From positions 101,835 through 165,834 of the forward strand of contig JADKAZ010000006.1 in the NCBI GenBank assembly GCA_016719015.1: DNA of 64,000 nt. Reading direction: 5' to 3'. Below the pieces are notes generated by a model. That model was not told the origin of the DNA. It was given only the letters and a program-made list of their open reading frames with translations, and ran no database searches. Both the position numbers and the translations under genes were made by a program. Numbering within the stretch: position 1 is the stretch's first letter; every line of letters starts with the position of its first letter. The stretch comes from Chitinophagaceae bacterium. GTDB taxonomy: Bacteria; Bacteroidota; Bacteroidia; Chitinophagales; Chitinophagaceae. Positions 1-64,000 of this stretch are shown here, piece by piece.

Positions 1-387
1 CTGATTGGAATGGCCAATAAAGTCATAGACCAATTCAATGGTGAAATTCCGATGACGGTAGATGAACTGGTGCAACTCCCCGGTGTAGGAAGAAAAACAG
101 CCAACGTTATTACTTCAGTAATTGACCGGCAACCCAACATGGCCGTGGATACACATGTTTTCCGGGTTAGTAAACGTATCGGCCTTGTTCCGCAAACAGC
201 CTCTACTCCGTTAGCCGTAGAAAAAGAATTGATTAAAAATATTCCCGAATCTCTCATACACAAAGCACATCACTGGTTAATACTACATGGCCGTTATGTT
301 TGTGTTGCCAGGAATCCCAGGTGTGAGTCATGTGGTTTACAACAGGCCTGCAGATATTTTCAACAAACAAAACCTGAGTATAATTAG
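1..387 (+). CDS. nth: Endonuclease III, 5'-partial
   Basis: HhH motif LVQLPGVGRKTANV, VDTHVFRV and C-terminal Fe-S motif C-x6-C-x2-C-x5-C; the frame is open from base 1. Confidence 0.95.
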   Translation: MIGMANKVIDQFNGEIPMTVDELVQLPGVGRKTANVITSVIDRQPNMAVDTHVFRVSKRIGLVPQTASTPLAVEKELIKNIPESLIHKAHHWLILHGRYVCVARNPRCESCGLQQACRYFQQTKPEYN

Positions 388-848
388 CAGGTAAATACGG
401 TGCAACCCGGGTTATCAAGGGCTGGCCCAGGACAACAAGGCTGAGAAATTAATATTGAAAATGTGGCCATTAACGCCACTCGTATTTCTTTTACAACCGG
501 GTGGCAGAGATAATATTCAAAATAATTCACTGTTTCAGGTAGTAAAAATACTGGCTAGCGGTTACCTATATTATTGATATATGAAAGTCAGCCTCCCCCG
601 GCACCTGCTTTATTAGCTACAAGACAAATTATTCAGAAAGTGTTGAATATTATGTAGATAAAGTAAAGAGAAAACTGAAATACCAGGAGAGCTATTTCCT
701 TTTAAAAAACAATAATTAAAAATGACCAAAGGCTTTTATCCTAAATTTTTTATTACTACTTTGGCACTCCCAATCCCCTGAATACCCTTCGATCCTCCCC
801 CTCTGACAAAACCCTACTCTATTTTTATTAAGTAAATTTTGTTTGAGG

Positions 849-1763
849 ATGAGAAAACTACTTGCAATAGCTCTGGGATGTACCCTTTTTGGACAATCAT
901 CAAAAGCCCAGTATTATTTTTATAATGATAAGTATTACGAAAATGCCGTCGTATTTGAGGTAGGTGTAACCGGTGGTGTGATGAATTCACTGACGGATCT
1001 GGGGGGCAAACAGGGAATCGGCAAAAACTTCATTAAAGATTTGAGGTGGAAAACAGCAAAAGCCAGCTATGGCCTTTATGTTGCTGCTAACTATATGGAT
1101 AAACTAACCCTTAGGTTAGAAGGAACGTTTGGCCAGGTTATAGGGTATGATAGTATTCTCAAAAATGTGGCGGCAACTACCAGCGGCCGGTATGAAAGAA
1201 ATCTAAGTTTTAAAAGTAAAATTTCAGAGGTTCAACTGGCATTGGAAGTGCATCCACTCATGTTTGGCAATTTTGATGACAGGGATCCTGCCTTACTTTC
1301 TCCCTATGGAATTATCGGTGTAGGCTATTATTCCTTTGACCCAAAGGCAAAACTCAACGGACAATGGTATTCCCTTCAGCCGCTCCGGCTGGAAGGGCAG
1401 GGTTTTAAAGAGTATCCTGACAGAAAACCCTACAAGCTCAATCAGCTTAATATATCAACAGGAATGGGTCTTAGGTATCAATTATCATCATTATTAAATG
1501 CGAGACTGGAATTTGTACACCGGATTTTGTTTACCGATTATCTTGATGATGCCAGTACTGGTTATGTTAACCCGGCACTTTTCAGTAACTATCTTTCTCC
1601 CAACAGAGCCGCCATAGCTCAGCAATTATTTGACAGAAAGGCTGAAATCACCCCGGGAGATGGGTCTAAAGCACAAGATCAACGGGGTGACCCAAAAGAC
1701 AATGATGCTTTTTTTACCATCCAATTTAAGATTGGTATTACGCTGGGCCGTCAAAAAAGGTAA
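849..1763 (+). CDS. Bacteroidota outer-membrane beta-barrel protein (DUF6089/PorT-like)
   Basis: Signal peptide ending AQ, amphipathic beta strands, RNLSFKS and RGDPKDND motifs. Confidence 0.7.
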   Translation: MRKLLAIALGCTLFGQSSKAQYYFYNDKYYENAVVFEVGVTGGVMNSLTDLGGKQGIGKNFIKDLRWKTAKASYGLYVAANYMDKLTLRLEGTFGQVIGYDSILKNVAATTSGRYERNLSFKSKISEVQLALEVHPLMFGNFDDRDPALLSPYGIIGVGYYSFDPKAKLNGQWYSLQPLRLEGQGFKEYPDRKPYKLNQLNISTGMGLRYQLSSLLNARLEFVHRILFTDYLDDASTGYVNPALFSNYLSPNRAAIAQQLFDRKAEITPGDGSKAQDQRGDPKDNDAFFTIQFKIGITLGRQKR

Positions 1764-1788
1764 ACCCCGCACTGAAATATATTGCGGT

Positions 1789-1821
1789 AAAAGCCGGGTT
1801 GCTAAATGCAGCCCGGCTTTT
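1789..1821. terminator. Intrinsic terminator
   Basis: AAAAGCCGGG...CCCGGCTTTT inverted repeat after the stop codon. Confidence 0.75.
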
Positions 1822-1946
1822 ACTTTATACAACACCCTTAATTAATTACCCTAATAGGGGTATTCTAAAGCAAACCTTATTTATTAGCTTTACACAAGTA
1901 CCCTCCTGAAAGCTCCGCACCCAAACGTACATTAACCTATACAACC

Positions 1947-4337
1947 ATGCAATTCGGAAACTTACTTTTTGATGAATCGCTGTTCAACAGCCGCCTTTGC
2001 TTTTCACCGTTAGTAAAAGCATTAAAGAAAAACATTGCCGAGGGTAACCCTGGTATGAAAAAACTTTATGGTCATGTAGTGCAGGAGTTTGAATCCTATC
2101 CGGAACTGATGAACACTATTTCCGATCTCGATATCCTGCTCCCTCACTCAGAACTGATTGAAGAATTACTATCTGCCGTTTTTCCTCCAACGACAGCTAA
2201 CTTTATGTATGGTGTGTCTTTACCCTTCAAACACCAGGCTGTATATGCTTCGCCCCGATTTAAATCAATGCTGAAACCTGGCTCTAATGAAATAAATGTA
2301 CCTAACGGACAACCGGGAACCAATCTTAGCGAGGAAAAACTTCAGTTTGCTTACGGTCTGATATTAAAAAAATACCTGGGTGTCAATAGCCCCGAATCAT
2401 CAAGGTCTATTCATCCCTACCCCGATAAGGAAACCGGGCTTACCCGTTACCTCGAATTACGTATTGATGCCCGGTTTATCGATGTCAATCCTATGGATGA
2501 AATGCCCCAACTGCCAGAAAGCATTTTAAATCAACAGACCAATAATATCATGACAATGGCAGAGCTGATGGAAAAAATACCATTAGAAAAATTCGTCTTT
2601 GAAGGTGTTTCTGTACTTCGGGTAAATGATGTAACCGAACAAGAGGTAATCAACCAGATTAAAAACCGGTTGTTGGATATCAACGCTTTTTCTGATGCAG
2701 CTGTTTACACAGAACTGGAAACCTATATCCAAAGTCTAATTGGTATAAAGGATTTAACCATTGGCATCACTCCTTTTTTTAAGATTAACAACCACTACGT
2801 TTATTCTGATTTACATAATAACAATAGTATCCTGTTCCGGCATTTTCATTCCTCTTCCGAGAAAGATGAAATAAGTGATTATTGTAAACTGCTGTTTCGT
2901 GACAGTGACCAGCCCCTTTTATTCGAAACACTGAACGAACAGTCGCTGAGTGATGTACAATGTTTGCAATATTATCATCTCGAAGGTGCCAGAAGCTTAA
3001 TTATTTGCCCGTTGAAAAATAAAAGTGGGATTATTGGTATGCTCGAGGTAATGTCCACTAAAAGCAAGCAGCTGATACCAGGATATATAAGCAAAATAGA
3101 ACCTGCTATTCCATTATTCACACTCGGTTGTGAAAAAAGCCTGGAGGACCTTAATAATGAAGTGGACCGGGTTATAAAGAAAAAATTTACAGCTGTACAA
3201 CCAGCAGTAGAGTGGAAATTTACTGAAGCCGCATTAAACTACATCGTAAAGAAGCATGAAAAGGAAGATGTAAAGATTGATCGCATTGCCCTTAATGATG
3301 TACATCCTTTATATGGCGCTATTGATATACGCAATTCTTCCACCGCCAGGTCCCATGCCATACAATTAGATATTGTAGAGCAACTCGAACTGGCGCAAAA
3401 AGTGATTAAAAAGGCACAGGCAACTATGCCATTCCCTTTATTACAGGAAATAGAATTTAAAATTGATAAATTCATTATTTCTGCTTCGGATGTATTGCAA
3501 TCCGGCGAAGAACTGAGTATACAGGACTTTTTACAGGGACAGGTAGTGGGAATGTTTAATCATTTGCACAATACCGAACCTTCAATGAAAAACGAAATTG
3601 AACATTATTTTTCAGCCCTTGATCCGCAAATCGGGATGCTGTATCACCACCGCAAAGAGTATGAAGAAAGTGTATCACGGATAAATGATACCCTGGCCCG
3701 TTATATTGACAAAGAACAGATTGCAGCCCAAAAAGTATATCCGCATTATTTTGAGCGGTATGTAACGGATGGGCTGGAGTTTAATATTTATATGGGACAG
3801 GCCATTTCGCCCCGTAAAAAATTTGATGAAATATACCTGCGAAACTTAAAAATGTGGCAGCTAACTGTACTTACAAAAGCTGCAAGGGTTACGCATGAAT
3901 TAGAGAAGGAGCTTAGCCATCCACTGCGAACCACACAATTAATACTATCGCATGGACAGACACTTTCTATTCTATTCCGTACAGAAGAAAGGAAATTTGA
4001 TGTGGATGGAGCTTATAATATCCGCTATGAAATTGTGAAAAAAAGAATTGACAAAGCCCACATAAAAAATACTAATGAGCGGTTAACACAACCTGGCAAA
4101 ATTGCTATTGTATATTCCCAATCAAAAGATGCAGCAGAGTATACCGAGTATATTGAGTTTTTGCAAAATAAAAAATTGCTGAAGCCCGGTATCGAAAATC
4201 ATGACCTCGAAGAATTGCAGGGAGTCGTTGGTCTTAAAGCACTACGGGTAGATGTTAACTTCGACGATCTGCCGCAAGGAGAAAAAACAGTGACCCTTTC
4301 AAACACCACTTCTGAACAATTGATTGGTGGTAAATAA
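1947..4337 (+). CDS. GAF-domain protein with putative cryptic class III cyclase-like C-terminus
   Basis: GAF-like segment (SLIICPLKNKSGIIGMLEV) followed by DIRNSS, YVTDG, FDVDGAYN, QPGKIAI and ELQG motifs. Confidence 0.75.
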   Translation: MQFGNLLFDESLFNSRLCFSPLVKALKKNIAEGNPGMKKLYGHVVQEFESYPELMNTISDLDILLPHSELIEELLSAVFPPTTANFMYGVSLPFKHQAVYASPRFKSMLKPGSNEINVPNGQPGTNLSEEKLQFAYGLILKKYLGVNSPESSRSIHPYPDKETGLTRYLELRIDARFIDVNPMDEMPQLPESILNQQTNNIMTMAELMEKIPLEKFVFEGVSVLRVNDVTEQEVINQIKNRLLDINAFSDAAVYTELETYIQSLIGIKDLTIGITPFFKINNHYVYSDLHNNNSILFRHFHSSSEKDEISDYCKLLFRDSDQPLLFETLNEQSLSDVQCLQYYHLEGARSLIICPLKNKSGIIGMLEVMSTKSKQLIPGYISKIEPAIPLFTLGCEKSLEDLNNEVDRVIKKKFTAVQPAVEWKFTEAALNYIVKKHEKEDVKIDRIALNDVHPLYGAIDIRNSSTARSHAIQLDIVEQLELAQKVIKKAQATMPFPLLQEIEFKIDKFIISASDVLQSGEELSIQDFLQGQVVGMFNHLHNTEPSMKNEIEHYFSALDPQIGMLYHHRKEYEESVSRINDTLARYIDKEQIAAQKVYPHYFERYVTDGLEFNIYMGQAISPRKKFDEIYLRNLKMWQLTVLTKAARVTHELEKELSHPLRTTQLILSHGQTLSILFRTEERKFDVDGAYNIRYEIVKKRIDKAHIKNTNERLTQPGKIAIVYSQSKDAAEYTEYIEFLQNKKLLKPGIENHDLEELQGVVGLKALRVDVNFDDLPQGEKTVTLSNTTSEQLIGGK

Positions 4338-4360
4338 CCTCCATTTTTGATTAAAAAAAT

Positions 4361-4386
4361 AAAGCCAGCTCTTTCGAACTGGCTTT
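4361..4386. terminator. Bidirectional terminator between convergent genes
   Basis: AAAGCCAG-N10-CTGGCTTT. Confidence 0.7.
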
Positions 4387-4412
4387 ATAATTATTATTAT
4401 GGAAAGGAAATA

Positions 4413-7001
4413 TTAGAATCTCCAACCCAAACTTACCAATGGTATTTTATCTTCTTTAGAGATAGCATACGAAGCAGTAATTAACAACCGGCGGAGTGGT
4501 GAAAACCAGATACCACCTCCGTAACCGCTGAAGAATTTTTTGTCGTTATCCTCATCTACCCATACTCTTCCTGCATCAATAAAAGCAATAATACCAAACG
4601 CAGCAGGGAAAAGATAGGTTTTGAAATTCGCTAAGCGAAGGCGCATTTCAGCCTGGTTATAGAATTTGGACTTGCCGGCAAATCTTTCTCTTCTAAAACC
4701 TCTTAAGTTATCATCTGAGCCAAGATATTGAGCATGGAAAAACTCGAATCCTTCACCCAGTGTAATACCCCCACCAGTGCGGTTTGCAAATGTCAGGCGG
4801 TCAGGTATCAGGTTAAAGTAAAAAGCAAAATCACTGTTGATCTGTGTCACTTTATCATAGCTGTTATCACCCAATCCCTTAAGTGCTTTAACAGTACTTA
4901 CCCAGTTAATACCACTCTCCGGCAGTATTTTATTATCCCTTGAATCAACGATCAAAGAAAGCCTTGCACCAACATAGGATTGTCTTTCAAAAATAGTGGC
5001 AGGATTCAGGCCGGCAGCCACAGTGTTCAATACCACATTTCTTACCGCATTCAATTTTTCATCTTTGTCCATGCTATACCACTGGAAGGTGGGGCCAAAA
5101 GTCAGCATCACTTTATCGCTGAACCGCTGACGTATTTGTAATGAAACATCGCCCAAGTCATAACGAATTCTGTAATACCTGAATCTTCTTGAATTGACAC
5201 CTCCCGTGTTAGTGCCGATATTTTTATCATACACACTGTTCACCCCGTAGCCAAAGAAATTGGTAGTATTATTCGGGCCTTTATATTCAACATCGGTTAA
5301 CAGGTCAGTCTTATCTCCCAACGCTGAAATAAATTCATTATTATACCGGAGATTTACAGCTTTTGTAGAAAAAGCATACGTCCCTTTGAACTGATGTAAA
5401 GTCTTGTAAGGTACTTTACGGAAGCCATGGCGGATGTATTTGAATGTTGGCCCGATAGATACTCCATCATCCGGATTGAACCCCAGTGTCAGAAAAATTG
5501 ACTGGAACGGATACTTGTAAGAAAGTCTGTCAAATTTATTGACAGCACTATCGTTAGACATTTTGGTGGTAAAGCGGCCGGTAATTTTATTTCCACCGTC
5601 CAGCTTATCATAAATTATTGCACCAGACTGTTTGGAGCCGGGATTTTCAAAGACATCTTCTCCGCCACCACCAATCAGTCTCACCTTTATTTTATCATTA
5701 TCGCCATGCATTACAAATTTGTCCTCTCCGTCCATTCCATAAATTCTTAACTCCTTAGTCACTAAAGGGAAAAATTTTCTTTCATACATTTTAGTACTTT
5801 GTCCTCCGTCTTTATCTATTTTATAAACCTGTACCAAGGCAGTGCCATCACTGTTACGGGTAATATCATACAGCTCTTTTTTATCACTTCCTGTTATACT
5901 TACGGTTTGCGAAATGAAACGATAATACTCCATAACCTCAGCAACCAGGTTATTACGACGGGCTTTTAAGGTTTCAGCAATTTTTCCGGCAGAGATTGAA
6001 CGAATTTCATGTGGTTGCTGAGCCATAGCCCTGTCAATCACCTCATCCGTCATTTGGGAAACAAGTTTTTCAGCTGTAGTTTTCCAGTCTTCTTCGGTAA
6101 GTTGGGTTAAGAAAAATCTATCAAGGTTACGGGCTGCAAAGTTGAAACGGCTGATGCTCTTTGCCGCCGGTTTAAATCCTTCCAACTGCGGAACTAATGA
6201 ACGGCCCTTAATTAATCCAGGTAATATGCCCTGGTTGATGTAGAAAGCCTGGTCACGGTCTTTTGCTATGGGATAAAAAATTTTGCCTTTGCCATTCGGG
6301 CTGTCATAAGCACCCCATATCCACTGGTCTTCGTGACGATCCAGATCCATTACAAACATATCAAGCACCCTGATTTTCAATAGGGCCAGCTGGTCAACAT
6401 CGTTATCGTTATCTTTTTCTAACTTGTCCGCCACTTCTTCTGAATCCCAACCCTTTTTTGTAGAATCAGGCAGCCTTTCTTCAAAAAGGGCCAGCATATT
6501 GGCAAAATCCTCCCGGTACTCACCAAGTTTAGGATCATCGGCAATATGAACAAGTTTTACATCACCATGTGGTATACCTGCAGCTTTTGCGAGTACATTT
6601 ACTGATAATGCAGCATACGGATATGATGCAGAAACACCATCGGATACAAGATCTGCAGCCGCATCGCTCTGCAAATCACCGGGCAATGTCTTACTGGTAA
6701 TAAATTTTGTTATGGAACGAAGTGTGTATTGCCTTCCGGAGGGGTCTTCTACCCTTAGCGATTTGGTTTGCTTACCACCACCTCTTTTAACGGGGGTTAA
6801 CCCTCCGTGAGATGTTGACAATTTTAAAACGGGTGCTTTTACGGGAGTATTCCATTCCGTACGGTAATTAGCACCCATCCAAGAGGTCCTGCTCCTGGAT
6901 GTACTGAAATTCCCTCCCTTGGAGGCTACCGAATCAGTCTGGGCATTACCTTGGGTTATGGCAATAAAAAAAGATACAAAAAAAACAAAAAGCAGTCTCA
7001 T
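4413..7001 (-). CDS. Omp85 (BamA/TamA-like) barrel protein with N-terminal atypical kinase-like domain
   Basis: Signal peptide; GGGKQTKSL, DLDRHEDQW and DRDQAF motifs; GGxGxD repeats; LRGFRRERF loop-6 motif; C-terminal GWRF. Confidence 0.8.
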   Translation of the reverse strand: MRLLFVFFVSFFIAITQGNAQTDSVASKGGNFSTSRSRTSWMGANYRTEWNTPVKAPVLKLSTSHGGLTPVKRGGGKQTKSLRVEDPSGRQYTLRSITKFITSKTLPGDLQSDAAADLVSDGVSASYPYAALSVNVLAKAAGIPHGDVKLVHIADDPKLGEYREDFANMLALFEERLPDSTKKGWDSEEVADKLEKDNDNDVDQLALLKIRVLDMFVMDLDRHEDQWIWGAYDSPNGKGKIFYPIAKDRDQAFYINQGILPGLIKGRSLVPQLEGFKPAAKSISRFNFAARNLDRFFLTQLTEEDWKTTAEKLVSQMTDEVIDRAMAQQPHEIRSISAGKIAETLKARRNNLVAEVMEYYRFISQTVSITGSDKKELYDITRNSDGTALVQVYKIDKDGGQSTKMYERKFFPLVTKELRIYGMDGEDKFVMHGDNDKIKVRLIGGGGEDVFENPGSKQSGAIIYDKLDGGNKITGRFTTKMSNDSAVNKFDRLSYKYPFQSIFLTLGFNPDDGVSIGPTFKYIRHGFRKVPYKTLHQFKGTYAFSTKAVNLRYNNEFISALGDKTDLLTDVEYKGPNNTTNFFGYGVNSVYDKNIGTNTGGVNSRRFRYYRIRYDLGDVSLQIRQRFSDKVMLTFGPTFQWYSMDKDEKLNAVRNVVLNTVAAGLNPATIFERQSYVGARLSLIVDSRDNKILPESGINWVSTVKALKGLGDNSYDKVTQINSDFAFYFNLIPDRLTFANRTGGGITLGEGFEFFHAQYLGSDDNLRGFRRERFAGKSKFYNQAEMRLRLANFKTYLFPAAFGIIAFIDAGRVWVDEDNDKKFFSGYGGGIWFSPLRRLLITASYAISKEDKIPLVSLGWRF

Positions 7002-7345
7002 GGTTGCAGGTTTAATTGATTAAATAGTATCCGGGGCAGTAACTCCCGGCGGCAAAAGATACAATTTTTTGAAAATTACACAAATAATAACATATCTGTA
7101 AAAATTTTGAAGGTAAAATGAACCAGCCGAGTCTAATCATGTTTTAGTGCTAAGCATATTATTCTCTTTACATTCGCATATTTTTTACGCTGTATGATAT
7201 TCCAGAGAAAGTTTTATGTAAATTGAAAACTTTCTTTGGTAGGTGAATATCTCACCACCTTAAAATAGGTTGTTGTGGTTTTACAATTTTAAATTACTGG
7301 TGAGGAAGTTGTGCTTTAGCCAGGTAGTCTTATTAACGGGAGGTA

Positions 7346-10300
7346 ATGAAAAAATATATTGTTCTGATTAGTGGGTTGTTCTTGTTGAATCTGACACTTA
7401 AAGCCCAGGAAGATACAATCATTCAGCGTATTGTGCTTATTGGCGATGCCGGGCAACTGACCAATGGCATCCACCCCGTTGTTGACGCTGTTAGAAATAA
7501 TATCAAATTAGATAAAAAAACTACTGTTGTATATCTCGGAGACAACCTTTACAAAGTTGGATTACCGGATGACCAGTCAGCAGCTTATAAAGCATCAAGA
7601 GCTGTACTTGATTCACAACTTTCTGTAGCCGATGGCACAGGCGCCAAGGTTTATATGATACCCGGCAACCATGACTGGGATAACGGCCGTCGGGGTGGTT
7701 ACGATGCTATTATTCGTCAGCAGTTATATGTTGATTTTATAAATAAGCGTAATGTCAAATTTCTGCCGGAAGATGGTTGTCCCGGACCGGTAGAAGTAAG
7801 CCTGAGCAATGATGTTACACTGATAATATTCGACAGTCAGTGGTGGATTCACCCGTTTGATAAACCGGAAATTGAATCTGATTGCGCCTGCAAAACAAAA
7901 GATGAGCTTGTATCAAAAATCGGAGACATCGCCGCCCGCAATTCAAAAAAATTAGTCCTGCTGGCCTCTCACCATCCCTTTAAAAGTAACGGGATGCATG
8001 GTGGTTTTTATACATTTAAGCAGCATATCTTTCCGTTAACAGATATGAAAAAAAATTTGTACATACCATTACCGGTAATAGGTTCCATTTACCCGATAGC
8101 CAGAAGCGTTTTTGGAACGCCGCAGGATTTAAAACATCCTAACTATGCTAATATGGTGCAGGAGATAACCAAAGTTGTAAAACCTTCACCCTATGTTGTT
8201 TTTGTTTCCGGGCATGATCATAACCTGCAACATATTAAAGAGGATGGACTTAATTACATCGTAAGCGGCGGCGGTTGTAAGCAGAACAGGACATCGCAAG
8301 CAAGCAATAGCCTTTATAATTCTTCCAACACCGGTTTCTCCGTAATGGAGGTATCCAAAAATAAAAATGTTACTATTGATTTTTATACCGTTTCGGATAG
8401 CGGTGTAGCTACAAAAACATATACCAACACTCTATTCAACTTTAACAAGCTGCCTGACGAAGCCCTGGATACAAATGCTCAAATCGTTGATGACCCTTTC
8501 TTAAAATATAAAGACACTTTTACCATTGCCGCCAGTAAAAATTTTCCGCTGATAAAAGGAATGAAGAAATTTTTTATGGGTCAGAATTACCGGGCTGAAT
8601 GGTCTACACCGGTAAACATGAAAGTCTTCAATATTTCAACTGAAAAAGGCGGTATGAAGGCCGTGGGTGTCGGTGGAGGTAATCAAACAAAATCCTTGCA
8701 ACTGGTAGATAAAAAAGGGAAGGAGTGGGTGCTTCGCAGTATGAATAAAAACCCCTCCAAAGCCATTCCTGAGGCATTCCGGGGCTCTTTTGCAGAGGAT
8801 TTGGTGGCTGAACTCAGTTCCGCTTCTCATCCTTACGGTGCACTTGCATTTCCTGTGTTGGCAAAATCATTGGATTTAACCGTTGCAAAGCCTGAATTAT
8901 TTTTTGTTCCCGACGATCCTGCTTTAGGATTTTGGAGGCCACTGTTTGCCAATAATGTTTGTATGCTGGAGGAAAAACATGCCCCACCGGATGGAAGTGA
9001 TACAAAAACAACTGCTAAGGTCTTTAATAAAATGCTGGATGAAAATGACCACCTTCCGGACCAGCCTATTGTATTAAAGGCAAGACTATTAGATATTATT
9101 ACCGGCGATTTTGACAGGCATTTTGATCAATGGAGATGGGGAACTGTTGATACAGGTAAAGGAAAAATTTATTACCCCATACCAAGGGACAGGGACCAGG
9201 CTTTCTTTTACTCTGATGGTGCCATATTAAAAGCGGTAAGTGACGGAACCTTACCTTTCCTCAAAGGTTTCAGAAAAGATATTCCAAAAGTGAATTGGCT
9301 GGGTTACACAGCGAGAGATTTTGACCGTATCTTTTTGACAGACCTTGATCAGGGCGACTGGGAAAAAACAATAGCTGAAGTGCAACAAAAAATCAGCGAC
9401 TCGGTAATCAGGGCAGCAGTAAAAAAAATGCCGTCTGAAATTTTCCCTATCCGGGGTGAAACGATTATCAAAAAAATGATCAGCCGCCGGGACTTGCTCC
9501 CAAAGGAAGCAATGTCTTATTACAAGTTTATTTCAAAAAAAGTAAACGTAATGGGCAGTAACCAACGGGAATATTTTAAAGTAAGTAATTACGGTGAAGG
9601 TTTACAGGTAAAAGTATATGCCCGGTCAAAAGGGAATGACACCAATTTTGTGATGTATAACAGAATATTCAACCCCTCTGTTACCCGTGAGATAAGATTA
9701 TATGGAATGAATGATGATGATCTTTTTGAAATAGAAGAAAATGCAAAATCACGGATCAAGATCCGCATTATAGGCGGAAAGGGTAATGATACATTTGATA
9801 TCCGTGGCCAAACAGAAGCGTTGTTATATGATTTAAAAACAGATGGCAATTTTATAAAGAATAGCAGCCATGCAAAAAATCGTTTCTCACTCGACCCTCC
9901 CGTCAACGATAAAAATGTACTTGGCTTTAATTATAACACAACCAAAGTACCCCTGATTAACCTGCATTACAATTCGGATGATGGTCTCCTGGTGGGTGCT
10001 GGTATTGCAAGACGAACCTATGGCTTCCGCAACCTACCTTATGCATCAGACCAAAAATTTGGTATTTTATATGCACCCAACCGTAAGGCCTTTCAACTTA
10101 ATTACCGGGGAGAGTTTAACCATATTACCCGTACTACAGACCTTATATTAAAAGGGAATTTTTCAAACCCGGCATTAAGAAACTTTACAGGTCTTACTAA
10201 TAATCCACAGGTTGATAAAAACAGGAATTTCAATTATTACCAGACCCGTTTCCGGTCATTGGAGCTGGAAGCCTTAGTACGGAAACGTTTTTTTGAAAAA

Positions 10301-11002
10301 TTACACCTGATGATCGGCCCTTATTTTTATCACTACAATAATAAGTATAGTGATAATGCAGGGTATGTGCTGGGCAAGTACCGGGAATTACAACTTGATT
10401 CCGCAGATATTTTTAGCAAAAAGAATTATGCCGGAGGTAAGCTGGCACTTTTAGTAGACAACCGCAATAAAGAATTTTTCCCTACCCGTGGATTATATTG
10501 GTATACGGAAGTTACAGGTGCTACAGGTATTTCCAAAGGCAGTGATGGGTATGTAAAGTATACAACCGACATGGCGATTTATGCCAGCTTCAGGGATCCG
10601 GCAAACCTGGTAGCCATATTGAAATTTGGTGGCGGACGTATTTTCAGTAAAAATTTTGAGTACTTCCAGGCATTAAGCATTGGAGCTAATAGTAACCTGA
10701 ATGGATTCCGGAAAAACAGATTTTCCGGCAATTCAACACTTTATACCGGTATTGAGTTAAAAATAAAATTGGCTGATGTTAACTCCTTTATTTTACCCGG
10801 ATCGTTCGGCATCACTGGTTTTTATGATCTTGGCCGTGTATGGGTGAAAGGGGAACAATCCGGTAAATGGCATGGAGCATTTGGCGGAGGTCTTTATTAC
10901 ATGCCTTTTAACATATTTGCCATTAATGCTACGGCCGGATTTTCTGATGGTGAAAAAATGTTGAACTTCACCCTTGGTACAAAGATTAATCTCACTTATT
11001 GA
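7346..11002 (+). CDS. Metallophosphoesterase + kinase-like + Omp85 barrel fusion protein
   Basis: GDAG, GDNLY, GNHD, SHHP and GHDH motifs; DFDRHFDQW; LNGFRKNRF; C-terminal aromatic residue; paralog of 4413-7001. Confidence 0.85.
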   Translation: MKKYIVLISGLFLLNLTLKAQEDTIIQRIVLIGDAGQLTNGIHPVVDAVRNNIKLDKKTTVVYLGDNLYKVGLPDDQSAAYKASRAVLDSQLSVADGTGAKVYMIPGNHDWDNGRRGGYDAIIRQQLYVDFINKRNVKFLPEDGCPGPVEVSLSNDVTLIIFDSQWWIHPFDKPEIESDCACKTKDELVSKIGDIAARNSKKLVLLASHHPFKSNGMHGGFYTFKQHIFPLTDMKKNLYIPLPVIGSIYPIARSVFGTPQDLKHPNYANMVQEITKVVKPSPYVVFVSGHDHNLQHIKEDGLNYIVSGGGCKQNRTSQASNSLYNSSNTGFSVMEVSKNKNVTIDFYTVSDSGVATKTYTNTLFNFNKLPDEALDTNAQIVDDPFLKYKDTFTIAASKNFPLIKGMKKFFMGQNYRAEWSTPVNMKVFNISTEKGGMKAVGVGGGNQTKSLQLVDKKGKEWVLRSMNKNPSKAIPEAFRGSFAEDLVAELSSASHPYGALAFPVLAKSLDLTVAKPELFFVPDDPALGFWRPLFANNVCMLEEKHAPPDGSDTKTTAKVFNKMLDENDHLPDQPIVLKARLLDIITGDFDRHFDQWRWGTVDTGKGKIYYPIPRDRDQAFFYSDGAILKAVSDGTLPFLKGFRKDIPKVNWLGYTARDFDRIFLTDLDQGDWEKTIAEVQQKISDSVIRAAVKKMPSEIFPIRGETIIKKMISRRDLLPKEAMSYYKFISKKVNVMGSNQREYFKVSNYGEGLQVKVYARSKGNDTNFVMYNRIFNPSVTREIRLYGMNDDDLFEIEENAKSRIKIRIIGGKGNDTFDIRGQTEALLYDLKTDGNFIKNSSHAKNRFSLDPPVNDKNVLGFNYNTTKVPLINLHYNSDDGLLVGAGIARRTYGFRNLPYASDQKFGILYAPNRKAFQLNYRGEFNHITRTTDLILKGNFSNPALRNFTGLTNNPQVDKNRNFNYYQTRFRSLELEALVRKRFFEKLHLMIGPYFYHYNNKYSDNAGYVLGKYRELQLDSADIFSKKNYAGGKLALLVDNRNKEFFPTRGLYWYTEVTGATGISKGSDGYVKYTTDMAIYASFRDPANLVAILKFGGGRIFSKNFEYFQALSIGANSNLNGFRKNRFSGNSTLYTGIELKIKLADVNSFILPGSFGITGFYDLGRVWVKGEQSGKWHGAFGGGLYYMPFNIFAINATAGFSDGEKMLNFTLGTKINLTY

Positions 11003-11069
11003 TACGGCATGATAATTACAGTATAAACTGTAAAAAGGCTAATTCTTCCCTTACGAAAGCATTCAAAAA

Positions 11070-12173
11070 ATGAAGCCCTCACATATTGCATTACCCAGAC
11101 GTTCTGCCGTAAAAAAAAATGAATTAAAACGCATTTTGGCAATTGCTATAGCATGGACAGTTATCGATTTCCTCATTTTTATTATCCGGTTTGCCACAGA
11201 TAATTATGCCCCTAAATATGAATCAACCCATGCCGGATCGCTGAAAGCAGTTTTTCTCCGGGAACTAAATGTCTTCATATTTAGTTTTATAATCGGCTAC
11301 TTTCTTATTATTCTTTTAAGAAATTTACTGAATGATAAATCGCCCTGGTTAAATCTTCTTATCAAAACATTACTACTTGTCGTTGTGGCCATTGCCATGA
11401 ATTTTTTTATTTACTTTACCTATAGCCTGGTTTTTGAAGGTAAATCTGTCGGGGATGCCTTCTATAAGTTTGTAGAAAATACATTTCGCAGAAAATGGCT
11501 GTTGGAAAAAATGCCGGAATGGGTATTATTATTTATATTAACACAGCTTACCTTAGAAATTAATCAAAAATATTCACAAGGTGTTTTTTTAAATATCATT
11601 GTAGGCAAGTATCTCCAGCCAAGAAATGAAAAGAGAATCATTCTTTTTATTGACCTTAAAAATTCAACCCCCATTGCAGAAAAACTTGGGCATACAGAAT
11701 ATTTTAAATTTATCCGAGATGTTATTTATTGCCTCGCAGCGGGGATTGCCGAATATGACGGACGGGTATATCAGTATGTAGGGGATGAAATTGTGGCCTG
11801 GTGGCCCCACACAGAGCAGAATGCAAAAAAATGTGTCAATTCTCTTATCGCTGCAAGAAAGATTTTTAACCATAATGCCGAACATTTTAAACGGGGCTAT
11901 GATATTATTCCGGAATACAAAGTCGGCATCCATTCGGGTAATGTAACCGTAGGCCAGGTAGGAATTGCAAAAAAAGATTTAGTAATCAGCGGCGATACTA
12001 TAAATACGGCAGCCCGTATCAGAAGTGCCTGTACTGAGCTCAACCAAAAGTATCTTGTATCCAAAGAATTTATTACACTACTCAACATGAAAGATTGGCA
12101 AACTGAAAGTGTGGGTCTGGTAGACTTAAAAGGGAAAAATGAGGACCTTGAATTATTTACATTAAAAATTTAA
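11070..12173 (+). CDS. Membrane-anchored class III adenylate/guanylate-type cyclase
   Basis: About 4 N-terminal TM helices; FIDLKNST, YVGDE, VGIHSG, GDTINTAAR and DLKGK motifs. Confidence 0.9.
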   Translation: MKPSHIALPRRSAVKKNELKRILAIAIAWTVIDFLIFIIRFATDNYAPKYESTHAGSLKAVFLRELNVFIFSFIIGYFLIILLRNLLNDKSPWLNLLIKTLLLVVVAIAMNFFIYFTYSLVFEGKSVGDAFYKFVENTFRRKWLLEKMPEWVLLFILTQLTLEINQKYSQGVFLNIIVGKYLQPRNEKRIILFIDLKNSTPIAEKLGHTEYFKFIRDVIYCLAAGIAEYDGRVYQYVGDEIVAWWPHTEQNAKKCVNSLIAARKIFNHNAEHFKRGYDIIPEYKVGIHSGNVTVGQVGIAKKDLVISGDTINTAARIRSACTELNQKYLVSKEFITLLNMKDWQTESVGLVDLKGKNEDLELFTLKI

Positions 12174-12198
12174 TCTATCTTACCATGTCAAACCCTAC

Positions 12199-12885
12199 AT
12201 GAAGCGTATTAATTTTTGGTTCAAAAGAAAGATAATTATACAGTGGCTTCTCGCTTCTGCTTTACTGCTTTCAGTACTTGTGGTGTGGCTGGTTTTTTTT
12301 TCTGAAAGAAACTATTTAGATCAAAAAATTTTTTCTCTGATTGAACCGCATAGGTCCGAAATCCGTACCCGTTTGATGCTTGCTGTTTCATTCCTTGGTA
12401 ATCATAAGTTTTTAATACCTGCCAATCTTTTGCTGATCACTATTTTTTTATTTTCAAAAAATAAATGGGAAGCTGTACAAGTGGCTGCTGTTTCATTAAG
12501 CAGTCTACTCTTTATGTCGCTTCTCAAAAATTCATTTCGTCGTTCCCGGCCTGATAATCCACTGGTAGATGGAATTACCAATTTTAGTTTCCCAAGCGGT
12601 CATGCATTTATGAGTGCTGCTTTTTACGGCTTGCTCATCTGGTGGGCCGCAACCTATATTAAAAATGGATGGCAACGGAGGCTGGTTATTCTTTTTCTGA
12701 TGATGCTGATAATTATTATAAGCTTCAGCCGCATATATCTCAGGGTTCATTACGCTTCAGACGTAGTTGTTGGGTTGTGTATCGGATTTGTCTGCCTAAG
12801 CTTATCACTCGCCATCTTGCAACGATTACAGAAAAAGAAGAAACTAAAAAAAAGGCGTTGGCTAATTTTTATAAACAAACTTTAG
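12199..12885 (+). CDS. PAP2-family membrane phosphatase
   Basis: KxxxxRxRP, FPSGH and SRIYLxVHYxxD motifs. Confidence 0.9.
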   Translation: MKRINFWFKRKIIIQWLLASALLLSVLVVWLVFFSERNYLDQKIFSLIEPHRSEIRTRLMLAVSFLGNHKFLIPANLLLITIFLFSKNKWEAVQVAAVSLSSLLFMSLLKNSFRRSRPDNPLVDGITNFSFPSGHAFMSAAFYGLLIWWAATYIKNGWQRRLVILFLMMLIIIISFSRIYLRVHYASDVVVGLCIGFVCLSLSLAILQRLQKKKKLKKRRWLIFINKL

Positions 12886-13037
12886 AATAGTCACAATTCC
12901 TTTACCACCTTCATTAGGCAAACCCGTTTTCAAAGACTTCCTTCCGGATGTCAGGCACTACTCAGCTTGTGTAGGTTTTGCTTGAGCTTATTAGTTCATT
13001 GATAATATAATAACCCGTAATCCGGCCTTAAAGAAAC

Positions 13038-13901
13038 CTAAGGTTTATATACAAAACGAAGGATGGTAGACCTGGCAGTAACTCCCTCATTAGAAATATA
13101 CATATCACCGTTAGATTTAAATGTCAATCCTTCTGGCTGTGGAAACATCTTTTTGCCGAGTTCAAATACTGATTCTACTTTTCCATTAAGATCAGCGATA
13201 ACCAGTAAATTGGCTGCTGATGAAATAATAAATAATTTTTTCAGTATTGGATGAATGCCCGCTGCTGATGGTTGAAGTTTAGATGTTTTATGTGGTGAAA
13301 GTTTCTCCACTTCCGCGGCATCAATGGTATAAACAGGGTTAACATCAAAGCCTGTTGAGTCTGGATAAAAAGCAAATGCACTGACAGATTTCTTATCATC
13401 CATAGCACAGTTCTTGCAAATAATAATCAATGCTTTGCGGGATGTATCGGCATACATTGTTTCAAAGTCATTGGTACCAGAAATACCGATTTTACCGGCT
13501 TCCACCCCCCTGATACCTCCGGCACTATCTCTTATTAATTTAGTGATCATACCATCGCTACGCAAAACATATGGCACTCCTTTGTATATCGCAATATCTT
13601 CGTAGTCTCCTTTAGCACCAAAAGAATACTCGCCACCCGGTTTGATGGCCTTTGTTTCTCTATCAAGTAAAAATAATTTACCCGACTCATCATAATGGGC
13701 CAGAAACTCATCCCTGTCTCTATCCCAGGCCAGCCCTGATATTTCTTTCAACTTCAGATCAAGTTTATGCGTTTGAACTTCTGAAAAATTATAGTGAGGA
13801 GGTGATTTAATGATCTTCGTTTTTTGCTTACAAGCCATCGTCATCAAAACACATAAAGTCAGCAGGATAATTAAGTTTACCCGAAAATTTAAAAATCTCA
13901 T
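13038..13901 (-). CDS. SdiA-regulated-domain (beta-propeller-like) lipoprotein
   Basis: Lipobox MAC; LKEISGL, DYEDI and QPEGLTF motifs; ATG at 13901 preferred over 13928. Confidence 0.7.
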   Translation of the reverse strand: MRFLNFRVNLIILLTLCVLMTMACKQKTKIIKSPPHYNFSEVQTHKLDLKLKEISGLAWDRDRDEFLAHYDESGKLFLLDRETKAIKPGGEYSFGAKGDYEDIAIYKGVPYVLRSDGMITKLIRDSAGGIRGVEAGKIGISGTNDFETMYADTSRKALIIICKNCAMDDKKSVSAFAFYPDSTGFDVNPVYTIDAAEVEKLSPHKTSKLQPSAAGIHPILKKLFIISSAANLLVIADLNGKVESVFELGKKMFPQPEGLTFKSNGDMYISNEGVTARSTILRFVYKP

Positions 13902-13944
13902 TCTTCTTATTTTGTTTAAATTTATCAAAAGTTATCTTTATAGC

Positions 13945-15242
13945 ATGTCCGACAATCAAATACTAGCGTTACAGGAAGCCCAGGCTCTCGTAAATGATCT
14001 ATTAACAAACAAACTTAGTAAAAATATTAAGTTTCATACACTTCAGCACACTCAGGAAGTGGTAGCTGCCTGCCAAAGTTTAGCAGATTATCACCAATTA
14101 CCCGAAGACGACCGTTTTGCTCTTATTCTGGCGGCCTGGTTTCATGATACCGGCTACACTGGCGGTGAGGCAAAGGATCATGAAGCATTAAGCATAAAAC
14201 TGGCTACTGATTTTTTAACTATTCATTCTGCCAGTACAGAAGTGAGAGACAAAGTAATTGGTTGCATCAATGCCACCCGTATTCCTCAAAGCCCTGACAA
14301 CCTTCTCGAAAAAATTATTTGTGATGCAGATTTATTTCACCTGGGCACCGATGATTTTAAAGAGAAAAGCCGCCTGTTGAGAGAAGAAATAAAAGAATTT
14401 GGAGAAATAGATATATCAAAAAAAGATTGGAGAAAAACTAATATCCGCTTCCTGGAAGGACATAAATACTTTACTGACTATGGTAAAGAAAAATTACAAC
14501 CAATAAAAGACCAGCACCTGGCTGAACTAAGACAAAAAGATAAAAATACCGATGAAATGAAACCTGCTAAAACCGAAAAGATTGAAAAAACAGATAAAGC
14601 GGATAAAAAAGATAAACCAAAGGAAAAGGAAAGTCCGCCATACTAACTCCCGAGGCCGAAGAAGCTAAACGGAAAAAAGATAAAGAAAAAGAAGCGGACA
14701 GAAGTATTGCAACGGTGTTCCGGATTATGGCTAACAACCATATGGCACTTAGCCAGATGGCAGACTCCAAAGCCAATATACTTATATCGGTGAATGCCAT
14801 TATTCTTTCTATTCTTATCGGCAATCTGATTGATAAACTGCACACTGACCCGAACCTGCAAATTCCGCTTGCATTGATTGCCGTGGTTTGTGTGGCATCA
14901 ATAGTATTTGGTATACTGGCTACCCGGCCCAATGTTTCCAGTGGCAAATTTTCGCATGAAGATATTGCCAGCAAACGTACCAATCTGTTATTCTTTGGTA
15001 ATTTTCACAACGCAAGCCTGGAAGATTATAGCTGGGGAATGACAGAAATGCTGGGCGATAAAAACTATATGAACTCCAGCATGATCAAAGACAATTATTT
15101 TCTCGGAGTGGTACTTGCCAAAAAATACAAATATCTCCGTATTGCGTATAATATTTTCATGTATGGGCTTATTTTATCCATACTGGCTTTTGTGGTTGCG
15201 TCTATGCTACCCGAAGCTACCGAGGTCTATACGGCTGGATAA
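13945..15242 (+). CDS. HD-domain + PycTM/DUF5706 fusion, split by one apparent 1-bp deletion near 14630
   Basis: HTLQHT, WFHDTG and DADLFHLG motifs; adding one A at 14630-14632 joins it in frame to FRIMANNHMALSQMADSKANILISVN, LLFFGNF and KKYKYLRIAY. Confidence 0.8.
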
Positions 15243-15310
15243 ATACAAACTAAACCGCCGGTAACGATAAGGAATAAAACTCTCGATGTATTTGTAAGTA
15301 AAAAATAATT

Positions 15311-15339
15311 AAAACAGGTCAGCTTTGCTGACCTGTTTT
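15311..15339. terminator. Intrinsic terminator
   Basis: Perfect 13-bp stem AAAACAGGTCAGC-TTT-GCTGACCTGTTTT. Confidence 0.85.
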
Positions 15340-15433
15340 AATTTTATGCTATCCCATTGCTGCCCCCTTAATTACGAAATCTTTTACAGCGGAATGATAA
15401 CAATTGAGCAGCCCAAATTCTAAAATCATTCAT

Positions 15434-15448
15434 TGGCATGGTTTTTCA
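15434..15448 (+). promoter_or_regulatory. Sigma54-like -24/-12 box
   Basis: TGGCATG-GTTT-TTCA, about 40 nt upstream of the ATG at 15488. Confidence 0.45.
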
Positions 15449-15487
15449 ACCCTATATTAACTGAATTAATCACTTAAGCTCTCCAAT

Positions 15488-16069
15488 ATGTCAATTAATA
15501 TCTTAGAAACGGTACAACAAAATTTAGGCTATCCTGCTTTACAGAAGATAGATCCCAATACCCAGCAAGTACTAGAGAATGATAAAACACCCAATCAACT
15601 CCACGTCAGCCAGGCCGCTATACCTGCCGTTTTAACTGGTTTCTACAGGTATGTTCAATCTGATGAGGGTGCGGAAAATTTTTTACGGGGTAATAATTCC
15701 TCAAGTTGGTTAAATAAAATTTTTGATAAAAATAAAATCGAAGTTGTTCAAACAATTGCAACTTATACCAACCAATCAAAGCTTGACCCCTTGGCAGAAA
15801 TGGAGGTAATTGCAAACGAAACAGTGAAAGTGGTAAAGAATATCCTGGGAGCGGATGCCTCGATAAAAGAAGTAAAAACTTATTTCAGCGGGCAAAAAAA
15901 CAACATTCTCCTTTATCTGCCTGCTGTATTAAATATAGGAGAACTATTAAATGATTCTACACTGGATGATAAAACGAATAAAATGGAAGGCCCCCTCTCC
16001 AGTCTGATGCAAAATATAGGCTCCGCCTTTTCTAAACCAGTAAGTGACGAAGAAACAAAAAACTTATAA
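15488..16069 (+). CDS. Hypothetical protein
   Basis: 193-aa ORF with normal spacing; no motif recognised. Confidence 0.7.
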   Translation: MSINILETVQQNLGYPALQKIDPNTQQVLENDKTPNQLHVSQAAIPAVLTGFYRYVQSDEGAENFLRGNNSSSWLNKIFDKNKIEVVQTIATYTNQSKLDPLAEMEVIANETVKVVKNILGADASIKEVKTYFSGQKNNILLYLPAVLNIGELLNDSTLDDKTNKMEGPLSSLMQNIGSAFSKPVSDEETKNL

Positions 16070-16199
16070 GAATGAACAGTGCCCTGTCTTTTTGTTTTAT
16101 TCATTCCGCCAGCTAAATGTTATCCTTTTTTTACAGAACGATTTTACGGATTGTACTAAAAAGCATTAAGCAAACAGAAAAGAAAAGACACGGTTAGGT

Positions 16200-17636
16200 T
16201 TATTCCTTAATACTATTAGATTCTTCGTAATGCCTGATTTTATTATACAGGGTTTTCCGGTCAATTTTTAAAGCTTCTGCAGCTTTGGTTTTATTAAACT
16301 TTACCTGCTTCAGCACATTCATAATCATTTCATATTCTGCCTGGGAGGCAGCCACCTTAAGATCAGCAGGTGGTTGCTTATGTGCATCAAATGCATTTTC
16401 CTGGTTTATTACAGGTGGAGGTGCAGAAATGGGTTTTAATGGATTCCCGATTATTTCCCACGGAAGGACATTTGTTGTAATTTTTCCGCTTGCTGCCAGG
16501 AGTCCTGCCCTCCTTATAACATTGCGGAGTTCCCGTAAGTTGCCCGGCCAGTCATAGTTTAAAAACAGCTGCATTACTTCTTCATCAAACCCTTCGAATT
16601 TTTTATTTAATTCAGCACAGGTTTTCTTTAGAAAAAAATCAGCAAACATTGCAATGTCTTCCTTTCTTTCCCGCAAGGGCGGTATGGATATTGAAAACTC
16701 ATTAAAGCGGTGGTATAAATCTTCCCTGAATTTTCCATTGCGATAAGCCTCCTGGAGATTTTCATTGGAAGCAACGATTACTCTTGTATCGGTATCGATG
16801 TCTTTATTACTGCCTACTCTTTTAAATTTACGTTCCTGGATTACTCTTAATAAAGTAGCCTGTACATCAAGTGGCAGGTTAGATACTTCATCTAAAAAGA
16901 GAGTACCCCCGTCTGCCACTTCAAATATTCCTTCTTTATCAGTTAATGCACCGGTAAACGACCCTTTGACATGACCAAACAATTCACTGGCAGCAAGTTC
17001 TCTCGATATAGTACCGCAGTCAACCGCAATAAAAGGCTTATTGCTTCGGTTACTGTTTTGATGAATCGCTTTGGCCATCACCTCTTTACCTGTTCCGCTT
17101 TCGCCGTACAGTATTACACTGTAATTGGTGGGTGCCACCAGCTCAATTTGATTGTATAATTCTATTGTGCGGGGTGAAATACCTAAAAGTACTTCCTCCG
17201 GATCAATAGTAAAGTATTTCCCCGCCGAGCTTTGCGGAATTGAAATATTAGTAGCATCTGCTTTAATTAATGGGGGAGAATCATCTAACCCTTTGTTGAT
17301 CAGATTAATTAATTCTTCTGGAATTAAAGGTTTAGTAATGTAATCAAAAGCACCATAACGCATTACTTCTACCGCCATCTTCACATCGGAATAACCGGTA
17401 ATAATAATGACTATCACATCAGGATTAATACTCTTGATCTTCTGCAACACTTTTCTTCCATCCATATCCCCCAGCCGGAAATCACATAGTACCAGATCAA
17501 ATTTGCTCTCGTTGAATTTCTCTAATCCTTTGTGTCCGGTGTGAGCTGTTTCCGTTTCAAAACCCTTACGTTGCAAGAATTGACTGAGCAACTGGCACAT
17601 ATCCAAATCATCATCTATAATCAGTATTCTCCTCAT
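16200..17636 (-). CDS. Sigma54-dependent response regulator (NtrC-type bEBP)
   Basis: REC domain, GESGTGKE, ELFGHVKGSFTGA, WPGNLREL, Fis-type HTH. Confidence 0.95.
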   Translation of the reverse strand: MRRILIIDDDLDMCQLLSQFLQRKGFETETAHTGHKGLEKFNESKFDLVLCDFRLGDMDGRKVLQKIKSINPDVIVIIITGYSDVKMAVEVMRYGAFDYITKPLIPEELINLINKGLDDSPPLIKADATNISIPQSSAGKYFTIDPEEVLLGISPRTIELYNQIELVAPTNYSVILYGESGTGKEVMAKAIHQNSNRSNKPFIAVDCGTISRELAASELFGHVKGSFTGALTDKEGIFEVADGGTLFLDEVSNLPLDVQATLLRVIQERKFKRVGSNKDIDTDTRVIVASNENLQEAYRNGKFREDLYHRFNEFSISIPPLRERKEDIAMFADFFLKKTCAELNKKFEGFDEEVMQLFLNYDWPGNLRELRNVIRRAGLLAASGKITTNVLPWEIIGNPLKPISAPPPVINQENAFDAHKQPPADLKVAASQAEYEMIMNVLKQVKFNKTKAAEALKIDRKTLYNKIRHYEESNSIKE

Positions 17637-17816
17637 ATGAGCTTATTTAGGCAAAATTATCGAAAAGGTTAACCAAACTGCTTTTTGATTACTATTAGCA
17701 GTTTTCTGATTGGGCAGTAGAAAAATTCAACCTGTTTGAGGAAGAAAATCAACCATCCTGATCATCTTTAAACAAATGAGATGCCGATATCTGGTCACAT
17801 CTCGCTTTAATTGCAT

Positions 17817-17831
17817 TGGCAAGTCTTTTGT
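17817..17831 (+). promoter_or_regulatory. Sigma54-like -24/-12 box
   Basis: TGGCAAG-TCTT-TTGT upstream of the single-domain response regulator. Confidence 0.45.
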
Positions 17832-17892
17832 GAATAATAAAACCATGTTAACTCCGGTATCCTTTAGTGATTATCCCCCAATCATAGCCTTC

Positions 17893-18246
17893 ATGAAAAA
17901 AATATTAATTGTGGATGATGAAGAAGATATCTGTTACTTTTTAAGTCGAAGCCTCTCCAAAAGAGGCTTTATAACAGATACCTCTTATTCTTTATCCCAG
18001 GCTGAAAAACAGCTGGAAGTATCAACCCCTGACATATTATTGCTGGATAATCATTTACCGGATGGAAAAGGGATTGACTTTGTCCCGAAGATTAATCAAA
18101 AATATCCGGCGTTAAAGGTAATCATGATAACGGCACATGATAGTCCGGAAGACAGATTAAAGGCTCACAATAATGGAATTCAATATTTTTTATCCAAACC
18201 CTTCAGCCTTGCAACAATCAACCAGATAATTGATTCAGTAGCCTAA
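17893..18246 (+). CDS. Single-domain response regulator
   Basis: ILIVDDE, LLDNHLPDG, ITAH, KPF. Confidence 0.9.
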   Translation: MKKILIVDDEEDICYFLSRSLSKRGFITDTSYSLSQAEKQLEVSTPDILLLDNHLPDGKGIDFVPKINQKYPALKVIMITAHDSPEDRLKAHNNGIQYFLSKPFSLATINQIIDSVA

Positions 18247-18312
18247 GACTAATATGCGTTCTTTTAGCCCCGTTTTGTGGAATTAATTACCCGAAAAGCG
18301 AATTCTTGATTA

Positions 18313-19737
18313 TTACTTTGGAAAATCCAGTATTATGGTGAAACTGGTGCCTTTTCCAGGTGCTGTATCTACTACAATTTCTCCCTTGTGATTGAGGATT
18401 ATATTTTGCGTATGCGTTAATCCAAGTCCGTTGCCTTTGGCCTTACTGGTAAAATAAGGTTCAAATAACCGGTTAGCTGATTCACTGTCTAAACCAGGGC
18501 CATTATCCCGTATTCTTACTTTACATTTATCATTCTCTCCTTTGGTTTCCAGTGTAAGCATACTACCTTCTTTTACTCTCCATTGCTTCTATCGCATTGA
18601 TAATGATATTAAGAAAAGCAATTTTAATTTTCTCCTTATCTACCGCTACATCACAAATATCCCTGCTGTATTTTTTTACTACTTCTACATTCGCAAGGGT
18701 TATCCTGTCTTCCGCTTCTTTGAGGGCATCATCCAGTAAATCATTAATTGATATTTTCTCAGTAGCCAGTTCAGAAGATTTTGTTGAATTTAATAAATCT
18801 GAAATAAGCTGGTTGATACGGTTACTATTTCGTTTTATTATATCAAAAAGCATAGTAGATGATTCATCCGGTTGGACTACTACTTCCGTTTGCAGCTGGT
18901 CAACAGCCAGATCAATATTGGTGAGAGGATTCCTTACTTCATGTGCGATGGTACGGGCAATACGTCCGGTGGCTGCAAACTTTTCAATACTCCGGATGCG
19001 GATAAGTTCTGCATTAGCTTTATTTAACTGTACCACCTTTTTTTTAAGTTCATCCTGGTAATTATATACCTCCGTCAGCACCAGTTTACGGGCTATATTC
19101 TCCCTGAGATAGGTTAAATATGCAAAAATAATCAGGATAAAAGCGATTAGCAGAGATATAATAGTAAGGCTATTGATTATTACAATGTTTGTTTTTAAAT
19201 TTTCGTCTCTTACAGTGAGTAGCCTTTTTTCCTCGTTCTGCAATAGGGCCACTTCCGACCTGCAAACATCCATTGTCCCCTTTGAAAGGATCATTTGATT
19301 GATCAGCGAGTCACCAATCTGTTGGACCCCATTATCAAATTGCTTCACAAGCACCGACAAAGGTTGAGCCTCCGCTCATAAGTCTCCTTAAGTCTGTTCA
19401 GTCGTTCCTGCTGCGTTGGATTGTCACTTGCCAGTAGCTTTGTCTCATTATAAAGAGAGTCGGTTAATTTTTTTGATCCGTAATAATGTAAGAGAAATTC
19501 ACTTTGTTTTGTGGCGAGGTAGCCCCTGACCCCCGATTCAGCATCGTTTAATGTTGACAATATTTTTTCCAGGTTAATGATCAGTTTGTTGGTGCTTTTT
19601 ATTGTGGATGATTGCTTTACCAGTTGCCGGTTGGCATAGAAGGTTATGAAACAGGCGATAATCAAAAGTAGAAAAGCAATACTATACACCCACAGGATGC
19701 GTTTGCGCCGTTTCTCGAACTTTAATATTCTTTCCAT
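18313..19737 (-). CDS. CHASE3 sensor histidine kinase, two apparent homopolymer frameshifts (~19360, ~18572)
   Basis: DAESGVRGYL (CHASE3), HEVRNPL, NIIINAIEA, DNGPG, GNGLGL across three frames. Confidence 0.85.
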
Positions 19738-19975
19738 GTCTTATTAAATTCCTGTGCATTATTAAACTGGTCATTGAGAAAAGTAGCATTTCTGATACCC
19801 ATCTCTAAACAGCTCAGTTGCTATTAAACTAAAGGTAAGCTCTGTTGCCCCAAATCAATTCTTTTGCAACTACTATTCCAACATTTACAACTAGTGATGT
19901 AGTTGATTTTCCCCTACCGGGTAATTTAATGCACAAACTTTCGCAGGCTTAAAATAATTATAAGTCATACAGATT

Positions 19976-19990
19976 TGGCATAAAATTTAA
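19976..19990 (+). promoter_or_regulatory. Sigma54-like -24 box
   Basis: TGGCATA-AAAT-TTAA upstream of DUF1328. Confidence 0.4.
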
Positions 19991-20044
19991 TCTACTGAAA
20001 GAAGATCGGCTAAAAATATTTTATTTCATTTAAACTACTTTATT

Positions 20045-20218
20045 ATGCTACGTTGGTCAGTCATCTTCTTAATAATTGCCATTGTTGCTGCTGTTTTTGG
20101 ATTTGGCGGTATTGCCGGTGGCGCAGCTTCTATTGCTAAAATTCTTTTTGTCATCTTCCTGATTCTTTTTGTTATCACCCTGGTTACCGGAAGAAAAGGT
20201 GGTGCCACAGGCATCTAA
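20045..20218 (+). CDS. DUF1328 (UPF0391) small membrane protein, absent from the ORF track
   Basis: [35 protein letters not shown]..., 57 aa. Confidence 0.9.
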
Positions 20219-20265
20219 GACTACGCATTTTAGACCGTACCCTATTACTTTTATATTGATTAGTT

Positions 20266-20526
20266 ATGAAACGAACACCATTGCTGGTTTTAGGTCTGGT
20301 ATTTCTAGGCTTATTGGTAACCTGCCTGTTTTACCCGGCTTGTTCCGGCAAGATGCAAATTGCCTTAATTGTAGAGCTTATTTTCTTTGCCCATTTTGCA
20401 ATGGTGAAAGAAAACCGGACGTTGTCTGAAATATCAAATATTAATACACCCAATGAATCTGGTCTAAAAGAAGAAAATAAGGTGGAAGTTGAGTCAGCAA
20501 AATCGGATGTTCAGAAAGTGTATTAG
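20266..20526 (+). CDS. Small hypothetical membrane protein
   Basis: 86 aa with two hydrophobic segments. Confidence 0.55.
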   Translation: MKRTPLLVLGLVFLGLLVTCLFYPACSGKMQIALIVELIFFAHFAMVKENRTLSEISNINTPNESGLKEENKVEVESAKSDVQKVY

Positions 20527-20563
20527 CAATAATCATCATCTTTTACAGTTTTAAATATTTCGA

Positions 20564-20755
20564 ATGAAAAGAAACCTATTATTACTAAGTATTACTGTTA
20601 TGACAGGCTGGATAATCGGTTTTTTCATTTTGAAACTTCCTTCTGTTGTACACACATTATTGCTTTTATCGGTGGTGCTTTATATACGTTCACTTATGCA
20701 TAATTCGGTTTCAGCTTCTCAAAAATTTTACAGGACTGATAAATCTATCAAATAG
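20564..20755 (+). CDS. Small membrane protein (lmo0937/DUF5670-like)
   Basis: GWIIGFF...VHTLLLLSVV pattern. Confidence 0.55.
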   Translation: MKRNLLLLSITVMTGWIIGFFILKLPSVVHTLLLLSVVLYIRSLMHNSVSASQKFYRTDKSIK

Positions 20756-20791
20756 TTCATACCGCTCTTTAATTTATTAAACCAGGTGCTT

Positions 20792-20806
20792 TGGCATGAT
20801 TTTTTA
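20792..20806 (+). promoter_or_regulatory. Sigma54-like -24 box
   Basis: TGGCATG-ATTT-TTTA upstream of YtxH. Confidence 0.4.
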
Positions 20807-20850
20807 AATGAATTTAAAAGAAATATTTTTCAACATTTAAAACAATTATT

Positions 20851-21126
20851 ATGAGTTCAAAAATTCTAGTAGGCTTTTTAGCCGGTGCAGCAGTAGGTGC
20901 GTTAGCAGGTATTTTATTTGCTCCTGATAAAGGATCCAATACCAGGCAAAAAATTGCTGATAAAACAGGTGATATTAAAGATTCGGTAAAAAATTCGTAT
21001 AACGAGTTTGTTGATGGAGTAAAGCAAACTTATGCTGGCGCAAAGGAAGAAGCAGAAGATTTTGCAAATAAAGCAAAAGCAAAGTTAGATGGTGTAGAGC
21101 ATGAAGTAAAAAATGCTATGTCCTGA
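20851..21126 (+). CDS. YtxH-domain general stress protein
   Basis: GFLAGAAVGALAGILFAPDKGSNTR. Confidence 0.9.
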   Translation: MSSKILVGFLAGAAVGALAGILFAPDKGSNTRQKIADKTGDIKDSVKNSYNEFVDGVKQTYAGAKEEAEDFANKAKAKLDGVEHEVKNAMS

Positions 21127-21172
21127 TCAACGGGAATGATTAACAATCCAACACACATAAAAACCGTTTACG

Positions 21173-21512
21173 ATGCCCTCCACAATTGAACATTTAGAAA
21201 ACCTGGTTTCCCATGCCGGTGATGTAGCAGAAACGAAAGTAGAACTATGGAAACTCCGGGCAGCAGGAAAAATTTCGGAAACAGTTTCATCACTTATTTC
21301 GGTAATTGCAATATCAATATTGACCATTGCAGCACTTACTATTATAAGTATTGGAATTGCATTCTGGATAGGGTCTGAGATGGGGAAAACAAGTTATGGA
21401 TTTTTTATCGTAGGTGGTTTTTATGCGGTTGTTGGTATACTGGTATACTTTCAGAGGAAATTGGATTAAAAATCCTGTGAGTAATCTTATAATAGACAAA
21501 ATAATCAAATAG
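21173..21512 (+). CDS. Holin-like/YqjE-type membrane protein, frameshift near the 3' end
   Basis: Two TM helices, GFFIVGGFY; the alternative frame continues FRGNWIKNPVSNLII to a stop at 21512. Confidence 0.7.
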
Positions 21513-21885
21513 TGGCAACCTCTGTTTCAATGAGGAAAGGTCTGGAGAGCAGGATTCTGGAATTGGAAAAAAACAGACCCTCCAGGTAATTGAGTTAAAA
21601 AAAATCTGCGGTTGATATCGTTGGAAGTTTTACTCCTGCCAATATTATAAAAAGTGCTTTAAAAATGTGGCACAATCACCAGATTTACGCAGTTCAGCTT
21701 TAAATACTGCTATAGGAATTGGTGCTGGTTTCCTCGGAAAGAAATTAGTAGTGGGCAAATCCGGTAATATATTTAAAAGAATAATTGGCTCTACCCTCCA
21801 ATTGGGTATTGCTAATTTTATACGAAAAAAAATTCCTCAGATACAGGAACATCGCCAGTCGCATCCTCAGGAGATGGCTGAATAG
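21512..21885 (+). CDS. Hypothetical protein of the YtxH/holin-like operon, three A-run frameshifts
   Basis: Reconstructs as VATSVSMRKGLESRILELEKKQ...TPANIIKSALKNVAQSPDLRSSALNTAIGIGAGFLGKK. Confidence 0.6.
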
Positions 21886-22011
21886 CGATAATACCTGGCT
21901 GTTTGTCCGGGCATGTTGAAGTTGTTCATATTATACTATTGTCCTAATAGTCTCTTCAACCGGCCCGGACTAACACCAAAATTTTTTTAACAGTAACGGG
22001 TTAAAGCCTAT

Positions 22012-22043
22012 AAAAGAGCTGAGTTGAAAGATTCGGCTCTTTT
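22012..22043. terminator. Intrinsic terminator
   Basis: AAAAGAGC...GCTCTTTT. Confidence 0.65.
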
Positions 22044-22106
22044 ATTATTAAATTTTATCCCACCTTTATGGCAAGGCATAGCTTTCAACTAAGAAATAGT
22101 TACCGA

Positions 22107-23148
22107 ATGAATATAAACTTCAACAATCGCATCAAGCAAATTTTGCTCTTAGCATCGTTGATCTTATTAATATGGGTGGCAATCAAGGAATTATTTTTTG
22201 TATGCCCGGATTGCTCGGGGCGGTAACATTATATATTTTAAGCCGGGCCAGTTACTTTCAACTGGTTTATAAAAGAAAATGGAGTAAAGGATGGGCCGCT
22301 GGTTTTTTCTTATGTATTATCTTGTTTTGCTGGGGATACCCATTTTTCTTGCTGTTACACTTATCAGCCCGAAAATAAATGCAGTACTAAGCAATCCTGA
22401 AAATATATTGCAGTATAAAACTGGCAGTAGCACAAGTACAGGAGAAAACAGGCATTTCTATTGCCTCTGAAGAATCTCTCTCTAATTCGCTTAATAAAGT
22501 AACAACCTTTTACCTTCTATATTGAATAGCACTGCTAACCTGATTACCAACCTGGCCATTATGCTGTTCTTTCTCTACTACATGTTGTATTATGGCAAGG
22601 AAATAGAAAAAACATTATTTCGTATCATTCCTTTAAAAGATACGAATACGGTGTTGCTCGCAGCAGAAACAAAAGATTAGTAAGGGCCAATGCGTACAGT
22701 ATCCCGCTTATTTCCATCATCCAGGGGCTCACCGCTACATTAGGCTATTTTATTTTCGGTGTGCATGAAGGGGCATTATGGGGTTTCCTGACCGGAGTGT
22801 TTGCCTTCTTCCCGGTAGTGGGAACGATGATAGTGTGGATACCATTGGTCATTTATACTTTCACAACAGGGCACACCGGCATGGCATTAGGGTTGATGCT
22901 GTACAGTATTATTGTCACCGGCAATGTGGATTACCTTTCCCGTATCACTATTATGAAAAGATTAGGCGATGTGCCCGGTCATTACCGTACTGGGAGTAAT
23001 TATTGGGTTAGGCCTTTTGGATTATCGGATTAATTTTTGGCCCCTTACTCGTAAGCTATATTATCCTGCTATTCAAAATTTATATGAACGAATTTATAGA
23101 ACCGCTGGCAGAAGAATATGCTGCAGAAAAGAAGCGGAAGCGAACTAG
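22107..23148 (+). CDS. AI-2E (PerM) family transporter, multiple frameshifts
   Basis: GLLGAVTLY, AFFPVVGT, GNVDYL and GLIFGP-like motifs across frames; end approximate. Confidence 0.75.
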
Positions 23149-23173
23149 CATTTTATTATGCAGGCATAAAATA

Positions 23174-23203
23174 AAAATCCACCAGCGATAGTCAGTGGAT
23201 TTT
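23174..23203. terminator. Bidirectional terminator
   Basis: AAAATCCAC...GTGGATTTT between convergent genes. Confidence 0.65.
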
Positions 23204-23221
23204 GATTTATTGAGTTCCTTA

Positions 23222-25059
23222 TTATGCATTTAGCATCTCTTCCAATTTTATAACCAGTTCTGTTTTCGTAATCGGCACTCCCATTATTTTATTATAGCCT
23301 TTGGCATCTACAAAATAAACATCCCTTATAATTTTGATAAGCTGCCCGTTATTTATCTCCGGAATCAGGACCGTATCAAAATTTTTGATGATATCGCCCA
23401 GATTTTTAGGGAAAGGACGTACATAGCGAAGATGTGCATGACTTATTGCATGGCCCTTGGCCTGTAGTTCGGCACAGGCACTTTTAATAGCCCCATAGGT
23501 AGAACCCCAGCCCAAGACCAATATCTTTCCTTTATCAGCTCCGCTGTCTAATTTTTGTTCAGGAATATAATCAGCTATCTTATCTACTTTTTGCTGCCTG
23601 ATTTTCACCATCAGTTGGTGATTCTCCGGTTCATAGCTGATGTTACCGGTTATGTTTTGCTTTTCCAGCCCACCGATACGGTGTTCTAAGGCAGCTGTAC
23701 CAGGTACTGCCCATGGCCTGGCCAGTTTTTCATCCCGCAGGTATGGTTGAAATTTTTCTTCCTGGTCACCCAGTTGTGTTTTAAACTTTACCGGAATGGG
23801 TGGAAGTTGCTCTGCATTGGGAAACTTCCATGGCTCCGCACCATTGGCCATATAGCCACCACTTAAGAAAATAACAGGTGTCATATGCTGCACATTCTTT
23901 CTACTTCGTATACTGCATCAAAACAATCAGCCGGGGTAGAAGCAGATACAATGGGCATCGGGCATTCACCATTTCTTCCATAATAAGCCTGCATCAAATC
24001 GCTTTTGCTCAGTTTTGTAGGCAAACCCAGACGGGCCTCCCCGCTGTATGTTTACAATCACTAATGGAATTTCAAGCATCACCGCCAATCCCATTGCTTC
24101 GCCTTTGAGTGCAATACCCGGACCACTGGAAGTGGTAACACCAAGAGCACCACCATAGGCTGCACCAATGGCAGATGTAATGGCTGCTATTTCATCTTCG
24201 GCCTGGAAAGTCCGCACACCAAAATTTTATACTTACTCAGGTCATGCAAAATATCTGACGCAGGGGTGATGGGGTAAGACCCGAGGAATAAAGGCAAACC
24301 ACTTTTTGGGAAGCCTTAATTAATCCATAAGCTACTCCTGGTTTCCCATAACGGAACGGTAGGTTCCAGGCTGCATTTTTGCTTTCTCTACAGAATAAGT
24401 GGTAGTAAAAATTTCTGTTGTGTCACCATAATTATATCCTGCCTGCAGCACTTTTACATTGCTTTCATATATATCAGGCTTCTTACCAAATTTCTCTTTC
24501 AAAAAAAGTAATTGTGTTATCCATATCACGGCTGTACATGAAATACAAAAGCCGAGCACAAACATATTTTTAGCCCGGTCCTTTTTCATTCCCATGGTGA
24601 AATCCTTCAATGCCTCACGGGTCATTTTGGTTACATCCATTTTTATCACTTCGTAATTACTAAGGCTGCCGTTCTCCAATGGATTCTCCCCTTCCGGGTA
24701 GTTGGCAAGACGAAGGTTCCTGGCATCAAACCCATCCGTATTTACAATTATCTTTCCGCCCATTTTTAAAGCGGATAGATTTACTTTTAAAGCAGCCGCA
24801 TTCATAGCCACCAACACATCACAGGCATCACCGGGAGTGTACACTCTGTCGCTTGAAAACGAAGCTGGAATCCGCTAACACCGGGTAATGTTCCTATAGG
24901 GGCTCTTATCTCTGCCGGAAAATCCGGGAAGGTAGAAAGGTCTATCCCAAGCATCGCAGTGTTATTGGTAAACTGGGTACCTGTCAATTGCATACCATCG
25001 CCGCTATCGCCGGCAAATTTGATAACTACATCCTGTAATACTTCCTGTTTTCTTGCCAT
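23222..25059 (-). CDS. 2-oxoacid:acceptor oxidoreductase alpha subunit, several frameshifts
   Basis: [53 protein letters not shown]. Confidence 0.9.
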
Positions 25060-25365
25060 TCTATTAAATTGTTCTGCGAATTTAATCAAGTATAGTTGAT
25101 TGCAAACTGATTTTTCCCGGTAAAAACCTGCGTTAAATCAACTGGAATTATCAACAAGAATTCGGATAAAAGCCGGAAAAAGGACTACAACCTGCTTAGG
25201 CAAGTTAGAAGCAATACATGACTGGAATACTTCCAGCCGGTAAGTGAAAGTATTTTATTTCTAAAAAAAGACTGGTACCGTTTATAGGTTTTTATCAATA
25301 GAACTGACCCTGCTATCAGGCATATTTGCTAGTTAACCTGATCCTTTTAAATACACATTTTAAAA

Positions 25366-25506
25366 ATGCCGAACAAAACCCAACAAATAAGGAAACTTAA
25401 AGAACAAAATGGTGAGTTGGAAAACAATTTCAGGAATACCATCATTCCTCAATTGTTTGTAGATGGAGAATTGAAGTTGCAAAAATTATTGCAGAAAATA
25501 ATGTAG
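25366..25506 (+). pseudogene. Truncated N-terminus of a Bacteroidota PAS-domain sensor
   Basis: ELENNFRNTIIPQLFVD motif followed by a stop after 46 aa. Confidence 0.5.
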
Positions 25507-25670
25507 CTGAATTTCCGGACAACAATTACGTAGCCTTATCGATGGCTAATATTTATTTAGCACTCAATAGAAAAGAAGACGCTATAAAATTCTACAGGAA
25601 AACGCTTCAACTAAATCCCGAGAGTGAAGAAGCTAAAAACAGGCTAAAAAAAGAATTGCAAGCTGAGTAG
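25470..25670 (+). pseudogene. Orphan C-terminal TPR fragment
   Basis: EFPDNNYVALSMANIYLALNRKEDAIKFYRKTLQLNPESEEAKNRL; 5' boundary approximate. Confidence 0.45.
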
Positions 25671-25730
25671 AATCCCCAACATTTTGTTGGACCTGAACAC
25701 CAGGAAAATATATTGTAAAATAAATTTTGC

Positions 25731-25772
25731 GAAACCGATTAGTTGCATATATATTTGCAACCGATTAGTTTC
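25731..25772 (+). promoter_or_regulatory. Putative ArsR operator pair flanking the promoter -7 element
   Basis: GAAAC-CGATTA-GTTGC and GCAAC-CGATTA-GTTTC around TATATTTG (25750-25757). Confidence 0.65.
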
Positions 25773-25789
25773 ACATAAATAATCCCTTA

Positions 25790-26110
25790 ATGAGAAGAGA
25801 TATTTTCCAGGCAATAGCCGACCCCACAAGACGGGCAATCATTACTTTAATTGCATTGCAGGCAATGACACCAAACGCCATTGCTGACAACTTCCACACT
25901 ACCCGGCAATCTGTTTCCAAACACCTTCGCATTTTAACCGAGTGTGAATTAGTAAAACAGGAACAACAGGGCCGGGAAATTTACTACTCACTTGAAGTTG
26001 AAAAAATGAAAGAGATCGATAAATGGCTAAACCAATTCAGAAAAATCTGGGAAACCCGTTTCAATCAACTTGACAAAGTATTATCAACAATGAAAAAACA
26101 AAAAAAATGA
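25790..26110 (+). CDS. ArsR/SmtB-family transcriptional regulator
   Basis: [17 protein letters not shown]. Confidence 0.9.
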
Positions 26111-26601
26111 ACAACTTACTATTTGATTTTACCGTTGACAAGGCAGCGAAGATGGTATACATAACAAGAGAATTTGATGCTGACCAATCGTTAGTATGGG
26201 ATGCTTTTACCAAAGCAGAATTGATTGACCAATGGATTGCGCCAAAGCCAATGGTATCTAAAACGAAATACCAGGATTTCAAAGTTGGTGGCAAAAGATT
26301 TTATGCAATGGTAAGCCCTGAGGGACAGGAACGTTGGGCAATCCAGGAATACACTTCCATTACTCCGAAAACCAACTTTATAATGTATAATGCTTTTGCA
26401 GACGCAGCTGAAAACCCGGAATTGCCAGGTTCTGAATGGAACCATACTTTTAGCGAACAAAACGGAACAACAAAAGTTTTCATTACTATTTACAATGAAT
26501 CCCTTGAAAGGTTAGAGAGAATACTAGATGGCTTTACCCAGGGAATGAAAATGTCATTGAGCAACCTTGAAAATCTATTGGCAGCATTATCCGGGAAGTG
26601 A
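26107..26601 (+). CDS. SRPBCC (Aha1-like) protein
   Basis: ITREFDA...VWDAFT...DFKVGG; ATGA overlap with the upstream gene. Confidence 0.85.
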
Positions 26602-26644
26602 TTTTCGTTAAAAAATTTTACTAAACAAAACAATCTAAAAAACT

Positions 26645-27079
26645 ATGGCACTTATCAATCCTCACATTAATTTCAACGGAAATGCCGAAGAAGCATTTAC
26701 CTTTTACAGATCAGTATTTGGCGGGGAGTTTACAAAGATTATTCGCTTCAAAGACCTTGCAAGCCCTGAATTCCCGGTAGCAGAAAAAGAAGAAAATAAA
26801 ATTATGCATATTGTTTTGCCTACCGGTAATGGCAGTATGTTAATGGGGAATGATGTTCCGGAAATTCTGGGAAAAACAAATGAAAATGAGAACAGGAGCA
26901 AAATTGTAATAAGTGCAGAAAGTAAAGAAGAAGCTGACAAATTATTTAATGGGCTTTCTGCAGGAGGACAAATAGAAGGCCCAATCGGCGATAGTCCCTG
27001 GGGCACCTATTTTGGTTGTTTCAGAGACAAATACGGTATTGAATGGATTGTGGACTTCGACCCAAAAAATAATGGATAA
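26645..27079 (+). CDS. VOC/PhnB-family protein
   Basis: FNGNAEEAFTFY, IMH, FGCFRDKYGIEW. Confidence 0.9.
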   Translation: MALINPHINFNGNAEEAFTFYRSVFGGEFTKIIRFKDLASPEFPVAEKEENKIMHIVLPTGNGSMLMGNDVPEILGKTNENENRSKIVISAESKEEADKLFNGLSAGGQIEGPIGDSPWGTYFGCFRDKYGIEWIVDFDPKNNG

Positions 27080-27178
27080 TTGTAAGCAGGGGAATTTTTG
27101 AAATTATAAAATGTGATTTGAAAATACAAAGAGGTGACCCGTTCCCGGACCACCTCTTAATCATAAACTTTCACGAAA

Positions 27179-29413
<2,235 letters not shown>

Positions 29414-29633
29414 TTATTAAGTTGATTTAGGGGGATAAAATTATGATAATTGTTACGTAGTTAATGAATCCATGACAAAAGTCATAGTTACAAAATGTAA
29501 TCCAGCTGTATAAACAGGAAAGTTGTGGAATTGTTGAATCCATCCACAATTTTTAACCGCAAAATCTCACTATTCGTTAAACAGTAAAATCATAGTACAA
29601 AATTCGCATTCAAAACTACTCCATTCAAAAAAA

Positions 29634-29681
29634 GACTGCATTGAAAACCTGGATTCTTTTGTTCAGGAATTAAATGCAGTC
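29634..29681 (-). terminator. Intrinsic terminator of the TIGR00266 gene
   Basis: GACTGCATT...AATGCAGTC stem with a U-tract on the minus strand. Confidence 0.55.
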
Positions 29682-29724
29682 ACCTAATAATGTAGATGTG
29701 AATTGTAGTTTTAAAATCCGCAGT

Positions 29725-30528
29725 TTATTCCCTCCCATCAAATAAATTGCCCAACCCTCCTAATACACTGCCTTCTTCTTTACGTTTGTATGTTCCATAT
29801 GCCACTATTCTTCCGGCCAGGCGGCTGATAGGTAATGATTGAATCCATACTTTGCCCGGTCCCTGTAGTTTGGCAAAGAACAATCCTTCGCCACCGAACA
29901 TAAAATTCTTAACGCCTTTTACAAATTCGATGTCAAATTGTGTATCAGGTGTATAGGCAACCACACATCCGGTATCAATCTTTAATACTTCGCCGGGTTT
30001 CAATTCTCTTTCTACTATGTAACCGCCTGCATGTAAAAATGCAAATCCATCTCCTTCCAGTTTTTGCATAATAAACCCTTCGCCGCCAAAAATACCCACC
30101 CCCAGTTTTCGCTGAAAGTGGATGCCTACACTTACGCCTTTAGCTGCACATAAAAAAGCATCTTTTTGTGCGATGATGGTTCCCCCTAACTCCCGCAAAT
30201 CCATGGGTATGATTTTGCCAACATAGGGAGCAGCAAAACTTATTTTTTTCTTTCCCTGCACATCATTGGTAAAAGCTGTCATAAACAAGCTTTCACCCGT
30301 CAGCACTCTTTTGCCTGCACTCATCAGTTTACCAAGGAAACCGGTGGGTTGCTGGGCAGAGCCATCACCAAAAATAGTTTGCATGGTAATACCGTCATCC
30401 ATCATCATCATCGCACCGCTTTCCGCAATAGCTGTCTCCTGCGGATCCAGTTCTATTTCTACAAATTGTAATTCTTCACCATATACTTTGTAATCAATTT
30501 CATGGTTGTTACGGTTTCCGGTACTCAT
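29725..30528 (-). CDS. TIGR00266 / AIM24-family protein
   Basis: AESGAMMMM, LTGESLF, GGEGFIMQKL, GGEGLF. Confidence 0.9.
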   Translation of the reverse strand: MSTGNRNNHEIDYKVYGEELQFVEIELDPQETAIAESGAMMMMDDGITMQTIFGDGSAQQPTGFLGKLMSAGKRVLTGESLFMTAFTNDVQGKKKISFAAPYVGKIIPMDLRELGGTIIAQKDAFLCAAKGVSVGIHFQRKLGVGIFGGEGFIMQKLEGDGFAFLHAGGYIVERELKPGEVLKIDTGCVVAYTPDTQFDIEFVKGVKNFMFGGEGLFFAKLQGPGKVWIQSLPISRLAGRIVAYGTYKRKEEGSVLGGLGNLFDGRE

Positions 30529-30718
30529 AGTTGTAATTTTTTTCAAAGGTATAAACAGGTGAGTTTTCCAGATAAAAATCCTTCTTTGCGGAACGAGGTG
30601 TTTGTTTTCTGTCCGCCAGCCTTATTGGCAATGGAAACGGACTTATCAAAAATGATAAATGGCAATGTTTTAACCGGCCAATTGCCTTATTTTGTTGTCC
30701 CTTCCAAAAATAAAAATT

Positions 30719-33573
30719 ATGAAACAAAGAGTATTACTTCTTGCTGCCTTTCTTATGGCTTTTTCGGTCATGGTAATAGGGCAGACAAAATTGGTGGAAA
30801 AAGTCACCAAAACGGGAAACGAATTAGTGATTCCGTATGAAAAATATGAATTAGCAAATGGCCTCACTCTTATTGTGCATGAAGACCACAGTGACCCGGT
30901 GGTACATGTGGATGTTACCTACCATGTGGGCTCAGCCCGTGAAGAAATCGGTAAATCCGGTTTTGCCCACTTCTTTGAACACATGATGTTCCAGGAAGTG
31001 ATAATGTGGCCGATGAGCAACATTTTAAAATTGTATCAGATGCAGGTGGCACATTGAACGGCACTACTAATCGTGACAGAACCAATTATTTTGAAACGGT
31101 GCCCAGTAATCAATTGGAAAAAATGCTTTGGCTTGAAGCAGACCGTATGGGCTTTTTGCTGGATGCAGTTACCCAAAAGAAATTTGAGATACAACGTTCT
31201 ACCGTAAAGAATGAAAGAGGACAGAATTATGATAATCGACCGTATGGATTAGCCGGCGAAACTGCTTCAAAAAATTTATACCCGTATGGCCATCCCTATT
31301 CGTGGCTAACGATTGGTTATGTAGAAGACCTGAACCGGGTAAATGTAGATGATCTGAAAAATTTCTTTTTACGTTGGTATGGACCTAACAATGCGACCGT
31401 ATCAGTTGGTGGTGATGTAAAACCTGCTGATGTAGTGAAGCTGGTGGAAAAATATTTTGGTGTTATCCCCCGTGGACCAGAAGTAAAACCGGTACAGGTA
31501 CCGCCAGTTGTTTTAGAAAGCGATCGTTATGCTTCCTATACAGACAACTATGCAAAACTCCCCTTATTAATGGTGTCATATCCAACTGTTCCCAACTATC
31601 ATAAGGATATGGGTGCATTGGCTTGTCTTGCCCAGGTGTTGGGACAGGGAAAAAACTCTATCCTGTATCAGCAATTAGTAAAAAAGCAACTGGCCTTACA
31701 GGCAAGTGTTTTCAGTCAACTGTCTGAGTTGAGTGGTGAAATGATGTTTCAAATAGTACCCTCACCGGGAAAATCACTGGCGATGCTTGATAGCCTGTTC
31801 CGCAATTCATTGGATTCATTCGAAGCAAAAGGTGTGACAGATGATGATATTGCTAAATTCAAAGGCGGTATCGAGGCTCAACAGATCAATGGCTTGCAAA
31901 GCGTTTCCGGAAAAATTTCACAGTTAGCATCTTTCCAGACATTTACCGGCAACCCCAATAAAATAGCTGACCTTATTAAAATGTACCAGGCTGTTACCAA
32001 AGAAGATGTGATGAGGGTGTACAATGAATATGTAAAAGGTAAACATGCTGTGTTCCTGAGTGTAGTACCAAAAGGCCAGGAAAAAATGATTGCTGCTGCC
32101 GATAATTATAAGATCGATTCAAGTAAGTATACGGCTCCCGACTATGGTTATGCAGGATTAAAGTATATAAAAGCAAAAGATAATTTTGACCGTCGTAAAA
32201 CTCCGGGTAATGGTGCCAATCCCATTGTGAAAGTGCCGAAGTTTTGGAGAAAAGACATGCCGAATGGTGTACGTATGATTGGTACGGAAAGCAATGAAAC
32301 GCCTACGGTAACCCTCACCATTACTGTTCCTGGTGGCCACATATTGCAGACGAATGATACAGCTAAAATCGGTCTTGCAAGCCTGTTCAGCAGTATGATG
32401 AATGAAGACACAAAAAATTACACAGCCGAGCAAATGGCAGTGGAGTTGCAAAAACTGGGCAGCAATGTATCTGTTGGCAGCAATTTCGATGGTATCACTT
32501 TCAATATCCAGACCTTAAAAAAGAACCTGGATAAAACACTGGCCCTCGTACAGGAAAGGATGTTCAACCCTAAATTCACAGAAGCTGCTTTTAGTCGTAT
32601 TCAGAAACAACGGTTACAAGGTTTTAAACAAACCAAAGCAGATCCTGCTGCTGTAGCCAATGAGGTATTTGCGAAAATAAATTACGGCCCTAACAATATC
32701 CTGAGCATGAGTGAGGATGGAACTGAATACACTATTGGGAATTTGAAATTGCAGGATATAGAGAATTATTATAACAACTATATGACTTCAAAAGGAGTTA
32801 AAGTAGTGATAGTGGGTGATGTAAAGCAGGAAGAAATATTACCAAAGCTGGCATTCCTGAATAAACTACCGAATAAGAAAATTGATCTTCCAAAAGTGAA
32901 GGGTACCGCTTCCAATGTAGACAAAACCAAAGTCTATATGGTCGATATTCCAAAAGCAGCACAATCACAATTCCGGGTAGGATATGCGACTGATTTAAAA
33001 TATGATGCTACGGGTGATTATTACAAATCAAGGTTGATGAACTATACACTCGGTGGTGATTTCAACAGCCGGTTAAATTTAAATCTCAGGGAAGATAAAG
33101 GCTGGACCTATGGTGCCCGCAGTTCTTTTACTGCTGATGAATATTCCAGTGATTTCGAATTCAGTTCCGGCATCCGGGCAGATGCCACTGACAGTGCTTT
33201 GGTAGAAGTGATGAAAGAACTGAAAAACTACCGGGAGAATGGCATCACCGAAGCTGAATTAAAATTCATGAAAAATTCCTTGGGCCAACGAGATGCCTTG
33301 TTATATGAAACAGGGATTCAGAAAGCCGGTTTCATCGGCCGCATTCTGGATTATAATTTACCTGCTAATTATGTGGATCAGCAAAATAAAATACTGGCCA
33401 ACCTGACCAAACAACAGATTGATGCAGTCGCTAAAAAAATGCTGAACCCTGATAAGATGAATATCTTACTGGTAGGTGATAAAGCAAAAATTCTGGAAGG
33501 AGTGAAAAAGTTAGGCTATGAAATAATTGAACTGGATGTGGATGGTAAGAAAATAGAAAAGAAAGGATTTTAA
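30719..33573 (+). CDS. M16 zinc protease (pitrilysin-like), one frameshift near 30994
   Basis: HFFEH (HxxEH), NGTTNRDRTNYFE, LREDKGWTYG; adding one G restores FQGSDNV. Confidence 0.9.
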
Positions 33574-33596
33574 AATTACTTATATCTCTATGTATA

Positions 33597-33622
33597 AACG
33601 CCACTCTTTGGAGTGGCGTTTG
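33597..33622 (+). terminator. Intrinsic terminator
   Basis: AAACGCCACTC-TTTG-GAGTGGCGTTT. Confidence 0.85.
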
Positions 33623-33861
33623 TCATTTTACCCGGTACAATTTTTTTATTGCAACTTAGAGGCCTCACCCAGAGAGAAATGAGAGAAGAACAGAAACATA
33701 GTTTCAATTAATTCTTTCTCTCTTTATCCTCTGTGCGAAATTTCTTTTGCTGAACTGTCGAAAAGGAAAATTGAATAAAGACACCACCTAAAAGGCAAAG
33801 CGGCCCTCCGGGGAGTGCCGCATTTGCATAACCAAAACCAACCACACTTAGTTAACTATTA

Positions 33862-36800
33862 TTAATCTTCTTTTACCACTACTGTTTTTAATTTTCCCAG
33901 CCATACTTTCTTTCCCTGTAATCGCCGAACCAGGAACATAATACCAACAAAGATGAAAAAGAAAGGTCCGGCAAAACCCAGTAACGCAATGAACTTGGTA
34001 CCATAAAATTGTTGCATCGGTCTCTTCAACCGCTCTGCTATCAGGTACATACTTGGTACCATCACCAGCGTCAGGAAGAAAGAGAATAATAAACCGAAAA
34101 TGATTGTCCAGCTTAACGGACCCCAGAACACCACACTGTCACCACCAAAGAAAACATTAGGACGCAGGTGCTGGAACAAACCAACAAAGTCAATATTAAA
34201 TCCTATTGCCAGCGGCAACAAACCTAATATGGTAGCCACCGCAGTAAGCAATACAGGAATAATCCTGATTTTACCAGCCTGAATTGCTGCTTCCCTGGTT
34301 CGCATTCCCCTGCCCCGGAGTTCATCCGTAAATTCAATAATAAGGATACCATTTTTAATTACGATACCAGCAAGACCCACGATGCCAACCAATAACATGA
34401 TAGTTGCAATCGTCATTCCTGTAAGGGCATATCCCAACAGTACGCCTATCACTGAAAAGAAAATCTCGGTGATAACAATAAAGGGTTTGCTCATGGAATT
34501 AAACTGCAACACAAGAATCAAAAAGATAAGACCAATGGCGATAATAAAAGCTGTTCCGAGAAAAGACTGGGTTGCCTTTTCCTGTTCACTTTGTCCGCTT
34601 AACTTAATAGTAACATCCGATGGTATTTGAACGGTCCCTTTAAATTCATCAATCTTCAATTGTAAATCAGCATTCACCTTGCCTACCATCGTAGGGTCAG
34701 GCACATTACTCTGCAACTGGATTGTCCGTTTTACATTTTTTCTCTTCACCCCTCCAGTGGTATTCGTATAATCAATACTGGCTACCGCACTTAAAGGAAT
34801 AGCTTTTACCTGCATGGTATTCATATCCATAAAAGTGATACGCATACTTAACAGGTCAGTAATATTATTCCTTAGCAGGTCGGTGTAGCGTAACTGTATC
34901 TTATACTCATCTTCACCATCCTTAATCTTACTTATCTCTTTACCAAAAACAGCTGTACGTAATTGCATTCCTATCTGCCCGGTACTCAATCCTTCAAACA
35001 TCGCTTTCTCCCTGTCTACATTGATGGTTATCTCAGGATTACTTAAATCAACATCTGCCTGAAGGTTTTCAATACCATTCACACGGTTGGTATCGAGAAA
35101 ATTCAAAAGCTGAGTGGCAACTGAAGCAATATTTTCAAAATTATCTCCCACTACTTCTATATTCACCGGCGGGTCGGTGGGCGGACCACCATCTTCCTGT
35201 GCCACTTCCACATTCGCACCCGGAATTCCCTGTACAGCTTCCCGAATCGCTTCTTTAAAAGGACCGGTTCTTTTACCATGACGTCTTTCAAATTCTACAA
35301 ATGAAACTTGTATCCGTCCCAGGTTTGATTGCACACTCCTGTTATTATCTCTCGGATTGTTTGCACTTACCGCCACATTTGTAATAATACTTTCGACAAT
35401 ACCACCCGGTACACCTGGTTTTTCTTTTTCTAAGACTTTCTCTACCCTTTTTTCTAACACATGGGTGATACTATCTGTATACTTTACATCTGTACCCACG
35501 GGCAATTTTAAATACACATATACAAAATTCGGATCACCTGATGGGAAGAATGTTGATTTATTACCCCGGAGCATTAATGCCAGTGCAGAGAAAGCAAACA
35601 AGCCAAATAAAGAAACAAATGCCCAGATAGGCCTTTTGCCCACTAATATCCAACGCAACAATTTTTCATACCGGTTCATCAGCTTTGGCAATACTTTTTT
35701 CTGAAACGAATGGATAGCATCATTGAGTACATATGCATTCAGTACCATCAGCAGGGCCATCAGCAATAGGAAATTAGCCATCCCGTGCATTCCTGGCAGA
35801 TGTAATAGCACACCAGCTAATGCAAAAACAATAAACCATTTATTTCTGAATATAGCCTGCTTTGGTTTCTCAAATTCTTTCCCTTCCGGCTTCATAAAGC
35901 TTACGGCAAATACCGGGTTGAATATGAATGCCACAATCAATGATGCAGCCAGTGTAAGTATCAATATTGTCGGCAGGTAAATCATAAACTTACCAATCAG
36001 CCCTTTCCAGAATAACAACGGGAAAAAGGGTGCTAAAGTGGTTGCAGTACCCGCTAATACCGGAATGAACACTTCCCCCGCAGCTTCTTTGGCACTCCGC
36101 ACAATGGGAACTTTTCCATTATTATAAATACGGTGTGTATTTTCAATTACCACAATGGCATCATCTACAATTATCCCTAATCCGAATAACAGCGCAAAGA
36201 GTACAATAAAATTGAGGGTAACACTTGTTCCTACAATACTATCCGCAATTGGTAAAAATAAAAAGGCGACAAATACACTTAACGGAACACTCAATGCAAC
36301 AAAGAAGGCATTGGTAACTCCCATAAAGAACATTAAAATAATTAATACCAGTATGAACCCAATGATAATTGTATTGATCAGTTCGTTGAAAGAAGTTTTT
36401 GTTTGTCTGCTCTGGTCGCCGGTAAATACTACTTTTAAATCTTTAGGAAGCTCTTCTTTATCCTGCATATCCGCTACAGCTGCCTTCACTTTATCTGCAC
36501 AATTAATCAGGTTTTCACCGGCTCTTTTTACAATATTCAGCGTAACAACATTCTTTCCATCCAACCTGGCATAGCTATCTTTTTCTTTGATGGTATCTTT
36601 TAATTCCGCTATATCTCTTAAATAAACTGCAGCACCCCTGGCACTACTCCGGACAATTATATTTTGTAAATCGGCCACACTTGAAAACTGTCCTTTGACT
36701 TTAAGTGTCCGTTTCATATTACCAACTTCGATCAGGCCTCCCGTTATATCATTATTTTCACGGCTGATGGCATTTTCAATATCCATAAAGCTTACCCGTG

Positions 36801-37428
36801 CTGTATTCATTTTATAAGGATCAACATTTACCTGTATTTCCCGTTCGGGTGCACCAACAATTTCGGCCCGGGTAATTTCGCTGAGTTCCTCAAAACGATC
36901 CTGCATTTTATCGGCATACTGTTTCAGTTTGATACCATCATAATCGCCACTAATATTCACAAACATGATCGGCATTTCACTGAATGCAAATTCCTGTGCA
37001 TCCGGTTCAGATGTCAGGTCGGTTGGTAAATCGGATTTAGCCTTATCAATCGCATCTTTTACTTTCTGTTTGGCCAGATCTGTTTTTACATCCGTATCAA
37101 ATTCCACTATAATCAGGCTGTAATCGGCCTGCGAAGTACTTTGAATCTTGTTTACTTTGGCACCACTGATCCCTTTCAATTGTTTTTCTATCGGCCTTGT
37201 CACCAGATTTTCAATATCCTTGGGTGAGTTACCTACATATACAGTAGCTATTGAAATAGTAGGCACTACAATATCCGGAAACTGCTCTTTCGGCATACTG
37301 TTGAACTTGACCAAACCGTATGCAGAAATAAGAATAGCGATAATATAAATAGCAGTTCTGTTATCGATGGCCCAACTGGTTGGCTTAAACTCTTTGAACT
37401 TGTCTTTAATACCTTCAAAAATTTTCAT
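33862..37428 (-). CDS. RND efflux permease (AcrB/D/F family)
   Basis: GIIVDDAIVVIEN, KNGILIIEF, RIIPVLLT. Confidence 0.95.
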   Translation of the reverse strand: MKIFEGIKDKFKEFKPTSWAIDNRTAIYIIAILISAYGLVKFNSMPKEQFPDIVVPTISIATVYVGNSPKDIENLVTRPIEKQLKGISGAKVNKIQSTSQADYSLIIVEFDTDVKTDLAKQKVKDAIDKAKSDLPTDLTSEPDAQEFAFSEMPIMFVNISGDYDGIKLKQYADKMQDRFEELSEITRAEIVGAPEREIQVNVDPYKMNTARVSFMDIENAISRENNDITGGLIEVGNMKRTLKVKGQFSSVADLQNIIVRSSARGAAVYLRDIAELKDTIKEKDSYARLDGKNVVTLNIVKRAGENLINCADKVKAAVADMQDKEELPKDLKVVFTGDQSRQTKTSFNELINTIIIGFILVLIILMFFMGVTNAFFVALSVPLSVFVAFLFLPIADSIVGTSVTLNFIVLFALLFGLGIIVDDAIVVIENTHRIYNNGKVPIVRSAKEAAGEVFIPVLAGTATTLAPFFPLLFWKGLIGKFMIYLPTILILTLAASLIVAFIFNPVFAVSFMKPEGKEFEKPKQAIFRNKWFIVFALAGVLLHLPGMHGMANFLLLMALLMVLNAYVLNDAIHSFQKKVLPKLMNRYEKLLRWILVGKRPIWAFVSLFGLFAFSALALMLRGNKSTFFPSGDPNFVYVYLKLPVGTDVKYTDSITHVLEKRVEKVLEKEKPGVPGGIVESIITNVAVSANNPRDNNRSVQSNLGRIQVSFVEFERRHGKRTGPFKEAIREAVQGIPGANVEVAQEDGGPPTDPPVNIEVVGDNFENIASVATQLLNFLDTNRVNGIENLQADVDLSNPEITINVDREKAMFEGLSTGQIGMQLRTAVFGKEISKIKDGEDEYKIQLRYTDLLRNNITDLLSMRITFMDMNTMQVKAIPLSAVASIDYTNTTGGVKRKNVKRTIQLQSNVPDPTMVGKVNADLQLKIDEFKGTVQIPSDVTIKLSGQSEQEKATQSFLGTAFIIAIGLIFLILVLQFNSMSKPFIVITEIFFSVIGVLLGYALTGMTIATIMLLVGIVGLAGIVIKNGILIIEFTDELRGRGMRTREAAIQAGKIRIIPVLLTAVATILGLLPLAIGFNIDFVGLFQHLRPNVFFGGDSVVFWGPLSWTIIFGLLFSFFLTLVMVPSMYLIAERLKRPMQQFYGTKFIALLGFAGPFFFIFVGIMFLVRRLQGKKVWLGKLKTVVVKED

Positions 37429-37550
37429 CTGAAATATTTTAAAACATCAATTTGATTTTGGTTTACCGGTGATAATAATATTGCCCGCTATTATTGCCAC
37501 ATTACATTTCCCGCACCTCTGTATAGCTTTAAATTAACCGGCAACATAAT

Positions 37551-38786
37551 TTATTTGCCAGTTGCTACCGACTGACCATCATACACTGTCTGATAACCTT
37601 CAGTTATAATCAAATCACCACCAGTTAACCCGGTTTTAATTTCAATAATCCCATTGTAGGCTTCTCCCACGGTTACAATCTTTTTCCTTGCTACCAATTT
37701 ATCACCTGTCCTTTCCACTACATATACGTACTTGCCTTTCTCATCACTTTGCACCACATTAACCGGAACAGCTACGGCTGCCTTTGCTTCATAATCAAGA
37801 ATCTTTAATGTGGCTGTCTGATTGGGTTTTAGCGTAGGGTCTGAAGGAAGTTTTGCCTCAGTAGTAAAAGACCTTGTGGTGGGATCAATAGAACCCCCAA
37901 CTACACTAATCACCGACTGAAAAGGAGGTTTATTACTTTCAGGAACGACTACTTCTACTTTATCACCTTTTTTCACTCTTGTCACATAGTTTTCCGGCAC
38001 ATTGGTCACAATTTTCAAATTGCTGTTATTGACAATTCTGATACCGGCACCCGGCATAGCCGCACTTTGCGGAGAAAAGAACTCTCCCACTTTTACGTTC
38101 ATTTCTTCAATCGTTCCGCTGATACCCGCATATACATTCGACATGTTTGCCTGCTCCTGTGCCATTGCCACCTGGGCCTGCGCTGCTCTCAATTGGCTTT
38201 GCAGGGCATCCACATCTGCTTTTGCATTGATCACCTGTATTTCCGCACCAATATTTTGCTTCCATAAATTCTGGTATCGCTCATATACTGTTTGTGCCTG
38301 GGCCAGCCTAGCTTTAAGAACTCCAGTCTGTTGTTGTGCAGCCACTACAGATTGTCTTGCCATTGCATCATCCAGTTTTAAAATAAGCTGACCCTTACCT
38401 ACTTTCTGTCCTGCTTTTACATACACAGCTTTTATTAAACCACCCTGCCCTGTTGGTGCTACATATGCCATCCCTTCTGCATCAATCTTACCCTGGAGTT
38501 CGATAAAATGCGTAAAGTCCTGTATCCGAAGCGTATCAATGCTAACAAGCTTTCTTGCCTGTTGCGCTGCTTTTGGATCAGCTTTGGAAATCTGATCTTC
38601 CAGTTTGCGGATGTCAGCATCGATTTCATTTTTTTCCTTCTTCAGTTTTTCCAGTTTTACTTTCATATCGCCGATGTCGCCTTTCTTATCTTTTGCCCCG
38701 GCGCCACAGGCTACCAATGTAACAGCAATGATTGCTGCGATTGAAATTTTTAAAATGTTATTCATATAATTCAGTTTATTAAACAT
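37551..38786 (-). CDS. RND periplasmic adaptor (MFP) lipoprotein
   Basis: Lipobox VAC, VKAGQKVGKGQ lipoyl half-motif, coiled coil, IDPTTRS. Confidence 0.9.
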   Translation of the reverse strand: MFNKLNYMNNILKISIAAIIAVTLVACGAGAKDKKGDIGDMKVKLEKLKKEKNEIDADIRKLEDQISKADPKAAQQARKLVSIDTLRIQDFTHFIELQGKIDAEGMAYVAPTGQGGLIKAVYVKAGQKVGKGQLILKLDDAMARQSVVAAQQQTGVLKARLAQAQTVYERYQNLWKQNIGAEIQVINAKADVDALQSQLRAAQAQVAMAQEQANMSNVYAGISGTIEEMNVKVGEFFSPQSAAMPGAGIRIVNNSNLKIVTNVPENYVTRVKKGDKVEVVVPESNKPPFQSVISVVGGSIDPTTRSFTTEAKLPSDPTLKPNQTATLKILDYEAKAAVAVPVNVVQSDEKGKYVYVVERTGDKLVARKKIVTVGEAYNGIIEIKTGLTGGDLIITEGYQTVYDGQSVATGK

Positions 38787-38799
38787 GGTTGGTTTTTGA

Positions 38800-40237
38800 T
38801 TATTTTAATTTTCCCGTGGCTTTCATAAAATCTACTTTTGCAATGATTGCATCATAGAGTGCCGTGATATAATTTGTTTGTGCCGCTTTCATGTCCGTTT
38901 GTGCTGTATTAATTTCCATCTGTGAGCCTGTTCCCATTTCATATTTCTTTTTGGTTTGCTGATACACTTTTTCTGCCAGCTCCATATTTTTTTTCTGAAA
39001 ATCCATTGTGGCAATTGCGGAACGGAAATTATTTTTGGCTATCGCCACTTCGTTATCGATTGAAAGTTTCAGCGCCTCAATCTGGTTTTCAGACTTTTCC
39101 AACTCCAGCCTTGCCTGCTGTATTTTTGCTTTGGTAGAAAAACCATTGAAAATCGGAACAGCAATATTCAGGCTTACATTAGAGATAGTAAACCAATCGC
39201 CTTTCCCGAAAAAAGTTCCACTTGTTTCGTTGTGCATTTTTAGCATACTGCCCGGTAAGTGATACAGTAGGCAACTGGCTCAGCTGGTACCGGCGAACGT
39301 TGTAGGCGAAAAGTTCTTTACCAATTTGTGCATATTGATATTCTTTCCTGTCTTCATAATTGTAATTGCTGGTTTCCAGAATGCCCTCTTTGATTTGATC
39401 ATCTGTCAATTTATCTGTCAACACCAGCTCATCCTTCATGGGCATTCCCATTAACATTTTAAGCCCATAATAACCGTTGGAGATAGTATTCAGTACTTTA
39501 CTTTTTTCTGTCTGCAGATTAGTAAGTTGTACACTTACTTTGTCCACATCTAATCTTTCAGCAAACCCATTCTCGTAAATGATACGGGTATCCTTCATCA
39601 ACTTTTCCAAAAGTAAAATATTGGCATCCAGCAATTCAACCTGCGTTTTGCTAACGACTAGCTGATAATAAATTTTGTAAATATTAGCCTTGATCATTTC
39701 TTCGGTTACTTCAGCATTCTTTCGCTGAAAACGCATCGTAGCATCTCTTGCCTGCAATCCTATAAATACCTGGCCATCAAATAAGAGTTGGGAAAGACTA
39801 ATTCCTGCTGATGCACTGAATTTTGTACCAAATTGGGCAGCAATAAACCCAAAATCAGATGGCATAACAATAGTATTCCCGTTTCCATCTTTTACACCTT
39901 CATCAATCAGCACCTGGTAAGTGGAGGGAGAAATAAAATTCGGCAACACCTGTGTGGCCACATTGGGATTGTATGTCGTACCCAGGTTGGCATTGATATG
40001 CGGATAAGCATTGGAGGTTACTTCCCTATTTACTTGTTCCTGCTTTTTAACTTCTATTAGTGCATTCTTTACATTCACATTATTCTTGAATGCATAATCC
40101 ACTGCCTGCTGAATAGAAAATTCATGCCGGATGATTTTTGCAGTATCACCGTTAGCACGGGACAAGTCCTGCGCCAAAAGAACAGTTGGGAATATGGCTA
40201 GCCCTAAAAGCCATTTTTTACTTCTTACTATCTTCAT
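38800..40237 (-). CDS. TolC-family outer-membrane channel, one frameshift near 39212
   Basis: Two TolC repeats; removing one base from a 6-base run restores WNFFGKGDW. Confidence 0.9.
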
Positions 40238-40856
40238 ACGAAAGGTGTTTTTTATGTTGTTCATTATATTTCTGAATCAATTTATGCCCTTTGATGGTAG
40301 CAAGGCCATAAGTAAAATTTTCTATCATTATTCCCGCAGTGATTCCAAGATTATATTTACCCGGGGGGAAAACGGAGACATTAAATGGAATCATGATAGA
40401 TTCAATCCTGTACTTTGATAACACATCTACATTTAAATCCGGGCGGTATAGTTCATCTTTAATACCCCATTCAATATTGTTACGGATAATCTGAAGCAGG
40501 AATTTATCCTTGTACTCCCGGAATCGTTGGTAGGCTTTAAAATGAAATTTCTCCAGATCGTATACCAACATAGGATTCATATTGCTGAATTCCTGCATGA
40601 TATGTTCCATCGTAAGAAAAATCTCATGTATAGCATCTTTTGCCTGAATCTTGCAGTTTATACAATCTCCCTGTACGATTGTAATATGCCCGTCCACCAC
40701 TGCCTCTACCAGTTCATCCTTATCCGCAAAGTATTGATAGAGAGTTTTTTTAGACATCCCAAGGTTGTTGGCTATGTCATCCATAGAAACTGACCGGATG
40801 CCAAATTTCATAAACAACTCCTCTGCCTTTATTAATATGCGTTCTTTAGGTTCCAT
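40218..40856 (-). CDS. TetR/AcrR-family regulator
   Basis: FGIRSVSMDDIA...SKKTLYQYF.DKDEL. Confidence 0.92.
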   Translation of the reverse strand: MEPKERILIKAEELFMKFGIRSVSMDDIANNLGMSKKTLYQYFADKDELVEAVVDGHITIVQGDCINCKIQAKDAIHEIFLTMEHIMQEFSNMNPMLVYDLEKFHFKAYQRFREYKDKFLLQIIRNNIEWGIKDELYRPDLNVDVLSKYRIESIMIPFNVSVFPPGKYNLGITAGIMIENFTYGLATIKGHKLIQKYNEQHKKHLSYEDSKK

Positions 40857-40873
40857 TTAATTGAATTGGAGGG

Positions 40874-40910
40874 CAAAACTAAGGAAACTTTTTTCGTAAC
40901 CAAAGTTTCC
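40874..40910 (-). promoter_or_regulatory. Promoter -7 element and putative TetR operator
   Basis: TAGTTTTG on the minus strand (40874-40881) and GGAAACTTT-N10-AAAGTTTCC (40883-40910). Confidence 0.65.
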
Positions 40911-40994
40911 AGCCTTTATTTTTTGACCGTTCGTCCATATTTTGCACGGTTCTGGACCTGATATTTAGTTTATCTTAGTCTGTAAATCAACCAA

Positions 40995-41678
40995 ATGGAT
41001 ACCACTGCCCAACCGCCAGCAAAAAGCATTGTTAAGAAAATATTACGCTTTTTTATGCAGGGCCTGCTTATCCTTGCCCCTATAGCCATTACCGTATGGG
41101 CCATTATTGCCGCTTTCAACTTTGTAGATGACCTTCTTCCTAATCTTATTAATAAATTATTTCCCTCCTGGATAAAAGAAGATGCGAATGGAAATGTAAA
41201 AAAAATACCCGGGCTTGGTTTTGTGGTAGTAATCGCCTTTGTAATTTTTGTCGGTTGGATAAGCTCCAATTTCCTGATGGGCAGCTTTATTAATTTTTTT
41301 GATCAATGGATGGCAAGAACGCCGGTTATAAAATTTTTATATACATCCACCAAAGATTTCTTTGAAGCCTTTGCCGGCGATAAGCGTAAATTTAATAAGG
41401 CAGTATTGGCCAATGTTTTTTCTGAAGATGTGTGGATAGTAGGCTTTTTGACGGATGAAGAAATGAGTAAATTTGAGTTAGGCAGCGAACATGTGGCGGT
41501 GTATGTACCGCAAGCCTACAATTTTGCGGGCCAGCTATATGTATTGCCAAGAGATAAAGTAAAAAAGATTGATAAAATATCTTCTGGTGAAGCTATGAAA
41601 TATGCTGTAACAGGTGGTGTGGTGGATTTAGAGGCCGAAAAAATTGAAGAAAGTTCCGGACCCATTATAAAAAAGTAA
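40995..41678 (+). CDS. DUF502-family membrane protein
   Basis: GLLILAPIAIT, IPGLG, PVIKFLY, VYVP. Confidence 0.85.
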   Translation: MDTTAQPPAKSIVKKILRFFMQGLLILAPIAITVWAIIAAFNFVDDLLPNLINKLFPSWIKEDANGNVKKIPGLGFVVVIAFVIFVGWISSNFLMGSFINFFDQWMARTPVIKFLYTSTKDFFEAFAGDKRKFNKAVLANVFSEDVWIVGFLTDEEMSKFELGSEHVAVYVPQAYNFAGQLYVLPRDKVKKIDKISSGEAMKYAVTGGVVDLEAEKIEESSGPIIKK

Positions 41679-42643
41679 TGCGAAAATATTTTTATACTTT
41701 TTTCTTTTTACTGTTTGCTAAAGATTCTTTTTGCTGGGGTTTTTATGCCCACAGGAAAATTAATTATTTCGCCGTTTTCCTATTGCCACCGGAAATGATG
41801 GTGCTCTATAAACCACAAATAGATTTCCTGAGTGAGCATGCAGTAGATCCTGATAAAAGAAGATATGCCATACCGGAAGAAGGACCAAGGCATTATATAG
41901 ATATTGATCATTATGGTAGCTACCCTTATGATGCGCTGCCACGAAAATGGAACGATGCGGTGGCAAAATACTCAGAAGATACCCTCAACGCTTATGGCAT
42001 TGTGCCCTGGTGGTTACAAACCATGCTTTATAAACTTACGGATGCATTTAAAGAAAAAAACCAGGCAAAGATTTTAAAATATTCGGCAGAAATAGGTCAT
42101 TATATTGCCGACTCTCATGTGCCCCTGCATGCTACAAAAAACCATAATGGCCAACTTACCGACCAGAAAGGTATTCATGGATTTTGGGAAAGTCGTATCC
42201 CGGAATTGCTGGCAGAAAAAGAATGGGACTTCTTTATTGGAAAAGCTGAATATATTAAAACACCATCCGATTTTATCTGGAAAAGAGTGTTAGAAAGTGG
42301 TGCGGCAGCAGACACTGTGTTGAAATACGAACTTGAACTGACCCAACAATTTCCCGGTGACCAGAAATATTCCTTTGAAGACCGCAATGGCATTACTATC
42401 CGCCAATATTCATCTGCATTTTCCAAAGCGTATGATGGAAAATTGAAAGGGATGATTGAACGGAGAATGCGTCAATCTGTTTATGCAGTAGCAAGTTTTT
42501 GGTACACGGCATGGGTGAATGCCGGCCAGCCGGATTTAAAAAAACTAAGCAACAAAGAATTTTCTGCTGAAGACCTGAAAGAATTTGAAAGCCTGAATAA
42601 TTCCTGGAAAAATGCTCCTGTTAAGGGTAGGGAACATGAGTAA
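41678..42643 (+). CDS. Zinc-dependent phospholipase C / S1-P1 nuclease-family protein
   Basis: WGFYAH after the signal peptide, HYIDID, HYIADSHVPLH, HGFWES. Confidence 0.85.
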   Translation: MRKYFYTFFFLLFAKDSFCWGFYAHRKINYFAVFLLPPEMMVLYKPQIDFLSEHAVDPDKRRYAIPEEGPRHYIDIDHYGSYPYDALPRKWNDAVAKYSEDTLNAYGIVPWWLQTMLYKLTDAFKEKNQAKILKYSAEIGHYIADSHVPLHATKNHNGQLTDQKGIHGFWESRIPELLAEKEWDFFIGKAEYIKTPSDFIWKRVLESGAAADTVLKYELELTQQFPGDQKYSFEDRNGITIRQYSSAFSKAYDGKLKGMIERRMRQSVYAVASFWYTAWVNAGQPDLKKLSNKEFSAEDLKEFESLNNSWKNAPVKGREHE

Positions 42644-42674
42644 ACCCTTACAGGACCTTAGCATACTTATTTCT

Positions 42675-42682
42675 TACATTTG
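42675..42682 (+). promoter_or_regulatory. Bacteroidota -7 promoter element
   Basis: TACATTTG upstream of serC. Confidence 0.6.
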
Positions 42683-42720
42683 CAATCCAACTTATTTACA
42701 TTATTAAACTATTTGACGTA

Positions 42721-43791
42721 GTGATTCATAATTTCAATGCTGGTCCATCCATTTTACCCAAAGAAGTTTTTGAAGAAGCCAGCAAATCGATACTTAATTT
42801 CAATAATACTGGCTTATCCATTCTGGAAATCGGTCACCGCACTCCCCTGTTTGAGCCGGTAATGCAGGAGGCAAGAGCATTAGTCAAGGAACTAATGAGC
42901 TTAGATGACGAACATGAAGTATTGTTTTTACATGGTGGTGCCACTACACAGTTTATGCAGGTGCCCATGAATTTGCTGAATGAAAATGAAGCAGCTGCTT
43001 ACACCGACACTGGTGCCTGGGCCGGCAAAGCTATCAAAGAAGCAAAATTATTTGGCCATGTAGAAGTAATTGGTTCTTCCAAAGAAGACAAGTATACAAC
43101 CATTCCAAAAAATATTAATGTACCTCCAACTGCTGCTTATTTACATATTACCACCAACGAAACAATTGCGGGAACCCAATGGCATAATCTACCCTATGAT
43201 TGTGGGGTGCCCTTAGTAGCTGATATGAGCAGTGATATTTTAAGTCGCCAGCTGGACTTTAATAAATTTGATCTGATATATGCCGGAGCCCAAAAAAATA
43301 TGGGGGCAGCCGGGGTAAATCTTGTCGTCGTCAATAAAAATATTCTTGGTAAAGTAAACAGGTCTATTCCTACGATTCTTGATTACCGTAATCACATCAA
43401 AGAAGGCAGCATGTTGAATACCCCGCCGGTATTTGCAATATATGTGGTGATGCTGACACTTCGATGGTTAAAAAATAAGGGCGGAGTGGTAGCAATAGAA
43501 AAAGAAAATGATGCAAAAGCTAAATTATTTTACGAAACATTAGATGCCTTACCCGTTTTCAAAACACCTGTTGCCGTGGAAGACAGGAGTAAAATGAATG
43601 CAGTTTTTATAATAGACAATCCTGAACTGGAAAAAGAATTTCTTGAGATCTGTAAGGCCAATGGTATGGTGGGGATAAAGGGCCATCGCAGTGTGGGGGG
43701 CTTCAGGGTATCGATGTATAATGCATTACCGATTGATAGTGTCATAGCTTTGACAGACCTGATGAAACATTTTGCTCAACAACATGGATAA
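42721..43791 (+). CDS. serC: Phosphoserine aminotransferase
   Basis: NFNAGP, ADMSSD, YAGAQKN, NTPP, KGHRSVGGFRVSMYNA. Confidence 0.96.
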   Translation: MIHNFNAGPSILPKEVFEEASKSILNFNNTGLSILEIGHRTPLFEPVMQEARALVKELMSLDDEHEVLFLHGGATTQFMQVPMNLLNENEAAAYTDTGAWAGKAIKEAKLFGHVEVIGSSKEDKYTTIPKNINVPPTAAYLHITTNETIAGTQWHNLPYDCGVPLVADMSSDILSRQLDFNKFDLIYAGAQKNMGAAGVNLVVVNKNILGKVNRSIPTILDYRNHIKEGSMLNTPPVFAIYVVMLTLRWLKNKGGVVAIEKENDAKAKLFYETLDALPVFKTPVAVEDRSKMNAVFIIDNPELEKEFLEICKANGMVGIKGHRSVGGFRVSMYNALPIDSVIALTDLMKHFAQQHG

Positions 43792-43818
43792 TATTAACTA
43801 ACCAATATTTGAGAACCG

Positions 43819-45039
43819 ATGGCCATCATTAAACCATTCCAATCATTAAGACCACAACCTGAACTGGCACAGCAAGTAGCTTCTAGACCTTACGATGTAT
43901 TGAACAGTGAAGAAGCAAGAGCGGAAGCAAAAGACAACCCCTTTTCTTTTTTACATGTTACTAAATCAGAAATTGATTTGCCTGATGATATTGATACACA
44001 TAGTACAGCAGTTTACGAAAAAGCCAAAGAAAATCTTCAGCAATTAATACAAAACGGCATTTTACTGAAGGAAGAAAAGTCGTGTTATTACATTTATCAG
44101 TTAGTAATGAATGGAAGAAGCCAGACTGGCCTGGTCTGTGTTTCCTCGGTGGAGGATTATTTTAATGATGTTATTAAAAAACATGAATTTACCAGACCTG
44201 AAAAAGAAAAAGACCGCATAGACCATATGCGGACCATCGAAGCACAAACAGGCAATGTATTTATGGCTTACCGGGATGTGATGAAAGTTAATGCATTGAT
44301 TGATGGATGGAAAACAACCAATAAACCTGTATATGATTTTACTGCCTCCGATGGCATTCAGCATAGTGTCTGGGTGGTCGACAGGGATATTGTTGTTAAT
44401 TCTATCACCGAATTATTTAAAACCGAAGTACCTGCCACTTATATTGCCGATGGCCACCACCGGGCCGCTTCCGCTGCTAAAGTAAGCAAGCAATTAGCTG
44501 ACAGTGCCGATGCAAAATATTTTCTCACCACCATTTTTCCGGCCAGCCAACTAGCCATTTTAGATTATAACAGGGTAATAAAAGATTTACATGGACTAAC
44601 CGGCGCAAAACTTATTAGCCGCTTGCAGGATGATTTTTTTATTACACTAAGTGTTGAGCCAGTAAAGCCATCACAACTCCATGAATTCGGTATGTACATG
44701 GAAGGGCAATGGTATATTCTTACGTCCCGAAAAGGTACTTACAGTGAAGACCCTATCGGAGTGCTGGATATAACTATATTATCGAATAATATTCTTGAAA
44801 AATTATTAGGCATAAAAGACCAGCGAACCGATAAAAGGATAGACTTCGTTGGTGGTATCCGTGGGTTATCGGAACTGGAAAAAAGAGTGAATAGTGGAGA
44901 AATGAAAGTGGCTTTTAGTCTTTATCCCGTCACTATAGAACAATTATTTGATATTGCTGATGCGGGTAAAGTAATGCCCCCGAAAAGCACCTGGTTTGAG
45001 CCCAAGTTGAGAGATGGGCTCCTAACTCATCTTATTTAA
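43819..45039 (+). CDS. DUF1015-family protein
   Basis: PYDV, IKKHEFT, YIADGHHR, MPPKSTWFEPK. Confidence 0.9.
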   Translation: MAIIKPFQSLRPQPELAQQVASRPYDVLNSEEARAEAKDNPFSFLHVTKSEIDLPDDIDTHSTAVYEKAKENLQQLIQNGILLKEEKSCYYIYQLVMNGRSQTGLVCVSSVEDYFNDVIKKHEFTRPEKEKDRIDHMRTIEAQTGNVFMAYRDVMKVNALIDGWKTTNKPVYDFTASDGIQHSVWVVDRDIVVNSITELFKTEVPATYIADGHHRAASAAKVSKQLADSADAKYFLTTIFPASQLAILDYNRVIKDLHGLTGAKLISRLQDDFFITLSVEPVKPSQLHEFGMYMEGQWYILTSRKGTYSEDPIGVLDITILSNNILEKLLGIKDQRTDKRIDFVGGIRGLSELEKRVNSGEMKVAFSLYPVTIEQLFDIADAGKVMPPKSTWFEPKLRDGLLTHLI

Positions 45040-45072
45040 GCCTCCCTGCTCAAATATTTGTTATTTTGCAAC

Positions 45073-45103
45073 AGAGACGTCCTGTATTACGTCTCTTCTT
45101 TTT
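45073..45103 (+). terminator. Intrinsic terminator
   Basis: AGAGACGT...ACGTCTCT followed by a T-tract. Confidence 0.65.
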
Positions 45104-45179
45104 TAATTTACAGTCTTAAGTGGTGCATGGCATGATTTTATGTGGCAACATCCACCAGGCCGCTTTAAATAATTAGCAA

Positions 45180-46196
45180 ATGAAAAAAACACTTTCCTTC
45201 CTTTTGGTCGTTACAATAACTTTTTCTTCCATAGCCCAACCCGACGATCCCAAAGTGATGCATGAAACAGCCAAAACTTTTATGAGATCAGGAGATTTTG
45301 ATAATGCAATTATTGTTTTAAACCGGGCATTACAGAATGACAGCAAAAACCTCGAAATGCAGAAAGATATGGTGATGTGCTATTACCTGAAAAGAGATTT
45401 TGCTAAAGCTTCGGAAGGAGTAAAAACATTGATTGACCGGGATGATGCAGATGTGGTAGTATTCCAGATTGCCGGAAATATTTACAAAGCATTGGAACAA
45501 CCAAAAGAATGTGAAAAGCTTTATAAAAAAGGATTGAAAAAATTTCCAAAAAGTGGTCCTCTTTTGAGTGAGTATGGTGAATTGCTATGGGCTACCAAAG
45601 ATTTCGCTGCCATAAAACAATGGGAAGAAGGGATAAAAGCCGATCCTGGCTATAGCGGTAATTATTATAATGCTGCCATGTTTTATTTCTATACCAAAGA
45701 CAAAGTATGGAGCCTGATCTATGGTGAAATCTTTATAAATATGGAAAGCCTGAGTGAAAGAGGCGCTGCCATGAAACAACTACTATTACAGGGCTATAAA
45801 GAAAAATTGTTTGCAGACGCTGACCTGATGAAAGGAGAAGAAGGTAACAAAAGTGAATTTGCTAAAACCTTTTTAGGAAGTATGGCAAGATTGTCTTCAT
45901 TGGCAAATAAAGGCCTCACTGCCGAGACACTTACCATGATACGGACAAGATTCATCCTTGATTGGTTTACTAATAATGCCAGCAGATACCCTTTCCGTTT
46001 ATTTGATTACCAGCGACAATTGCTATCTGAAGGAATGTTCAATGCCTACAATCAATGGTTATTTGGCACTTCAGAAAATCTGGCTGCCTACGAAAACTGG
46101 ACAAAGACTCATACAGAAGAATATAACACCTTCAGTGCTTTCCAGCAAAACAGAGTTTTCAGAATGCCCCCGGGACAATACTACCAGGCACAATAA
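45180..46196 (+). CDS. Secreted TPR-repeat protein
   Basis: Signal peptide ending AQ and TPR-like helical repeats. Confidence 0.75.
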   Translation: MKKTLSFLLVVTITFSSIAQPDDPKVMHETAKTFMRSGDFDNAIIVLNRALQNDSKNLEMQKDMVMCYYLKRDFAKASEGVKTLIDRDDADVVVFQIAGNIYKALEQPKECEKLYKKGLKKFPKSGPLLSEYGELLWATKDFAAIKQWEEGIKADPGYSGNYYNAAMFYFYTKDKVWSLIYGEIFINMESLSERGAAMKQLLLQGYKEKLFADADLMKGEEGNKSEFAKTFLGSMARLSSLANKGLTAETLTMIRTRFILDWFTNNASRYPFRLFDYQRQLLSEGMFNAYNQWLFGTSENLAAYENWTKTHTEEYNTFSAFQQNRVFRMPPGQYYQAQ

Positions 46197-46212
46197 AAAT
46201 ACTTTACCCCTT

Positions 46213-46249
46213 AAAACAAACCCTCCTTTACTTCAGAAGGGTTTGTTTT
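46213..46249. terminator. Intrinsic terminator
   Basis: AAAACAAACCCT...AGGGTTTGTTTT. Confidence 0.75.
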
Positions 46250-46317
46250 TTATATATTGCTTTTTGCTTAAATTGGCTTTCCTAAAGTTCTGATTAACTA
46301 ACACAATTACGATTGCT

Positions 46318-48099
46318 ATGACGGAGCCAAAAAGACTTTTTGACTGCATTGAATACCACCTGGAAAGAAAACCGCTGGAAGATATGCTGGCAGGCAAAGA
46401 AGCCGGACAATGGAAAAAATATAGTACTGCTGAGGTAAAAGTTATCGTAGATAATCTTAGTGCCGGGCTATTGAGCCTTGGTATCAGCTGTGGAGACATG
46501 ACACCCGAAGGAAGAGACAAGGTAGCAATACTTTGTAAAAACCGCCCTGAGTGGATTATGCTGGATATGGCTGTGCAACAAATTGGTGCCATGCTGGTAC
46601 CTGTTTACCCGACCATTAATGTAAATGAGCTTGAATTCGTTTTAAAAGATGCCGCAGTTAAAATAGTGTTTGTGAATGATGAGGACCTTTTTTTAAAAGT
46701 GCTCAGTCTTAAAGAAAAAGTGCCAAGCCTTAAAGAAATTTTCACCTATGAACATGTAGCAAATGCCAGGCACTGGAAAGAAGTAACGGCATTGAGTACT
46801 CCACAACTGATTGAGCAGGTAAAACCCATCAGTGAAAAAATTACATATGAAGACCTCGCCACCATCATTTATACTTCAGGAACTACAGGAACTCCAAAAG
46901 GAGTGATGTTATCACACCGCAATATTCTATCGAATGTTATGGCTTCTATTCCCTGTTTTCCTCCGGGAGATGAGCTTCGTTCGCTGAGTTTCCTGCCACT
47001 CAATCATATTTTTGAACGGATGGTAACTTATCTCTACTTATTCAGGGGTACATCTATTTACTATGCTGAGAGCCTGGATACAATTGCCGATAACCTGAAA
47101 GAGGTAAAACCAAATATGTTTACCACGGTGCCCCGCCTGCTGGAAAAAGTGTATGACCGTATCATGCAAAAAGGGAATGAATTGACGGGTACCAAAAGAA
47201 AATTATTCTTCTGGGCACATGGCTTAGCAGAAAAATTTGAAATCAATAAAAATCTGGGTGCCTGGTATAATTTCAAATTAAGCATTGCCAATAAAATTAT
47301 TTTCAGCAAATGGAGAGAAGGTTTAGGTGGTAATCTTAAATGTGTTGTTACCGGTGGTGCAGCCTGCCAGGTAAGGCTTATCCGCATTTTTACGGCAGCC
47401 CGTATTCCTATAATGGAAGGTTATGGACTAACAGAGACTTCACCGGTTATTTCTGTTAACCGCTACCAGGAAAGTGGCAGAGCATTTGGCACGGTCGGTC
47501 CTTTAATAGATGATGTACAGGTTAAAATCGCTGAAGATGGAGAAATACTGTGCAAAGGCCCGAATATAATGATGGGGTATTACAAACGTCCCGACCTGAC
47601 CGCACAGGATATAGTGGATGGCTGGTTCCATACGGGTGATATTGGGATACTGACAGAGCAAAATTTTTTAAAAATAACTGACCGAAAGAAAGAACTTTTC
47701 AAAACAAGCGGCGGTAAATATGTAGCTCCTCTTGCCATTGAAAACAAATTAAAAGAATCGCCTTTTATAGAACAGGTAATGCTGGTGGGAGCCGATAGAA
47801 AATTCGTAAGTGCACTGATAGTTCCCTCTTTCGCCAATTTAAAGGATTGGGCAAGAAAAAATAATATAGCAGAAACCGGTAATGAGGAATTAGTCCGCCA
47901 TCCAAAAGTGATTGATTTATTCAAAGAGCTTGTTGAAAGCTTCAATAAATTCTTTAATCATGTGGAACAGGTAAAAAAATTTGAGTTGCTGACCAATGAA
48001 TGGAGTGTTGATACCGGTGAGCTTACCCCAAAAATGTCACTGAAGAGAAAAGTGGTTATGGAAAAATACAGGGATGCTATTGAAAGGATTTACTCCTGA
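46318..48099 (+). CDS. Long-chain fatty acid-CoA ligase (AMP-binding family)
   Basis: YTSGTTGTPKG, EGYGLTE, HTGDIG, DRKK. Confidence 0.92.
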   Translation: MTEPKRLFDCIEYHLERKPLEDMLAGKEAGQWKKYSTAEVKVIVDNLSAGLLSLGISCGDMTPEGRDKVAILCKNRPEWIMLDMAVQQIGAMLVPVYPTINVNELEFVLKDAAVKIVFVNDEDLFLKVLSLKEKVPSLKEIFTYEHVANARHWKEVTALSTPQLIEQVKPISEKITYEDLATIIYTSGTTGTPKGVMLSHRNILSNVMASIPCFPPGDELRSLSFLPLNHIFERMVTYLYLFRGTSIYYAESLDTIADNLKEVKPNMFTTVPRLLEKVYDRIMQKGNELTGTKRKLFFWAHGLAEKFEINKNLGAWYNFKLSIANKIIFSKWREGLGGNLKCVVTGGAACQVRLIRIFTAARIPIMEGYGLTETSPVISVNRYQESGRAFGTVGPLIDDVQVKIAEDGEILCKGPNIMMGYYKRPDLTAQDIVDGWFHTGDIGILTEQNFLKITDRKKELFKTSGGKYVAPLAIENKLKESPFIEQVMLVGADRKFVSALIVPSFANLKDWARKNNIAETGNEELVRHPKVIDLFKELVESFNKFFNHVEQVKKFELLTNEWSVDTGELTPKMSLKRKVVMEKYRDAIERIYS

Positions 48100-48106
48100 C
48101 AAAGGA

Positions 48107-48583
48107 TTACTTGCTCTTATCCGCTGAGTCTTTTCTTCCCCGCTGCATCATTTTTTGAACAAACGTATCAAACTTTGTTTGCTGTTCTGCAGTAAACAAA
48201 TTTCTTATTCTCTTAAAATGTGCAAAGGTGAGTTTATCTATAGTGGATTGTTGTTCAGTTATCTTCCGGCTGTAAATATCCAGTACACTATCACTTACTG
48301 TTGAATCTTTCAATAATGCATAAAAGGCAGTTTTAGCTGCTCTTACTGAATCAAATAAGGGTTTAATATTCTTTAAATGCTCCCCTTTCAAAAGTTTGTG
48401 CTCTTTCTTTTGCTCTTCGGTCATGTTCAATTCTTTGGCCAACATTTCAGATGGATCCCCTTTACCTCTCGGTCCGTCCCCATTTTTTTTCTTACCCATC
48501 ACCAAAAAAGCAACCAGTGCAATATTGGCAATCAGCAGCAAAACAACTGCTATGGTGAGAATCCTGTTATTGGAGTTTTTCAT
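48107..48583 (-). CDS. Spy/CpxP-like periplasmic protein
   Basis: N-terminal TM/signal, LNMTEEQ and LFTAEQQ motifs. Confidence 0.75.
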   Translation of the reverse strand: MKNSNNRILTIAVVLLLIANIALVAFLVMGKKKNGDGPRGKGDPSEMLAKELNMTEEQKKEHKLLKGEHLKNIKPLFDSVRAAKTAFYALLKDSTVSDSVLDIYSRKITEQQSTIDKLTFAHFKRIRNLFTAEQQTKFDTFVQKMMQRGRKDSADKSK

Positions 48584-48584
48584 C

Positions 48585-48931
48585 TTATTTATCCTGGGTT
48601 AAGTCGTACACCGAACTATTATTATCATTGAGGCGGTACTCTGAGGCAATGGATTGAAGGATTTCTGATTCGGTGCCCGAAGCAATATTATTCTTCGTTT
48701 TACTGGTAGCATCCCCGCGGAAAATGACAAAAGCATTTACCACTAATACCATTACCAGTGCAGTTATTGCAAAAGCCGGACGAAGAACCCAATGTTTTTT
48801 AGTCGCTGGTTCAAGTCCCTTTTCCATTTTTGCCTTGAGCCTGGTATAAAAAAATCAGGCACGGTTGCCTTTTGAACTCCGTCAAGACTTCCAAGAATCT
48901 CTTCAATTTTCTTATTTCTGTTGTTATTCAT
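48585..48931 (-). CDS. Putative anti-sigma membrane protein, frameshift near 48850
   Basis: Adding one T restores PDFFYTRLKAKM; single TM helix; lies between the ECF sigma and Spy/CpxP genes. Confidence 0.6.
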
Positions 48932-48986
48932 ATTTACATCATTTTTGACGGGAAGACGGTTCAAAACCTTCGACCCGGTAAATTAC

Positions 48987-49550
48987 TCAGTCGGTTTCTT
49001 TTTCAAGTATTTTCTTCAAATTTTGTTTTGCCCTGTGCATCAACGATTCAACGGCCGGTACGGAGGTCTGCATTACCTCACTTATTTCCTGGTAACTTAA
49101 GTCTTCCAGCTTATGCAAGGTAAATGCTGCCTTCTGATTCTCAGGTAGTTGGGCTATTGCCTTAAACAATTTGGCGGCAGTCTCCTTACGATCCATTGCC
49201 ACTCCGGGATGATTAAAATCAGGTATTTCATACAAAGGCTCGTTCCCTTCCCCAAAAAGTCGTTGCATAAAGCCAAATCGCTTTTTGCTTTTACGGCTTC
49301 TTAGCAAATCCAGGGAACGGGTTGTCGCTATGCGGTACATCCAGGTTGATAATTTCGATTCGCCTTTAAAGCTATGGATAGACCGATAAACCTGTATAAA
49401 AACCTCCTGCGCCACATCTTCAGCATCTTCTGCATTCTGCACTATACCGATAGCCGTGTTGAAAATTCTGTCTTTATAGTTCTCTACTAAATACTTGAAA
49501 GAAGCTTCATCTCCACTTTTTAAGCCTTGTATTAGTTCGTTTTCGTTCAA
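48987..49550 (-). CDS. ECF sigma-70 factor
   Basis: DAEDVAQEVF, STWMYRIA, LSYQEISE, VESLMHRA. Confidence 0.93.
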   Translation of the reverse strand: MNENELIQGLKSGDEASFKYLVENYKDRIFNTAIGIVQNAEDAEDVAQEVFIQVYRSIHSFKGESKLSTWMYRIATTRSLDLLRSRKSKKRFGFMQRLFGEGNEPLYEIPDFNHPGVAMDRKETAAKLFKAIAQLPENQKAAFTLHKLEDLSYQEISEVMQTSVPAVESLMHRAKQNLKKILEKETD

Positions 49551-49606
49551 AATTTAGCCATTGAGTTTAATGCCCGAACTTACGAAACATGGGCTTAATT
49601 CTTTCC

Positions 49607-49614
49607 TATATTTG
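49607..49614 (+). promoter_or_regulatory. Bacteroidota -7 promoter element of the tRNA
   Basis: TATATTTG. Confidence 0.6.
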
Positions 49615-49642
49615 CACCCCCGCTGCCGGCGAGGCAAAGGCT

Positions 49643-49714
49643 GGTCCCGTAGTTCAATGGATAGAATAGAAGTTTCCTAAACTTTTGATACAGGTTCGAT
49701 TCCTGTCGGGACTA
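49643..49714 (+). tRNA. tRNA-Arg(CCT)
   Basis: Acceptor stem GGTCCCG/CGGGACT, anticodon arm GAAGT-TTCCTAA-ACTTT, T arm ACAGG-TTCGATT-CCTGT; CCA not encoded. Confidence 0.95.
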
Positions 49715-49732
49715 CAAATTTTATAAAAGTGT

Positions 49733-50383
49733 ATGAAGTTCTATAATCTCCTTATTAAATATCGCCTTTGGGTTGGTATTGTGTTGATAGCCCTGGGTAT
49801 TTATGTCAACTATTCTGCCAGCTTCTGGCCGGCTTTCCCGCTTTACTTAGTTGGAGTGATATTAATATTAGGGCATTTTTTCTTCGGGCCGCTTCGTCTT
49901 ATCCAAACCTACATGGAAGAAGGAGATATGGATGGTGCTGAAAAGGTATTGTCTTCCATTAAATATCCCAACTTATTATATAAGCCTATCCGTTCCGTGT
50001 ATTACACATTGCAAGGTAATATTGCTATGATGAAACAGGATTTTGTGGGTGCAGAAAAAAGCATGAAGAAAGGTCTTGACCTCGGTATGCCGATGAAAGA
50101 AGCCGAAGGTGCCAGTATGCTGCAAATGGGAATGCTGATGATGCAGAAAAATGATTTGAAGCAGGCGGAGAGCTACATCCGGGGTGCTATCCGTAAAGGA
50201 TTACCTGATAAAGAAAATGAAGCAGCTGCTTACTTGCAGATGTGCAGCATTATGATGAACAAAAGAGAATTTCGTGCCGCTAAAGATTTTTTCAGAAAGT
50301 GTAAAGCATTAAAACCTAAGACAGAACAAATTGTTGATCAGATAAAACAAATTGAAAAATATATATCAAGAATGCCGGGATAA
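49733..50383 (+). CDS. Membrane-anchored TPR protein
   Basis: Two N-terminal TM helices followed by TPR-like repeats. Confidence 0.7.
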   Translation: MKFYNLLIKYRLWVGIVLIALGIYVNYSASFWPAFPLYLVGVILILGHFFFGPLRLIQTYMEEGDMDGAEKVLSSIKYPNLLYKPIRSVYYTLQGNIAMMKQDFVGAEKSMKKGLDLGMPMKEAEGASMLQMGMLMMQKNDLKQAESYIRGAIRKGLPDKENEAAAYLQMCSIMMNKREFRAAKDFFRKCKALKPKTEQIVDQIKQIEKYISRMPG

Positions 50384-50415
50384 TGTTATTAGTTTATTGG
50401 TTAAATAGTTAATTG

Positions 50416-50445
50416 GGCTGATAAGGAAACTTGTCAGCCTTTTTT
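50416..50445 (+). terminator. Intrinsic terminator
   Basis: GGCTGATAAG...CTTGTCAGCC followed by a T-tract. Confidence 0.7.
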
Positions 50446-50492
50446 ATTCCGATGAATATAAACAAGTAAATTGCCATTCATTAATTTGCTAT

Positions 50493-52405
50493 ATGAAAAA
50501 GATATTCATTGTAATAACATTGGCTTCATTTGCAGTATGTTGTTTTAGTCAGACCAAAACAAAAGCTTACCTGATTCCGGAACCTGTATCGTTGGTTTAT
50601 GGAAACGATTCCACTTTTTTCTTGCCGCAAAAGGCAGTTATAATCACACCCAAAAATGAGGAAGTAAAAAAAATAGTTGGCGATTTTGTTAAGCAAGTAA
50701 AAACTGCAACTGGTTATTTCTTTACAACCAAAGAAGGAACTACAGCTTCACCCAGATCAATCTTTTTCTCATTAGTAAATGATAAAACTATTCCCAAAGA
50801 AGGTTATAGGTTAAAACATCTGCAACCGGCATTACACTTACTGCAAATGAACCAGCAGGTATTTTTTACGGCGTACAAACATTGCTCCAATTATTTCCAA
50901 AAGAAATCGTAAGTAATAAGAGACAAACAATGCTGAGTGGATGGAATATTCCTTCAGTCACCATCGAAGATCATCCCCGCTTTGGCTGGAGAGGTTTGAT
51001 GCTCGATGTATCCCGCCATTTTTTTACCGTAGCACAAGTCAAAGATTATATTGACCAAATGGTGAAATACAAATTCAATTTGTTGCATTTAGGATTGACG
51101 AATGACCAGGGCTGGCGCATTCAAATAAAAAGTTTACCTAAACTAACTGAAGTAGGTGCATGGAGAGTAGAAAGAACAGGCACTTTTGGTAACTTATCAA
51201 AACCGCAACCCGGCGAGCCTGCAACGTATGGTGGATTTTATACCCATGAGGATATCAAAGAATTAGTGAAATATGCGGCGGATCGTTTTGTAAATATCCT
51301 GCCGGAGATCGATGTGCCGGGTCACAGTCTTGCAGCCATTGCTTCTTATCCCGAATTGTCCTGTACACCCGGAGAGTATTATGTAAGTCCCGGTGACAGG
51401 TTTATGGTATGGCCCGGAGGTGGTCAGCACTTTTATGGCTTATTGGATAACACCATTTGCCCCGCTAATGAAAAAGCCTATGAGTTTTTGGATAAAGTAT
51501 TTACGGAAGTAGCTCAATTATTTCCATTCGGATACATCCACATGGGTGGCGATGAAACAGCCCGCAACTTCTGGGAGAAGAGTGAACAGATAAAAGCATT
51601 AATGAAAAAGGAGAATCTGAAAGATTTGGATGAAGTGCAAAGCTATTTTGTAAAACGGGTAGAGAAGATCATCAATAGCAAAGGCAAAAAAATGATTGGC
51701 TGGGATGAAATTCTGGATGGCGGATTAGCTCCTAATGCAGCAGTAATGAGTTGGCGGGGAATGAAAGGTGGCATTGAAGCAGCTAAACAAGGTCATGAAG
51801 TAGTGATGAGCCCTACCGATTTTGCCTATATAGATTATATGCAGGGCGACGCTGCCATTGAACCTCCTGTATATTCAACATTGCGATTAAAAAAGGCTTA
51901 CCAGTTTGAACCATTGCCAGAAGGAGTTGATGCCAAATTAATAAAAGGCGGGCAGGCCAACCTATGGACAGAACAGGTGTACAATACCCGGCACATGCAA
52001 TACATGACATGGCCAAGAGCTTTTGCCATTGCCGAAGTATTGTGGAGTTCAAAAGAAAAAAGGAACTGGGAATATTTTTCTAAACGAGTAGAAAATCATT
52101 TCAAAAGATTGGATATGGCCGGAGTAAAATATGCTCCAAGCATATATGACCCTATCATTACTGCTACAAAAAAAGATACGGCTAGCGTAGTGGTAAAATT
52201 GGAAACGGAAATAGAAGGCCTGGATATTCACTATAGCTTTGACAATTCTTTTCCCGATAATTTTTACCCCGTGTATAAAGAACCGTTGACAGTGCCAAGA
52301 GACGCAGCAACTATGAAACTGATTACATACCGGAACAATGAACCCATAGGTAGAATGATGGTGCTTACGATAGCAGAGTTAAGAAAAAGAGCAGGGATAA
52401 AATAA
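50493..52405 (+). CDS. GH20 beta-N-acetylhexosaminidase, one frameshift near 50815
   Basis: RFGWRGLMLDVSRHF, PEIDVPGH, HMGGDE; adding one A restores ITLTANEPAGIFYGVQTL. Confidence 0.92.
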
Positions 52406-52472
52406 TTAATTGATAATAATTATAGGGTCGTCCAAAGTGTTAACACCTGTCTTCTTTGCCTTGTGAAATTTA

Positions 52473-52943
52473 TTATGCATTCCATTTGCCAAACATCTCT
52501 TCTACTTTCTTAAACCGGTAATCAAAAATACCGTCCAGTTGTTTTTTTACAAACAGGGTATTAGCAAGTCTCCCAAATATCCAAAATGGGTTTTTGTAAT
52601 GTATAATGTCCGTCATTTCCACGCCACCCGGTATTTCTTTGAAATGGTGCTGGTGGTGCCATAATGAATAAGGACCATAGCGTTGTTCATCAATAAAATA
52701 CTGCTTGTCTTTTACCTGGGTTATTTCTGTCATCCAGTACAGTGGAATTCCCAAAAATGGTTTTACCGTGTATTCAATAATCTGACCGGCATACATAATA
52801 TCTCCATGATGTTTGGAAATTACTTTAAACCCCATATTATCAGGAGTAATGGCCTGCAGGTTGGCAGGATTGGAGAAAAAATCCCAGGCTCTTTCTAATG
52901 AAATGGGGATTTTTTGGACTGTTTTGATGGAATGTGCTGCCAT
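52473..52943 (-). CDS. SRPBCC-family protein
   Basis: AWDFFSNPANL, FIDEQRYGPY.LWHHQH. Confidence 0.85.
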   Translation of the reverse strand: MAAHSIKTVQKIPISLERAWDFFSNPANLQAITPDNMGFKVISKHHGDIMYAGQIIEYTVKPFLGIPLYWMTEITQVKDKQYFIDEQRYGPYSLWHHQHHFKEIPGGVEMTDIIHYKNPFWIFGRLANTLFVKKQLDGIFDYRFKKVEEMFGKWNA

Positions 52944-53005
52944 GTAGATTATTGGTTTAAATTCGTTTGAATAACGATTTACAGTAAGAAAAGTTCACCT
53001 GCACT

Positions 53006-56000
53006 ATGTCATTTAATAAAGAAAGATTAGAAAGTAAATTTAAAGAGGAATACGAAAGGCTAAATGAAAAGCAGCGCATTGCCGTTGATACTATCGATGG
53101 CCCGGTGATGGTTATTGCCGGACCAGGCACTGGTAAAACACAAATATTGGCCAGCCGCATTGGAAAAATATTATTAGATACTGATGCACAGCCCGAAAAT
53201 ATACTTTGTCTTACCTATACCGAAGCAGGTGTAGTGGCGATGCGGAGACGGTTATTAAACTTTATCGGTCCAAATGCATATAAGGTAAACATCTGCACTT
53301 TCCATGCTTTTTGCAATGATGTAATACAGGATAACTTATCGCTGTTTGAAAAAACAGCCCTGGATCCTGTTTCTGATTTGGAAAAAATTCAATTCTTTAA
53401 AGAACTGATTGATTCTTTCCCCAAAAATCATCTGCTGAAAAGATATAGAGGTGATGTTTATTTTGAGATCAATAACCTGCAATCACTTTTCAGTAACATG
53501 AAAAAAGAAGGTTGGACACCTTCATTCATTAATCAAAAAATAGATGATTACCTCGCCAACCTGCCAACAAGAGATGAATTTATTTATAAAAGAAAATATA
53601 AAGAGTTCAATGCAGGTGATTTGAAAAGAGATAAAATACAGGAAGAACAGGAGCGAATGGAAAAGCTCCGGGCTGCAGTTGGTGAATTTGACCGTTTTCA
53701 ACAATTAATGCGGAAAAAGAATCGCTATGATTTTGATGACATGATCAACTGGGTCATCAAAGCATTTGAAGAAAACAAAAACCTGCTCGCCAACTACCAG
53801 GAAAAATATCAATACATACTGGTAGATGAATACCAGGATACAAGCGGTACACAAAACAGGTTGGTAGAATTATTGATCAGCTATTGGGAAAAGCCCAATG
53901 TATTTGTAGTGGGTGATGATGACCAGAGTATCTATCGCTTTCAGGGAGCCAACGTAGAAAATATGCTGGACTTTGCCGCTAACTATCAAAACGATCTACT
54001 CACTGTTGTATTAACCAACAACTATCGATCTACACAACCAATTTTAGATATTTCAAAAACGTTAATCAACCGCAATGACGAACGGTTGGTAAAAAAGATT
54101 GAAGGCCTTAGCAAAGAACTGCTTTCCACTAATCAACTTATTAACCAATTAACTAATAAACCATTCATCCGGGAATACGATACCCAGCGGCAAGAGATGA
54201 TCGGCATAGCAAAACAAGTGCAGGATTTAGTGGGGCAACAAGTGCCCCCTGGAAAAATCGGCATTATCTATAAAGAAAATAAATACGGAGAAGAACTGGC
54301 GCAATATTTCAAGCTGCTGAATATTCCGGTATATAGCAAACGGCATTTGAATATTTTGGAATTGTCGCTGGGACAAAAAATAATGCTGGTATTAAAGTAC
54401 CTCGCATCAGAACATGATATTTCATATAGCGGCGATGAAATGCTGTTTGAAATTTTACACTTCGATTGGTTTGGCATTCCATCTATTGAAATTGCCAAAA
54501 TAAGTATGGAAGTAGCTGAGAAAAGATATAAAGATGATAAGACTTCCATTCGCCAATTATTGGTTGAAAAATCCCTGGCTCCGGCTAAAGATCTTTTCAG
54601 CAGTAATCTTCACGGAGGGTTGAAAAAAACATCAGCTATCATTGAGCAATTGGTTACTGATGTTTCCAATGTTACGCTACAGCATTTATTTGAAAATATT
54701 ATCAGGGAAGCCGGTGTGCTTAGTCACATAATGCAAAGCCCCGACAAACATTGGCAGTTGCAAATACTAACTGGCCTGTTTGATTTTGTAAAAGATGAAA
54801 CCCATCGTAACCCCACTTTAAATCTCCAGGGATTTGTGAACCTTATTGAGATGATGGAAAAAGAGGACATCAAACTGCCTTTGGTACAGGTAAGTGGCAG
54901 CGATAAAGGTGTAAACCTGATGACAGCACATGGCTCAAAAGGATTGGAGTTTGAATATGTATTACTCGTTGGTTGCAATTCGTCATTCTGGGAAAAGAAA
55001 AGAAAACCCGGTGGTGGATATAAATTACCGGACACAATGTTTACTTCGCTAGCCGGTACTAACGATGAGGAAGAACTGCGTAGATTATTTTATGTAGCAA
55101 TAACTAGAGCAGAACAGCATCTTTATATTTCCTACAGCAAATTCAAAAATGATGGCAAAGAATTAGAGCCATCGATGTTTATTGCAGAAATACAGGACGA
55201 ACATCAACTGCCAATAGAGAAAATAATTATCGACACCGGAGTATTATCTGAATTTGCAGCGTTGCATTTTATAGAAGCGCAGGCACCCGAAATTGATAAA
55301 ATAGAAGAAGAATATATTGGCCAATTGCTGGATAAGTTTGTAATGAATGTAACAGCGCTGAATAATTACCTGAAATGCCCCCTGGAGTTTTATTTCAAAA
55401 ATTTAGTCCGCATACCATCTCCAAAGAATGAAGCCACTGAATTTGGTTCGGCTGTGCATCATGCACTGGAAAAACTATTCCGCAAAATGCAGGATGGTAA
55501 GAAAGATACATTTGAACCGAAAGAAGAATTTATTGGTGACTTTGTATGGTACATAGAACGTCATAGAGAAAGTTTTACCAGGGAACAATATGCCCGCCGC
55601 CTCGAATATGGCCAGGAAGTATTGAGCCACTATTACGATAAATACATCAGCAGTTTTAATAAAATTGTAACCATCGAACGGCGAATTAAAACCGTTTATA
55701 AAGATGTGCCGTTAAAAGGCGCATTGGATAAATTAGAATTCGATGGTAAATCAGTAAACGTAGTTGACTATAAATCCGGCGACCCTGATAAAGGTATTCC
55801 CAAAACAAAAGGGCCGTCAGACAAAGACCCCAATGGCGGCGACTACTGGCGGCAAGCCGTTTTCTATAAAATACTCGTAGATAATTACGAGCAGAAAGAC
55901 TGGAAAGTCGTAAGCACCGAATTTGATTTTATTGAACCCGACAAAAAGAAAAACTATCGGAAAGAAAAAGTAGTTATCTCTCCGGTAGATATTATAACCG

Positions 56001-56155
56001 TTACTCAGCAAATAACTGATACCTGGGAGAAAATTCAAAACCGGGACTTTTATACCGGCTGCGGAAAAGAAGATTGCCATTGGTGCAATTTTGTAAAAAC
56101 CAATAACCTGGCAATTGCCCTGCATTCGCTGGAAGAAGAACCTACAGAAGACTAA
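53006..56155 (+). CDS. UvrD/REP helicase fused to a PD-(D/E)XK nuclease
   Basis: AGPGTGKT, VDEYQD, GDDDQSIY, NYRS, HGSKGLE, YVAITRA; then LKGALD and VVDYKSG. Confidence 0.92.
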   Translation: MSFNKERLESKFKEEYERLNEKQRIAVDTIDGPVMVIAGPGTGKTQILASRIGKILLDTDAQPENILCLTYTEAGVVAMRRRLLNFIGPNAYKVNICTFHAFCNDVIQDNLSLFEKTALDPVSDLEKIQFFKELIDSFPKNHLLKRYRGDVYFEINNLQSLFSNMKKEGWTPSFINQKIDDYLANLPTRDEFIYKRKYKEFNAGDLKRDKIQEEQERMEKLRAAVGEFDRFQQLMRKKNRYDFDDMINWVIKAFEENKNLLANYQEKYQYILVDEYQDTSGTQNRLVELLISYWEKPNVFVVGDDDQSIYRFQGANVENMLDFAANYQNDLLTVVLTNNYRSTQPILDISKTLINRNDERLVKKIEGLSKELLSTNQLINQLTNKPFIREYDTQRQEMIGIAKQVQDLVGQQVPPGKIGIIYKENKYGEELAQYFKLLNIPVYSKRHLNILELSLGQKIMLVLKYLASEHDISYSGDEMLFEILHFDWFGIPSIEIAKISMEVAEKRYKDDKTSIRQLLVEKSLAPAKDLFSSNLHGGLKKTSAIIEQLVTDVSNVTLQHLFENIIREAGVLSHIMQSPDKHWQLQILTGLFDFVKDETHRNPTLNLQGFVNLIEMMEKEDIKLPLVQVSGSDKGVNLMTAHGSKGLEFEYVLLVGCNSSFWEKKRKPGGGYKLPDTMFTSLAGTNDEEELRRLFYVAITRAEQHLYISYSKFKNDGKELEPSMFIAEIQDEHQLPIEKIIIDTGVLSEFAALHFIEAQAPEIDKIEEEYIGQLLDKFVMNVTALNNYLKCPLEFYFKNLVRIPSPKNEATEFGSAVHHALEKLFRKMQDGKKDTFEPKEEFIGDFVWYIERHRESFTREQYARRLEYGQEVLSHYYDKYISSFNKIVTIERRIKTVYKDVPLKGALDKLEFDGKSVNVVDYKSGDPDKGIPKTKGPSDKDPNGGDYWRQAVFYKILVDNYEQKDWKVVSTEFDFIEPDKKKNYRKEKVVISPVDIITVTQQITDTWEKIQNRDFYTGCGKEDCHWCNFVKTNNLAIALHSLEEEPTED

Positions 56156-56255
56156 CCGTGAAGCGGACTTGTTCTGCTTCGTTCGCCCTGAGGTGAACTT
56201 GTTCTACTTCTGGGGATTTATGATTTTAAAAACAACCCATTCCCGGCAAACTCTT

Positions 56256-56263
56256 TAAGTTTG
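56256..56263 (+). promoter_or_regulatory. Bacteroidota -7 promoter element
   Basis: TAAGTTTG 8 nt before the ATG. Confidence 0.55.
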
Positions 56264-56271
56264 CACCTCGC

Positions 56272-57726
56272 ATGAGTTATAAAAGTGTAATATCAGCAAC
56301 AGCCCTCCTTATAATCTCTTTAATCAGTATAATCAGTGGTCCGGGCTGCGCCAATATCATACCGCCGCAAGGTGGACCAAGAGACTCCATTCCCCCGGTA
56401 CTTCTGAAAGCTACTCCGGTCGACTCTACAAGAAATTTTACAGGAAATAAAATCGTTTTCACTTTTGATGAGTTTGTGGATGTGCAGGCTGTACAGGAAA
56501 ATTTATCCGTTTCTCCTTCTCCCAGGATCAATCCTTCTGTGGACTTTAAATTAAATACCGTTACAGTAAAATTGAAAGATAGCCTTGAAGCCAATACTAC
56601 TTATTCTATAAACTTCGGTGATGCCATTAAAGACTATACCGAAGGAAATCCCATAAAGGGATTTACCTATACCTTCTCCACCGGAAAGTATATTGATTCA
56701 TTAGAACTTACCGGCAATGTGATGCTGGCTGAAACCGGCAAAACAGATTCTACATTAATTGTCATGCTTCATACCAGTGCCGATGATTCCGTGGTGGTGA
56801 AAGATAAACCCCGCTATGTAGCAAAACTGGATAGTAAAGGGAATTTTATTTTTAAAAATCTTCCCCCCAAAACTTTTTACCTGTATGCCCTTAAAGATGA
56901 GGGTGGCACCCGTCGGTATTTCAGTGATAAACAATTGTTCGCTTTTGCGGATAAGCCAGTAATTGTCTCGGGCAAAACCGAACCTGTTACCTTGTATGCA
57001 TACTCAGTAAAGCCACCGCCTCAGCAAACTGCTGCACAATCCGGTATCAATATCGGAAATCGAAATAAAAAAGGAGAAGGAATGGCTGCTGATAACCGTT
57101 TAAAGTACCTGACTAATCTCAATAATAATCAGCAGGACTTGTTGGCTAATTTCACCATAACTTTTGAACAGCCTCTTCGTTCTTTCGACTCAACAAAAAT
57201 CAGGCTTTATACCGATTCTGTTTTTACCCCAGTTGCTGGTTATACATTTCAAAAAGACACCAATAACAAAAAAATTGTTCTTATACACACCCCCCTGACC
57301 GGTCAAACTGATTGGAAAGAAAACACCACCTACCATCTTATTCTAGACAAGGATTTTGCATCAGACTCTTCCGGTAAAAAATTATTGAAGACCGATACCC
57401 TTAGCTTTAAAACAAAAAAAATAGCTGATTACGGCTCTCTGCAATTAAAATTTAAAAATCTGGATATAGCCAAAAACCCAGTTCTGCTCTTTGTTTTAAG
57501 TGAAAATATTTTTAAATCCGTATCGCTGAGCAATGCTGAGTTTTCGCAGCCTCTTTTCCTTCCCGGCGAATATGAGCTTCGCATTTTATATGATACAAAT
57601 AAAAACGGTGTATGGGATCCGGGTCAATTTTTCGGCAAACACAAACAGCCTGAATTGGTGAAATCAATTGAAAGAAAAATAACTGTGAAACCAGCCTGGC
57701 AGAATGAAATTGAAATAACACTTTAG
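56272..57726 (+). CDS. Ig-like (Big_5)-domain lipoprotein
   Basis: GCANIIPPQGGPRD, LEANTTYSINFG, DTNKNGVWDPG. Confidence 0.8.
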   Translation: MSYKSVISATALLIISLISIISGPGCANIIPPQGGPRDSIPPVLLKATPVDSTRNFTGNKIVFTFDEFVDVQAVQENLSVSPSPRINPSVDFKLNTVTVKLKDSLEANTTYSINFGDAIKDYTEGNPIKGFTYTFSTGKYIDSLELTGNVMLAETGKTDSTLIVMLHTSADDSVVVKDKPRYVAKLDSKGNFIFKNLPPKTFYLYALKDEGGTRRYFSDKQLFAFADKPVIVSGKTEPVTLYAYSVKPPPQQTAAQSGINIGNRNKKGEGMAADNRLKYLTNLNNNQQDLLANFTITFEQPLRSFDSTKIRLYTDSVFTPVAGYTFQKDTNNKKIVLIHTPLTGQTDWKENTTYHLILDKDFASDSSGKKLLKTDTLSFKTKKIADYGSLQLKFKNLDIAKNPVLLFVLSENIFKSVSLSNAEFSQPLFLPGEYELRILYDTNKNGVWDPGQFFGKHKQPELVKSIERKITVKPAWQNEIEITL

Positions 57727-57809
57727 TGAATACCCAATTGTGAATAGAACCCGGCTCTTTCAGGAATCCTATTGACATTTCACTATTCACCATTGACTAT
57801 CTTTGCTCC

Positions 57810-58430
57810 ATGCAATTTTCCTCTTCCCTTTTAGAAAATGCCGTCAATGAATTTGCCAAACTTCCCGGTATTGGCAAAAAGACGGCTTTACGGTTGGTAT
57901 TGCATTTATTAAAGCAGGATACCAAAGAGGTAGGACAGTTTAGCGAAGTCATAGCCCGGATGAGGAGTGAAATTAAATTTTGTCAACGTTGTTTTAATGT
58001 AGCGGATGGAGATATTTGTTCTATCTGTGCCAATTCACTAAGAAAACAGGAAGTGATTTGTGTGGTGGAAAGTATCCGGGATGTGATTGCCATTGAAAGC
58101 ACACAGCAATTCAACGGAACCTACCATGTATTGAACGGGGTTATCTCCCCGCTGGATGGCATTGGCCCCGACCAATTGAATATCGAATCATTAATCAATC
58201 GAATTGAAAAAGAGAAGACAGAAGAATTGATCTTTGCATTGAACCCCAACATACAAGGTGACACCACTATCTATTATATTCAGAAGAAGTTACAGCCTTT
58301 CAGTATCCGCATCACTACTATTGCCCGTGGTATTGCCTTCGGCGGCGAACTCGAATATGCCGATGAAATGACCCTGGCAAGAAGTCTGCAAAACCGCCTC
58401 CCCGTTGAGAGTTATGTCTCTAACCGGTAA
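57810..58430 (+). CDS. recR: Recombination protein RecR
   Basis: LPGIGKKTALR, C4 zinc finger, YHVLNGVISPL TOPRIM domain, ELEYAD. Confidence 0.97.
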   Translation: MQFSSSLLENAVNEFAKLPGIGKKTALRLVLHLLKQDTKEVGQFSEVIARMRSEIKFCQRCFNVADGDICSICANSLRKQEVICVVESIRDVIAIESTQQFNGTYHVLNGVISPLDGIGPDQLNIESLINRIEKEKTEELIFALNPNIQGDTTIYYIQKKLQPFSIRITTIARGIAFGGELEYADEMTLARSLQNRLPVESYVSNR

Positions 58431-58465
58431 GTCCCGCCCCGCTTGTTTATTATACCTATATAACT

Positions 58466-58473
58466 TAGCTTTG
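58466..58473 (+). promoter_or_regulatory. Bacteroidota -7 promoter element of the metH leader
   Basis: TAGCTTTG about 11 nt before the riboswitch P1 stem. Confidence 0.65.
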
Positions 58474-58484
58474 CTGCCATACTA

Positions 58485-58534
58485 CAGGCGGATTTGTTTA
58501 TTGTTCGGCCTGCTCTAAACAAGAACTAATAAAC
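58485..58534 (+). ncRNA. SAM-II-class riboswitch (H-type pseudoknot)
   Basis: P1 CAGGC/GCCTG; GAUUU loop; GUUUAUUGUUC (58496-58506) pairs with GAAC-U-AAUAAAC (58523-58534) with one bulged U; lies upstream of metH. Confidence 0.8.
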
Positions 58535-58589
58535 GTACGAGACTCCCTCCACGGTTTCCCAACGTTTATAGTTCGCAAACATTCATTGT

Positions 58590-59591
58590 ATGAAAACAAT
58601 TCAGGATTGTTTGAAAGAACGCATTTTAATTATTGATGGTGCTATGGGCACTATGATTCAACGCCACAAACTAACCGAAGCAGATTACCGTGGCGAAAGG
58701 TTTAAAGACTGGCAGTGTGATGTAAAAGGCAATAATGATCTGCTGAACATTACACAACCACATATCATTACCGCAATACATAAGGACTACCTGGATGCAG
58801 GTGCTGATATTATTGAAACAAATACTTTTAGCAGCACTACTATTGCAATGGCTGATTATGAAATGCAGTCGTTGGCTTATGAATTAAATGTAGCTGCAGC
58901 CAGGTGTGCTAAAGAAGCTATTAAACAATCCGGTAAACAGGCATGGGTAGCTGGTGCTATCGGGCCATTAAATAAAACATTATCACTTTCTCCCGATGTA
59001 AACAATCCGGGCTTCCGTGCTGTTACATTTGATGAAGTGGTAAATGCCTATTATGAACAGGTAAAAGGATTGGTAGATGGCGGCGTTGATATTTTGCTCA
59101 TAGAAACCATATTTGATACACTGAATGCAAAAGCGGCCATCTTCGCCATTAAAAAATATTTTAGGGATACAAAGCAAGAAGCCTTGCCAATCATGATCAG
59201 TGGGACGATTACTGATGCGTCTGGCAGAACACTCAGCGGGCAAACTCTTGAAGCTTTCTACACTTCTATCATGCATGCCAAACCAATCAGTGTTGGCCTG
59301 AACTGTGCATTAGGGGCAAAAGAAATGCGACCCCATATTGAGGAACTTTCACAAATAGCCAGCTGTTATGTATCGGCCTATCCCAATGCGGGTTTACCCA
59401 ATGCTATGGGAGAATATGATGAACACCCCGAAGACACCGCCCACTACCTGGAAGATTGGGCAAAGGAAGGCTGGGTGAATATTGTAGGCGGCTGCTGTGG
59501 CACTACCCCTGATCATATCAGGCATATTGCACAGGAAGTAAAAAATATTACACCCAGGCAATTACCCGTAGTAGAAAAAGAATTAGCATGA
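58590..59591 (+). CDS. metH: Methionine synthase, N-terminal homocysteine S-methyltransferase half
   Basis: [36 protein letters not shown]. Confidence 0.95.
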
Positions 59592-59686
59592 CCACTCCCC
59601 AACTACTGATATTAATATCTCTCCTTATACTTGTAGTGAACAACTTTTCATTTATAAAAAAGCTGTTTGTAAAAAAGAATTCATAA
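59588..59686 (+). CDS. Putative 32-aa hydrophobic small protein, absent from the ORF track
   Basis: [32 protein letters not shown]; ATGA overlap upstream and TAA-ATG abutment downstream. Confidence 0.55.
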
Positions 59687-62427
59687 ATGCACGACACAGT
59701 TGTTATCAAACCGTATTTAAGATTAGCCGGATTAGAGCCATTGGTTGTAAGACCGGAAACTAATTTTGTAAATGTTGGTGAAAGAACGAATGTAACAGGT
59801 TCGAAAAAATTTGCCCGCCTCATCAAGGAAAATAAATACGAAGAAGCATTAAGTGTAGCAAGGCAACAGGTAGAGAATGGAGCCCAGGTACTCGATGTAA
59901 ATATGGATGATGCCTTATTAGATGGTGTGCTGGCAATGACCACTTTCCTGAACCTGGTACAAAGTGAGCCGGATATTGCTAAGATTCCGATCATGATCGA
60001 CAGCTCCAAGTTCGGGATCATTGAGGCGGGATTAAAATGTGTACAGGGAAAGTGTATTGTAAACTCTATTTCTATGAAAGAAGGCGAAGCTAAATTCATA
60101 GAACAGGCCATTATTTGCCAGAGCTACGGTGCATCAGTTATAGTAATGGCATTTGATGAAAAAGGACAAGCTGATACCAAACAACGCAAAGTAGAAATTT
60201 GCCACCGTGCCTATAAAATATTGACAGAACAGGTGGGCTACGATCCGCAGGATATAATTTTCGATCCTAATATTTTTGCTATTGCCACCGGTATGGAAGA
60301 GCATAATAATTATGGTGTTGATTTTATAGAGGCTACCAAAGAAATAAAACAACTGATGCCTTTAACGAAAGTTAGCGGTGGTGTCAGCAATCTTTCTTTT
60401 GCATTTCGTGGAAATGATCATGTACGGGAAGCCATGAACAGTGTGTTTCTTTTTTATGCCATCAAGGCGGGTATGGACATGGGTATAGTAAATGCGGGAC
60501 AGTTAGTTGTGTATGATGAAATAGAACCGAAGCTGAAAAAGCTTTGCGAAGATGTAATTCTTAACCGCAATAATGATAACAATGAAGCTACTGAAAGCCT
60601 GATCGCTTTTGCCGAAACAGTAAAAGCAAAAGGAAAAGAAAATATAAAAGATGAAAGCTGGAGAGAAACTTCAGTAGAAGAAAGGTTAAAACATTCTTTG
60701 GTAAACGGAATCACCGATTATATTGATGCGGATACTGAAGAAGCCAGAAACAAATACCCAAAACCTCTTGATGTTATTGAAGGCCCGCTGATGGATGGTA
60801 TGAATGTAGTGGGAGATTTATTCGGAGCTGGTAAAATGTTTTTACCACAGGTAGTAAAAAGTGCAAGGGTGATGAAAAAATCGGTAGCCGTTCTCACTCC
60901 TTTCATTGAAGCCGAAAAAGAAGAAAGAAAACAGGCACATCTCGCTGCCGGTACTATTAATGAAGAAGCTGCCGGGGCGCCTAAAGTTTTACTGGCAACG
61001 GTAAAAGGCGATGTGCATGATATTGGTAAAAACATTGTAGGTGTTGTATTGGGCTGTAATGGTTACGACATTATTGACCTTGGTGTAATGGTGCCAACAG
61101 ACAAAATTTTAGATACGGCTGATAAGGAAAATGTTGATATAATTGGCCTCAGTGGCCTTATTACTCCCTCCCTGGATGAAATGGTGCATGTGGCACATGA
61201 GATGAAACGCCGTGGCATGAAACAACCATTGTTGATCGGCGGCGCTACCACTTCGAGAATGCATACGGCAGTAAAAATTGCGCCGCAATATGACAATGGG
61301 GTATTGCACATTCTTGATGCATCCAGAAGTGTAACGGCGGTTAGCACCTTACTCAATAAAGAACAACGCAGCTCCCTGCTTCAGCAAACACAACATGAAT
61401 ATGAAGAGCTCCGCAACCAGTTTTTGAATAAGAACAAAAAAACGCTGATTCCCTATAGTGAAGCGGTTGTTACCAAAGAGTATTTTGACTGGAAAAATTA
61501 TACCCCGACCAGGCCTGCCGTAGACGGTGTGAAAGTGTTGAAGGATTTTGATCTGGCTACCATTGCCCGGTATATTGACTGGGGACCTTTCTTTATCGCC
61601 TGGGAAAATGCCCGGTCGTTTCCTGAAGTACTATCAGATAAAATTTTCGGTGTCGAAGCTACCCGTCTTTATAATGATGCAACAAAGATGGTGGAGCAAT
61701 TGGTAAAAGAGAAATGGTTCATGGCAGATGGTGTTATTGGATTCTGGCCCGCCGCCAGTAATAATGCAGATACGGTAACCTTACAAACAAGTACAGGAGA
61801 AGTAAAACTTGAATCACTCCGGCAGCAACTAAAGAAAGCTGTTGGGCAACCCAGTTATTCATTAGCTGATTTCATCAAACCAACGCAAAACAGTTCCCCG
61901 CTTGGCGATGGCGACACCAACGGAGATTACATGGGTGCATTCGCTGTTACCATTCATGGTGCAAAAAATATATTGACCAGTTTGCTGCTGATCATGATGA
62001 ATACAATAAAATACTGGTGCAAATATTGGCTGACCGTTTTGTAGAAGCCTTTGCAGAATGCCTGCATGAAAAAGTGAGAAAAGAATACTGGGGTTATGAC
62101 CAAAACGAAACATTGACCAATGAACAAATGATACGGGAAGAATATAAAGGTATCCGGCCCGCACCAGGCTATCCGGCCTGTCCCGACCATACAGAGAAAA
62201 TTAAATTATTTGATTTATTGAATGTTACAGAAAACATCGGCATTGAAATGACTGAAAGCCTAGCTATGAATCCACCGGCTTCTGTTTGCGGCTGGTATAT
62301 CGCTCATCCGCAAAGCCATTATTTTGGTTTGGGTAAAATTGGTAAAGACCAGCTGGAAGATTATGCGAACCGAAAAGGAATGAGTTTGGAAGAGGCGGGG
62401 AAGTGGTTAAGGCCGGTGCTGGAATAA
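59687..62427 (+). CDS. metH: Methionine synthase, C-terminal pterin/B12/activation half, frameshift near 61965
   Basis: [36 protein letters not shown]. Confidence 0.95.
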
Positions 62428-62429
62428 AA

Positions 62430-63047
62430 TTACTTTAATAGGTTATAGGCATTCATTTCCCGTATTAATTGTTCAGGAGAATCAAAGTGAATGCTGTTGA
62501 AGCCTAATGCCTCCGCGGCCTTTATATTTCGCAAATTATCGTCAATAAACAAAGCTTCCTCCGCCTTTACATTGTACCGCTTGAGTAGTAAATTGTAAAA
62601 CTCCGGAAATGGTTTTCTAATTTTTTCTTCGCCACTCACTACCCTGCCATCGAACCAATGGAGAAAATTATAGCGAACAAGGGCAATATCAAACAATCCT
62701 GCCTGCCAGTTGGTTAATGCATAAAATTTATAATGATGGGTATCTTTTAACTGGCGGAAAATATTAACAGTACCAGCAATAGGTCCCTTCAGCATATCGG
62801 TCCACCTGCCGTAATAATCCCGGATAGCTGTTTCCCAATCAGGATATTGCTTTACCAGTTCTTCTGTAGCACCTACAATAGAACGACCCTCATCCTGTTT
62901 CTCATTCCAGTCTAAAGTGCAGATAGTAGTAAGGAAATAATCTCTTTTCTCAATGGAGTCAAAATAGGTCTCATTAAAAACATATTTGGGATTCCAGTCA
63001 ATTAGTACCCCTCCCAGATCAAAAATGATTGTATTTATCGCTGCCAT
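62430..63047 (-). CDS. HAD-family phosphatase
   Basis: IIFDLGGVL, ALTN, KP, FIDDN. Confidence 0.88.
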   Translation of the reverse strand: MAAINTIIFDLGGVLIDWNPKYVFNETYFDSIEKRDYFLTTICTLDWNEKQDEGRSIVGATEELVKQYPDWETAIRDYYGRWTDMLKGPIAGTVNIFRQLKDTHHYKFYALTNWQAGLFDIALVRYNFLHWFDGRVVSGEEKIRKPFPEFYNLLLKRYNVKAEEALFIDDNLRNIKAAEALGFNSIHFDSPEQLIREMNAYNLLK

Positions 63048-63301
63048 TATTTGTACCTGTATTTTAACCATATCATTATTAATGACATGGAAAGTACGAT
63101 TGCATTGGTAAGAATAATGACCCAGTTATCAAGCAATGCACCGTACCAGATCCACATTACTTCATTTATAGCTGCAATTAAAAACATCAGTAAAGAAATA
63201 TCTTTTGCTGATTTTTCCTTCCAGGTTTTAATTACCTGGGGAAGAAACGTAAGGGATGTTATTGCTCCCGCAGAGTAACCGAGTATATCAACAAATGCCA
63301 T
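63047..63301 (-). CDS. SemiSWEET (PQ-loop) sugar transporter
   Basis: TFLPQVIK, DIS, WIWYG, ILTN; 84 aa with 3 TM helices. Confidence 0.88.
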   Translation of the reverse strand: MAFVDILGYSAGAITSLTFLPQVIKTWKEKSAKDISLLMFLIAAINEVMWIWYGALLDNWVIILTNAIVLSMSLIMIWLKYRYK

Positions 63302-64000
63302 TATTTAATTTTTTTAATGTGTTTAGCTTCTTCTGCTGTAGCAGGTGCCAAACTTACAGCAGTTCCGCCGCCGGGAGCCAATTTTAATTTCAGCATCGTT
63401 TTACTATCCACCAGAAATTTTTCAATCACATAGGCTTCAGGATTATTTTTCCAGTCTGCATTGTCTGCATCTCTGTAAATGGTGGCAACATATTTTTTAT
63501 CCGTAGCTAAAAAAGATAAAGAAGTAGTAAAGTTCCTCGGTTGTTCATCTGTCATTGCTCCTAAAAACCAGGTCTCCTTCCCTTTTGCTTTCCGGGCAGT
63601 AATGACATAATCGCCGGGTTCTGCTTCCAGTATTTTAGTATCATCCCAATCTACTGCTACATCTTTTATGAATTGGAAAGCATCCATTTTTGCTTCATAA
63701 TTCTCGGGCAAGTCAGCGGCCATTTGCAAAGGACTGTACATGGTAACATATAAAGCCAGCTGTTTACATAAAGTGGTGTGTACCTGTTCTTTTTTCGTGG
63801 AGTCAAACTGATTCAGCTTTATCCTGAACAAACCGGGTGTATAATCCATCGGTCCGCCCATCAGTCTTGTAAAGCCAAAATTGTTTCATGCTCCGGTGGA
63901 TTGCCTTCACTCCACGCATTAAATTCATTGCCTCTTGCTGCTTCACAGGCAAGAAAATTAGGATAGGTTCTGTGCAAGCCAGTAGGTCGAACCGGTTCAT
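63301..64000 (-). CDS. GH97 glycoside hydrolase, C-terminal part; runs off the window; frameshift near 63872
   Basis: HEPVRPTGLHRTYPN...ARGNEFNAW...TRLMGGPMDYTPG, QMAADL. Confidence 0.9.

What the first reader, a model, noticed from the sequence alone, without database searches (positions are those of the whole stretch)
1947..15242. Candidate undescribed cyclic-nucleotide/phosphorylation envelope signalling module
Seen: seven contiguous genes whose products all make, sense or remove phosphoryl groups or cyclic nucleotides. They are a GAF/cyclase-like protein, two kinase-like Omp85 paralogs, a membrane class III cyclase, PAP2, an SdiA-regulated lipoprotein and HD-PycTM. Terminators bound the block (1789-1821, 15311-15339). 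Established: class III cyclases make cNMPs, GAF domains often bind them, HD domains include cNMP phosphodiesterases, and PycTM is the membrane effector of Pycsar antiphage systems. Inference: a system spanning the outer membrane to the cytoplasm with writer, eraser and effector. It could be a housekeeping relative of Pycsar or a phosphate/surface-sensing circuit. From recall, GAF + HD-PycTM + phosphoesterase-Omp85 co-occur in other Bacteroidota; I cannot verify that here.
Basis: partly seen in the sequence, partly recalled or inferred. Interest (0 to 1): 0.88.

Follow-up and report, generated by a model that had tools for sequence, protein, structure and literature searches.

The report
Conserved Bacteroidota envelope phosphoryl/cyclase gene cluster
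The block is real: it is a rearranged copy of a gene cluster kept together across several Bacteroidota families, pairing a Pycsar-like cyclase and membrane protein with outer-membrane phosphatase/kinase proteins and usually a polyphosphate kinase, and it looks like undescribed housekeeping signalling rather than phage defence.

Summary
All seven genes are at the stated coordinates, and nearly every domain call holds. The exception is "cyclase-like" for the first gene, which has a GAF domain and an unknown C-terminal half.

HD-PycTM is one gene, split here by a one-base loss in an A-run. Eight conspecific assemblies have it intact, so this is probably an assembly error.

- In Chitinophagaceae the usual form is a tight same-strand operon: SdiA-like lipoprotein, phosphatase-kinase-Omp85, HD-PycTM, PPK1, cyclase.
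- Rearranged versions occur in Cyclobacteriaceae, Persicobacteraceae and many metagenomic contigs.
- PAP2, the GAF protein and the second kinase-Omp85 are recurrent accessories.
- Polyphosphate kinase 1 (PPK1) is a frequent partner.

The cluster evolves about as slowly as PPK1. In at least three lineages it sits in the same chromosomal slot. Its cyclase is closer to physiological adenylyl cyclases than to a solved Pycsar cyclase. The cyclase's base-selecting residues are non-canonical (Gln/Val).

Best reading: a physiological envelope module for cyclic-nucleotide signalling tied to phosphate or polyphosphate. The mechanism is inferred, not shown. I found no description of it in the searchable literature.

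The parts
1789..1821 (+). Terminator-like hairpin after the upstream PorG-like gene. It marks the left edge of the block.
   Evidence: Seen by eye: AAAAGCCGGG...CCCGGCTTTT, a 13-nt loop, then a T-rich tail. The scan only accepts loops of 3-8 nt, so it did not call this one.
1947..4337 (+). G1: a cytoplasmic 796-aa protein. It has tandem PAS/GAF-like N-terminal domains (GAF at about residues 235-400) and a very conserved C-terminal half of about 400 aa with no known homolog. It is a recurrent accessory of the cluster.
   Evidence: No Pfam hit for this sequence itself. 14 of 21 diverse homologs hit GAF_2, and the family profile hits PDB GAF domains at 9.5e-5. Foldseek on a weak AF2 model (pLDDT 56) finds DosP and phytochrome PAS-GAF modules. 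The family has 1712 clusters at 50% identity, all about 790 aa. G1 is linked to the cluster in 8 of 18 well-flanked HD-PycTM loci.
4359..4388 (.). Bidirectional terminator-like hairpin between the convergent genes G1 and KIN-Omp85.
   Evidence: 13-pair stem followed by a T-run.
4413..7001 (-). KIN-Omp85 paralog: signal peptide, atypical kinase-fold domain, short GGxGxD beta-rich segment, Omp85 beta-barrel. It has no phosphatase domain.
   Evidence: 35% identical to residues 410-1211 of the next gene. NCBIfam Omp85_fam 1.8e-27. It travels with G1 in L117, L143, L144, L159-L161.
7346..11002 (+). MPE-KIN-Omp85: signal peptide; purple-acid-phosphatase-type metallophosphoesterase (about residues 25-360); atypical kinase fold (about 400-730); beta-roll-like GGxGxD segment; Omp85 barrel (about 860-1218). 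Core member of the cluster.
   Evidence: Pfam hits. PDB phmmer hits purple acid phosphatases. AF2 and Foldseek give a kinase fold. All five phosphatase blocks (GDxG, GDxxY, GNHD, HH, GHxH) and the kinase motifs (GGGxQT, DxDRHxDQW, DRDQ) are essentially invariant in 25 orthologs.
11070..12173 (+). Membrane class III nucleotidyl cyclase: about 4 TM helices, then the catalytic domain (residues about 185-367). The gaps to its neighbours are 67 nt and 25 nt, so it is probably co-transcribed with the genes on either side.
   Evidence: Pfam Guanylate_cyc 1.1e-14. D195, D239, N312 and R316 are invariant. The profile is closest to OaPAC, bPAC and CyaB at 7e-16 to 1e-10, against 1.6e-4 for PycC 7r65. 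Gln235 and Val305 occupy the positions of the adenine-selecting Lys and Thr/Asp (alignment).
12199..12885 (+). Integral-membrane PAP2 phosphatase. It is a recurrent accessory directly downstream of the cyclase.
   Evidence: Pfam PAP2 1.4e-22. Weak NCBIfam similarity to Und-PP, PGP and lipid A 1-phosphatases. The motifs KxxxxxxRP, PSGH and SRxxxxxHxxxD are read directly from the sequence. It holds the same position in L013, L014, L017, L018, L027, L034, L045 and L056. The C-terminal tail is affected by a 1-nt A-run difference at 12831.
13038..13928 (-). SdiA-regulated (YjiK-type) beta-propeller lipoprotein. The likely start is M10 at 13901. Core member; elsewhere it sits directly upstream of MPE-KIN-Omp85.
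   Evidence: Pfam SdiA-regulated 1.8e-8, plus a weak Phytase-like hit. Called as 287 aa in conspecific assemblies. It overlaps or abuts MPE-KIN-Omp85 in L047 and L016.
13945..15242 (+). HD-PycTM, a single gene split in this assembly. The HD phosphohydrolase part is 13945-14646. A Lys/Glu/Asp-rich linker follows. The 3TM PycTM domain is read in the +2 frame at 14649-15242. The frameshift is a 1-nt shorter A-run at about 14623-14627.
   Evidence: Pfam HD 1.3e-5 and PycTM 1.9e-34; PADLOC PycTM 2e-16. The alternative frame is open from 14612. The gene is an intact 426 aa in L081 and is called as 426 aa in 8 conspecific assemblies. The indel was mapped. H35, H67-D68, H79-E80 and D127/D129 are invariant, as is the cytosolic loop motif TNLLFFGN...KKY..R.AY.
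15307..15343 (.). Strong bidirectional terminator hairpin. It marks the right edge of the block.
   Evidence: 17-pair stem followed by a T-run.

Best explanation
**What it is.** The block is a lineage-specific rearrangement of an ancient, vertically inherited Bacteroidota gene neighbourhood.

Core members:
- an SdiA/YjiK-type beta-propeller lipoprotein;
- an outer-membrane protein of about 1220 aa, built from a purple-acid-phosphatase-type domain, an atypical kinase-fold domain and an Omp85 barrel;
- an inner-membrane HD phosphohydrolase fused to the 3TM PycTM domain;
- a 4-TM class III cyclase;
- usually polyphosphate kinase 1 (PPK1), encoded between HD-PycTM and the cyclase.

Recurrent accessories: PAP2, the GAF protein G1 and a second kinase-Omp85.

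**Shown here.**
- The linkage survives rearrangement across at least three families.
- The genes are co-inherited and evolve slowly.
- Every enzymatic domain keeps its catalytic motifs.

**Inferred.**
- The cyclase turns a membrane or envelope cue, sensed by its TM domain, into a cyclic mononucleotide. The product's identity is open, because the base-selecting pair is Gln/Val.
- The conserved cytosolic loop of the PycTM domain reads that messenger, as in Pycsar/Pucsar TM effectors.
- Here the output is regulated HD phosphohydrolase or pore activity tied to PPK1-made polyphosphate and phosphate status, not cell killing.
- The outer-membrane phosphatase/kinase and its lipoprotein partner carry out or sense phosphoryl chemistry in the envelope.

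**Overall.** It is a physiological phosphate/polyphosphate-envelope signalling module, not an antiphage system.
For: Operon form:
- Niastella L047 has a tight same-strand operon: SdiA 4201-5058, MPE-KIN-Omp85 5055-8705, HD-PycTM 8716-9969, cyclase 9971-11080.
- The same operon carries PPK1 in that slot in about 30 Chitinophagaceae loci.

Cyclase-anchored survey:
- Of 37 well-flanked loci, 26 have HD-PycTM, 26 MPE-KIN-Omp85, 24 SdiA and 16 PPK1.

Reciprocal HD-PycTM-anchored metagenome survey:
- Of 18 well-flanked loci, 13 have MPE-KIN-Omp85, 13 SdiA, 8 PPK1, 8 G1 and 5 a cyclase.
- Many different gene orders are seen.

Same gene set in other families:
- Cyclobacteriaceae (L068, L083).
- Fulvitalea axinellae, Persicobacteraceae.

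Co-inheritance (17 complete operons):
- Pairwise identities of the five genes correlate (r 0.70-0.87).
- HD-PycTM (57%) and the cyclase (55%) diverge about as slowly as PPK1 (60%).

Chromosomal position:
- The upstream context (nth, and enolase where the sequence extends far enough) is shared by the window species, L011 and Niastella.
- The surroundings are housekeeping genes.

Domain evidence:
- The cyclase profile is nearer to OaPAC, bPAC and CyaB (7e-16 to 1e-10) than to PycC 7r65 (1.6e-4).
- Catalytic motifs are invariant in the cyclase, in HD-PycTM and in the phosphatase and kinase domains.
- The kinase fold is supported.

Literature:
- Immune cyclases are reported to evolve faster than physiological ones (bioRxiv 10.64898/2026.08.12.744502).
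Against: - No biochemical step was tested.
- Starting from HD-PycTM, a cyclase lies within about 10 kb in only 5 of 18 well-flanked loci. The cNMP link may therefore be an add-on rather than the core logic.
- PPK1 is absent from this window's 64 kb, and from the Niastella-type operon.
- Nothing shows that PycTM domains of this HD-fused subfamily bind a nucleotide.
- The HD domain resembles only uncharacterised hydrolases.
- The kinase-like domains would sit where ATP is not known to be available.
- No Pho-box or other regulatory evidence was obtained.
Confidence: 0.5

Rival explanations
1. A co-regulated but mechanistically separate set of phosphate-scavenging and envelope-lipid-remodelling genes, in the style of a Pho regulon. 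The members would be an outer-membrane acid phosphatase, a phytase-like propeller, PAP2 and PPK1 for storage. The PycTM part would serve only as a membrane anchor or oligomerisation module for an HD hydrolase, and the cyclase would be an independent regulator or a passenger.
For: - Every enzyme handles phosphoryl groups.
- The cyclase is missing from many HD-PycTM neighbourhoods.
- The SdiA-like protein has a weak Phytase-like hit.
- In Flavobacterium a PPK-like gene and many lipoproteins and phosphatases are induced by phosphate depletion (PMC8115612).
Against: - In Chitinophagaceae the cyclase abuts or overlaps HD-PycTM or PPK1 in one operon.
- A cyclase reappears in rearranged Cytophagales clusters, including a second cyclase type that also has Gln at the Lys position.
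- The PycTM cytosolic loop is the most conserved part of HD-PycTM. That is more than an anchor would need.
Confidence: 0.27
2. A genuine Pycsar/Pucsar-type abortive-infection defence system (cyclase plus PycTM effector) that has become fixed in these lineages. The other genes would be neighbours without functional connection.
For: - PADLOC PycC models hit the cyclase (1.3e-16) and PycTM models hit the effector (2e-16).
- Pfam PycTM scores 1.9e-34.
- NCBI annotation names the homolog "Pycsar system effector family protein".
- The cyclase and HD-PycTM are adjacent in Niastella.
Against: - Inheritance is vertical and slow, on a par with PPK1.
- The chromosomal slot is conserved, among housekeeping genes.
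- Linkage to the same four or five non-defence genes persists across orders.
- The cyclase carries a TM sensor domain and is closer to physiological adenylyl cyclases than to PycC.
- In the window itself the two genes are separated by two others, one on the opposite strand.
Confidence: 0.13
3. Inherited synteny without functional coupling. The genes would sit together only because the surveyed genomes are related.
For: Most of the surveyed genome loci are from Chitinophagaceae.
Against: - The same families stay linked through at least six different gene orders and orientations.
- They are linked in two orders, Chitinophagales and Cytophagales, including on a Fulvitalea secondary replicon.
- Where partners are absent, the neighbours are unrelated genes.
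Confidence: 0.05

Closest known systems
Pycsar / Pucsar TM-type antiphage systems (PycC or PucC cyclase plus a PycTM / pJV1-spdB3-family 3TM effector)
   Same: - A class III cyclase is encoded next to a PF18967 3TM protein.
- PADLOC models for both components match.
- The conserved cytosolic loop lies between TM2 and TM3.
   Different: - The effector carries an N-terminal HD phosphohydrolase.
- The cyclase has a 4-TM N-terminal domain and is closer to physiological adenylyl cyclases.
- Inheritance is slow and vertical, at a fixed chromosomal site.
- It is persistently linked to PPK1 and to outer-membrane enzymes.
- No defence-island context was seen.
ppk1-centred polyphosphate operons (for example ppk-ppx)
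   Same: - PPK1, with all four Pfam domains, is embedded in the operon in most Chitinophagaceae.
- It is also adjacent to HD-PycTM in Cytophagales-type loci.
   Different: - The partner is HD-PycTM rather than a Ppx/GppA exopolyphosphatase.
- Membrane cyclase and outer-membrane partners are added.
- PPK1 is not in this window.
Omp85 proteins with enzymatic N-terminal domains (PlpD / type Vd patatin-Omp85)
   Same: A signal peptide, an N-terminal enzyme domain or domains, and a C-terminal Omp85 barrel in one polypeptide.
   Different: - The passenger is a purple-acid-phosphatase-type domain plus a kinase-fold domain.
- Pfam detects no POTRA domain.
- The topology (periplasmic or surface-exposed) is unknown.
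Secreted or extracytoplasmic atypical kinases (H. pylori CtkA, CotH, PI4KII-alpha-like fold)
   Same: - Foldseek's best matches.
- A glycine-rich loop, a DxDRHxDQ catalytic-loop-like motif and a DRD metal-binding-like motif sit in the expected structural positions.
   Different: - No detectable sequence family membership.
- The domain is fused to an Omp85 barrel, or stands alone as secreted proteins of about 485 aa.
- The substrate and the phosphoryl donor are unknown.
Membrane-anchored bacterial class III adenylyl cyclases (CyaB, Rv1625c-type) and OaPAC/bPAC catalytic domains
   Same: The catalytic core is present: two metal-binding Asp residues and the transition-state Asn and Arg.
   Different: - The Lys-Asp/Thr purine-selecting pair is replaced by an invariant Gln and Val.
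- The TM domain has no recognised family.

Membership tests
[quoted passage not shown] | The effector protein has a PycTM (PF18967) or CNBD-TIR domain. | tested here: met
   Pfam PycTM 1.9e-34 with full model coverage. PADLOC PycTM 2e-16.
[quoted passage not shown] | A PycC-clade cyclase is encoded directly beside the effector. | tested here: inconclusive
   PADLOC PycC 1.3e-16. However, the family profile scores OaPAC, bPAC and CyaB at 7e-16 to 1e-10 and PycC 7r65 at only 1.6e-4. The genes are adjacent in Niastella, but two genes apart in the window.
[quoted passage not shown] | Sporadic, fast-evolving, defence-type distribution. | tested here: not met
   Co-inherited with PPK1 at similar divergence. 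The chromosomal slot is syntenic. The neighbours are housekeeping genes.
[quoted passage not shown] | Infection-triggered cCMP/cUMP synthesis and protection against phage. | not testable with these tools
   This needs LC-MS and phage challenge experiments.
Class III nucleotidyl cyclase | Two metal-binding Asp residues plus the transition-state Asn and Arg. | tested here: met
   D195, D239, N312 and R316 are invariant in 13 homologs at 60-100% identity. Pfam 1.1e-14.
Class III nucleotidyl cyclase | A canonical base-selecting pair: Lys-Asp/Thr for ATP, or Glu-Cys/Ser for GTP. | tested here: not met
   The alignment to OaPAC puts Gln235 at the Lys position and Val305 at the Thr position. Gln is also present in the second cyclase type found in these clusters.
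Omp85 superfamily | A C-terminal Omp85 beta-barrel domain. | tested here: met
   PF01103 6.3e-9 in the 1218-aa protein. NCBIfam Omp85_fam 1.8e-27 in the 862-aa paralog. The two are 35% identical.
Omp85 superfamily | Periplasmic POTRA domain or domains. | tested here: not met
   No POTRA hit in Pfam, even at E up to 5. A divergent POTRA cannot be excluded.
Purple-acid-phosphatase-type metallophosphoesterase | Five metal-ligand blocks: GDxG, GDxxY, GNH(D/E), xxxH, GHxH. | tested here: met
   All five are present and essentially invariant in 25 orthologs. PDB phmmer hits purple acid phosphatases.
Protein-kinase-like fold | A bilobal kinase fold with a glycine-rich loop, a catalytic loop and a metal-binding Asp. 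| tested here: met
   AF2 pLDDT 83, pTM 0.84. Foldseek hits CtkA at 1.3e-7 (probability 1.0), then Rio2, PI4KII-alpha and CotH. The motifs are invariant. Catalytic activity was not tested.
HD phosphohydrolase superfamily | The H...HD...D metal-binding signature. | tested here: met
   H35, H67-D68 and D127/D129 are invariant. Pfam HD 1.3e-5. The nearest solved relatives are 2pq7 and YedJ.
PAP2 phosphatase | The motifs KxxxxxxRP, PSGH and SRxxxxxHxxxD. | tested here: met
   Read directly from the translation. Pfam 1.4e-22.
GAF-domain proteins (G1) | A recognisable GAF domain. | tested here: met
   The window sequence is below threshold on its own. 14 of 21 diverse family members hit GAF_2, and the family profile hits PDB GAF domains at residues about 235-400.
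Nucleotidyl cyclase (as claimed for G1) | Similarity of G1 to a cyclase catalytic domain. | tested here: not met
   hhalign of the G1 family against the cyclase family gives probability 0.3%. No cyclase hit in Pfam or PDB.

The most novel reading that the evidence does not exclude
The cluster is the physiological system from which the Pycsar/Pucsar cyclase-3TM pair was recruited, and it works as a trans-envelope phosphoryl relay. In this reading:
- a cyclic nucleotide gates a hexameric HD-PycTM pore or enzyme at the inner membrane;
- the pore handles PPK1-made polyphosphate or phosphate;
- the outer-membrane kinase-fold domains use a non-ATP donor, such as polyphosphate, to phosphorylate envelope lipids or proteins;
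- the fused purple-acid-phosphatase domain reverses that phosphorylation.
Probability: 0.08. Interest if true: 0.92.

Novelty: new variant of a known kind. Interest (0 to 1): 0.72.

Why it matters
- PycTM-domain proteins are currently known only as antiphage effectors, and NCBI annotation already names these HD-fused homologs "Pycsar system effector family protein". A slowly evolving, chromosomally fixed cyclase-PycTM pair wired to PPK1 and outer-membrane enzymes would be a non-immune use of that module. It would also be a plausible evolutionary source for Pycsar, and a likely source of false-positive defence-system calls in Bacteroidota.
- The cluster highlights an uncharacterised outer-membrane protein class (phosphatase + kinase fold + Omp85) and a uniform GAF protein family of about 1700 clusters with an unknown output domain.
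- These sit in soil and water Bacteroidota that matter for organic-phosphorus turnover.
- The invariant Gln/Val specificity pair makes the cyclase's product a concrete, testable question.

Tried and rejected
- Exact-product look-ups of the window's cyclase, HD ORF and 1218-aa protein found nothing on record. The G1 product did, and it gave 8 conspecific assemblies.
- An early tblastn query for the HD half used a start one base off (13946 instead of 13945). Its sparse hits are meaningless. The Niastella full-length HD-PycTM was used as the query instead.
- G1: the single sequence against Pfam and PDB gave nothing. The AF2 model was poor (pLDDT 56), so only its N-terminal PAS/GAF resemblance is used. 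"Cyclase-like" was rejected by hhalign.
- The neighbourhood of a stand-alone 454-aa kinase-fold homolog was uninformative.
- HD as a cNMP phosphodiesterase: only marginal PDEase hits (E about 0.3-0.8). Neither supported nor excluded.
- Literature searches found no description of this cluster. The terms were PycTM, DUF5706, spdB3, polyphosphate kinase + adenylate cyclase, Omp85 + metallophosphatase or metallophosphoesterase, and Pho regulon in Bacteroidetes. A Riemerella metallophosphoesterase paper (PMC8208144) cited in PMC10281475 could not be read, so any relation to it is unknown.
- The frameshift as biology (programmed or a pseudogene) was set aside. The same 20 kb carries five 1-nt homopolymer indels relative to a conspecific assembly, and two of them break a histidine kinase.

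Full report
**1. What is in the window**

- G1, 796 aa, 1947-4337 (+).
- A KIN-Omp85 protein, 862 aa, 4413-7001 (-).
- An MPE-KIN-Omp85 protein, 1218 aa, 7346-11002 (+).
- A membrane class III cyclase, 367 aa, 11070-12173 (+).
- An integral-membrane PAP2, 12199-12885 (+).
- An SdiA-regulated-family lipoprotein, 13038-13928 (-).
- HD (13945-14646) followed by PycTM (14649-15242) on the + strand.

The organism is a Chitinophagaceae MAG species. Homologs at 99-100% identity are named so, and eight conspecific assemblies were retrieved.

The block is not one operon.
- There are about five transcription units.
- A bidirectional terminator sits between G1 and the 862-aa gene (4359-4388).
- Only the 1218-aa gene, the cyclase and PAP2 are close enough (67-nt and 25-nt gaps) to be co-transcribed.
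- The right-hand terminator (15307-15343) is strong.
- The left one (1789-1821) is a hairpin with a long loop, seen by eye only.

**2. Domain claims checked**

The two large outer-membrane proteins are paralogs: 35% identity over 826 residues.

*Kinase-like middle domain.*
- It has no Pfam family.
- An 18-sequence alignment, which includes stand-alone homologs of about 485 aa, gave a confident AlphaFold model: pLDDT 83, pTM 0.84.
- Its best PDB matches are atypical kinases: H. pylori CtkA (E 1.3e-7, probability 1.0), Rio2, PI4KII-alpha and CotH.
- The motifs GGGxQT, DxDRHxDQW and DRDQ sit where a kinase's glycine loop, catalytic loop and metal-binding Asp would be. They are essentially invariant in 25 orthologs.
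- "Kinase-like" therefore holds.

*Phosphatase domain.* The N-terminal domain of the 1218-aa protein carries all five purple-acid-phosphatase metal-ligand blocks, also invariant.

*Cyclase.*
- It has 3-4 N-terminal TM helices.
- D195, D239, N312 and R316 are invariant.
- Its profile is closest to physiological adenylyl cyclases (OaPAC, bPAC, CyaB; 7e-16 to 1e-10) and much further from the solved Pycsar cyclase 7r65 (1.6e-4).
- In the alignment to OaPAC, the adenine-selecting Lys and Thr are replaced by Gln235 and Val305. The product cannot be predicted from known rules.

*G1.*
- It has no Pfam hit of its own.
- A search of 1.84 billion representatives found 1712 clusters, all about 790 aa long.
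- 14 of 21 diverse members hit Pfam GAF_2, and the family profile hits PDB GAF domains at residues about 235-400.
- It shows no similarity to the cyclase: hhalign probability 0.3%.
- Its highly conserved C-terminal 400 residues remain unassigned.

**3. HD-PycTM is one gene, broken in this assembly**

- The PycTM frame is open upstream to 14612 and overlaps the end of the HD frame.
- The conspecific contig L081 encodes an intact 426-aa protein. All eight conspecific assemblies aa.
- Relative to L081, the window has an in-frame 18-nt insertion in the Lys/Asp/Glu-rich linker at 14584, and a 1-nt shorter A-run at about 14623. The second causes the frameshift.
- Over the same 20 kb there are four more 1-nt homopolymer indels. 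Two of them cut a CHASE3 histidine kinase into three ORFs.
- This pattern points to assembly error rather than a pseudogene.

**4. The linkage is real and extends well beyond this lineage**

*Cyclase-anchored scan.* A scan of one genome per species returned 80 loci. ORF calling and BLAST against the window's proteins show two arrangements.
- The window-type order occurs in its close relatives.
- In most Chitinophagaceae genera there is a tight same-strand operon: SdiA-like, MPE-KIN-Omp85, HD-PycTM, a gene of about 680 aa, then the cyclase.
- That extra gene is polyphosphate kinase 1, with all four PPK1 Pfam domains. It occupies the slot in about 30 loci.
- Niastella yeongjuensis lacks it and has four abutting or overlapping genes.
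- Of 37 well-flanked cyclase loci, 26 have both HD-PycTM and MPE-KIN-Omp85, 24 have SdiA and 16 have PPK1. The rest are distant cyclase homologs, 37% identity or less.

*Reciprocal scan.* A metagenome scan anchored on HD-PycTM, and ranked on a Cyclobacteriaceae sequence, again recovers the partners.
- A divergent SdiA-like plus MPE-KIN-Omp85 pair lies directly upstream in 24 of 50 loci.
- PPK1 lies directly downstream in 16 of 45 loci.
- Among 18 well-flanked loci, 13 have MPE-KIN-Omp85, 13 SdiA, 8 PPK1, 8 G1 and 5 a cyclase.
- G1 travels with the phosphatase-less KIN-Omp85 paralog and often with PAP2 (L143, L144, L159-L161).

*Other families.*
- A Cyclobacteriaceae MAG (L068) carries two cyclases, MPE-KIN-Omp85, SdiA, HD-PycTM and PPK1 in a divergent layout.
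- Fulvitalea axinellae (Persicobacteraceae) has the four-gene core on a 437-kb non-mobilizable replicon. NCBI calls HD-PycTM there a "Pycsar system effector family protein".
- Where partners are missing, the neighbours are unrelated genes.

**5. Physiological or immune?**

- Across 17 complete operons, pairwise identities of the five genes correlate (r 0.70-0.87).
- HD-PycTM (mean 57%) and the cyclase (55%) diverge about as slowly as PPK1 (60%).
- The cluster lies downstream of the enolase and nth genes in the conspecific assemblies, in L011 and in Niastella (the window itself starts within nth). A pyruvate:ferredoxin-oxidoreductase-type gene lies further downstream in both the window and Niastella.
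- The rest of the window is ordinary chromosomal content.
- A 2026 preprint reports that immune cyclase clades evolve significantly faster than their physiological outgroups. It also describes the PycTM/PucTM family as pJV1-spdB3-type 3TM proteins that form a hexameric cylinder (10.64898/2026.08.12.744502).
- Taken together with the cyclase's TM domain and its closeness to physiological cyclases, these observations favour a housekeeping role.
- PADLOC models for PycC and PycTM both match, so automated tools may label these loci as Pycsar.

**6. Mechanism**

*Shown:* the linkage, the co-inheritance, the folds and the conserved catalytic motifs.

*Inferred:*
- The cyclase converts a membrane cue into a cyclic mononucleotide.
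- The strongly conserved cytosolic loop of the PycTM domain (TNLLFFGN...KKY..R.AY) reads it.
- The fused HD hydrolase or the 3TM assembly is the regulated output, functionally tied to PPK1 and phosphate status.
- The outer-membrane phosphatase/kinase and its propeller lipoprotein act on, or sense, phosphorylated envelope or external substrates.

The main rival is that these are co-regulated phosphate and envelope genes with no messenger link. That would explain why many HD-PycTM neighbourhoods lack a cyclase. A fixed defence system and pure synteny are less likely.

**7. Novelty**

The components belong to known families, but I found no description of the assembly in the searchable literature. 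I file it as a new variant of cyclase-effector second-messenger modules. It is Pycsar-like in parts and fails the distribution and evolution criterion for Pycsar membership. Biochemistry and genetics are needed before any function is claimed.

Noticed in passing
window 12831, 14623, 18571, 19358, 20875: Five single-base homopolymer indels relative to the conspecific contig L081 over 20 kb. They alter the PAP2 tail, split HD-PycTM, and cut a CHASE3 histidine kinase (18313-19737, -) into three ORFs. Probably homopolymer errors in this assembly.
   Followed up: partly
window 14584-14601: An in-frame 18-nt insertion (about EKTDKA) in the GATAAA-like repeat that encodes the Lys/Asp/Glu-rich linker between HD and PycTM. 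This is a linker-length polymorphism between conspecific strains.
   Followed up: partly
window 16200-19737; also L018, L059, L150, L015: A sigma54-dependent (NtrC-type) response regulator, a stand-alone receiver and a CHASE3 histidine kinase lie just downstream of the cluster. An NtrC-type regulator also abuts the cluster in several unrelated loci. It is a candidate regulator.
   Followed up: no
window 15488-16069: A 193-aa ORF with no Pfam, NCBIfam or PADLOC hit, between the cluster's terminator and the response regulator. It is conserved only in close relatives (L001, L081).
   Followed up: no
L083, L084, L089, L120, L131, L132, L145, L068:18940-20199: A second type of membrane cyclase (420-460 aa, about 6 TM) occurs in Cytophagales-type clusters. 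It also has Gln at the Lys specificity position (xNQIMGDG), but it lacks the Asn of the GDxxNxxxR motif.
   Followed up: partly
L103:5342-5842: In one metagenomic locus a SixA-like histidine phosphatase (His_Phos_1) sits between HD-PycTM and PPK1.
   Followed up: no
window 20000-27000: A stretch with few long ORFs. A pyruvate:ferredoxin-oxidoreductase-type gene appears only as a 223-aa fragment (23222-23893), although the Niastella counterpart is 618 aa. More frameshifted genes are likely here.
   Followed up: no
window 1-1763: The end of an nth (endonuclease III) gene and a PorG-like type IX secretion protein (843-1763; NCBIfam T9SS_PorG 7e-23) lie upstream. nth also precedes the cluster in L011 and Niastella, with enolase further upstream there and in the conspecific assemblies.
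   Followed up: partly
window 49643-49714: A single tRNA gene. It is the only Rfam match in the window at gathering threshold.
   Followed up: no

Follow-up and report, generated by a model that had tools for sequence, protein, structure and literature searches.

Omp85 barrel proteins of Bacteroidota carrying a predicted kinase-like domain, combined in the long form with a purple-acid-phosphatase-type domain

In the stretch of DNA analyzed here (64,000 nucleotides, hereafter the window), from a soil-type Bacteroidota bacterium, two genes, A and B, encode proteins that combine a kinase-like domain of about 330 aa with an Omp85 barrel. The explanation that we favour, with a probability of roughly 0.55, is that both products are exported, anchored barrels whose kinase-like head, accompanied in B by a phosphatase domain, modifies a substrate of the envelope. 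A and B suggest that phosphate chemistry takes place beyond the cytoplasm, in a location for which no supply of ATP is known. Whereas the phosphatase-barrel architecture has already been catalogued (PMC4104836), a kinase-like enzyme domain on outer-membrane barrels was previously unannotated.

ORF A (4413..7001, minus strand; 862 aa) is the short form and comprises a signal peptide, the kinase-like domain, an all-beta stalk and the barrel. Its signal peptide covers aa 1-20 (6942..7001, minus strand), with a cleavage site inferred from the translation after ...TQGNA and before Q. ORF B (7346..11002, plus strand; 1218 aa) is the long form, in which a purple-acid-phosphatase-type domain is placed between the signal peptide and the kinase-like domain, followed by the stalk and the barrel. 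The two proteins share 35% identity over 826 aa in BLASTP (E=4e-157), which indicates paralogy rather than chance, and the divergent paralog pair of the original prediction was recovered at exactly its coordinates. All the motifs quoted in that first reading are present in the translations: MGANYRTEWNTPV (aa 42-54), IGGGGEDVF and NLRGFR in A, and MGQNYRAEWSTPV, GGGNQTKSL, DFDRHFDQW (aa 588-596), DRDQAF (aa 615-620), IGGKGNDTF and NLNGFR in B. The full-length AF2 model of B (pLDDT 88.3, pTM 0.83) suggests a rigid multidomain unit. The two genes are transcribed divergently from a 344 bp spacer (7002..7345), presumed to hold both promoters, in which consensus matches were only generic and no better than in shuffles. 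A hairpin with a 13-bp stem and a T run (4359..4388), located between A and a convergent gene for a 796-aa conserved protein of unknown function (1947..4337, plus strand), is a likely terminator of A.

The kinase-like domain sits mid-protein in A (aa 41-372; 5886..6881, minus strand, from AF2 and Foldseek) and corresponds to aa 409-738 of B (8570..9559, plus strand, with DFDRHFDQW at 9107-9133 and DRDQAF at 9188-9205). No model in Pfam or NCBIfam matches the middle domain of A. When its AF2 model (pLDDT 88, pTM 0.89) was compared with the PDB using Foldseek, the top matches were CtkA (1.2e-5), PI4KII-alpha (5e-5), HipA (5.9e-4) and Rio2 (6.3e-4), and the 50 best matches were nearly all kinases or kinase-fold proteins, with a moderate similarity to known folds (TM 0.4-0.5). 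Judged from the predicted structure, the domain is a protein-kinase-like fold and a new sequence family, in agreement with the kinase fold proposed initially. A profile search against PDB sequences reached CtkA at E=0.033, with the DRH loop of the domain placed on FDRH of CtkA, suggesting a marginal tie at the sequence level. The likeness to HipA and PI3/PI4-kinases announced in the first reading was borne out by the fold but not by the sequence: the domain gave no significant match to PF07804 (HipA_C) and no match to PF00454, and hhalign against a HipA alignment returned a probability of 0.3%, ruling out membership of either family by sequence.

Some local resemblances accompany these matches. 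The catalytic loop of CtkA (FDRHNGNW) aligns with the DRHxx[N/Q]W of the domain, and the HipA loop VAGAQEKTAL resembles its G-x-Q-x-K Gly-rich loop. In contrast to CtkA and HipA, A and B possess neither a HipA N-domain nor a HipB partner, are Sec-exported and membrane-anchored, and carry Gln for Asn. PI4KII-alpha/beta, the second-best structural match (4hnd 5e-5; also 4pla, 4yc4 and 8a5x), phosphorylates lipids at the membrane interface and has a DRxxDN-type loop; it shows 13% identity and a TM of about 0.4 to our domain.

We counted residue conservation over 83 family members, short and long forms with a mutual identity of only 30-50%, using the numbering of A. In the Gly-rich loop GGGKQTKSL (aa 74-82; 6756..6782, minus strand), G74 and G75 were found in 83/83 members and Q78, T79, S81 and L82 in at least 95%. 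The catalytic-loop motif DLDRHEDQW (aa 219-227; 6321..6347, minus strand), aligned to FDRHNGNW of CtkA, is followed by DRDQAF (aa 248-253; 6243..6260, minus strand), a putative metal-binding-loop motif at the DFG position. R95, K99, E174, D214, D219, D221, R222, Q226, D248 and D250 were present in all 83 members and H223 in 81, so that the DRH/D residues singled out at first are conserved. Where the DRHxxN loop has its metal-binding Asn, the family carries an invariant Gln, and D214, D219, D248 and D294 are additional invariant acidic residues around the loop, unneeded in canonical kinases. From the alignment, the putative catalytic set (G74-G75-x-x-Q78-T79, R95/K99, E174, D221-R-H-x-x-Q226 and D248-R-D250) appears complete and invariant.

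A stalk of 110-130 aa links the kinase-like domain to the barrel, at the position of POTRA domains (aa 373-500 in A, 5502..5885, minus strand; aa 739-868 in B, 9560..9949, plus strand). Only strands and no helices were predicted for the stalk of B, which therefore does not follow the beta-alpha-alpha-beta-beta POTRA pattern; the secondary structure of the A stalk was taken from the equivalent region of B. In addition, POTRA Pfam models did not match A or B at E<=1, supporting the earlier view that POTRA domains are missing. The GGxGxD repeats reported there are real as a motif, but amount to one or two degenerate copies within the all-beta stalk. The Omp85 barrel of A (aa 501-862; 4416..5501, minus strand; 16 strands, L6 motif NLRGFR, C-terminal F) matched NF047779 (E=1.8e-27) as well as ShlB, and that of B (aa 869-1218; 9950..10999, plus strand; 16 predicted strands, L6 motif NLNGFR, C-terminal Y) matched PF01103 (E=6.3e-9). 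In Foldseek the barrel resembled BamA and TamA (about 1e-10, TM up to 0.76), and the L6 loop lies between strands 11 and 12 of 16 in the B model. Across the family, LRG[YF] was found in 68/83 barrels, and 80/83 end in F or Y. PlpD (type Vd) likewise carries an enzyme domain N-terminal to an Omp85-type 16-strand barrel; the analogy drawn with it did not hold, as its defining features, a patatin domain and POTRA, are absent from A and B.

The initial description of B rightly listed the shared motifs but overlooked an N-terminal, predicted binuclear metallophosphoesterase of the purple-acid-phosphatase type (aa 21-385; 7406..8500, plus strand; PF00149, E=2.5e-6), and with this domain the picture becomes one of a kinase-like and phosphatase pair. 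B contains GDAG, GDNLY, GNHDW, HHP and GHDH, corresponding to the GDxG, GDxxY, GNHD, HHP and GHxH blocks of purple acid phosphatases and GAP50, and all five blocks, including the Tyr of GDNxY, occur in the family consensus, together with a near-invariant Cys pair. PDB matches of the domain were GAP50 and purple acid phosphatase type 5; unlike these enzymes, the predicted domain of B shares its chain with a kinase-like domain and a barrel of the outer membrane. B fits the Omp85-'Metallo' architecture (PMC4104836), with PF00149 N-terminal to a barrel without POTRA, whereas A lacks PF00149. Heinz and Lithgow (2014) called the Metallo domain a metalloprotease, left its topology open and made no mention of the kinase-like domain of ~330 aa that separates the phosphatase from the barrel (PMC4104836). 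They described genus-level conservation only, whereas the family analyzed here covers several orders of Bacteroidota.

At 50% identity this family forms 3,621 clusters; of the 150 best, almost all are about 860 or 1220 aa long. It was found in at least 580 genome loci, the best 80 of which all belong to Bacteroidota; the related loci contained 29 ORFs with the short architecture of A and 56 with the long architecture of B. Split forms also occur, as KIN and barrel gene pairs (L030; P0080 followed by a 457-aa gene), and the N-termini of stand-alone members are hydrophobic and signal-like.

Directly after B, on the same strand, lie genes for a class III nucleotidyl cyclase (11070..12173) and a PAP2 phosphatase (12199..12885); no terminator-like site was found on the plus strand between B and the cyclase, and the three genes form a probable operon. 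They are followed by an SdiA-regulated/phytase-like beta-propeller lipoprotein (13038..13928, minus strand; PF06977, E=1.8e-8; lipobox), an HD phosphohydrolase (13810..14646, plus strand) and a PycTM membrane domain (14715..15242, plus strand), the last two being fused as one gene in most relatives. The cyclase, PAP2, HD, PycTM and 796-aa protein genes are recurrent neighbours. Across 80 loci, we counted HD-PycTM in 50, the propeller lipoprotein in 38, PPK1 in 16, the cyclase in 16 and PAP2 in 7, and the propeller gene was directly upstream on the same strand in 26 of 53 long forms. The conserved neighbours share a phosphate theme; their products are mostly cytoplasmic or inner-membrane and are tied to the barrel proteins by synteny only.

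Signal peptides and Omp85 barrels in both proteins support the extracytoplasmic location claimed at the outset, and we consider A and B to be Sec-exported outer-membrane proteins with the barrel as predicted membrane anchor. The signal-like N-termini of the stand-alone members and the Cys pair of the phosphatase domain speak for the same location. N-terminal domains of Omp85 proteins are described as periplasmic (PMC11358297), and the enzymatic head of A and B probably lies on the periplasmic side, at the inner surface of the outer membrane. There, the rigid all-beta stalk, in the place of POTRA, would hold the head, and the kinase-like domains would transfer phosphate, or a moiety derived from a nucleotide, to a component of the envelope at the outer membrane. 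This substrate may be the head group of a lipid or glycolipid, or else a protein of the envelope, and in B the phosphatase domain would remove such modifications again. No source of ATP is known at the outer membrane; a kinase that depended on ATP would have no precedent there. Free ATP is an improbable donor, and the PPK1 and PAP2 lipid-pyrophosphatase-like neighbours give a hint that polyphosphate or a pyrophosphoryl lipid could serve instead.

A rather unlikely alternative is a type Vd-like export of the N-terminal head through its own barrel or, in the split forms, a two-partner-secretion-like export of the partner protein, so that the enzymes would act outside the cell, for instance in scavenging phosphate from organic phosphorus compounds whose size keeps them from crossing the outer membrane. 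Passenger-exposing enzyme-Omp85 fusions such as PlpD exist (PMC4104836). Secretion is typical of purple acid phosphatases, the neighbours include PAP2 and a phytase-like propeller, and the split gene pairs fit two-partner secretion as well as the periplasmic reading. However, POTRA are missing and no long lumen-spanning helix was predicted before strand 1, rigid heads of 480-850 aa (pTM 0.83) are poor candidates to pass a 16-strand barrel, and it is hard to see what a kinase-like domain would contribute to scavenging. Acidic residues that follow the lipidated Cys act as a surface-export signal, and this signal is absent from the partner propeller lipoproteins, in which the residues are basic.

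The lack of a known ATP supply outside the cytoplasm and the replacement of Asn by Gln in the catalytic loop would also suit a non-catalytic module, either a pseudokinase or a ligand sensor, which would offer an Omp85 insertase or translocase a platform for docking or regulation, or else control the phosphatase domain allosterically. The domain does occupy the site of the POTRA docking domains of BamA and TamA on a barrel that keeps a functional L6 motif, and non-catalytic reuse of a kinase fold has been described for SrfA-N (bioRxiv 10.64898/2026.09.18.752743). Pseudokinases, however, normally lose catalytic residues, while this family keeps the Lys, the catalytic Asp, the Gln and both Asp of DRD in 83/83 members, including the short forms, which have no phosphatase to regulate; we hold this reading to be unlikely. 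Another chemistry on the same fold, such as AMPylation, hydrolysis of ATP or a phospho-substrate through a phospho-Asp as in Rio2, or the use of a non-nucleotide donor, seems very unlikely. It would agree with Rio2 and its phosphoaspartate intermediate (4gyi) among the best structural matches, with the extra acidic residues around the loop and with PPK1 adjoining in 16 loci, but we know of no kinase-fold enzyme that uses polyphosphate.

SEAE1 of Segetibacter aerophilus, described as an intracellular kinase-fold protein with D216/N221/D241, represents a new Chitinophagaceae family that is structurally lipid-kinase-like and adjoins a PAP2 gene (bioRxiv 10.64898/2026.09.18.752743). We considered its identity with the Segetibacter member of the A/B family (L060) and rejected it, since L060 differs in numbering, carries Gln for Asn and possesses an Omp85 barrel, and is a different protein.

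ORF A (4413-7001, minus strand, 862 aa) and ORF B (7346-11002, plus strand, 1218 aa) are transcribed divergently. A BLASTP comparison aligned the two proteins with 35% identity over 826 residues (E=4e-157), from residue 41 of A and residue 410 of B to their ends, which bears out the divergent pair of Omp85 paralogs predicted at 4413-11002. Both translations start with Sec signal peptides of a typical kind and contain all the motifs listed in the original prediction, namely MGxNYRxEWxTPV, GGGxQTKSL, DxDRHxDQW, DRDQAF, a GGxGxD-like motif and the loop-6 motif. As for the Ca-binding-like repeats also claimed, the GGxGxD-like motif exists, but as one or two degenerate copies inside an all-beta stalk.

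About 390 additional N-terminal residues of B had been overlooked and form a phosphatase domain at aa 21-385. In this region PF00149 (calcineurin-like metallophosphoesterase) matched at E=2.5e-6, with 28.5 bits for a cut-off of 21.5, and Metallophos_C (purple acid phosphatase) matched weakly; Pfam found no PF00149 domain in A. B possesses the five purple-acid-phosphatase blocks GDAG, GDNLY, GNHDW, HHP and GHDH, which follow the pattern GDxG, GDxxY, GNH(D/E), xxxH and GHxH with its seven metal ligands, and these blocks were conserved in a 61-sequence alignment of the family. Searched against PDB sequences, the domain matched GAP50 and mammalian purple acid phosphatases of type 5, and GAP50 was also the top structural match of the full-length B model (E=2e-11). 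Judged from its sequence, the N-terminal domain of B is a metallophosphoesterase of the purple-acid-phosphatase type.

The full-length B model (1198 aa, signal peptide removed) had a pLDDT of 88.3 and a pTM of 0.83. In model numbering, the phosphatase domain (1-345) is followed by a low-confidence linker (353-362), the kinase-like domain (approximately 390-710), the stalk, with nine short beta-strands and zero helices (712-808), and a barrel of 16 long strands (845-1192). The NLNGFR motif lies on the long loop joining strands 11 and 12 of B, as expected of Omp85 loop 6, and Foldseek matched the B barrel to BamA and TamA at about 1e-10, with a TM-score of up to 0.76 on TamA. PF01103 matched B above its cut-off, and NF047779 matched the A barrel at E=1.8e-27, under the curated cut-off. 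The loop-6 signature (V/I/L)RG(F/Y) reads LRGF in A and takes the variant form LNGF in B, with LRG[YF] in 68 of the 83 family members compared. The C-terminal aromatic residue of the beta-signal is F in A and Y in B, and one of the two ends 80 of these 83 proteins. POTRA domains, a feature of BamA/TamA insertases and TpsB transporters, gave zero Pfam matches at E<=1, and the modelled pre-barrel region of B consists of beta-strands only and lacks both helices of a POTRA domain. The predicted lack of POTRA domains therefore holds.

The comparison with PlpD did not hold as well, since the defining features of type Vd proteins, a patatin-like passenger and a POTRA linker, were both absent from the Pfam matches of A and B, and we keep type Vd as an analogy only. 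The phosphatase-barrel architecture has already been listed by Heinz and Lithgow as the Omp85-Metallo subfamily; in their account the PF00149 domain is called a metalloprotease, no topology is settled on and the middle domain does not appear (PMC4104836). The fusion of PF00149 to an Omp85 barrel that defines this subfamily is present in B but not in A. A metallophosphoesterase of Riemerella anatipestifer was considered as a characterised relative and set aside, being described as a T9SS-secreted effector. In our search of the literature on Omp85 proteins with kinase-like or phosphoesterase domains, the Pho regulon and secreted kinases, a kinase-like domain on an Omp85 protein was nowhere described.

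We then come to the middle domain, about 330 aa long and spanning aa 41-372 of A, which was covered by no Pfam or NCBIfam model. PADLOC gave no meaningful match on A and B, and a single-sequence search of A against PDB sequences returned only noise (caspase fragments, E>0.5). A domain search retrieved 94 relatives, mostly fragments out of Chitinophagaceae metagenome bins, which their sources name "hypothetical protein", "metallophosphoesterase" or "BamA/TamA family outer membrane protein". An AlphaFold2 model of the domain, built on a 37-sequence alignment, reached a pLDDT of 88.3 and a pTM of 0.89, and its best Foldseek match in the PDB was Helicobacter pylori CtkA (E=1.2e-5, probability 1.0), followed by human PI4KII-alpha (5e-5), HipA (5.9e-4) and Rio2 (6.3e-4). 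The best 50 PDB matches were nearly all kinases or kinase-fold proteins, with moderate TM-scores (0.4-0.5). In the profile search against PDB sequences, CtkA matched marginally (E=0.033), with DMFVMD..FDRHEDQW of our domain aligned onto DMFVAD..FDRHNGNW of CtkA and the DRD loop adjoining the IFDCGS loop. The model thus points to the bilobal fold of the PKL superfamily and supports the kinase-like middle domain of the original prediction.

To analyze conservation, we compared 83 members, from 80 genome loci and the window, whose mutual identity is only 30-50%. In A numbering, G43, R47, W50, G74, G75, R95, K99, P128, E174, R211, D214, D219, D221, R222, Q226, D248, D250, G258, D294, W306 and P330 are invariant in all 83, and H223 is present in 81. 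The predicted conservation of the DRH and Asp residues is therefore confirmed, and the pattern is common to short forms such as A and long forms such as B. From the CtkA alignment and by inference, we assign putative roles to K99 as the Lys of the PKL site, to D221 and Q226 (Gln for Asn) in the catalytic loop and to D248 and D250 in metal binding. The sole unusual feature of the site is this invariant Gln, which is Asn in DRHxxN kinases. In P0080, a divergent member of 380 aa on a JGI metagenome contig from a GC-rich organism, DRRRGQW and DPD replace DRHxDQW and DRD, so some lineages can do without the His and the Arg of DRD but retain the Asp and Gln residues. The pattern of conservation indicates a complete catalytic set under strong purifying selection. 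Together with the AlphaFold2, Foldseek and profile matches, these invariant residues lead us to describe a kinase-fold domain with an "active-looking" site. We hold the architecture and fold of A and B to be as described with very little doubt.

The likeness to DRHxxN-type kinases claimed in the original prediction stands for the fold, with CtkA/HipA and PI4KII as the nearest structures, but the sequence does not place the domain in either family. The Gly-rich loop G-x-Q-x-K resembles VAGAQEKTAL of HipA, and the marginal CtkA profile match is the sole link to the HipA/CtkA family. Over the 37 members of the alignment, Pfam returned scattered sub-threshold matches only, including HipA_C (PF07804, E=0.03) and CotH (E=0.31), each in one member, which does not place the domain in the HipA_C family. 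An hhalign comparison with a HipA alignment gave no signal (probability 0.3%), the HipA profile being shallow because it was built from E. coli K-12 hipA and homologues that are all at least 73% identical. The HipA N-terminal domain and an adjacent HipB-type antitoxin, both features of HipA, are absent from the A and B domains and from their neighbours, and toxins of the HipA/CtkA type are cytoplasmic, whereas A and B have signal peptides. For the PI3/PI4-kinases, PF00454 gave zero matches, which leaves the domain outside that family, and the DRHxxN loop of these enzymes contrasts with the DRHxDQ loop and invariant Gln of A and B. The middle domain is therefore a new sequence family of the kinase fold, belonging neither to HipA nor to PI3/PI4K. 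A further candidate was SEAE1, a new cytoplasmic kinase-fold protein from a Chitinophagaceae species of Segetibacter described in a 2026 preprint (bioRxiv 10.64898/2026.09.18.752743); we rejected it as a member of the same family, as its residue numbering, its Asn in place of Gln and its reported localisation differ.

Overall, A and B are enzyme-bearing, POTRA-less Omp85 proteins that carry a previously unrecognised and widespread kinase-fold family. A profile search of 1.84 billion representatives gave 3,621 clusters at E<=1e-3 and 1,781 at E<=1e-30, and the best 150 clusters were nearly all of about 860 aa or about 1220 aa. With each species represented by a single genome, a scan yielded at least 580 loci. 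Of these, the best 80 were all from Bacteroidota (Chitinophagaceae, Mucilaginibacter, Pontibacter, Hymenobacter, Spirosoma, Larkinella, Algoriphagus, Flammeovirga, Ekhidna and others), none being from Bacteroidales or Flavobacteriales, and held 56 ORFs of the long and 29 of the short architecture. The divergent layout of A and B was limited to close Chitinophagaceae relatives (loci L002 and L004-L008). In a neighbour-joining tree drawn without support values, the short forms fell into at least two separate clades. A clustered with short forms from close relatives, beside the long form of locus L011, and B lay in another long-form clade. This placement in different clades indicates that the duplication behind A and B is old, and A was probably derived from a long form by loss of the phosphatase. 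Other arrangements also occur: three tandem copies, one short and two long, at L011 (7866-17117); a separate kinase-like gene followed by a stalk-barrel ORF at locus L030 (7863-10448); a kinase-like part as its own gene, followed by a 457-aa gene, for P0080; and a stand-alone kinase-like protein of 362 aa (P0075, locus L082, 5001-6089) in an unrelated context, adjoining an ECF sigma factor and a fatty-acid desaturase.

We analyzed the gene surroundings of the same best 80 loci. The recurrent neighbours were an HD-domain protein (50 loci), a beta-propeller lipoprotein of about 300 aa, SdiA-regulated/phytase-like (38), a protein of about 800 aa without known domain (27), a class III cyclase (16), PPK1, recognised by eye from its sequence (16), and PAP2 (7). 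All of them except PPK1, which is absent from the window, are found here between 1947 and 15242; PPK1 usually comes in the company of HD-PycTM and the cyclase, for example in L063 (11666-13726) and L041 (2559-4550). Downstream of B on the same strand lie a class III nucleotidyl cyclase (11070-12173) and a PAP2 phosphatase (12199-12885), with short gaps and no terminator-like site found between B and the cyclase on that strand. A strong hairpin (4359-4388) lies downstream of A, which appears monocistronic. In a scan for promoter and terminator consensus sequences, counts were not above those of shuffles, and this hairpin alone was convincing.

The propeller lipoprotein (13038-13928, minus strand) has a lipobox ending in TMAC, followed by KQKTK. 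As annotated, from a TTG codon, the gene overlaps the HD ORF; translation probably begins at an ATG ten codons further on. Of 53 long forms, 26 have a homologue of this gene immediately upstream in the same orientation, which makes the propeller lipoprotein the likeliest physical partner. Read against the lipoprotein export signal of Bacteroidota, the basic or neutral residues that follow the lipidated Cys argue that these propeller lipoproteins stay on the periplasmic side. The cyclase matches Pycsar cyclase models (PycC E=1.3e-16), and an HD phosphohydrolase (13810-14646, plus strand) is followed by a PycTM domain (14715-15242, plus strand; PF18967 E=1.9e-34, PADLOC PycTM E=2e-16). In the window, the cyclase and PycTM belong to one cluster without being adjacent. 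HD and PycTM are a single ORF in 46 of the 50 related loci and are in different frames here, with the switch in an A-rich stretch (14560-14700) encoding a Lys/Glu-rich linker; this may be a real split, or else a frameshift or an assembly indel. The cyclase and HD-PycTM pair is syntenic with the Omp85 genes over several orders and looks like a housekeeping cyclic-nucleotide module, not a mobile defence system. The 796-aa protein (1947-4337, plus strand), with homologues beside the Omp85 genes in the 27 loci, had zero matches in Pfam, NCBIfam, PADLOC and PDB sequences, and is apparently cytoplasmic since it has no signal peptide.

We propose that the barrel would act as an anchor and not as an insertase, with the enzymatic head facing the periplasm. 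This orientation is fairly probable, because Omp85 N-terminal domains are periplasmic by default (PMC11358297), and because A and B have neither POTRA domains nor a lumen-spanning helix. The kinase-like domain would transfer a phosphate or a nucleotide-derived group onto a substrate in the envelope, and B could remove the transferred group through its phosphatase domain. We lean slightly towards the kinase-like domain being a catalytically active transferase; a lipid or glycolipid as its substrate is possible but rather doubtful. The phosphoryl donor is the main difficulty, since no source of ATP is known at the outer membrane (PMC13067283). Polyphosphate or a pyrophosphoryl lipid would be conceivable because of the PPK1 and PAP2 neighbours, as a matter of speculation. 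We give roughly one chance in four to a dedicated outer-membrane phosphorylation/dephosphorylation system of environmental Bacteroidota, in which an Omp85-anchored kinase-fold writer (A, and B through its middle domain) would phosphorylate an envelope lipid, glycan or protein from some donor that is not cytosolic ATP, and the B phosphatase would reverse the modification. If true, this would be the first writer/eraser pair of such a kind at the bacterial outer membrane. Extracytoplasmic phosphorylation has hardly been explored in bacteria, as neither the periplasm nor the outer membrane has a known source of ATP, and here a kinase-fold domain with a fully conserved catalytic set is combined with an outer-membrane barrel, and often with a phosphatase, in thousands of proteins of soil, freshwater and marine Bacteroidota. 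An active domain would imply a new phosphoryl donor and a new phosphorylated envelope component, and would provide a function for a large Omp85 subfamily that has so far been listed without an explanation. An inactive domain would be a new type of periplasmic module in place of POTRA on an Omp85 barrel.

Rfam and tRNA scans found nothing near the A/B locus, the sole RNA gene in the window being a tRNA-Arg (CCT) at 49643-49715 (plus strand). Downstream of the cluster lie a catalase-peroxidase-like gene (27179-29404, minus strand, PF00141), a sigma-54-dependent response regulator (16200-17636, minus strand) and a stand-alone receiver domain (17776-18246, plus strand). In some Cytophagales loci, too, two-component genes are repeatedly found close to the family.

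Follow-up and report, generated by a model that had tools for sequence, protein, structure and literature searches.

A pseudoknotted metH leader element of the SAM-II/SAM-V kind in Chitinophagales, with a competitor hairpin built on its own 3' strand

The leader of the split metH gene of a Chitinophagaceae bacterium carries a real, unrecorded variant of the SAM-II/SAM-V kind of RNA. It is a conserved H-type pseudoknot whose two stems, P1 and P2, covary, whose pocket nucleotides are those of SAM-V except at a single position (U58530), and whose P2 shares its 3' strand with a downstream hairpin. This leader (about 58480-58589) is probably a metabolite-sensing riboswitch, the aptamer of which would represent an undescribed branch of the SAM-II/SAM-V clan; beyond that, we infer that a ligand binds, which ligand it is, that the triplex forms and in which direction regulation goes. 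The SAM-II/V fold is among the smallest natural metabolite sensors. No paper was found that describes a riboswitch of metH in Chitinophaga or Chitinophagaceae.

The window, i.e., the whole stretch of DNA that was analysed, covers 64,000 nt (assembly GCA_016719015.1, contig JADKAZ010000006.1, positions 101,835 to 165,834 of the forward strand). The features of the metH leader and its gene are as follows.

58466-58473, + strand: predicted Bacteroidota -7 promoter box TAGCTTTG (TAnnTTTG), read from the sequence, with a putative promoter role
58485-58489, + strand: 5' strand of P1, CAGGC, complementary to 58508-12
58490-58496, + strand: L1, the presumed third strand of the triplex, GGAUUUG, counterpart of SAM-V G5-G11
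58496-58506, + strand: 5' strand of P2 (A-box), GUUUAUUGUUC, in which 58500-06 correspond to SAM-V A18-C24
58497-58498, + strand: short linker, or P2a-like extension, within the A-box
58508-58512, + strand: 3' strand of P1, GCCUG, supported by P1 covariation
58513-58522, + strand: L3 (CUCUAAACAA), of variable length and A-rich towards its 3' end
58523-58535, + strand: 3' strand of P2 (B-box), GAAC-U-AAUAAACG, mapped on SAM-V
58527, + strand: bulged U within the B-box, equivalent to SAM-V U47, the partner of the ligand's adenine
58530, + strand: U within the B-box, in the place of SAM-V A50
58539-58558, + strand: inner stem-loop, GAGACU...GGUUUC, flanked by the B-box and the C-box, from minimum-free-energy folds
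58562-58574, + strand: C-box (ACGUUUAUAGUUC), the competitor strand, which pairs with 58523-36
58575-58592, + strand: translation initiation region (GCAAACAUUCAUUGU) and metH start codon (58590-92)
58590-59591, + strand: N-terminal (homocysteine-binding) half of the split metH, the regulated gene
59687-62044: C-terminal half of the split metH

Pairing of GTTTATTGTTC (58496-506) with GAAC-U-AATAAAC (58523-34) yields an 11-bp P2 from which U58527 bulges, and ACGTTTATAGTTC (58562-74) is in turn complementary to 58523-36. P2 and the competitor hairpin are mutually exclusive, as the same strand is required by both. The A:B duplex amounts to -10.2 kcal/mol, the B:C duplex to -13.5 and the whole hairpin (58523-75) to -17.7, and the leader is more stable than its own shuffles (z = -2.98). 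The foot of the competitor hairpin lies at -16 from the metH AUG, and positions -13 to -11 are A-rich. Much of this layout had been proposed in a first-pass annotation and proved correct to the letter: the putative promoter box TAGCTTTG stands at 58466-73, CAGGC at 58485-89 is complementary to GCCTG at 58508-12, the GAUUU placed after P1 is found in GGATTTG at 58490-96, the 11-bp P2 has its single bulged U58527, and the competing hairpin, said to be exclusive with the pseudoknot, is also kept among relatives.

The element recurs throughout the order. A significant match was obtained in 35 of 36 genomes of the same genus, and the gene next to it, where inspected, was in every case metH, immediately 3' of the match. 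Across the family, a covariance model found the element in 52 of about 59 genomes. At least 120 matches, nearly all from Chitinophagaceae/Chitinophagales, were returned by an exact-pattern scan. The distinct Chitinophagales leaders that carry the element number more than 200. The copy number is one per metH locus, and among relatives the TAnnTTTG box keeps a conserved 12-14 nt 5' of P1. An aptamer-only model run against 401 genomes of the phylum matched metH leaders only, and these in Chitinophagales only; with a regulon limited to metH, no further clue to the ligand comes from the regulon.

Covariation among metH leaders, which had been suggested as a check on the structure, is strong in P1 and extends to P2. 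Among 91 diverse sequences, all six aligned pairs of P1 show double (compensatory) changes, and P2 is 98.8% paired and includes two compensatory pairs. None of 500 shuffles reached the observed covariation score, and all slid controls fell below it as well. The pair U58497-A58533 becomes C-G in one family (f11), and C58506-G58523 becomes U-A in seven sequences. The earlier proposal that an H-type pseudoknot RNA controls metH in a Bacteroidota lineage, here the Chitinophagaceae, is supported. Across more than 200 leaders, the GAUUU of L1 is invariant (the next G varies in single sequences only), the B-box core ACUAAUAA is invariant or nearly so, and U58527 is invariant in its C-U-AA context opposite A58500-G58503. 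U58530 is a U in every leader found and could form a Watson-Crick pair with A58500, and G58523 is invariant only among leaders with the competitor hairpin.

By covariance model, the metH leader element is outside every Rfam SAM family. None of the 4227 models of the Rfam library recovers it, and for this reason the regulation of metH in Chitinophagales escapes current Rfam-based annotation. The whole window gave no SAM-family match at gathering thresholds. The comparison with the Rfam SAM families that the first-pass annotation had put forward came back empty at E<=10, both for the leader (58380-58650, searched for SAM-II (RF00521), RF01726, SAM-V (RF01826) and, in addition, RF01057) and for 16 diverse relatives; 20 long-leader relatives gave no relevant match. 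No RF01726 copy exceeded the cut-off in 41 Chitinophagaceae genomes, in a search that recovered its Bacteroides control and was meant to allow a contrast of the A and U variants within one cell. One of two sub-threshold matches to RF01726 (L241) proved on reading to be unrelated sequence. SAM-I, SAH and cobalamin riboswitches were not found in this genome, the controls of the SAH search giving no signal. MetE was not found in this genome either, and metH is its sole methionine synthase.

SAM-V (RF01826) is known from metY/bhmT of 'Ca. Pelagibacter ubique' and from the crystal structure 6FZ0, in which the bulged U (U47) partners the ligand's adenine and A50, equivalent to A47 of SAM-II, contacts the amino-acid moiety of SAM by a hydrogen bond (PMC6061858). 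SAM-V copies upstream of metH have already been recorded in metagenomes. The core of the element aligns block by block with the SAM-V crystal RNA (AGGCGCAUUUGAACUGUAUUGUACGCC...GUACUAAAAAAGG), and it also aligns with the SAM-II long-loops seed alignment. Like SAM-V, it is an H-type pseudoknot with P1 AGGC/GCCU, presumed third strand G.AUUUG (GGAUUUG differs from the SAM-V third strand at one position), descending strand AUUGU.C, ascending strand G.AC-U-AA, a bulged U as predicted partner of the ligand's adenine with the adjoining, likewise predicted, U:A.U triple, and an optional P3 hairpin followed by an A-run in L3. Both accompany methionine genes, and copies of the element that lack the C-box lie at most about 13 nt from the start codon. 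The element departs from SAM-V in carrying U58530 at the position of A50, in joining the third strand to P2 by a linker of 2 nt where SAM-V has 5, in leaving a single nucleotide unpaired at the step from P2 to P1, in a P2 that can be extended to 11 contiguous pairs and, in most copies, in a competitor strand for the entire P2 3' arm. Moreover, it is missed by the Rfam model, and its hosts are soil and freshwater Chitinophagales.

With SAM-II and SAM-II long-loops the element shares the clan architecture, the pocket words AUUUG, [A/C]UUG and C-U-AA and an A-rich L3, and with SAM-II long-loops (RF01726) also Bacteroidota hosts and a TAnnTTTG promoter closely 5'. The lower stem of P2 is GCA/UGC in both of these, whereas it is GUUC/GAAC here, and CUAA is followed by A in nearly all of their members, whereas it is followed by U here. 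At least one sequence of the SAM-II long-loops seed reads CUAAU, so that the A-to-U change may be neutral. The claim that the leader matches the SAM-II core is supported for the pocket when the leader is set against the crystallised SAM-V sequence and the seed alignment of SAM-II long-loops, and the match is incomplete, the A50 equivalent being an invariant U.

In the mechanism that we propose, the P1 loop (58496-506) would pair with 58523-34 to form the pseudoknot stem P2, the U-rich L1 GGAUUUG is expected in the major groove of P2, as in SAM-V, and an adenosyl-sulfur ligand is expected to place its adenine opposite the bulged U58527. This ligand is most likely SAM, SAH or a close relative being possible; retention of the predicted SAM-type sulfonium triple argues against SAH. 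On geometric grounds, the 2-nt linker may render full docking of the triplex sterically incompatible with the upper four pairs of P2. The ligand-bound pseudoknot and the hairpin 58523-36/58562-74 (-17.7 kcal/mol) would then be the two terms of an either/or choice, probably made during transcription, ahead of the emergence of the C-box. We lean slightly towards the hairpin as the repressing state, with ligand binding activating expression. In the window, the foot of the hairpin would abut the A-rich landing region of an initiation site devoid of a Shine-Dalgarno sequence, and bound ligand would leave the C-box single-stranded and metH expressed. The initiation region of Bacteroidia extends to about -20, and bS1 contacts positions -12 to -15 (PMC6847099).

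Evidence on the competitor comes from the relatives. A strand able to pair with the B-box at -7.5 kcal/mol or better occurs in 60% of leaders versus 2.5% of random windows. Variation of the C-box is confined to the site of the duplex bulge, and its extra A pairs with U58527, taking the place of the ligand's adenine. The distance from the hairpin to the AUG is constant (13-15 nt) in 44-50 relatives. In many related genera, U5-U8 stand immediately 3' of the hairpin, which makes it terminator-like, and several genera supply at least 13 leaders in which the stem, with its 5' arm starting from or beside G58523, ends 0-4 nt before the U-run. Among leaders with a clear competitor, a U-run follows the strand in 26 of the 68 whose AUG is distant, versus 6 of the 50 whose AUG is near. 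The earlier remark that no U-tract follows is accurate for this window and fails for many relatives. In these relatives the hairpin with its U-run resembles a terminator, and by standard logic the ligand would activate expression. The first-pass annotation had inferred feedback by SAM, a reading that is not supported: in many relatives the terminator-like stem takes all of the 3' strand of P2 as its 5' arm, which points to activation.

The C-box is absent from Chitinophaga species and three other families, in which 0-13 nt separate the 3' strand of P2 from the AUG. By the same standard logic, P2 against the AUG would mean ligand-dependent repression in these relatives. The two platform types would give opposite signs. 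Between C-box-less and hairpin-type leaders no difference in the pocket was found, the differences being at the P1/P2 junction only, and alternative pairings that would rescue an activating reading in the C-box-less leaders revealed nothing conserved. Searches for a fourth strand, capable of building a terminator of its own or of covering the start codon, and for a complement of the C-box other than the B-box, found none, and the modelled accessibility of positions -13 to +13 did not change between the two states. Pairing of the third strand (L1) with the inner loop AAACUCC, possible but weak, was set aside.

Known systems offer partial precedents. The adenine (pbuE/ydhL) riboswitch is reportedly an ON switch in which the 5' arm of the terminator is the 3' arm of the aptamer. 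The terminator-like stems of the relatives are built in the same manner, so that ligand would prevent termination; the aptamer fold and ligand are unrelated to those of the adenine switch, and the hairpin of the window has no U-run and would have to act on translation. Terminators of SAM-II, where present, are separate stems 3' of P2 (PMC1273637). The SAH riboswitch (RF01057) resembles the element in being pseudoknotted, in having metH as a typical target and in activation as the expected sign, and differs from it in that no sequence or model similarity was found and the pocket here is of the SAM-II/V type. The SAM-I-derived spermidine switch is a mere analogy.

A bolder formulation, which we hold tentatively, makes the element a third, separately nameable class of the SAM-II/SAM-V clan and its first ON member, in which the hairpin uses the 3' strand of the aptamer itself and U58530 could be a sign of shifted specificity. 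The ligand would then prevent a terminator or sequestering hairpin and turn on the sole methionine synthase of the cell, and the invariant A-to-U change could reflect a shift, e.g., towards SAH or another adenosyl-sulfur metabolite. Against activation must be weighed the OFF behaviour of the known clan and the fact that end-product repression is natural for a methionine synthase. To our knowledge, every known SAM-II and SAM-V switch is an OFF switch. A conventional OFF switch, in which SAM would lock the pseudoknot and repress metH while, with no SAM bound, the B:C hairpin would permit expression, is a serious though doubtful alternative. It accounts for the SAM-V-like pocket, including the U:A.U triple facing the sulfonium (U58530 excepted), for a gene that encodes the genome's only methionine synthase, and for C-box-less relatives that place P2 at the AUG exactly like SAM-V. 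The same alternative would have SAM block termination in relatives where hairpin and U-run have canonical terminator geometry; it also has to find a use for a competitor hairpin that is needless without a downstream terminator or sequestering structure. The only complement of the C-box is the B-box, and in the model the start region is equally accessible when the C-box is free. Repression in the bound state would need a further effector, RNase cleavage or Rho being candidates, either acting at the U/A-rich C-box once exposed.

Ligand-contact substitutions have been markers of altered specificity in other riboswitch classes, and metH is said to be a typical target of SAH riboswitches. An element that has lost recognition of the methionine tail through U58530, senses SAH, methylthioadenosine or adenosine, and activates metH to recycle homocysteine would fit the invariance of this U where A50 of SAM-V bonds the amino-acid moiety, the restriction of the regulon to metH, the ON-type platform of the terminator-type relatives, and the presence of AhcY in a genome where no SAH riboswitch was matched (a search whose controls gave no signal). 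We nonetheless think it unlikely, for the sulfonium-selecting residues are unaltered, the tail of SAH is that of SAM, so that U58530 alone does not explain a preference for SAH, CUAAU stands in at least one published SAM-II long-loops seed sequence, and ahcY has no copy of the element. Recognition by a protein or another trans-acting factor, e.g., autoregulation by MetH or a regulatory RNA-binding protein, would suit the extreme invariance over 17 + 11 nt and the control of a single gene; it is improbable, because the invariant residues correspond one-to-one to the small-molecule pocket of SAM-V, a coincidence hard to credit. Finally, the three related boxes (GTTTATTGTTC, the complement GAACTAATAAAC and GTTTATAGTTC) are similar and strongly conserved, as transcription-factor sites 3' of the promoter might be. 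Such DNA operators are very improbable, given that P1 covaries as RNA, that boxes 1 and 2 stand between 4 and about 60 nt apart, owing to hairpin inserts unrelated in sequence, that box 3 is missing in many lineages in which boxes 1 and 2 are invariant, and that the pairing of the inner stem is kept while its sequence differs between genera.

With more than 200 distinct copies, this order-wide branch concerns common soil and freshwater bacteria. Two of its traits deserve attention, namely the invariant substitution at a predicted ligand-contacting nucleotide, and a competitor that pairs with the aptamer's own 3' arm and that, in a phylum without Shine-Dalgarno initiation, appears as a terminator-like structure in some genera and in others as a hairpin near the start. 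If the ON reading is true, the element would be the first ON member of its clan and would change the view of methyl-cycle control in its hosts. Should it prove an ordinary OFF switch, it would still be useful for family models, and it would lend itself to testing how riboswitches control translation where Shine-Dalgarno pairing is absent.

L3 accommodates optional GC-rich hairpins of unrelated sequence in leaders L014, L016, L019, L023, L027, L034 and others, a feature at the level of RNA.

The P2 3' strand of the metH leader has two mutually exclusive partners. The promoter box, P1, bulged 11-bp P2 and competing hairpin that the first-pass annotation had read as a SAM-II-type riboswitch are all present where it placed them, and the competitor's pairing with 58523-36 precludes the pseudoknot.

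Parts of the metH leader (window coordinates)
58466-73: Bacteroidota -7 promoter-type box TAGCTTTG, fitting the consensus TAnnTTTG
58485-89 with 58508-12: P1, CAGGC pairing with GCCTG
58490-96: candidate third strand GGATTTG, inside the P1 loop
58496-506: P2 5' strand GTTTATTGTTC, inside the P1 loop
58523-34: P2 3' strand GAAC-T-AATAAAC, forming the P2 pseudoknot with GTTTATTGTTC (58496-506), U58527 bulged
58562-74: competitor strand ACGTTTATAGTTC, pairing with 58523-36
58539-58: small stem-loop enclosed by the 58523-36/58562-74 pairing

Hereafter, A and B are the 5' and 3' strands of P2, and C is the competitor. It is clear that B can pair either with A, building the pseudoknot and putative ligand pocket, or with C as a hairpin, never with both at once. 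Computed energies are -10.2 kcal/mol for the A:B duplex, -13.5 for B:C and -17.7 for the whole hairpin (58523-75), and the leader folds better than its own shuffles (z = -2.98). Within B:C, the additional A that the C-box carries (AUAG vs AUUG) pairs with U58527, and in the model fills the position expected for the ligand's adenine.

The presumed target gene is indeed metH: the ORF directly downstream (58590-59591) encodes one half of a split MetH, the homocysteine-binding one, and 59687-62044 encodes the remainder. MetE was not found in this genome, which is 99% complete; the split MetH is thus its only methionine synthase, acting in de novo synthesis as well as in methyl-cycle recycling. The genome also encodes four Cys/Met PLP enzymes and an SAH hydrolase. 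SAM-I and cobalamin riboswitch models gave no match in it, nor did the SAH riboswitch model in a search whose control sequences also went unmatched; the sole methionine synthase is B12-dependent. The metH halves are separated by a 32-aa hydrophobic micro-ORF (59589-59687) that fits the gap exactly, its ATG sharing bases with the stop of the upstream half (ATGA) and its TAA abutting the ATG of the downstream half. The peptide is kept in several same-genus genomes (leaders L022, L024, L026, L033 and L034), and in other relatives the gap is only 5-17 nt.

The element is conserved well beyond the window. BLAST returned significant leader matches (73-91% identity) in 35 of 36 same-genus genomes, and each of the approximately 36 matches whose neighbouring gene was checked lies directly before metH. 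Among these leaders, blocks A (GGATTTGTTTATTGTTC) and B (GAACTAATAAA) do not vary and block C (CGTTTATAGTTC) hardly does, most of its changes falling at the B:C bulge. Some same-genus genomes have two split-metH loci (G031, contigs C4 and C5; G005, C288 and C236; G022, C3 and C18), each with its own copy of the element. A covariance model of the element (R1) matched 52 of about 59 same-family genomes, spanning some 30 genera, and more weakly other families of the order, while an aptamer-only model (R2) run on 401 genomes of the phylum matched only Chitinophagales, with one copy per matching genome, always in a metH leader. An exact-pattern scan of the genomes of 185,579 species gave at least 120 matches, nearly all of those listed belonging to Chitinophagaceae/Chitinophagales (Ferruginibacter, Sediminibacterium, Chitinophaga, Puia, Niabella, Segetibacter and Flavihumibacter among them).

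Covariation among metH leaders, proposed as a check by the first-pass annotation, is present in both helices. In an alignment of 91 diverse aptamers, compensatory changes occur in each of the six P1 pairs and P2 is 98.8% paired, with C58506-G58523 replaced by U-A in seven sequences, U58497-A58533 by C-G in two, and other changes wobble-compatible; neither shuffles (0/500) nor any slid control matched the covariation score. L3, the loop between the P1 3' strand and B, is 4 to about 60 nt long and in many leaders contains a GC-rich hairpin, with unrelated sequences, a pattern expected of RNA and difficult to explain by DNA operator sites.

No Rfam covariance model links the element to a known SAM family. 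With Rfam 15, the whole window gave no relevant match at gathering thresholds, the leader nothing at E<=10 for SAM-II, SAM-II long-loops, SAM-V, SAM/SAH or SAH, and sixteen distant relatives no match; RF01726 found nothing above cut-off in 41 Chitinophagaceae genomes, its Bacteroides control matching. By model, the element thus falls outside all of these families. Block-by-block alignment with the SAM-V crystal RNA (AGGCGCAUUUGAACUGUAUUGUACGCCUUGCAUAAAGCAAAAGUACUAAAAAAGG; PMC6061858, Table S1) sets, SAM-V first, P1 AGGC/GCCU against AGGC/GCCU, third strand GCAUUUG against GGAUUUG, descending strand AUUGUAC against AUUGUUC and ascending strand GUAC-U47-AAAAAA against GAAC-U58527-AAUAAA; A23-U44 corresponds to U58505-A58524, a compensatory change. 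In SAM-V, U47 partners SAM's adenine, the triple U20:A48.U9 faces the sulfonium, A50 contacts the amino-acid moiety, A40-42 dock in the P1 minor groove, and an optional P3 hairpin lies in L3 (PMC6061858). All have identical counterparts in the metH leader except A50, whose place is taken by U58530; this U is present in all leaders examined, and A58500 is a possible pairing partner for it. Members of the SAM-II long-loops seed (Bacteroides, Porphyromonas, Gramella) have the same pocket words as the leader; after CUAA, where the leader has U, A stands in every seed sequence read except one. Of the proposed SAM-II core, the pocket blocks and bulged U hold against SAM-V and SAM-II long-loops, whereas model score and the A50-equivalent nucleotide set the element apart from them. 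In other respects, too, the leader differs from SAM-V: the linker joining the third strand to P2 is 2 nt long instead of 5, a single unpaired base separates P2 from P1, and P2 is extendable to 11 contiguous pairs; on geometric reasoning, the short linker may make the docked triplex incompatible with the upper four P2 pairs. Judged by sequence, the element appears to work like SAM-V and SAM-II, and a common ancestry or design is almost certain. Its platform is one not described for that clan, and we found no paper describing the Chitinophagaceae element; SAM-V copies before metH are already on record in marine metagenomes (PMC2704228).

Of 196 distinct leaders, 60% have a competitor strand for B, compared with 2.5% for random windows, and expression platforms are of three types. 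We found no pocket difference among them; the P1/P2 junction alone differs.

Platform types
Type 1: no C-box, B 0-13 nt upstream of AUG; Chitinophaga species, families f11, f19 and f21
Type 2: hairpin ending a constant 13-15 nt before AUG, no U-run; the window
Type 3: hairpin, then immediate U5-U8, then a 70-250-nt leader; many other Chitinophagaceae genera

The sign of regulation, like the ligand and the triplex, is inferred. In minimum-free-energy folds of type 3 leaders, the stem foot is at or adjoining the G58523 equivalent and, in at least 13 leaders of several genera, the U-run begins 0-4 nt after the stem, which is canonical intrinsic-terminator geometry. Classical SAM-II has a separate terminator after P2 (PMC1273637), whereas this stem uses the whole P2 3' strand as its 5' arm, so a ligand-locked pseudoknot would block termination. 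In the window, the hairpin foot (-16) directly adjoins AAAC, conserved at -13 to -10; an initiation region of low structure extends from -20 to +20 in Flavobacterium johnsoniae, where an A at -12/-13, near the bS1-mRNA contact, is a positive determinant (PMC6847099). Modelled accessibility of -13 to +13 is the same in both states. As far as types 2 and 3 go, these features suggest that the hairpin represses and the ligand activates: in the window, the B:C hairpin would repress metH and the ligand-bound pseudoknot would prevent it, permitting expression. With modest confidence, we consider that the ligand probably activates here.

Conventional repression by the ligand is a serious contender, if not quite an even one. 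Type 1 relatives place the ligand-stabilised P2 against AUG, as in SAM-V OFF switches, which implies the opposite sign; the terminator-like hairpin of type 3 speaks against repression, as does our failure to find a fourth strand that, with C unpaired, could build a terminator or cover AUG. The signs given by type 1 and by types 2 and 3 conflict. The intact sulfonium triple favours SAM as ligand; an activating reading and U58530 in the A50 position favour SAH or a tail-less adenosyl compound. That the element is the first ON member of the SAM-II/SAM-V clan, possibly with shifted specificity, is a tentative proposal.

Some relatives depart from this arrangement. At least 24 of 209 long leaders (e.g., L063, L066, L068, L017, L044, L149 and L169) carry, downstream of the hairpin and U-run and some 85-115 nt beyond the B-box, another conserved element absent from the window and matching no Rfam family. 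In it, a variable hairpin precedes ...CUGUUG(U/C)GUC(A/G)CAC(U/A)CUU(G/C)(U/A)AC; the element often has a start-stop pair (AUG-UAG or AUG-UAA) at its beginning, and could be an additional regulatory RNA in tandem with the aptamer. In two f11 loci (L095, L098), the ORF after the element has a beginning (…PYLRLSGLE…) that resembles the C-terminal (pterin/B12) part of MetH and not the homocysteine-binding half, so that gene order or domain split differs. Finally, one leader (L008; G013, contig C30) has an insertion of about 100 nt between C-box and metH, just past the original ATGAAA, which separates the riboswitch from the start codon; with its long perfect inverted repeat (GCATGATTGAAGTAAACATT...AATGTTTACTTCAATCATGC) and ATGAAA repeated at the new start, it looks like a small mobile hairpin element.
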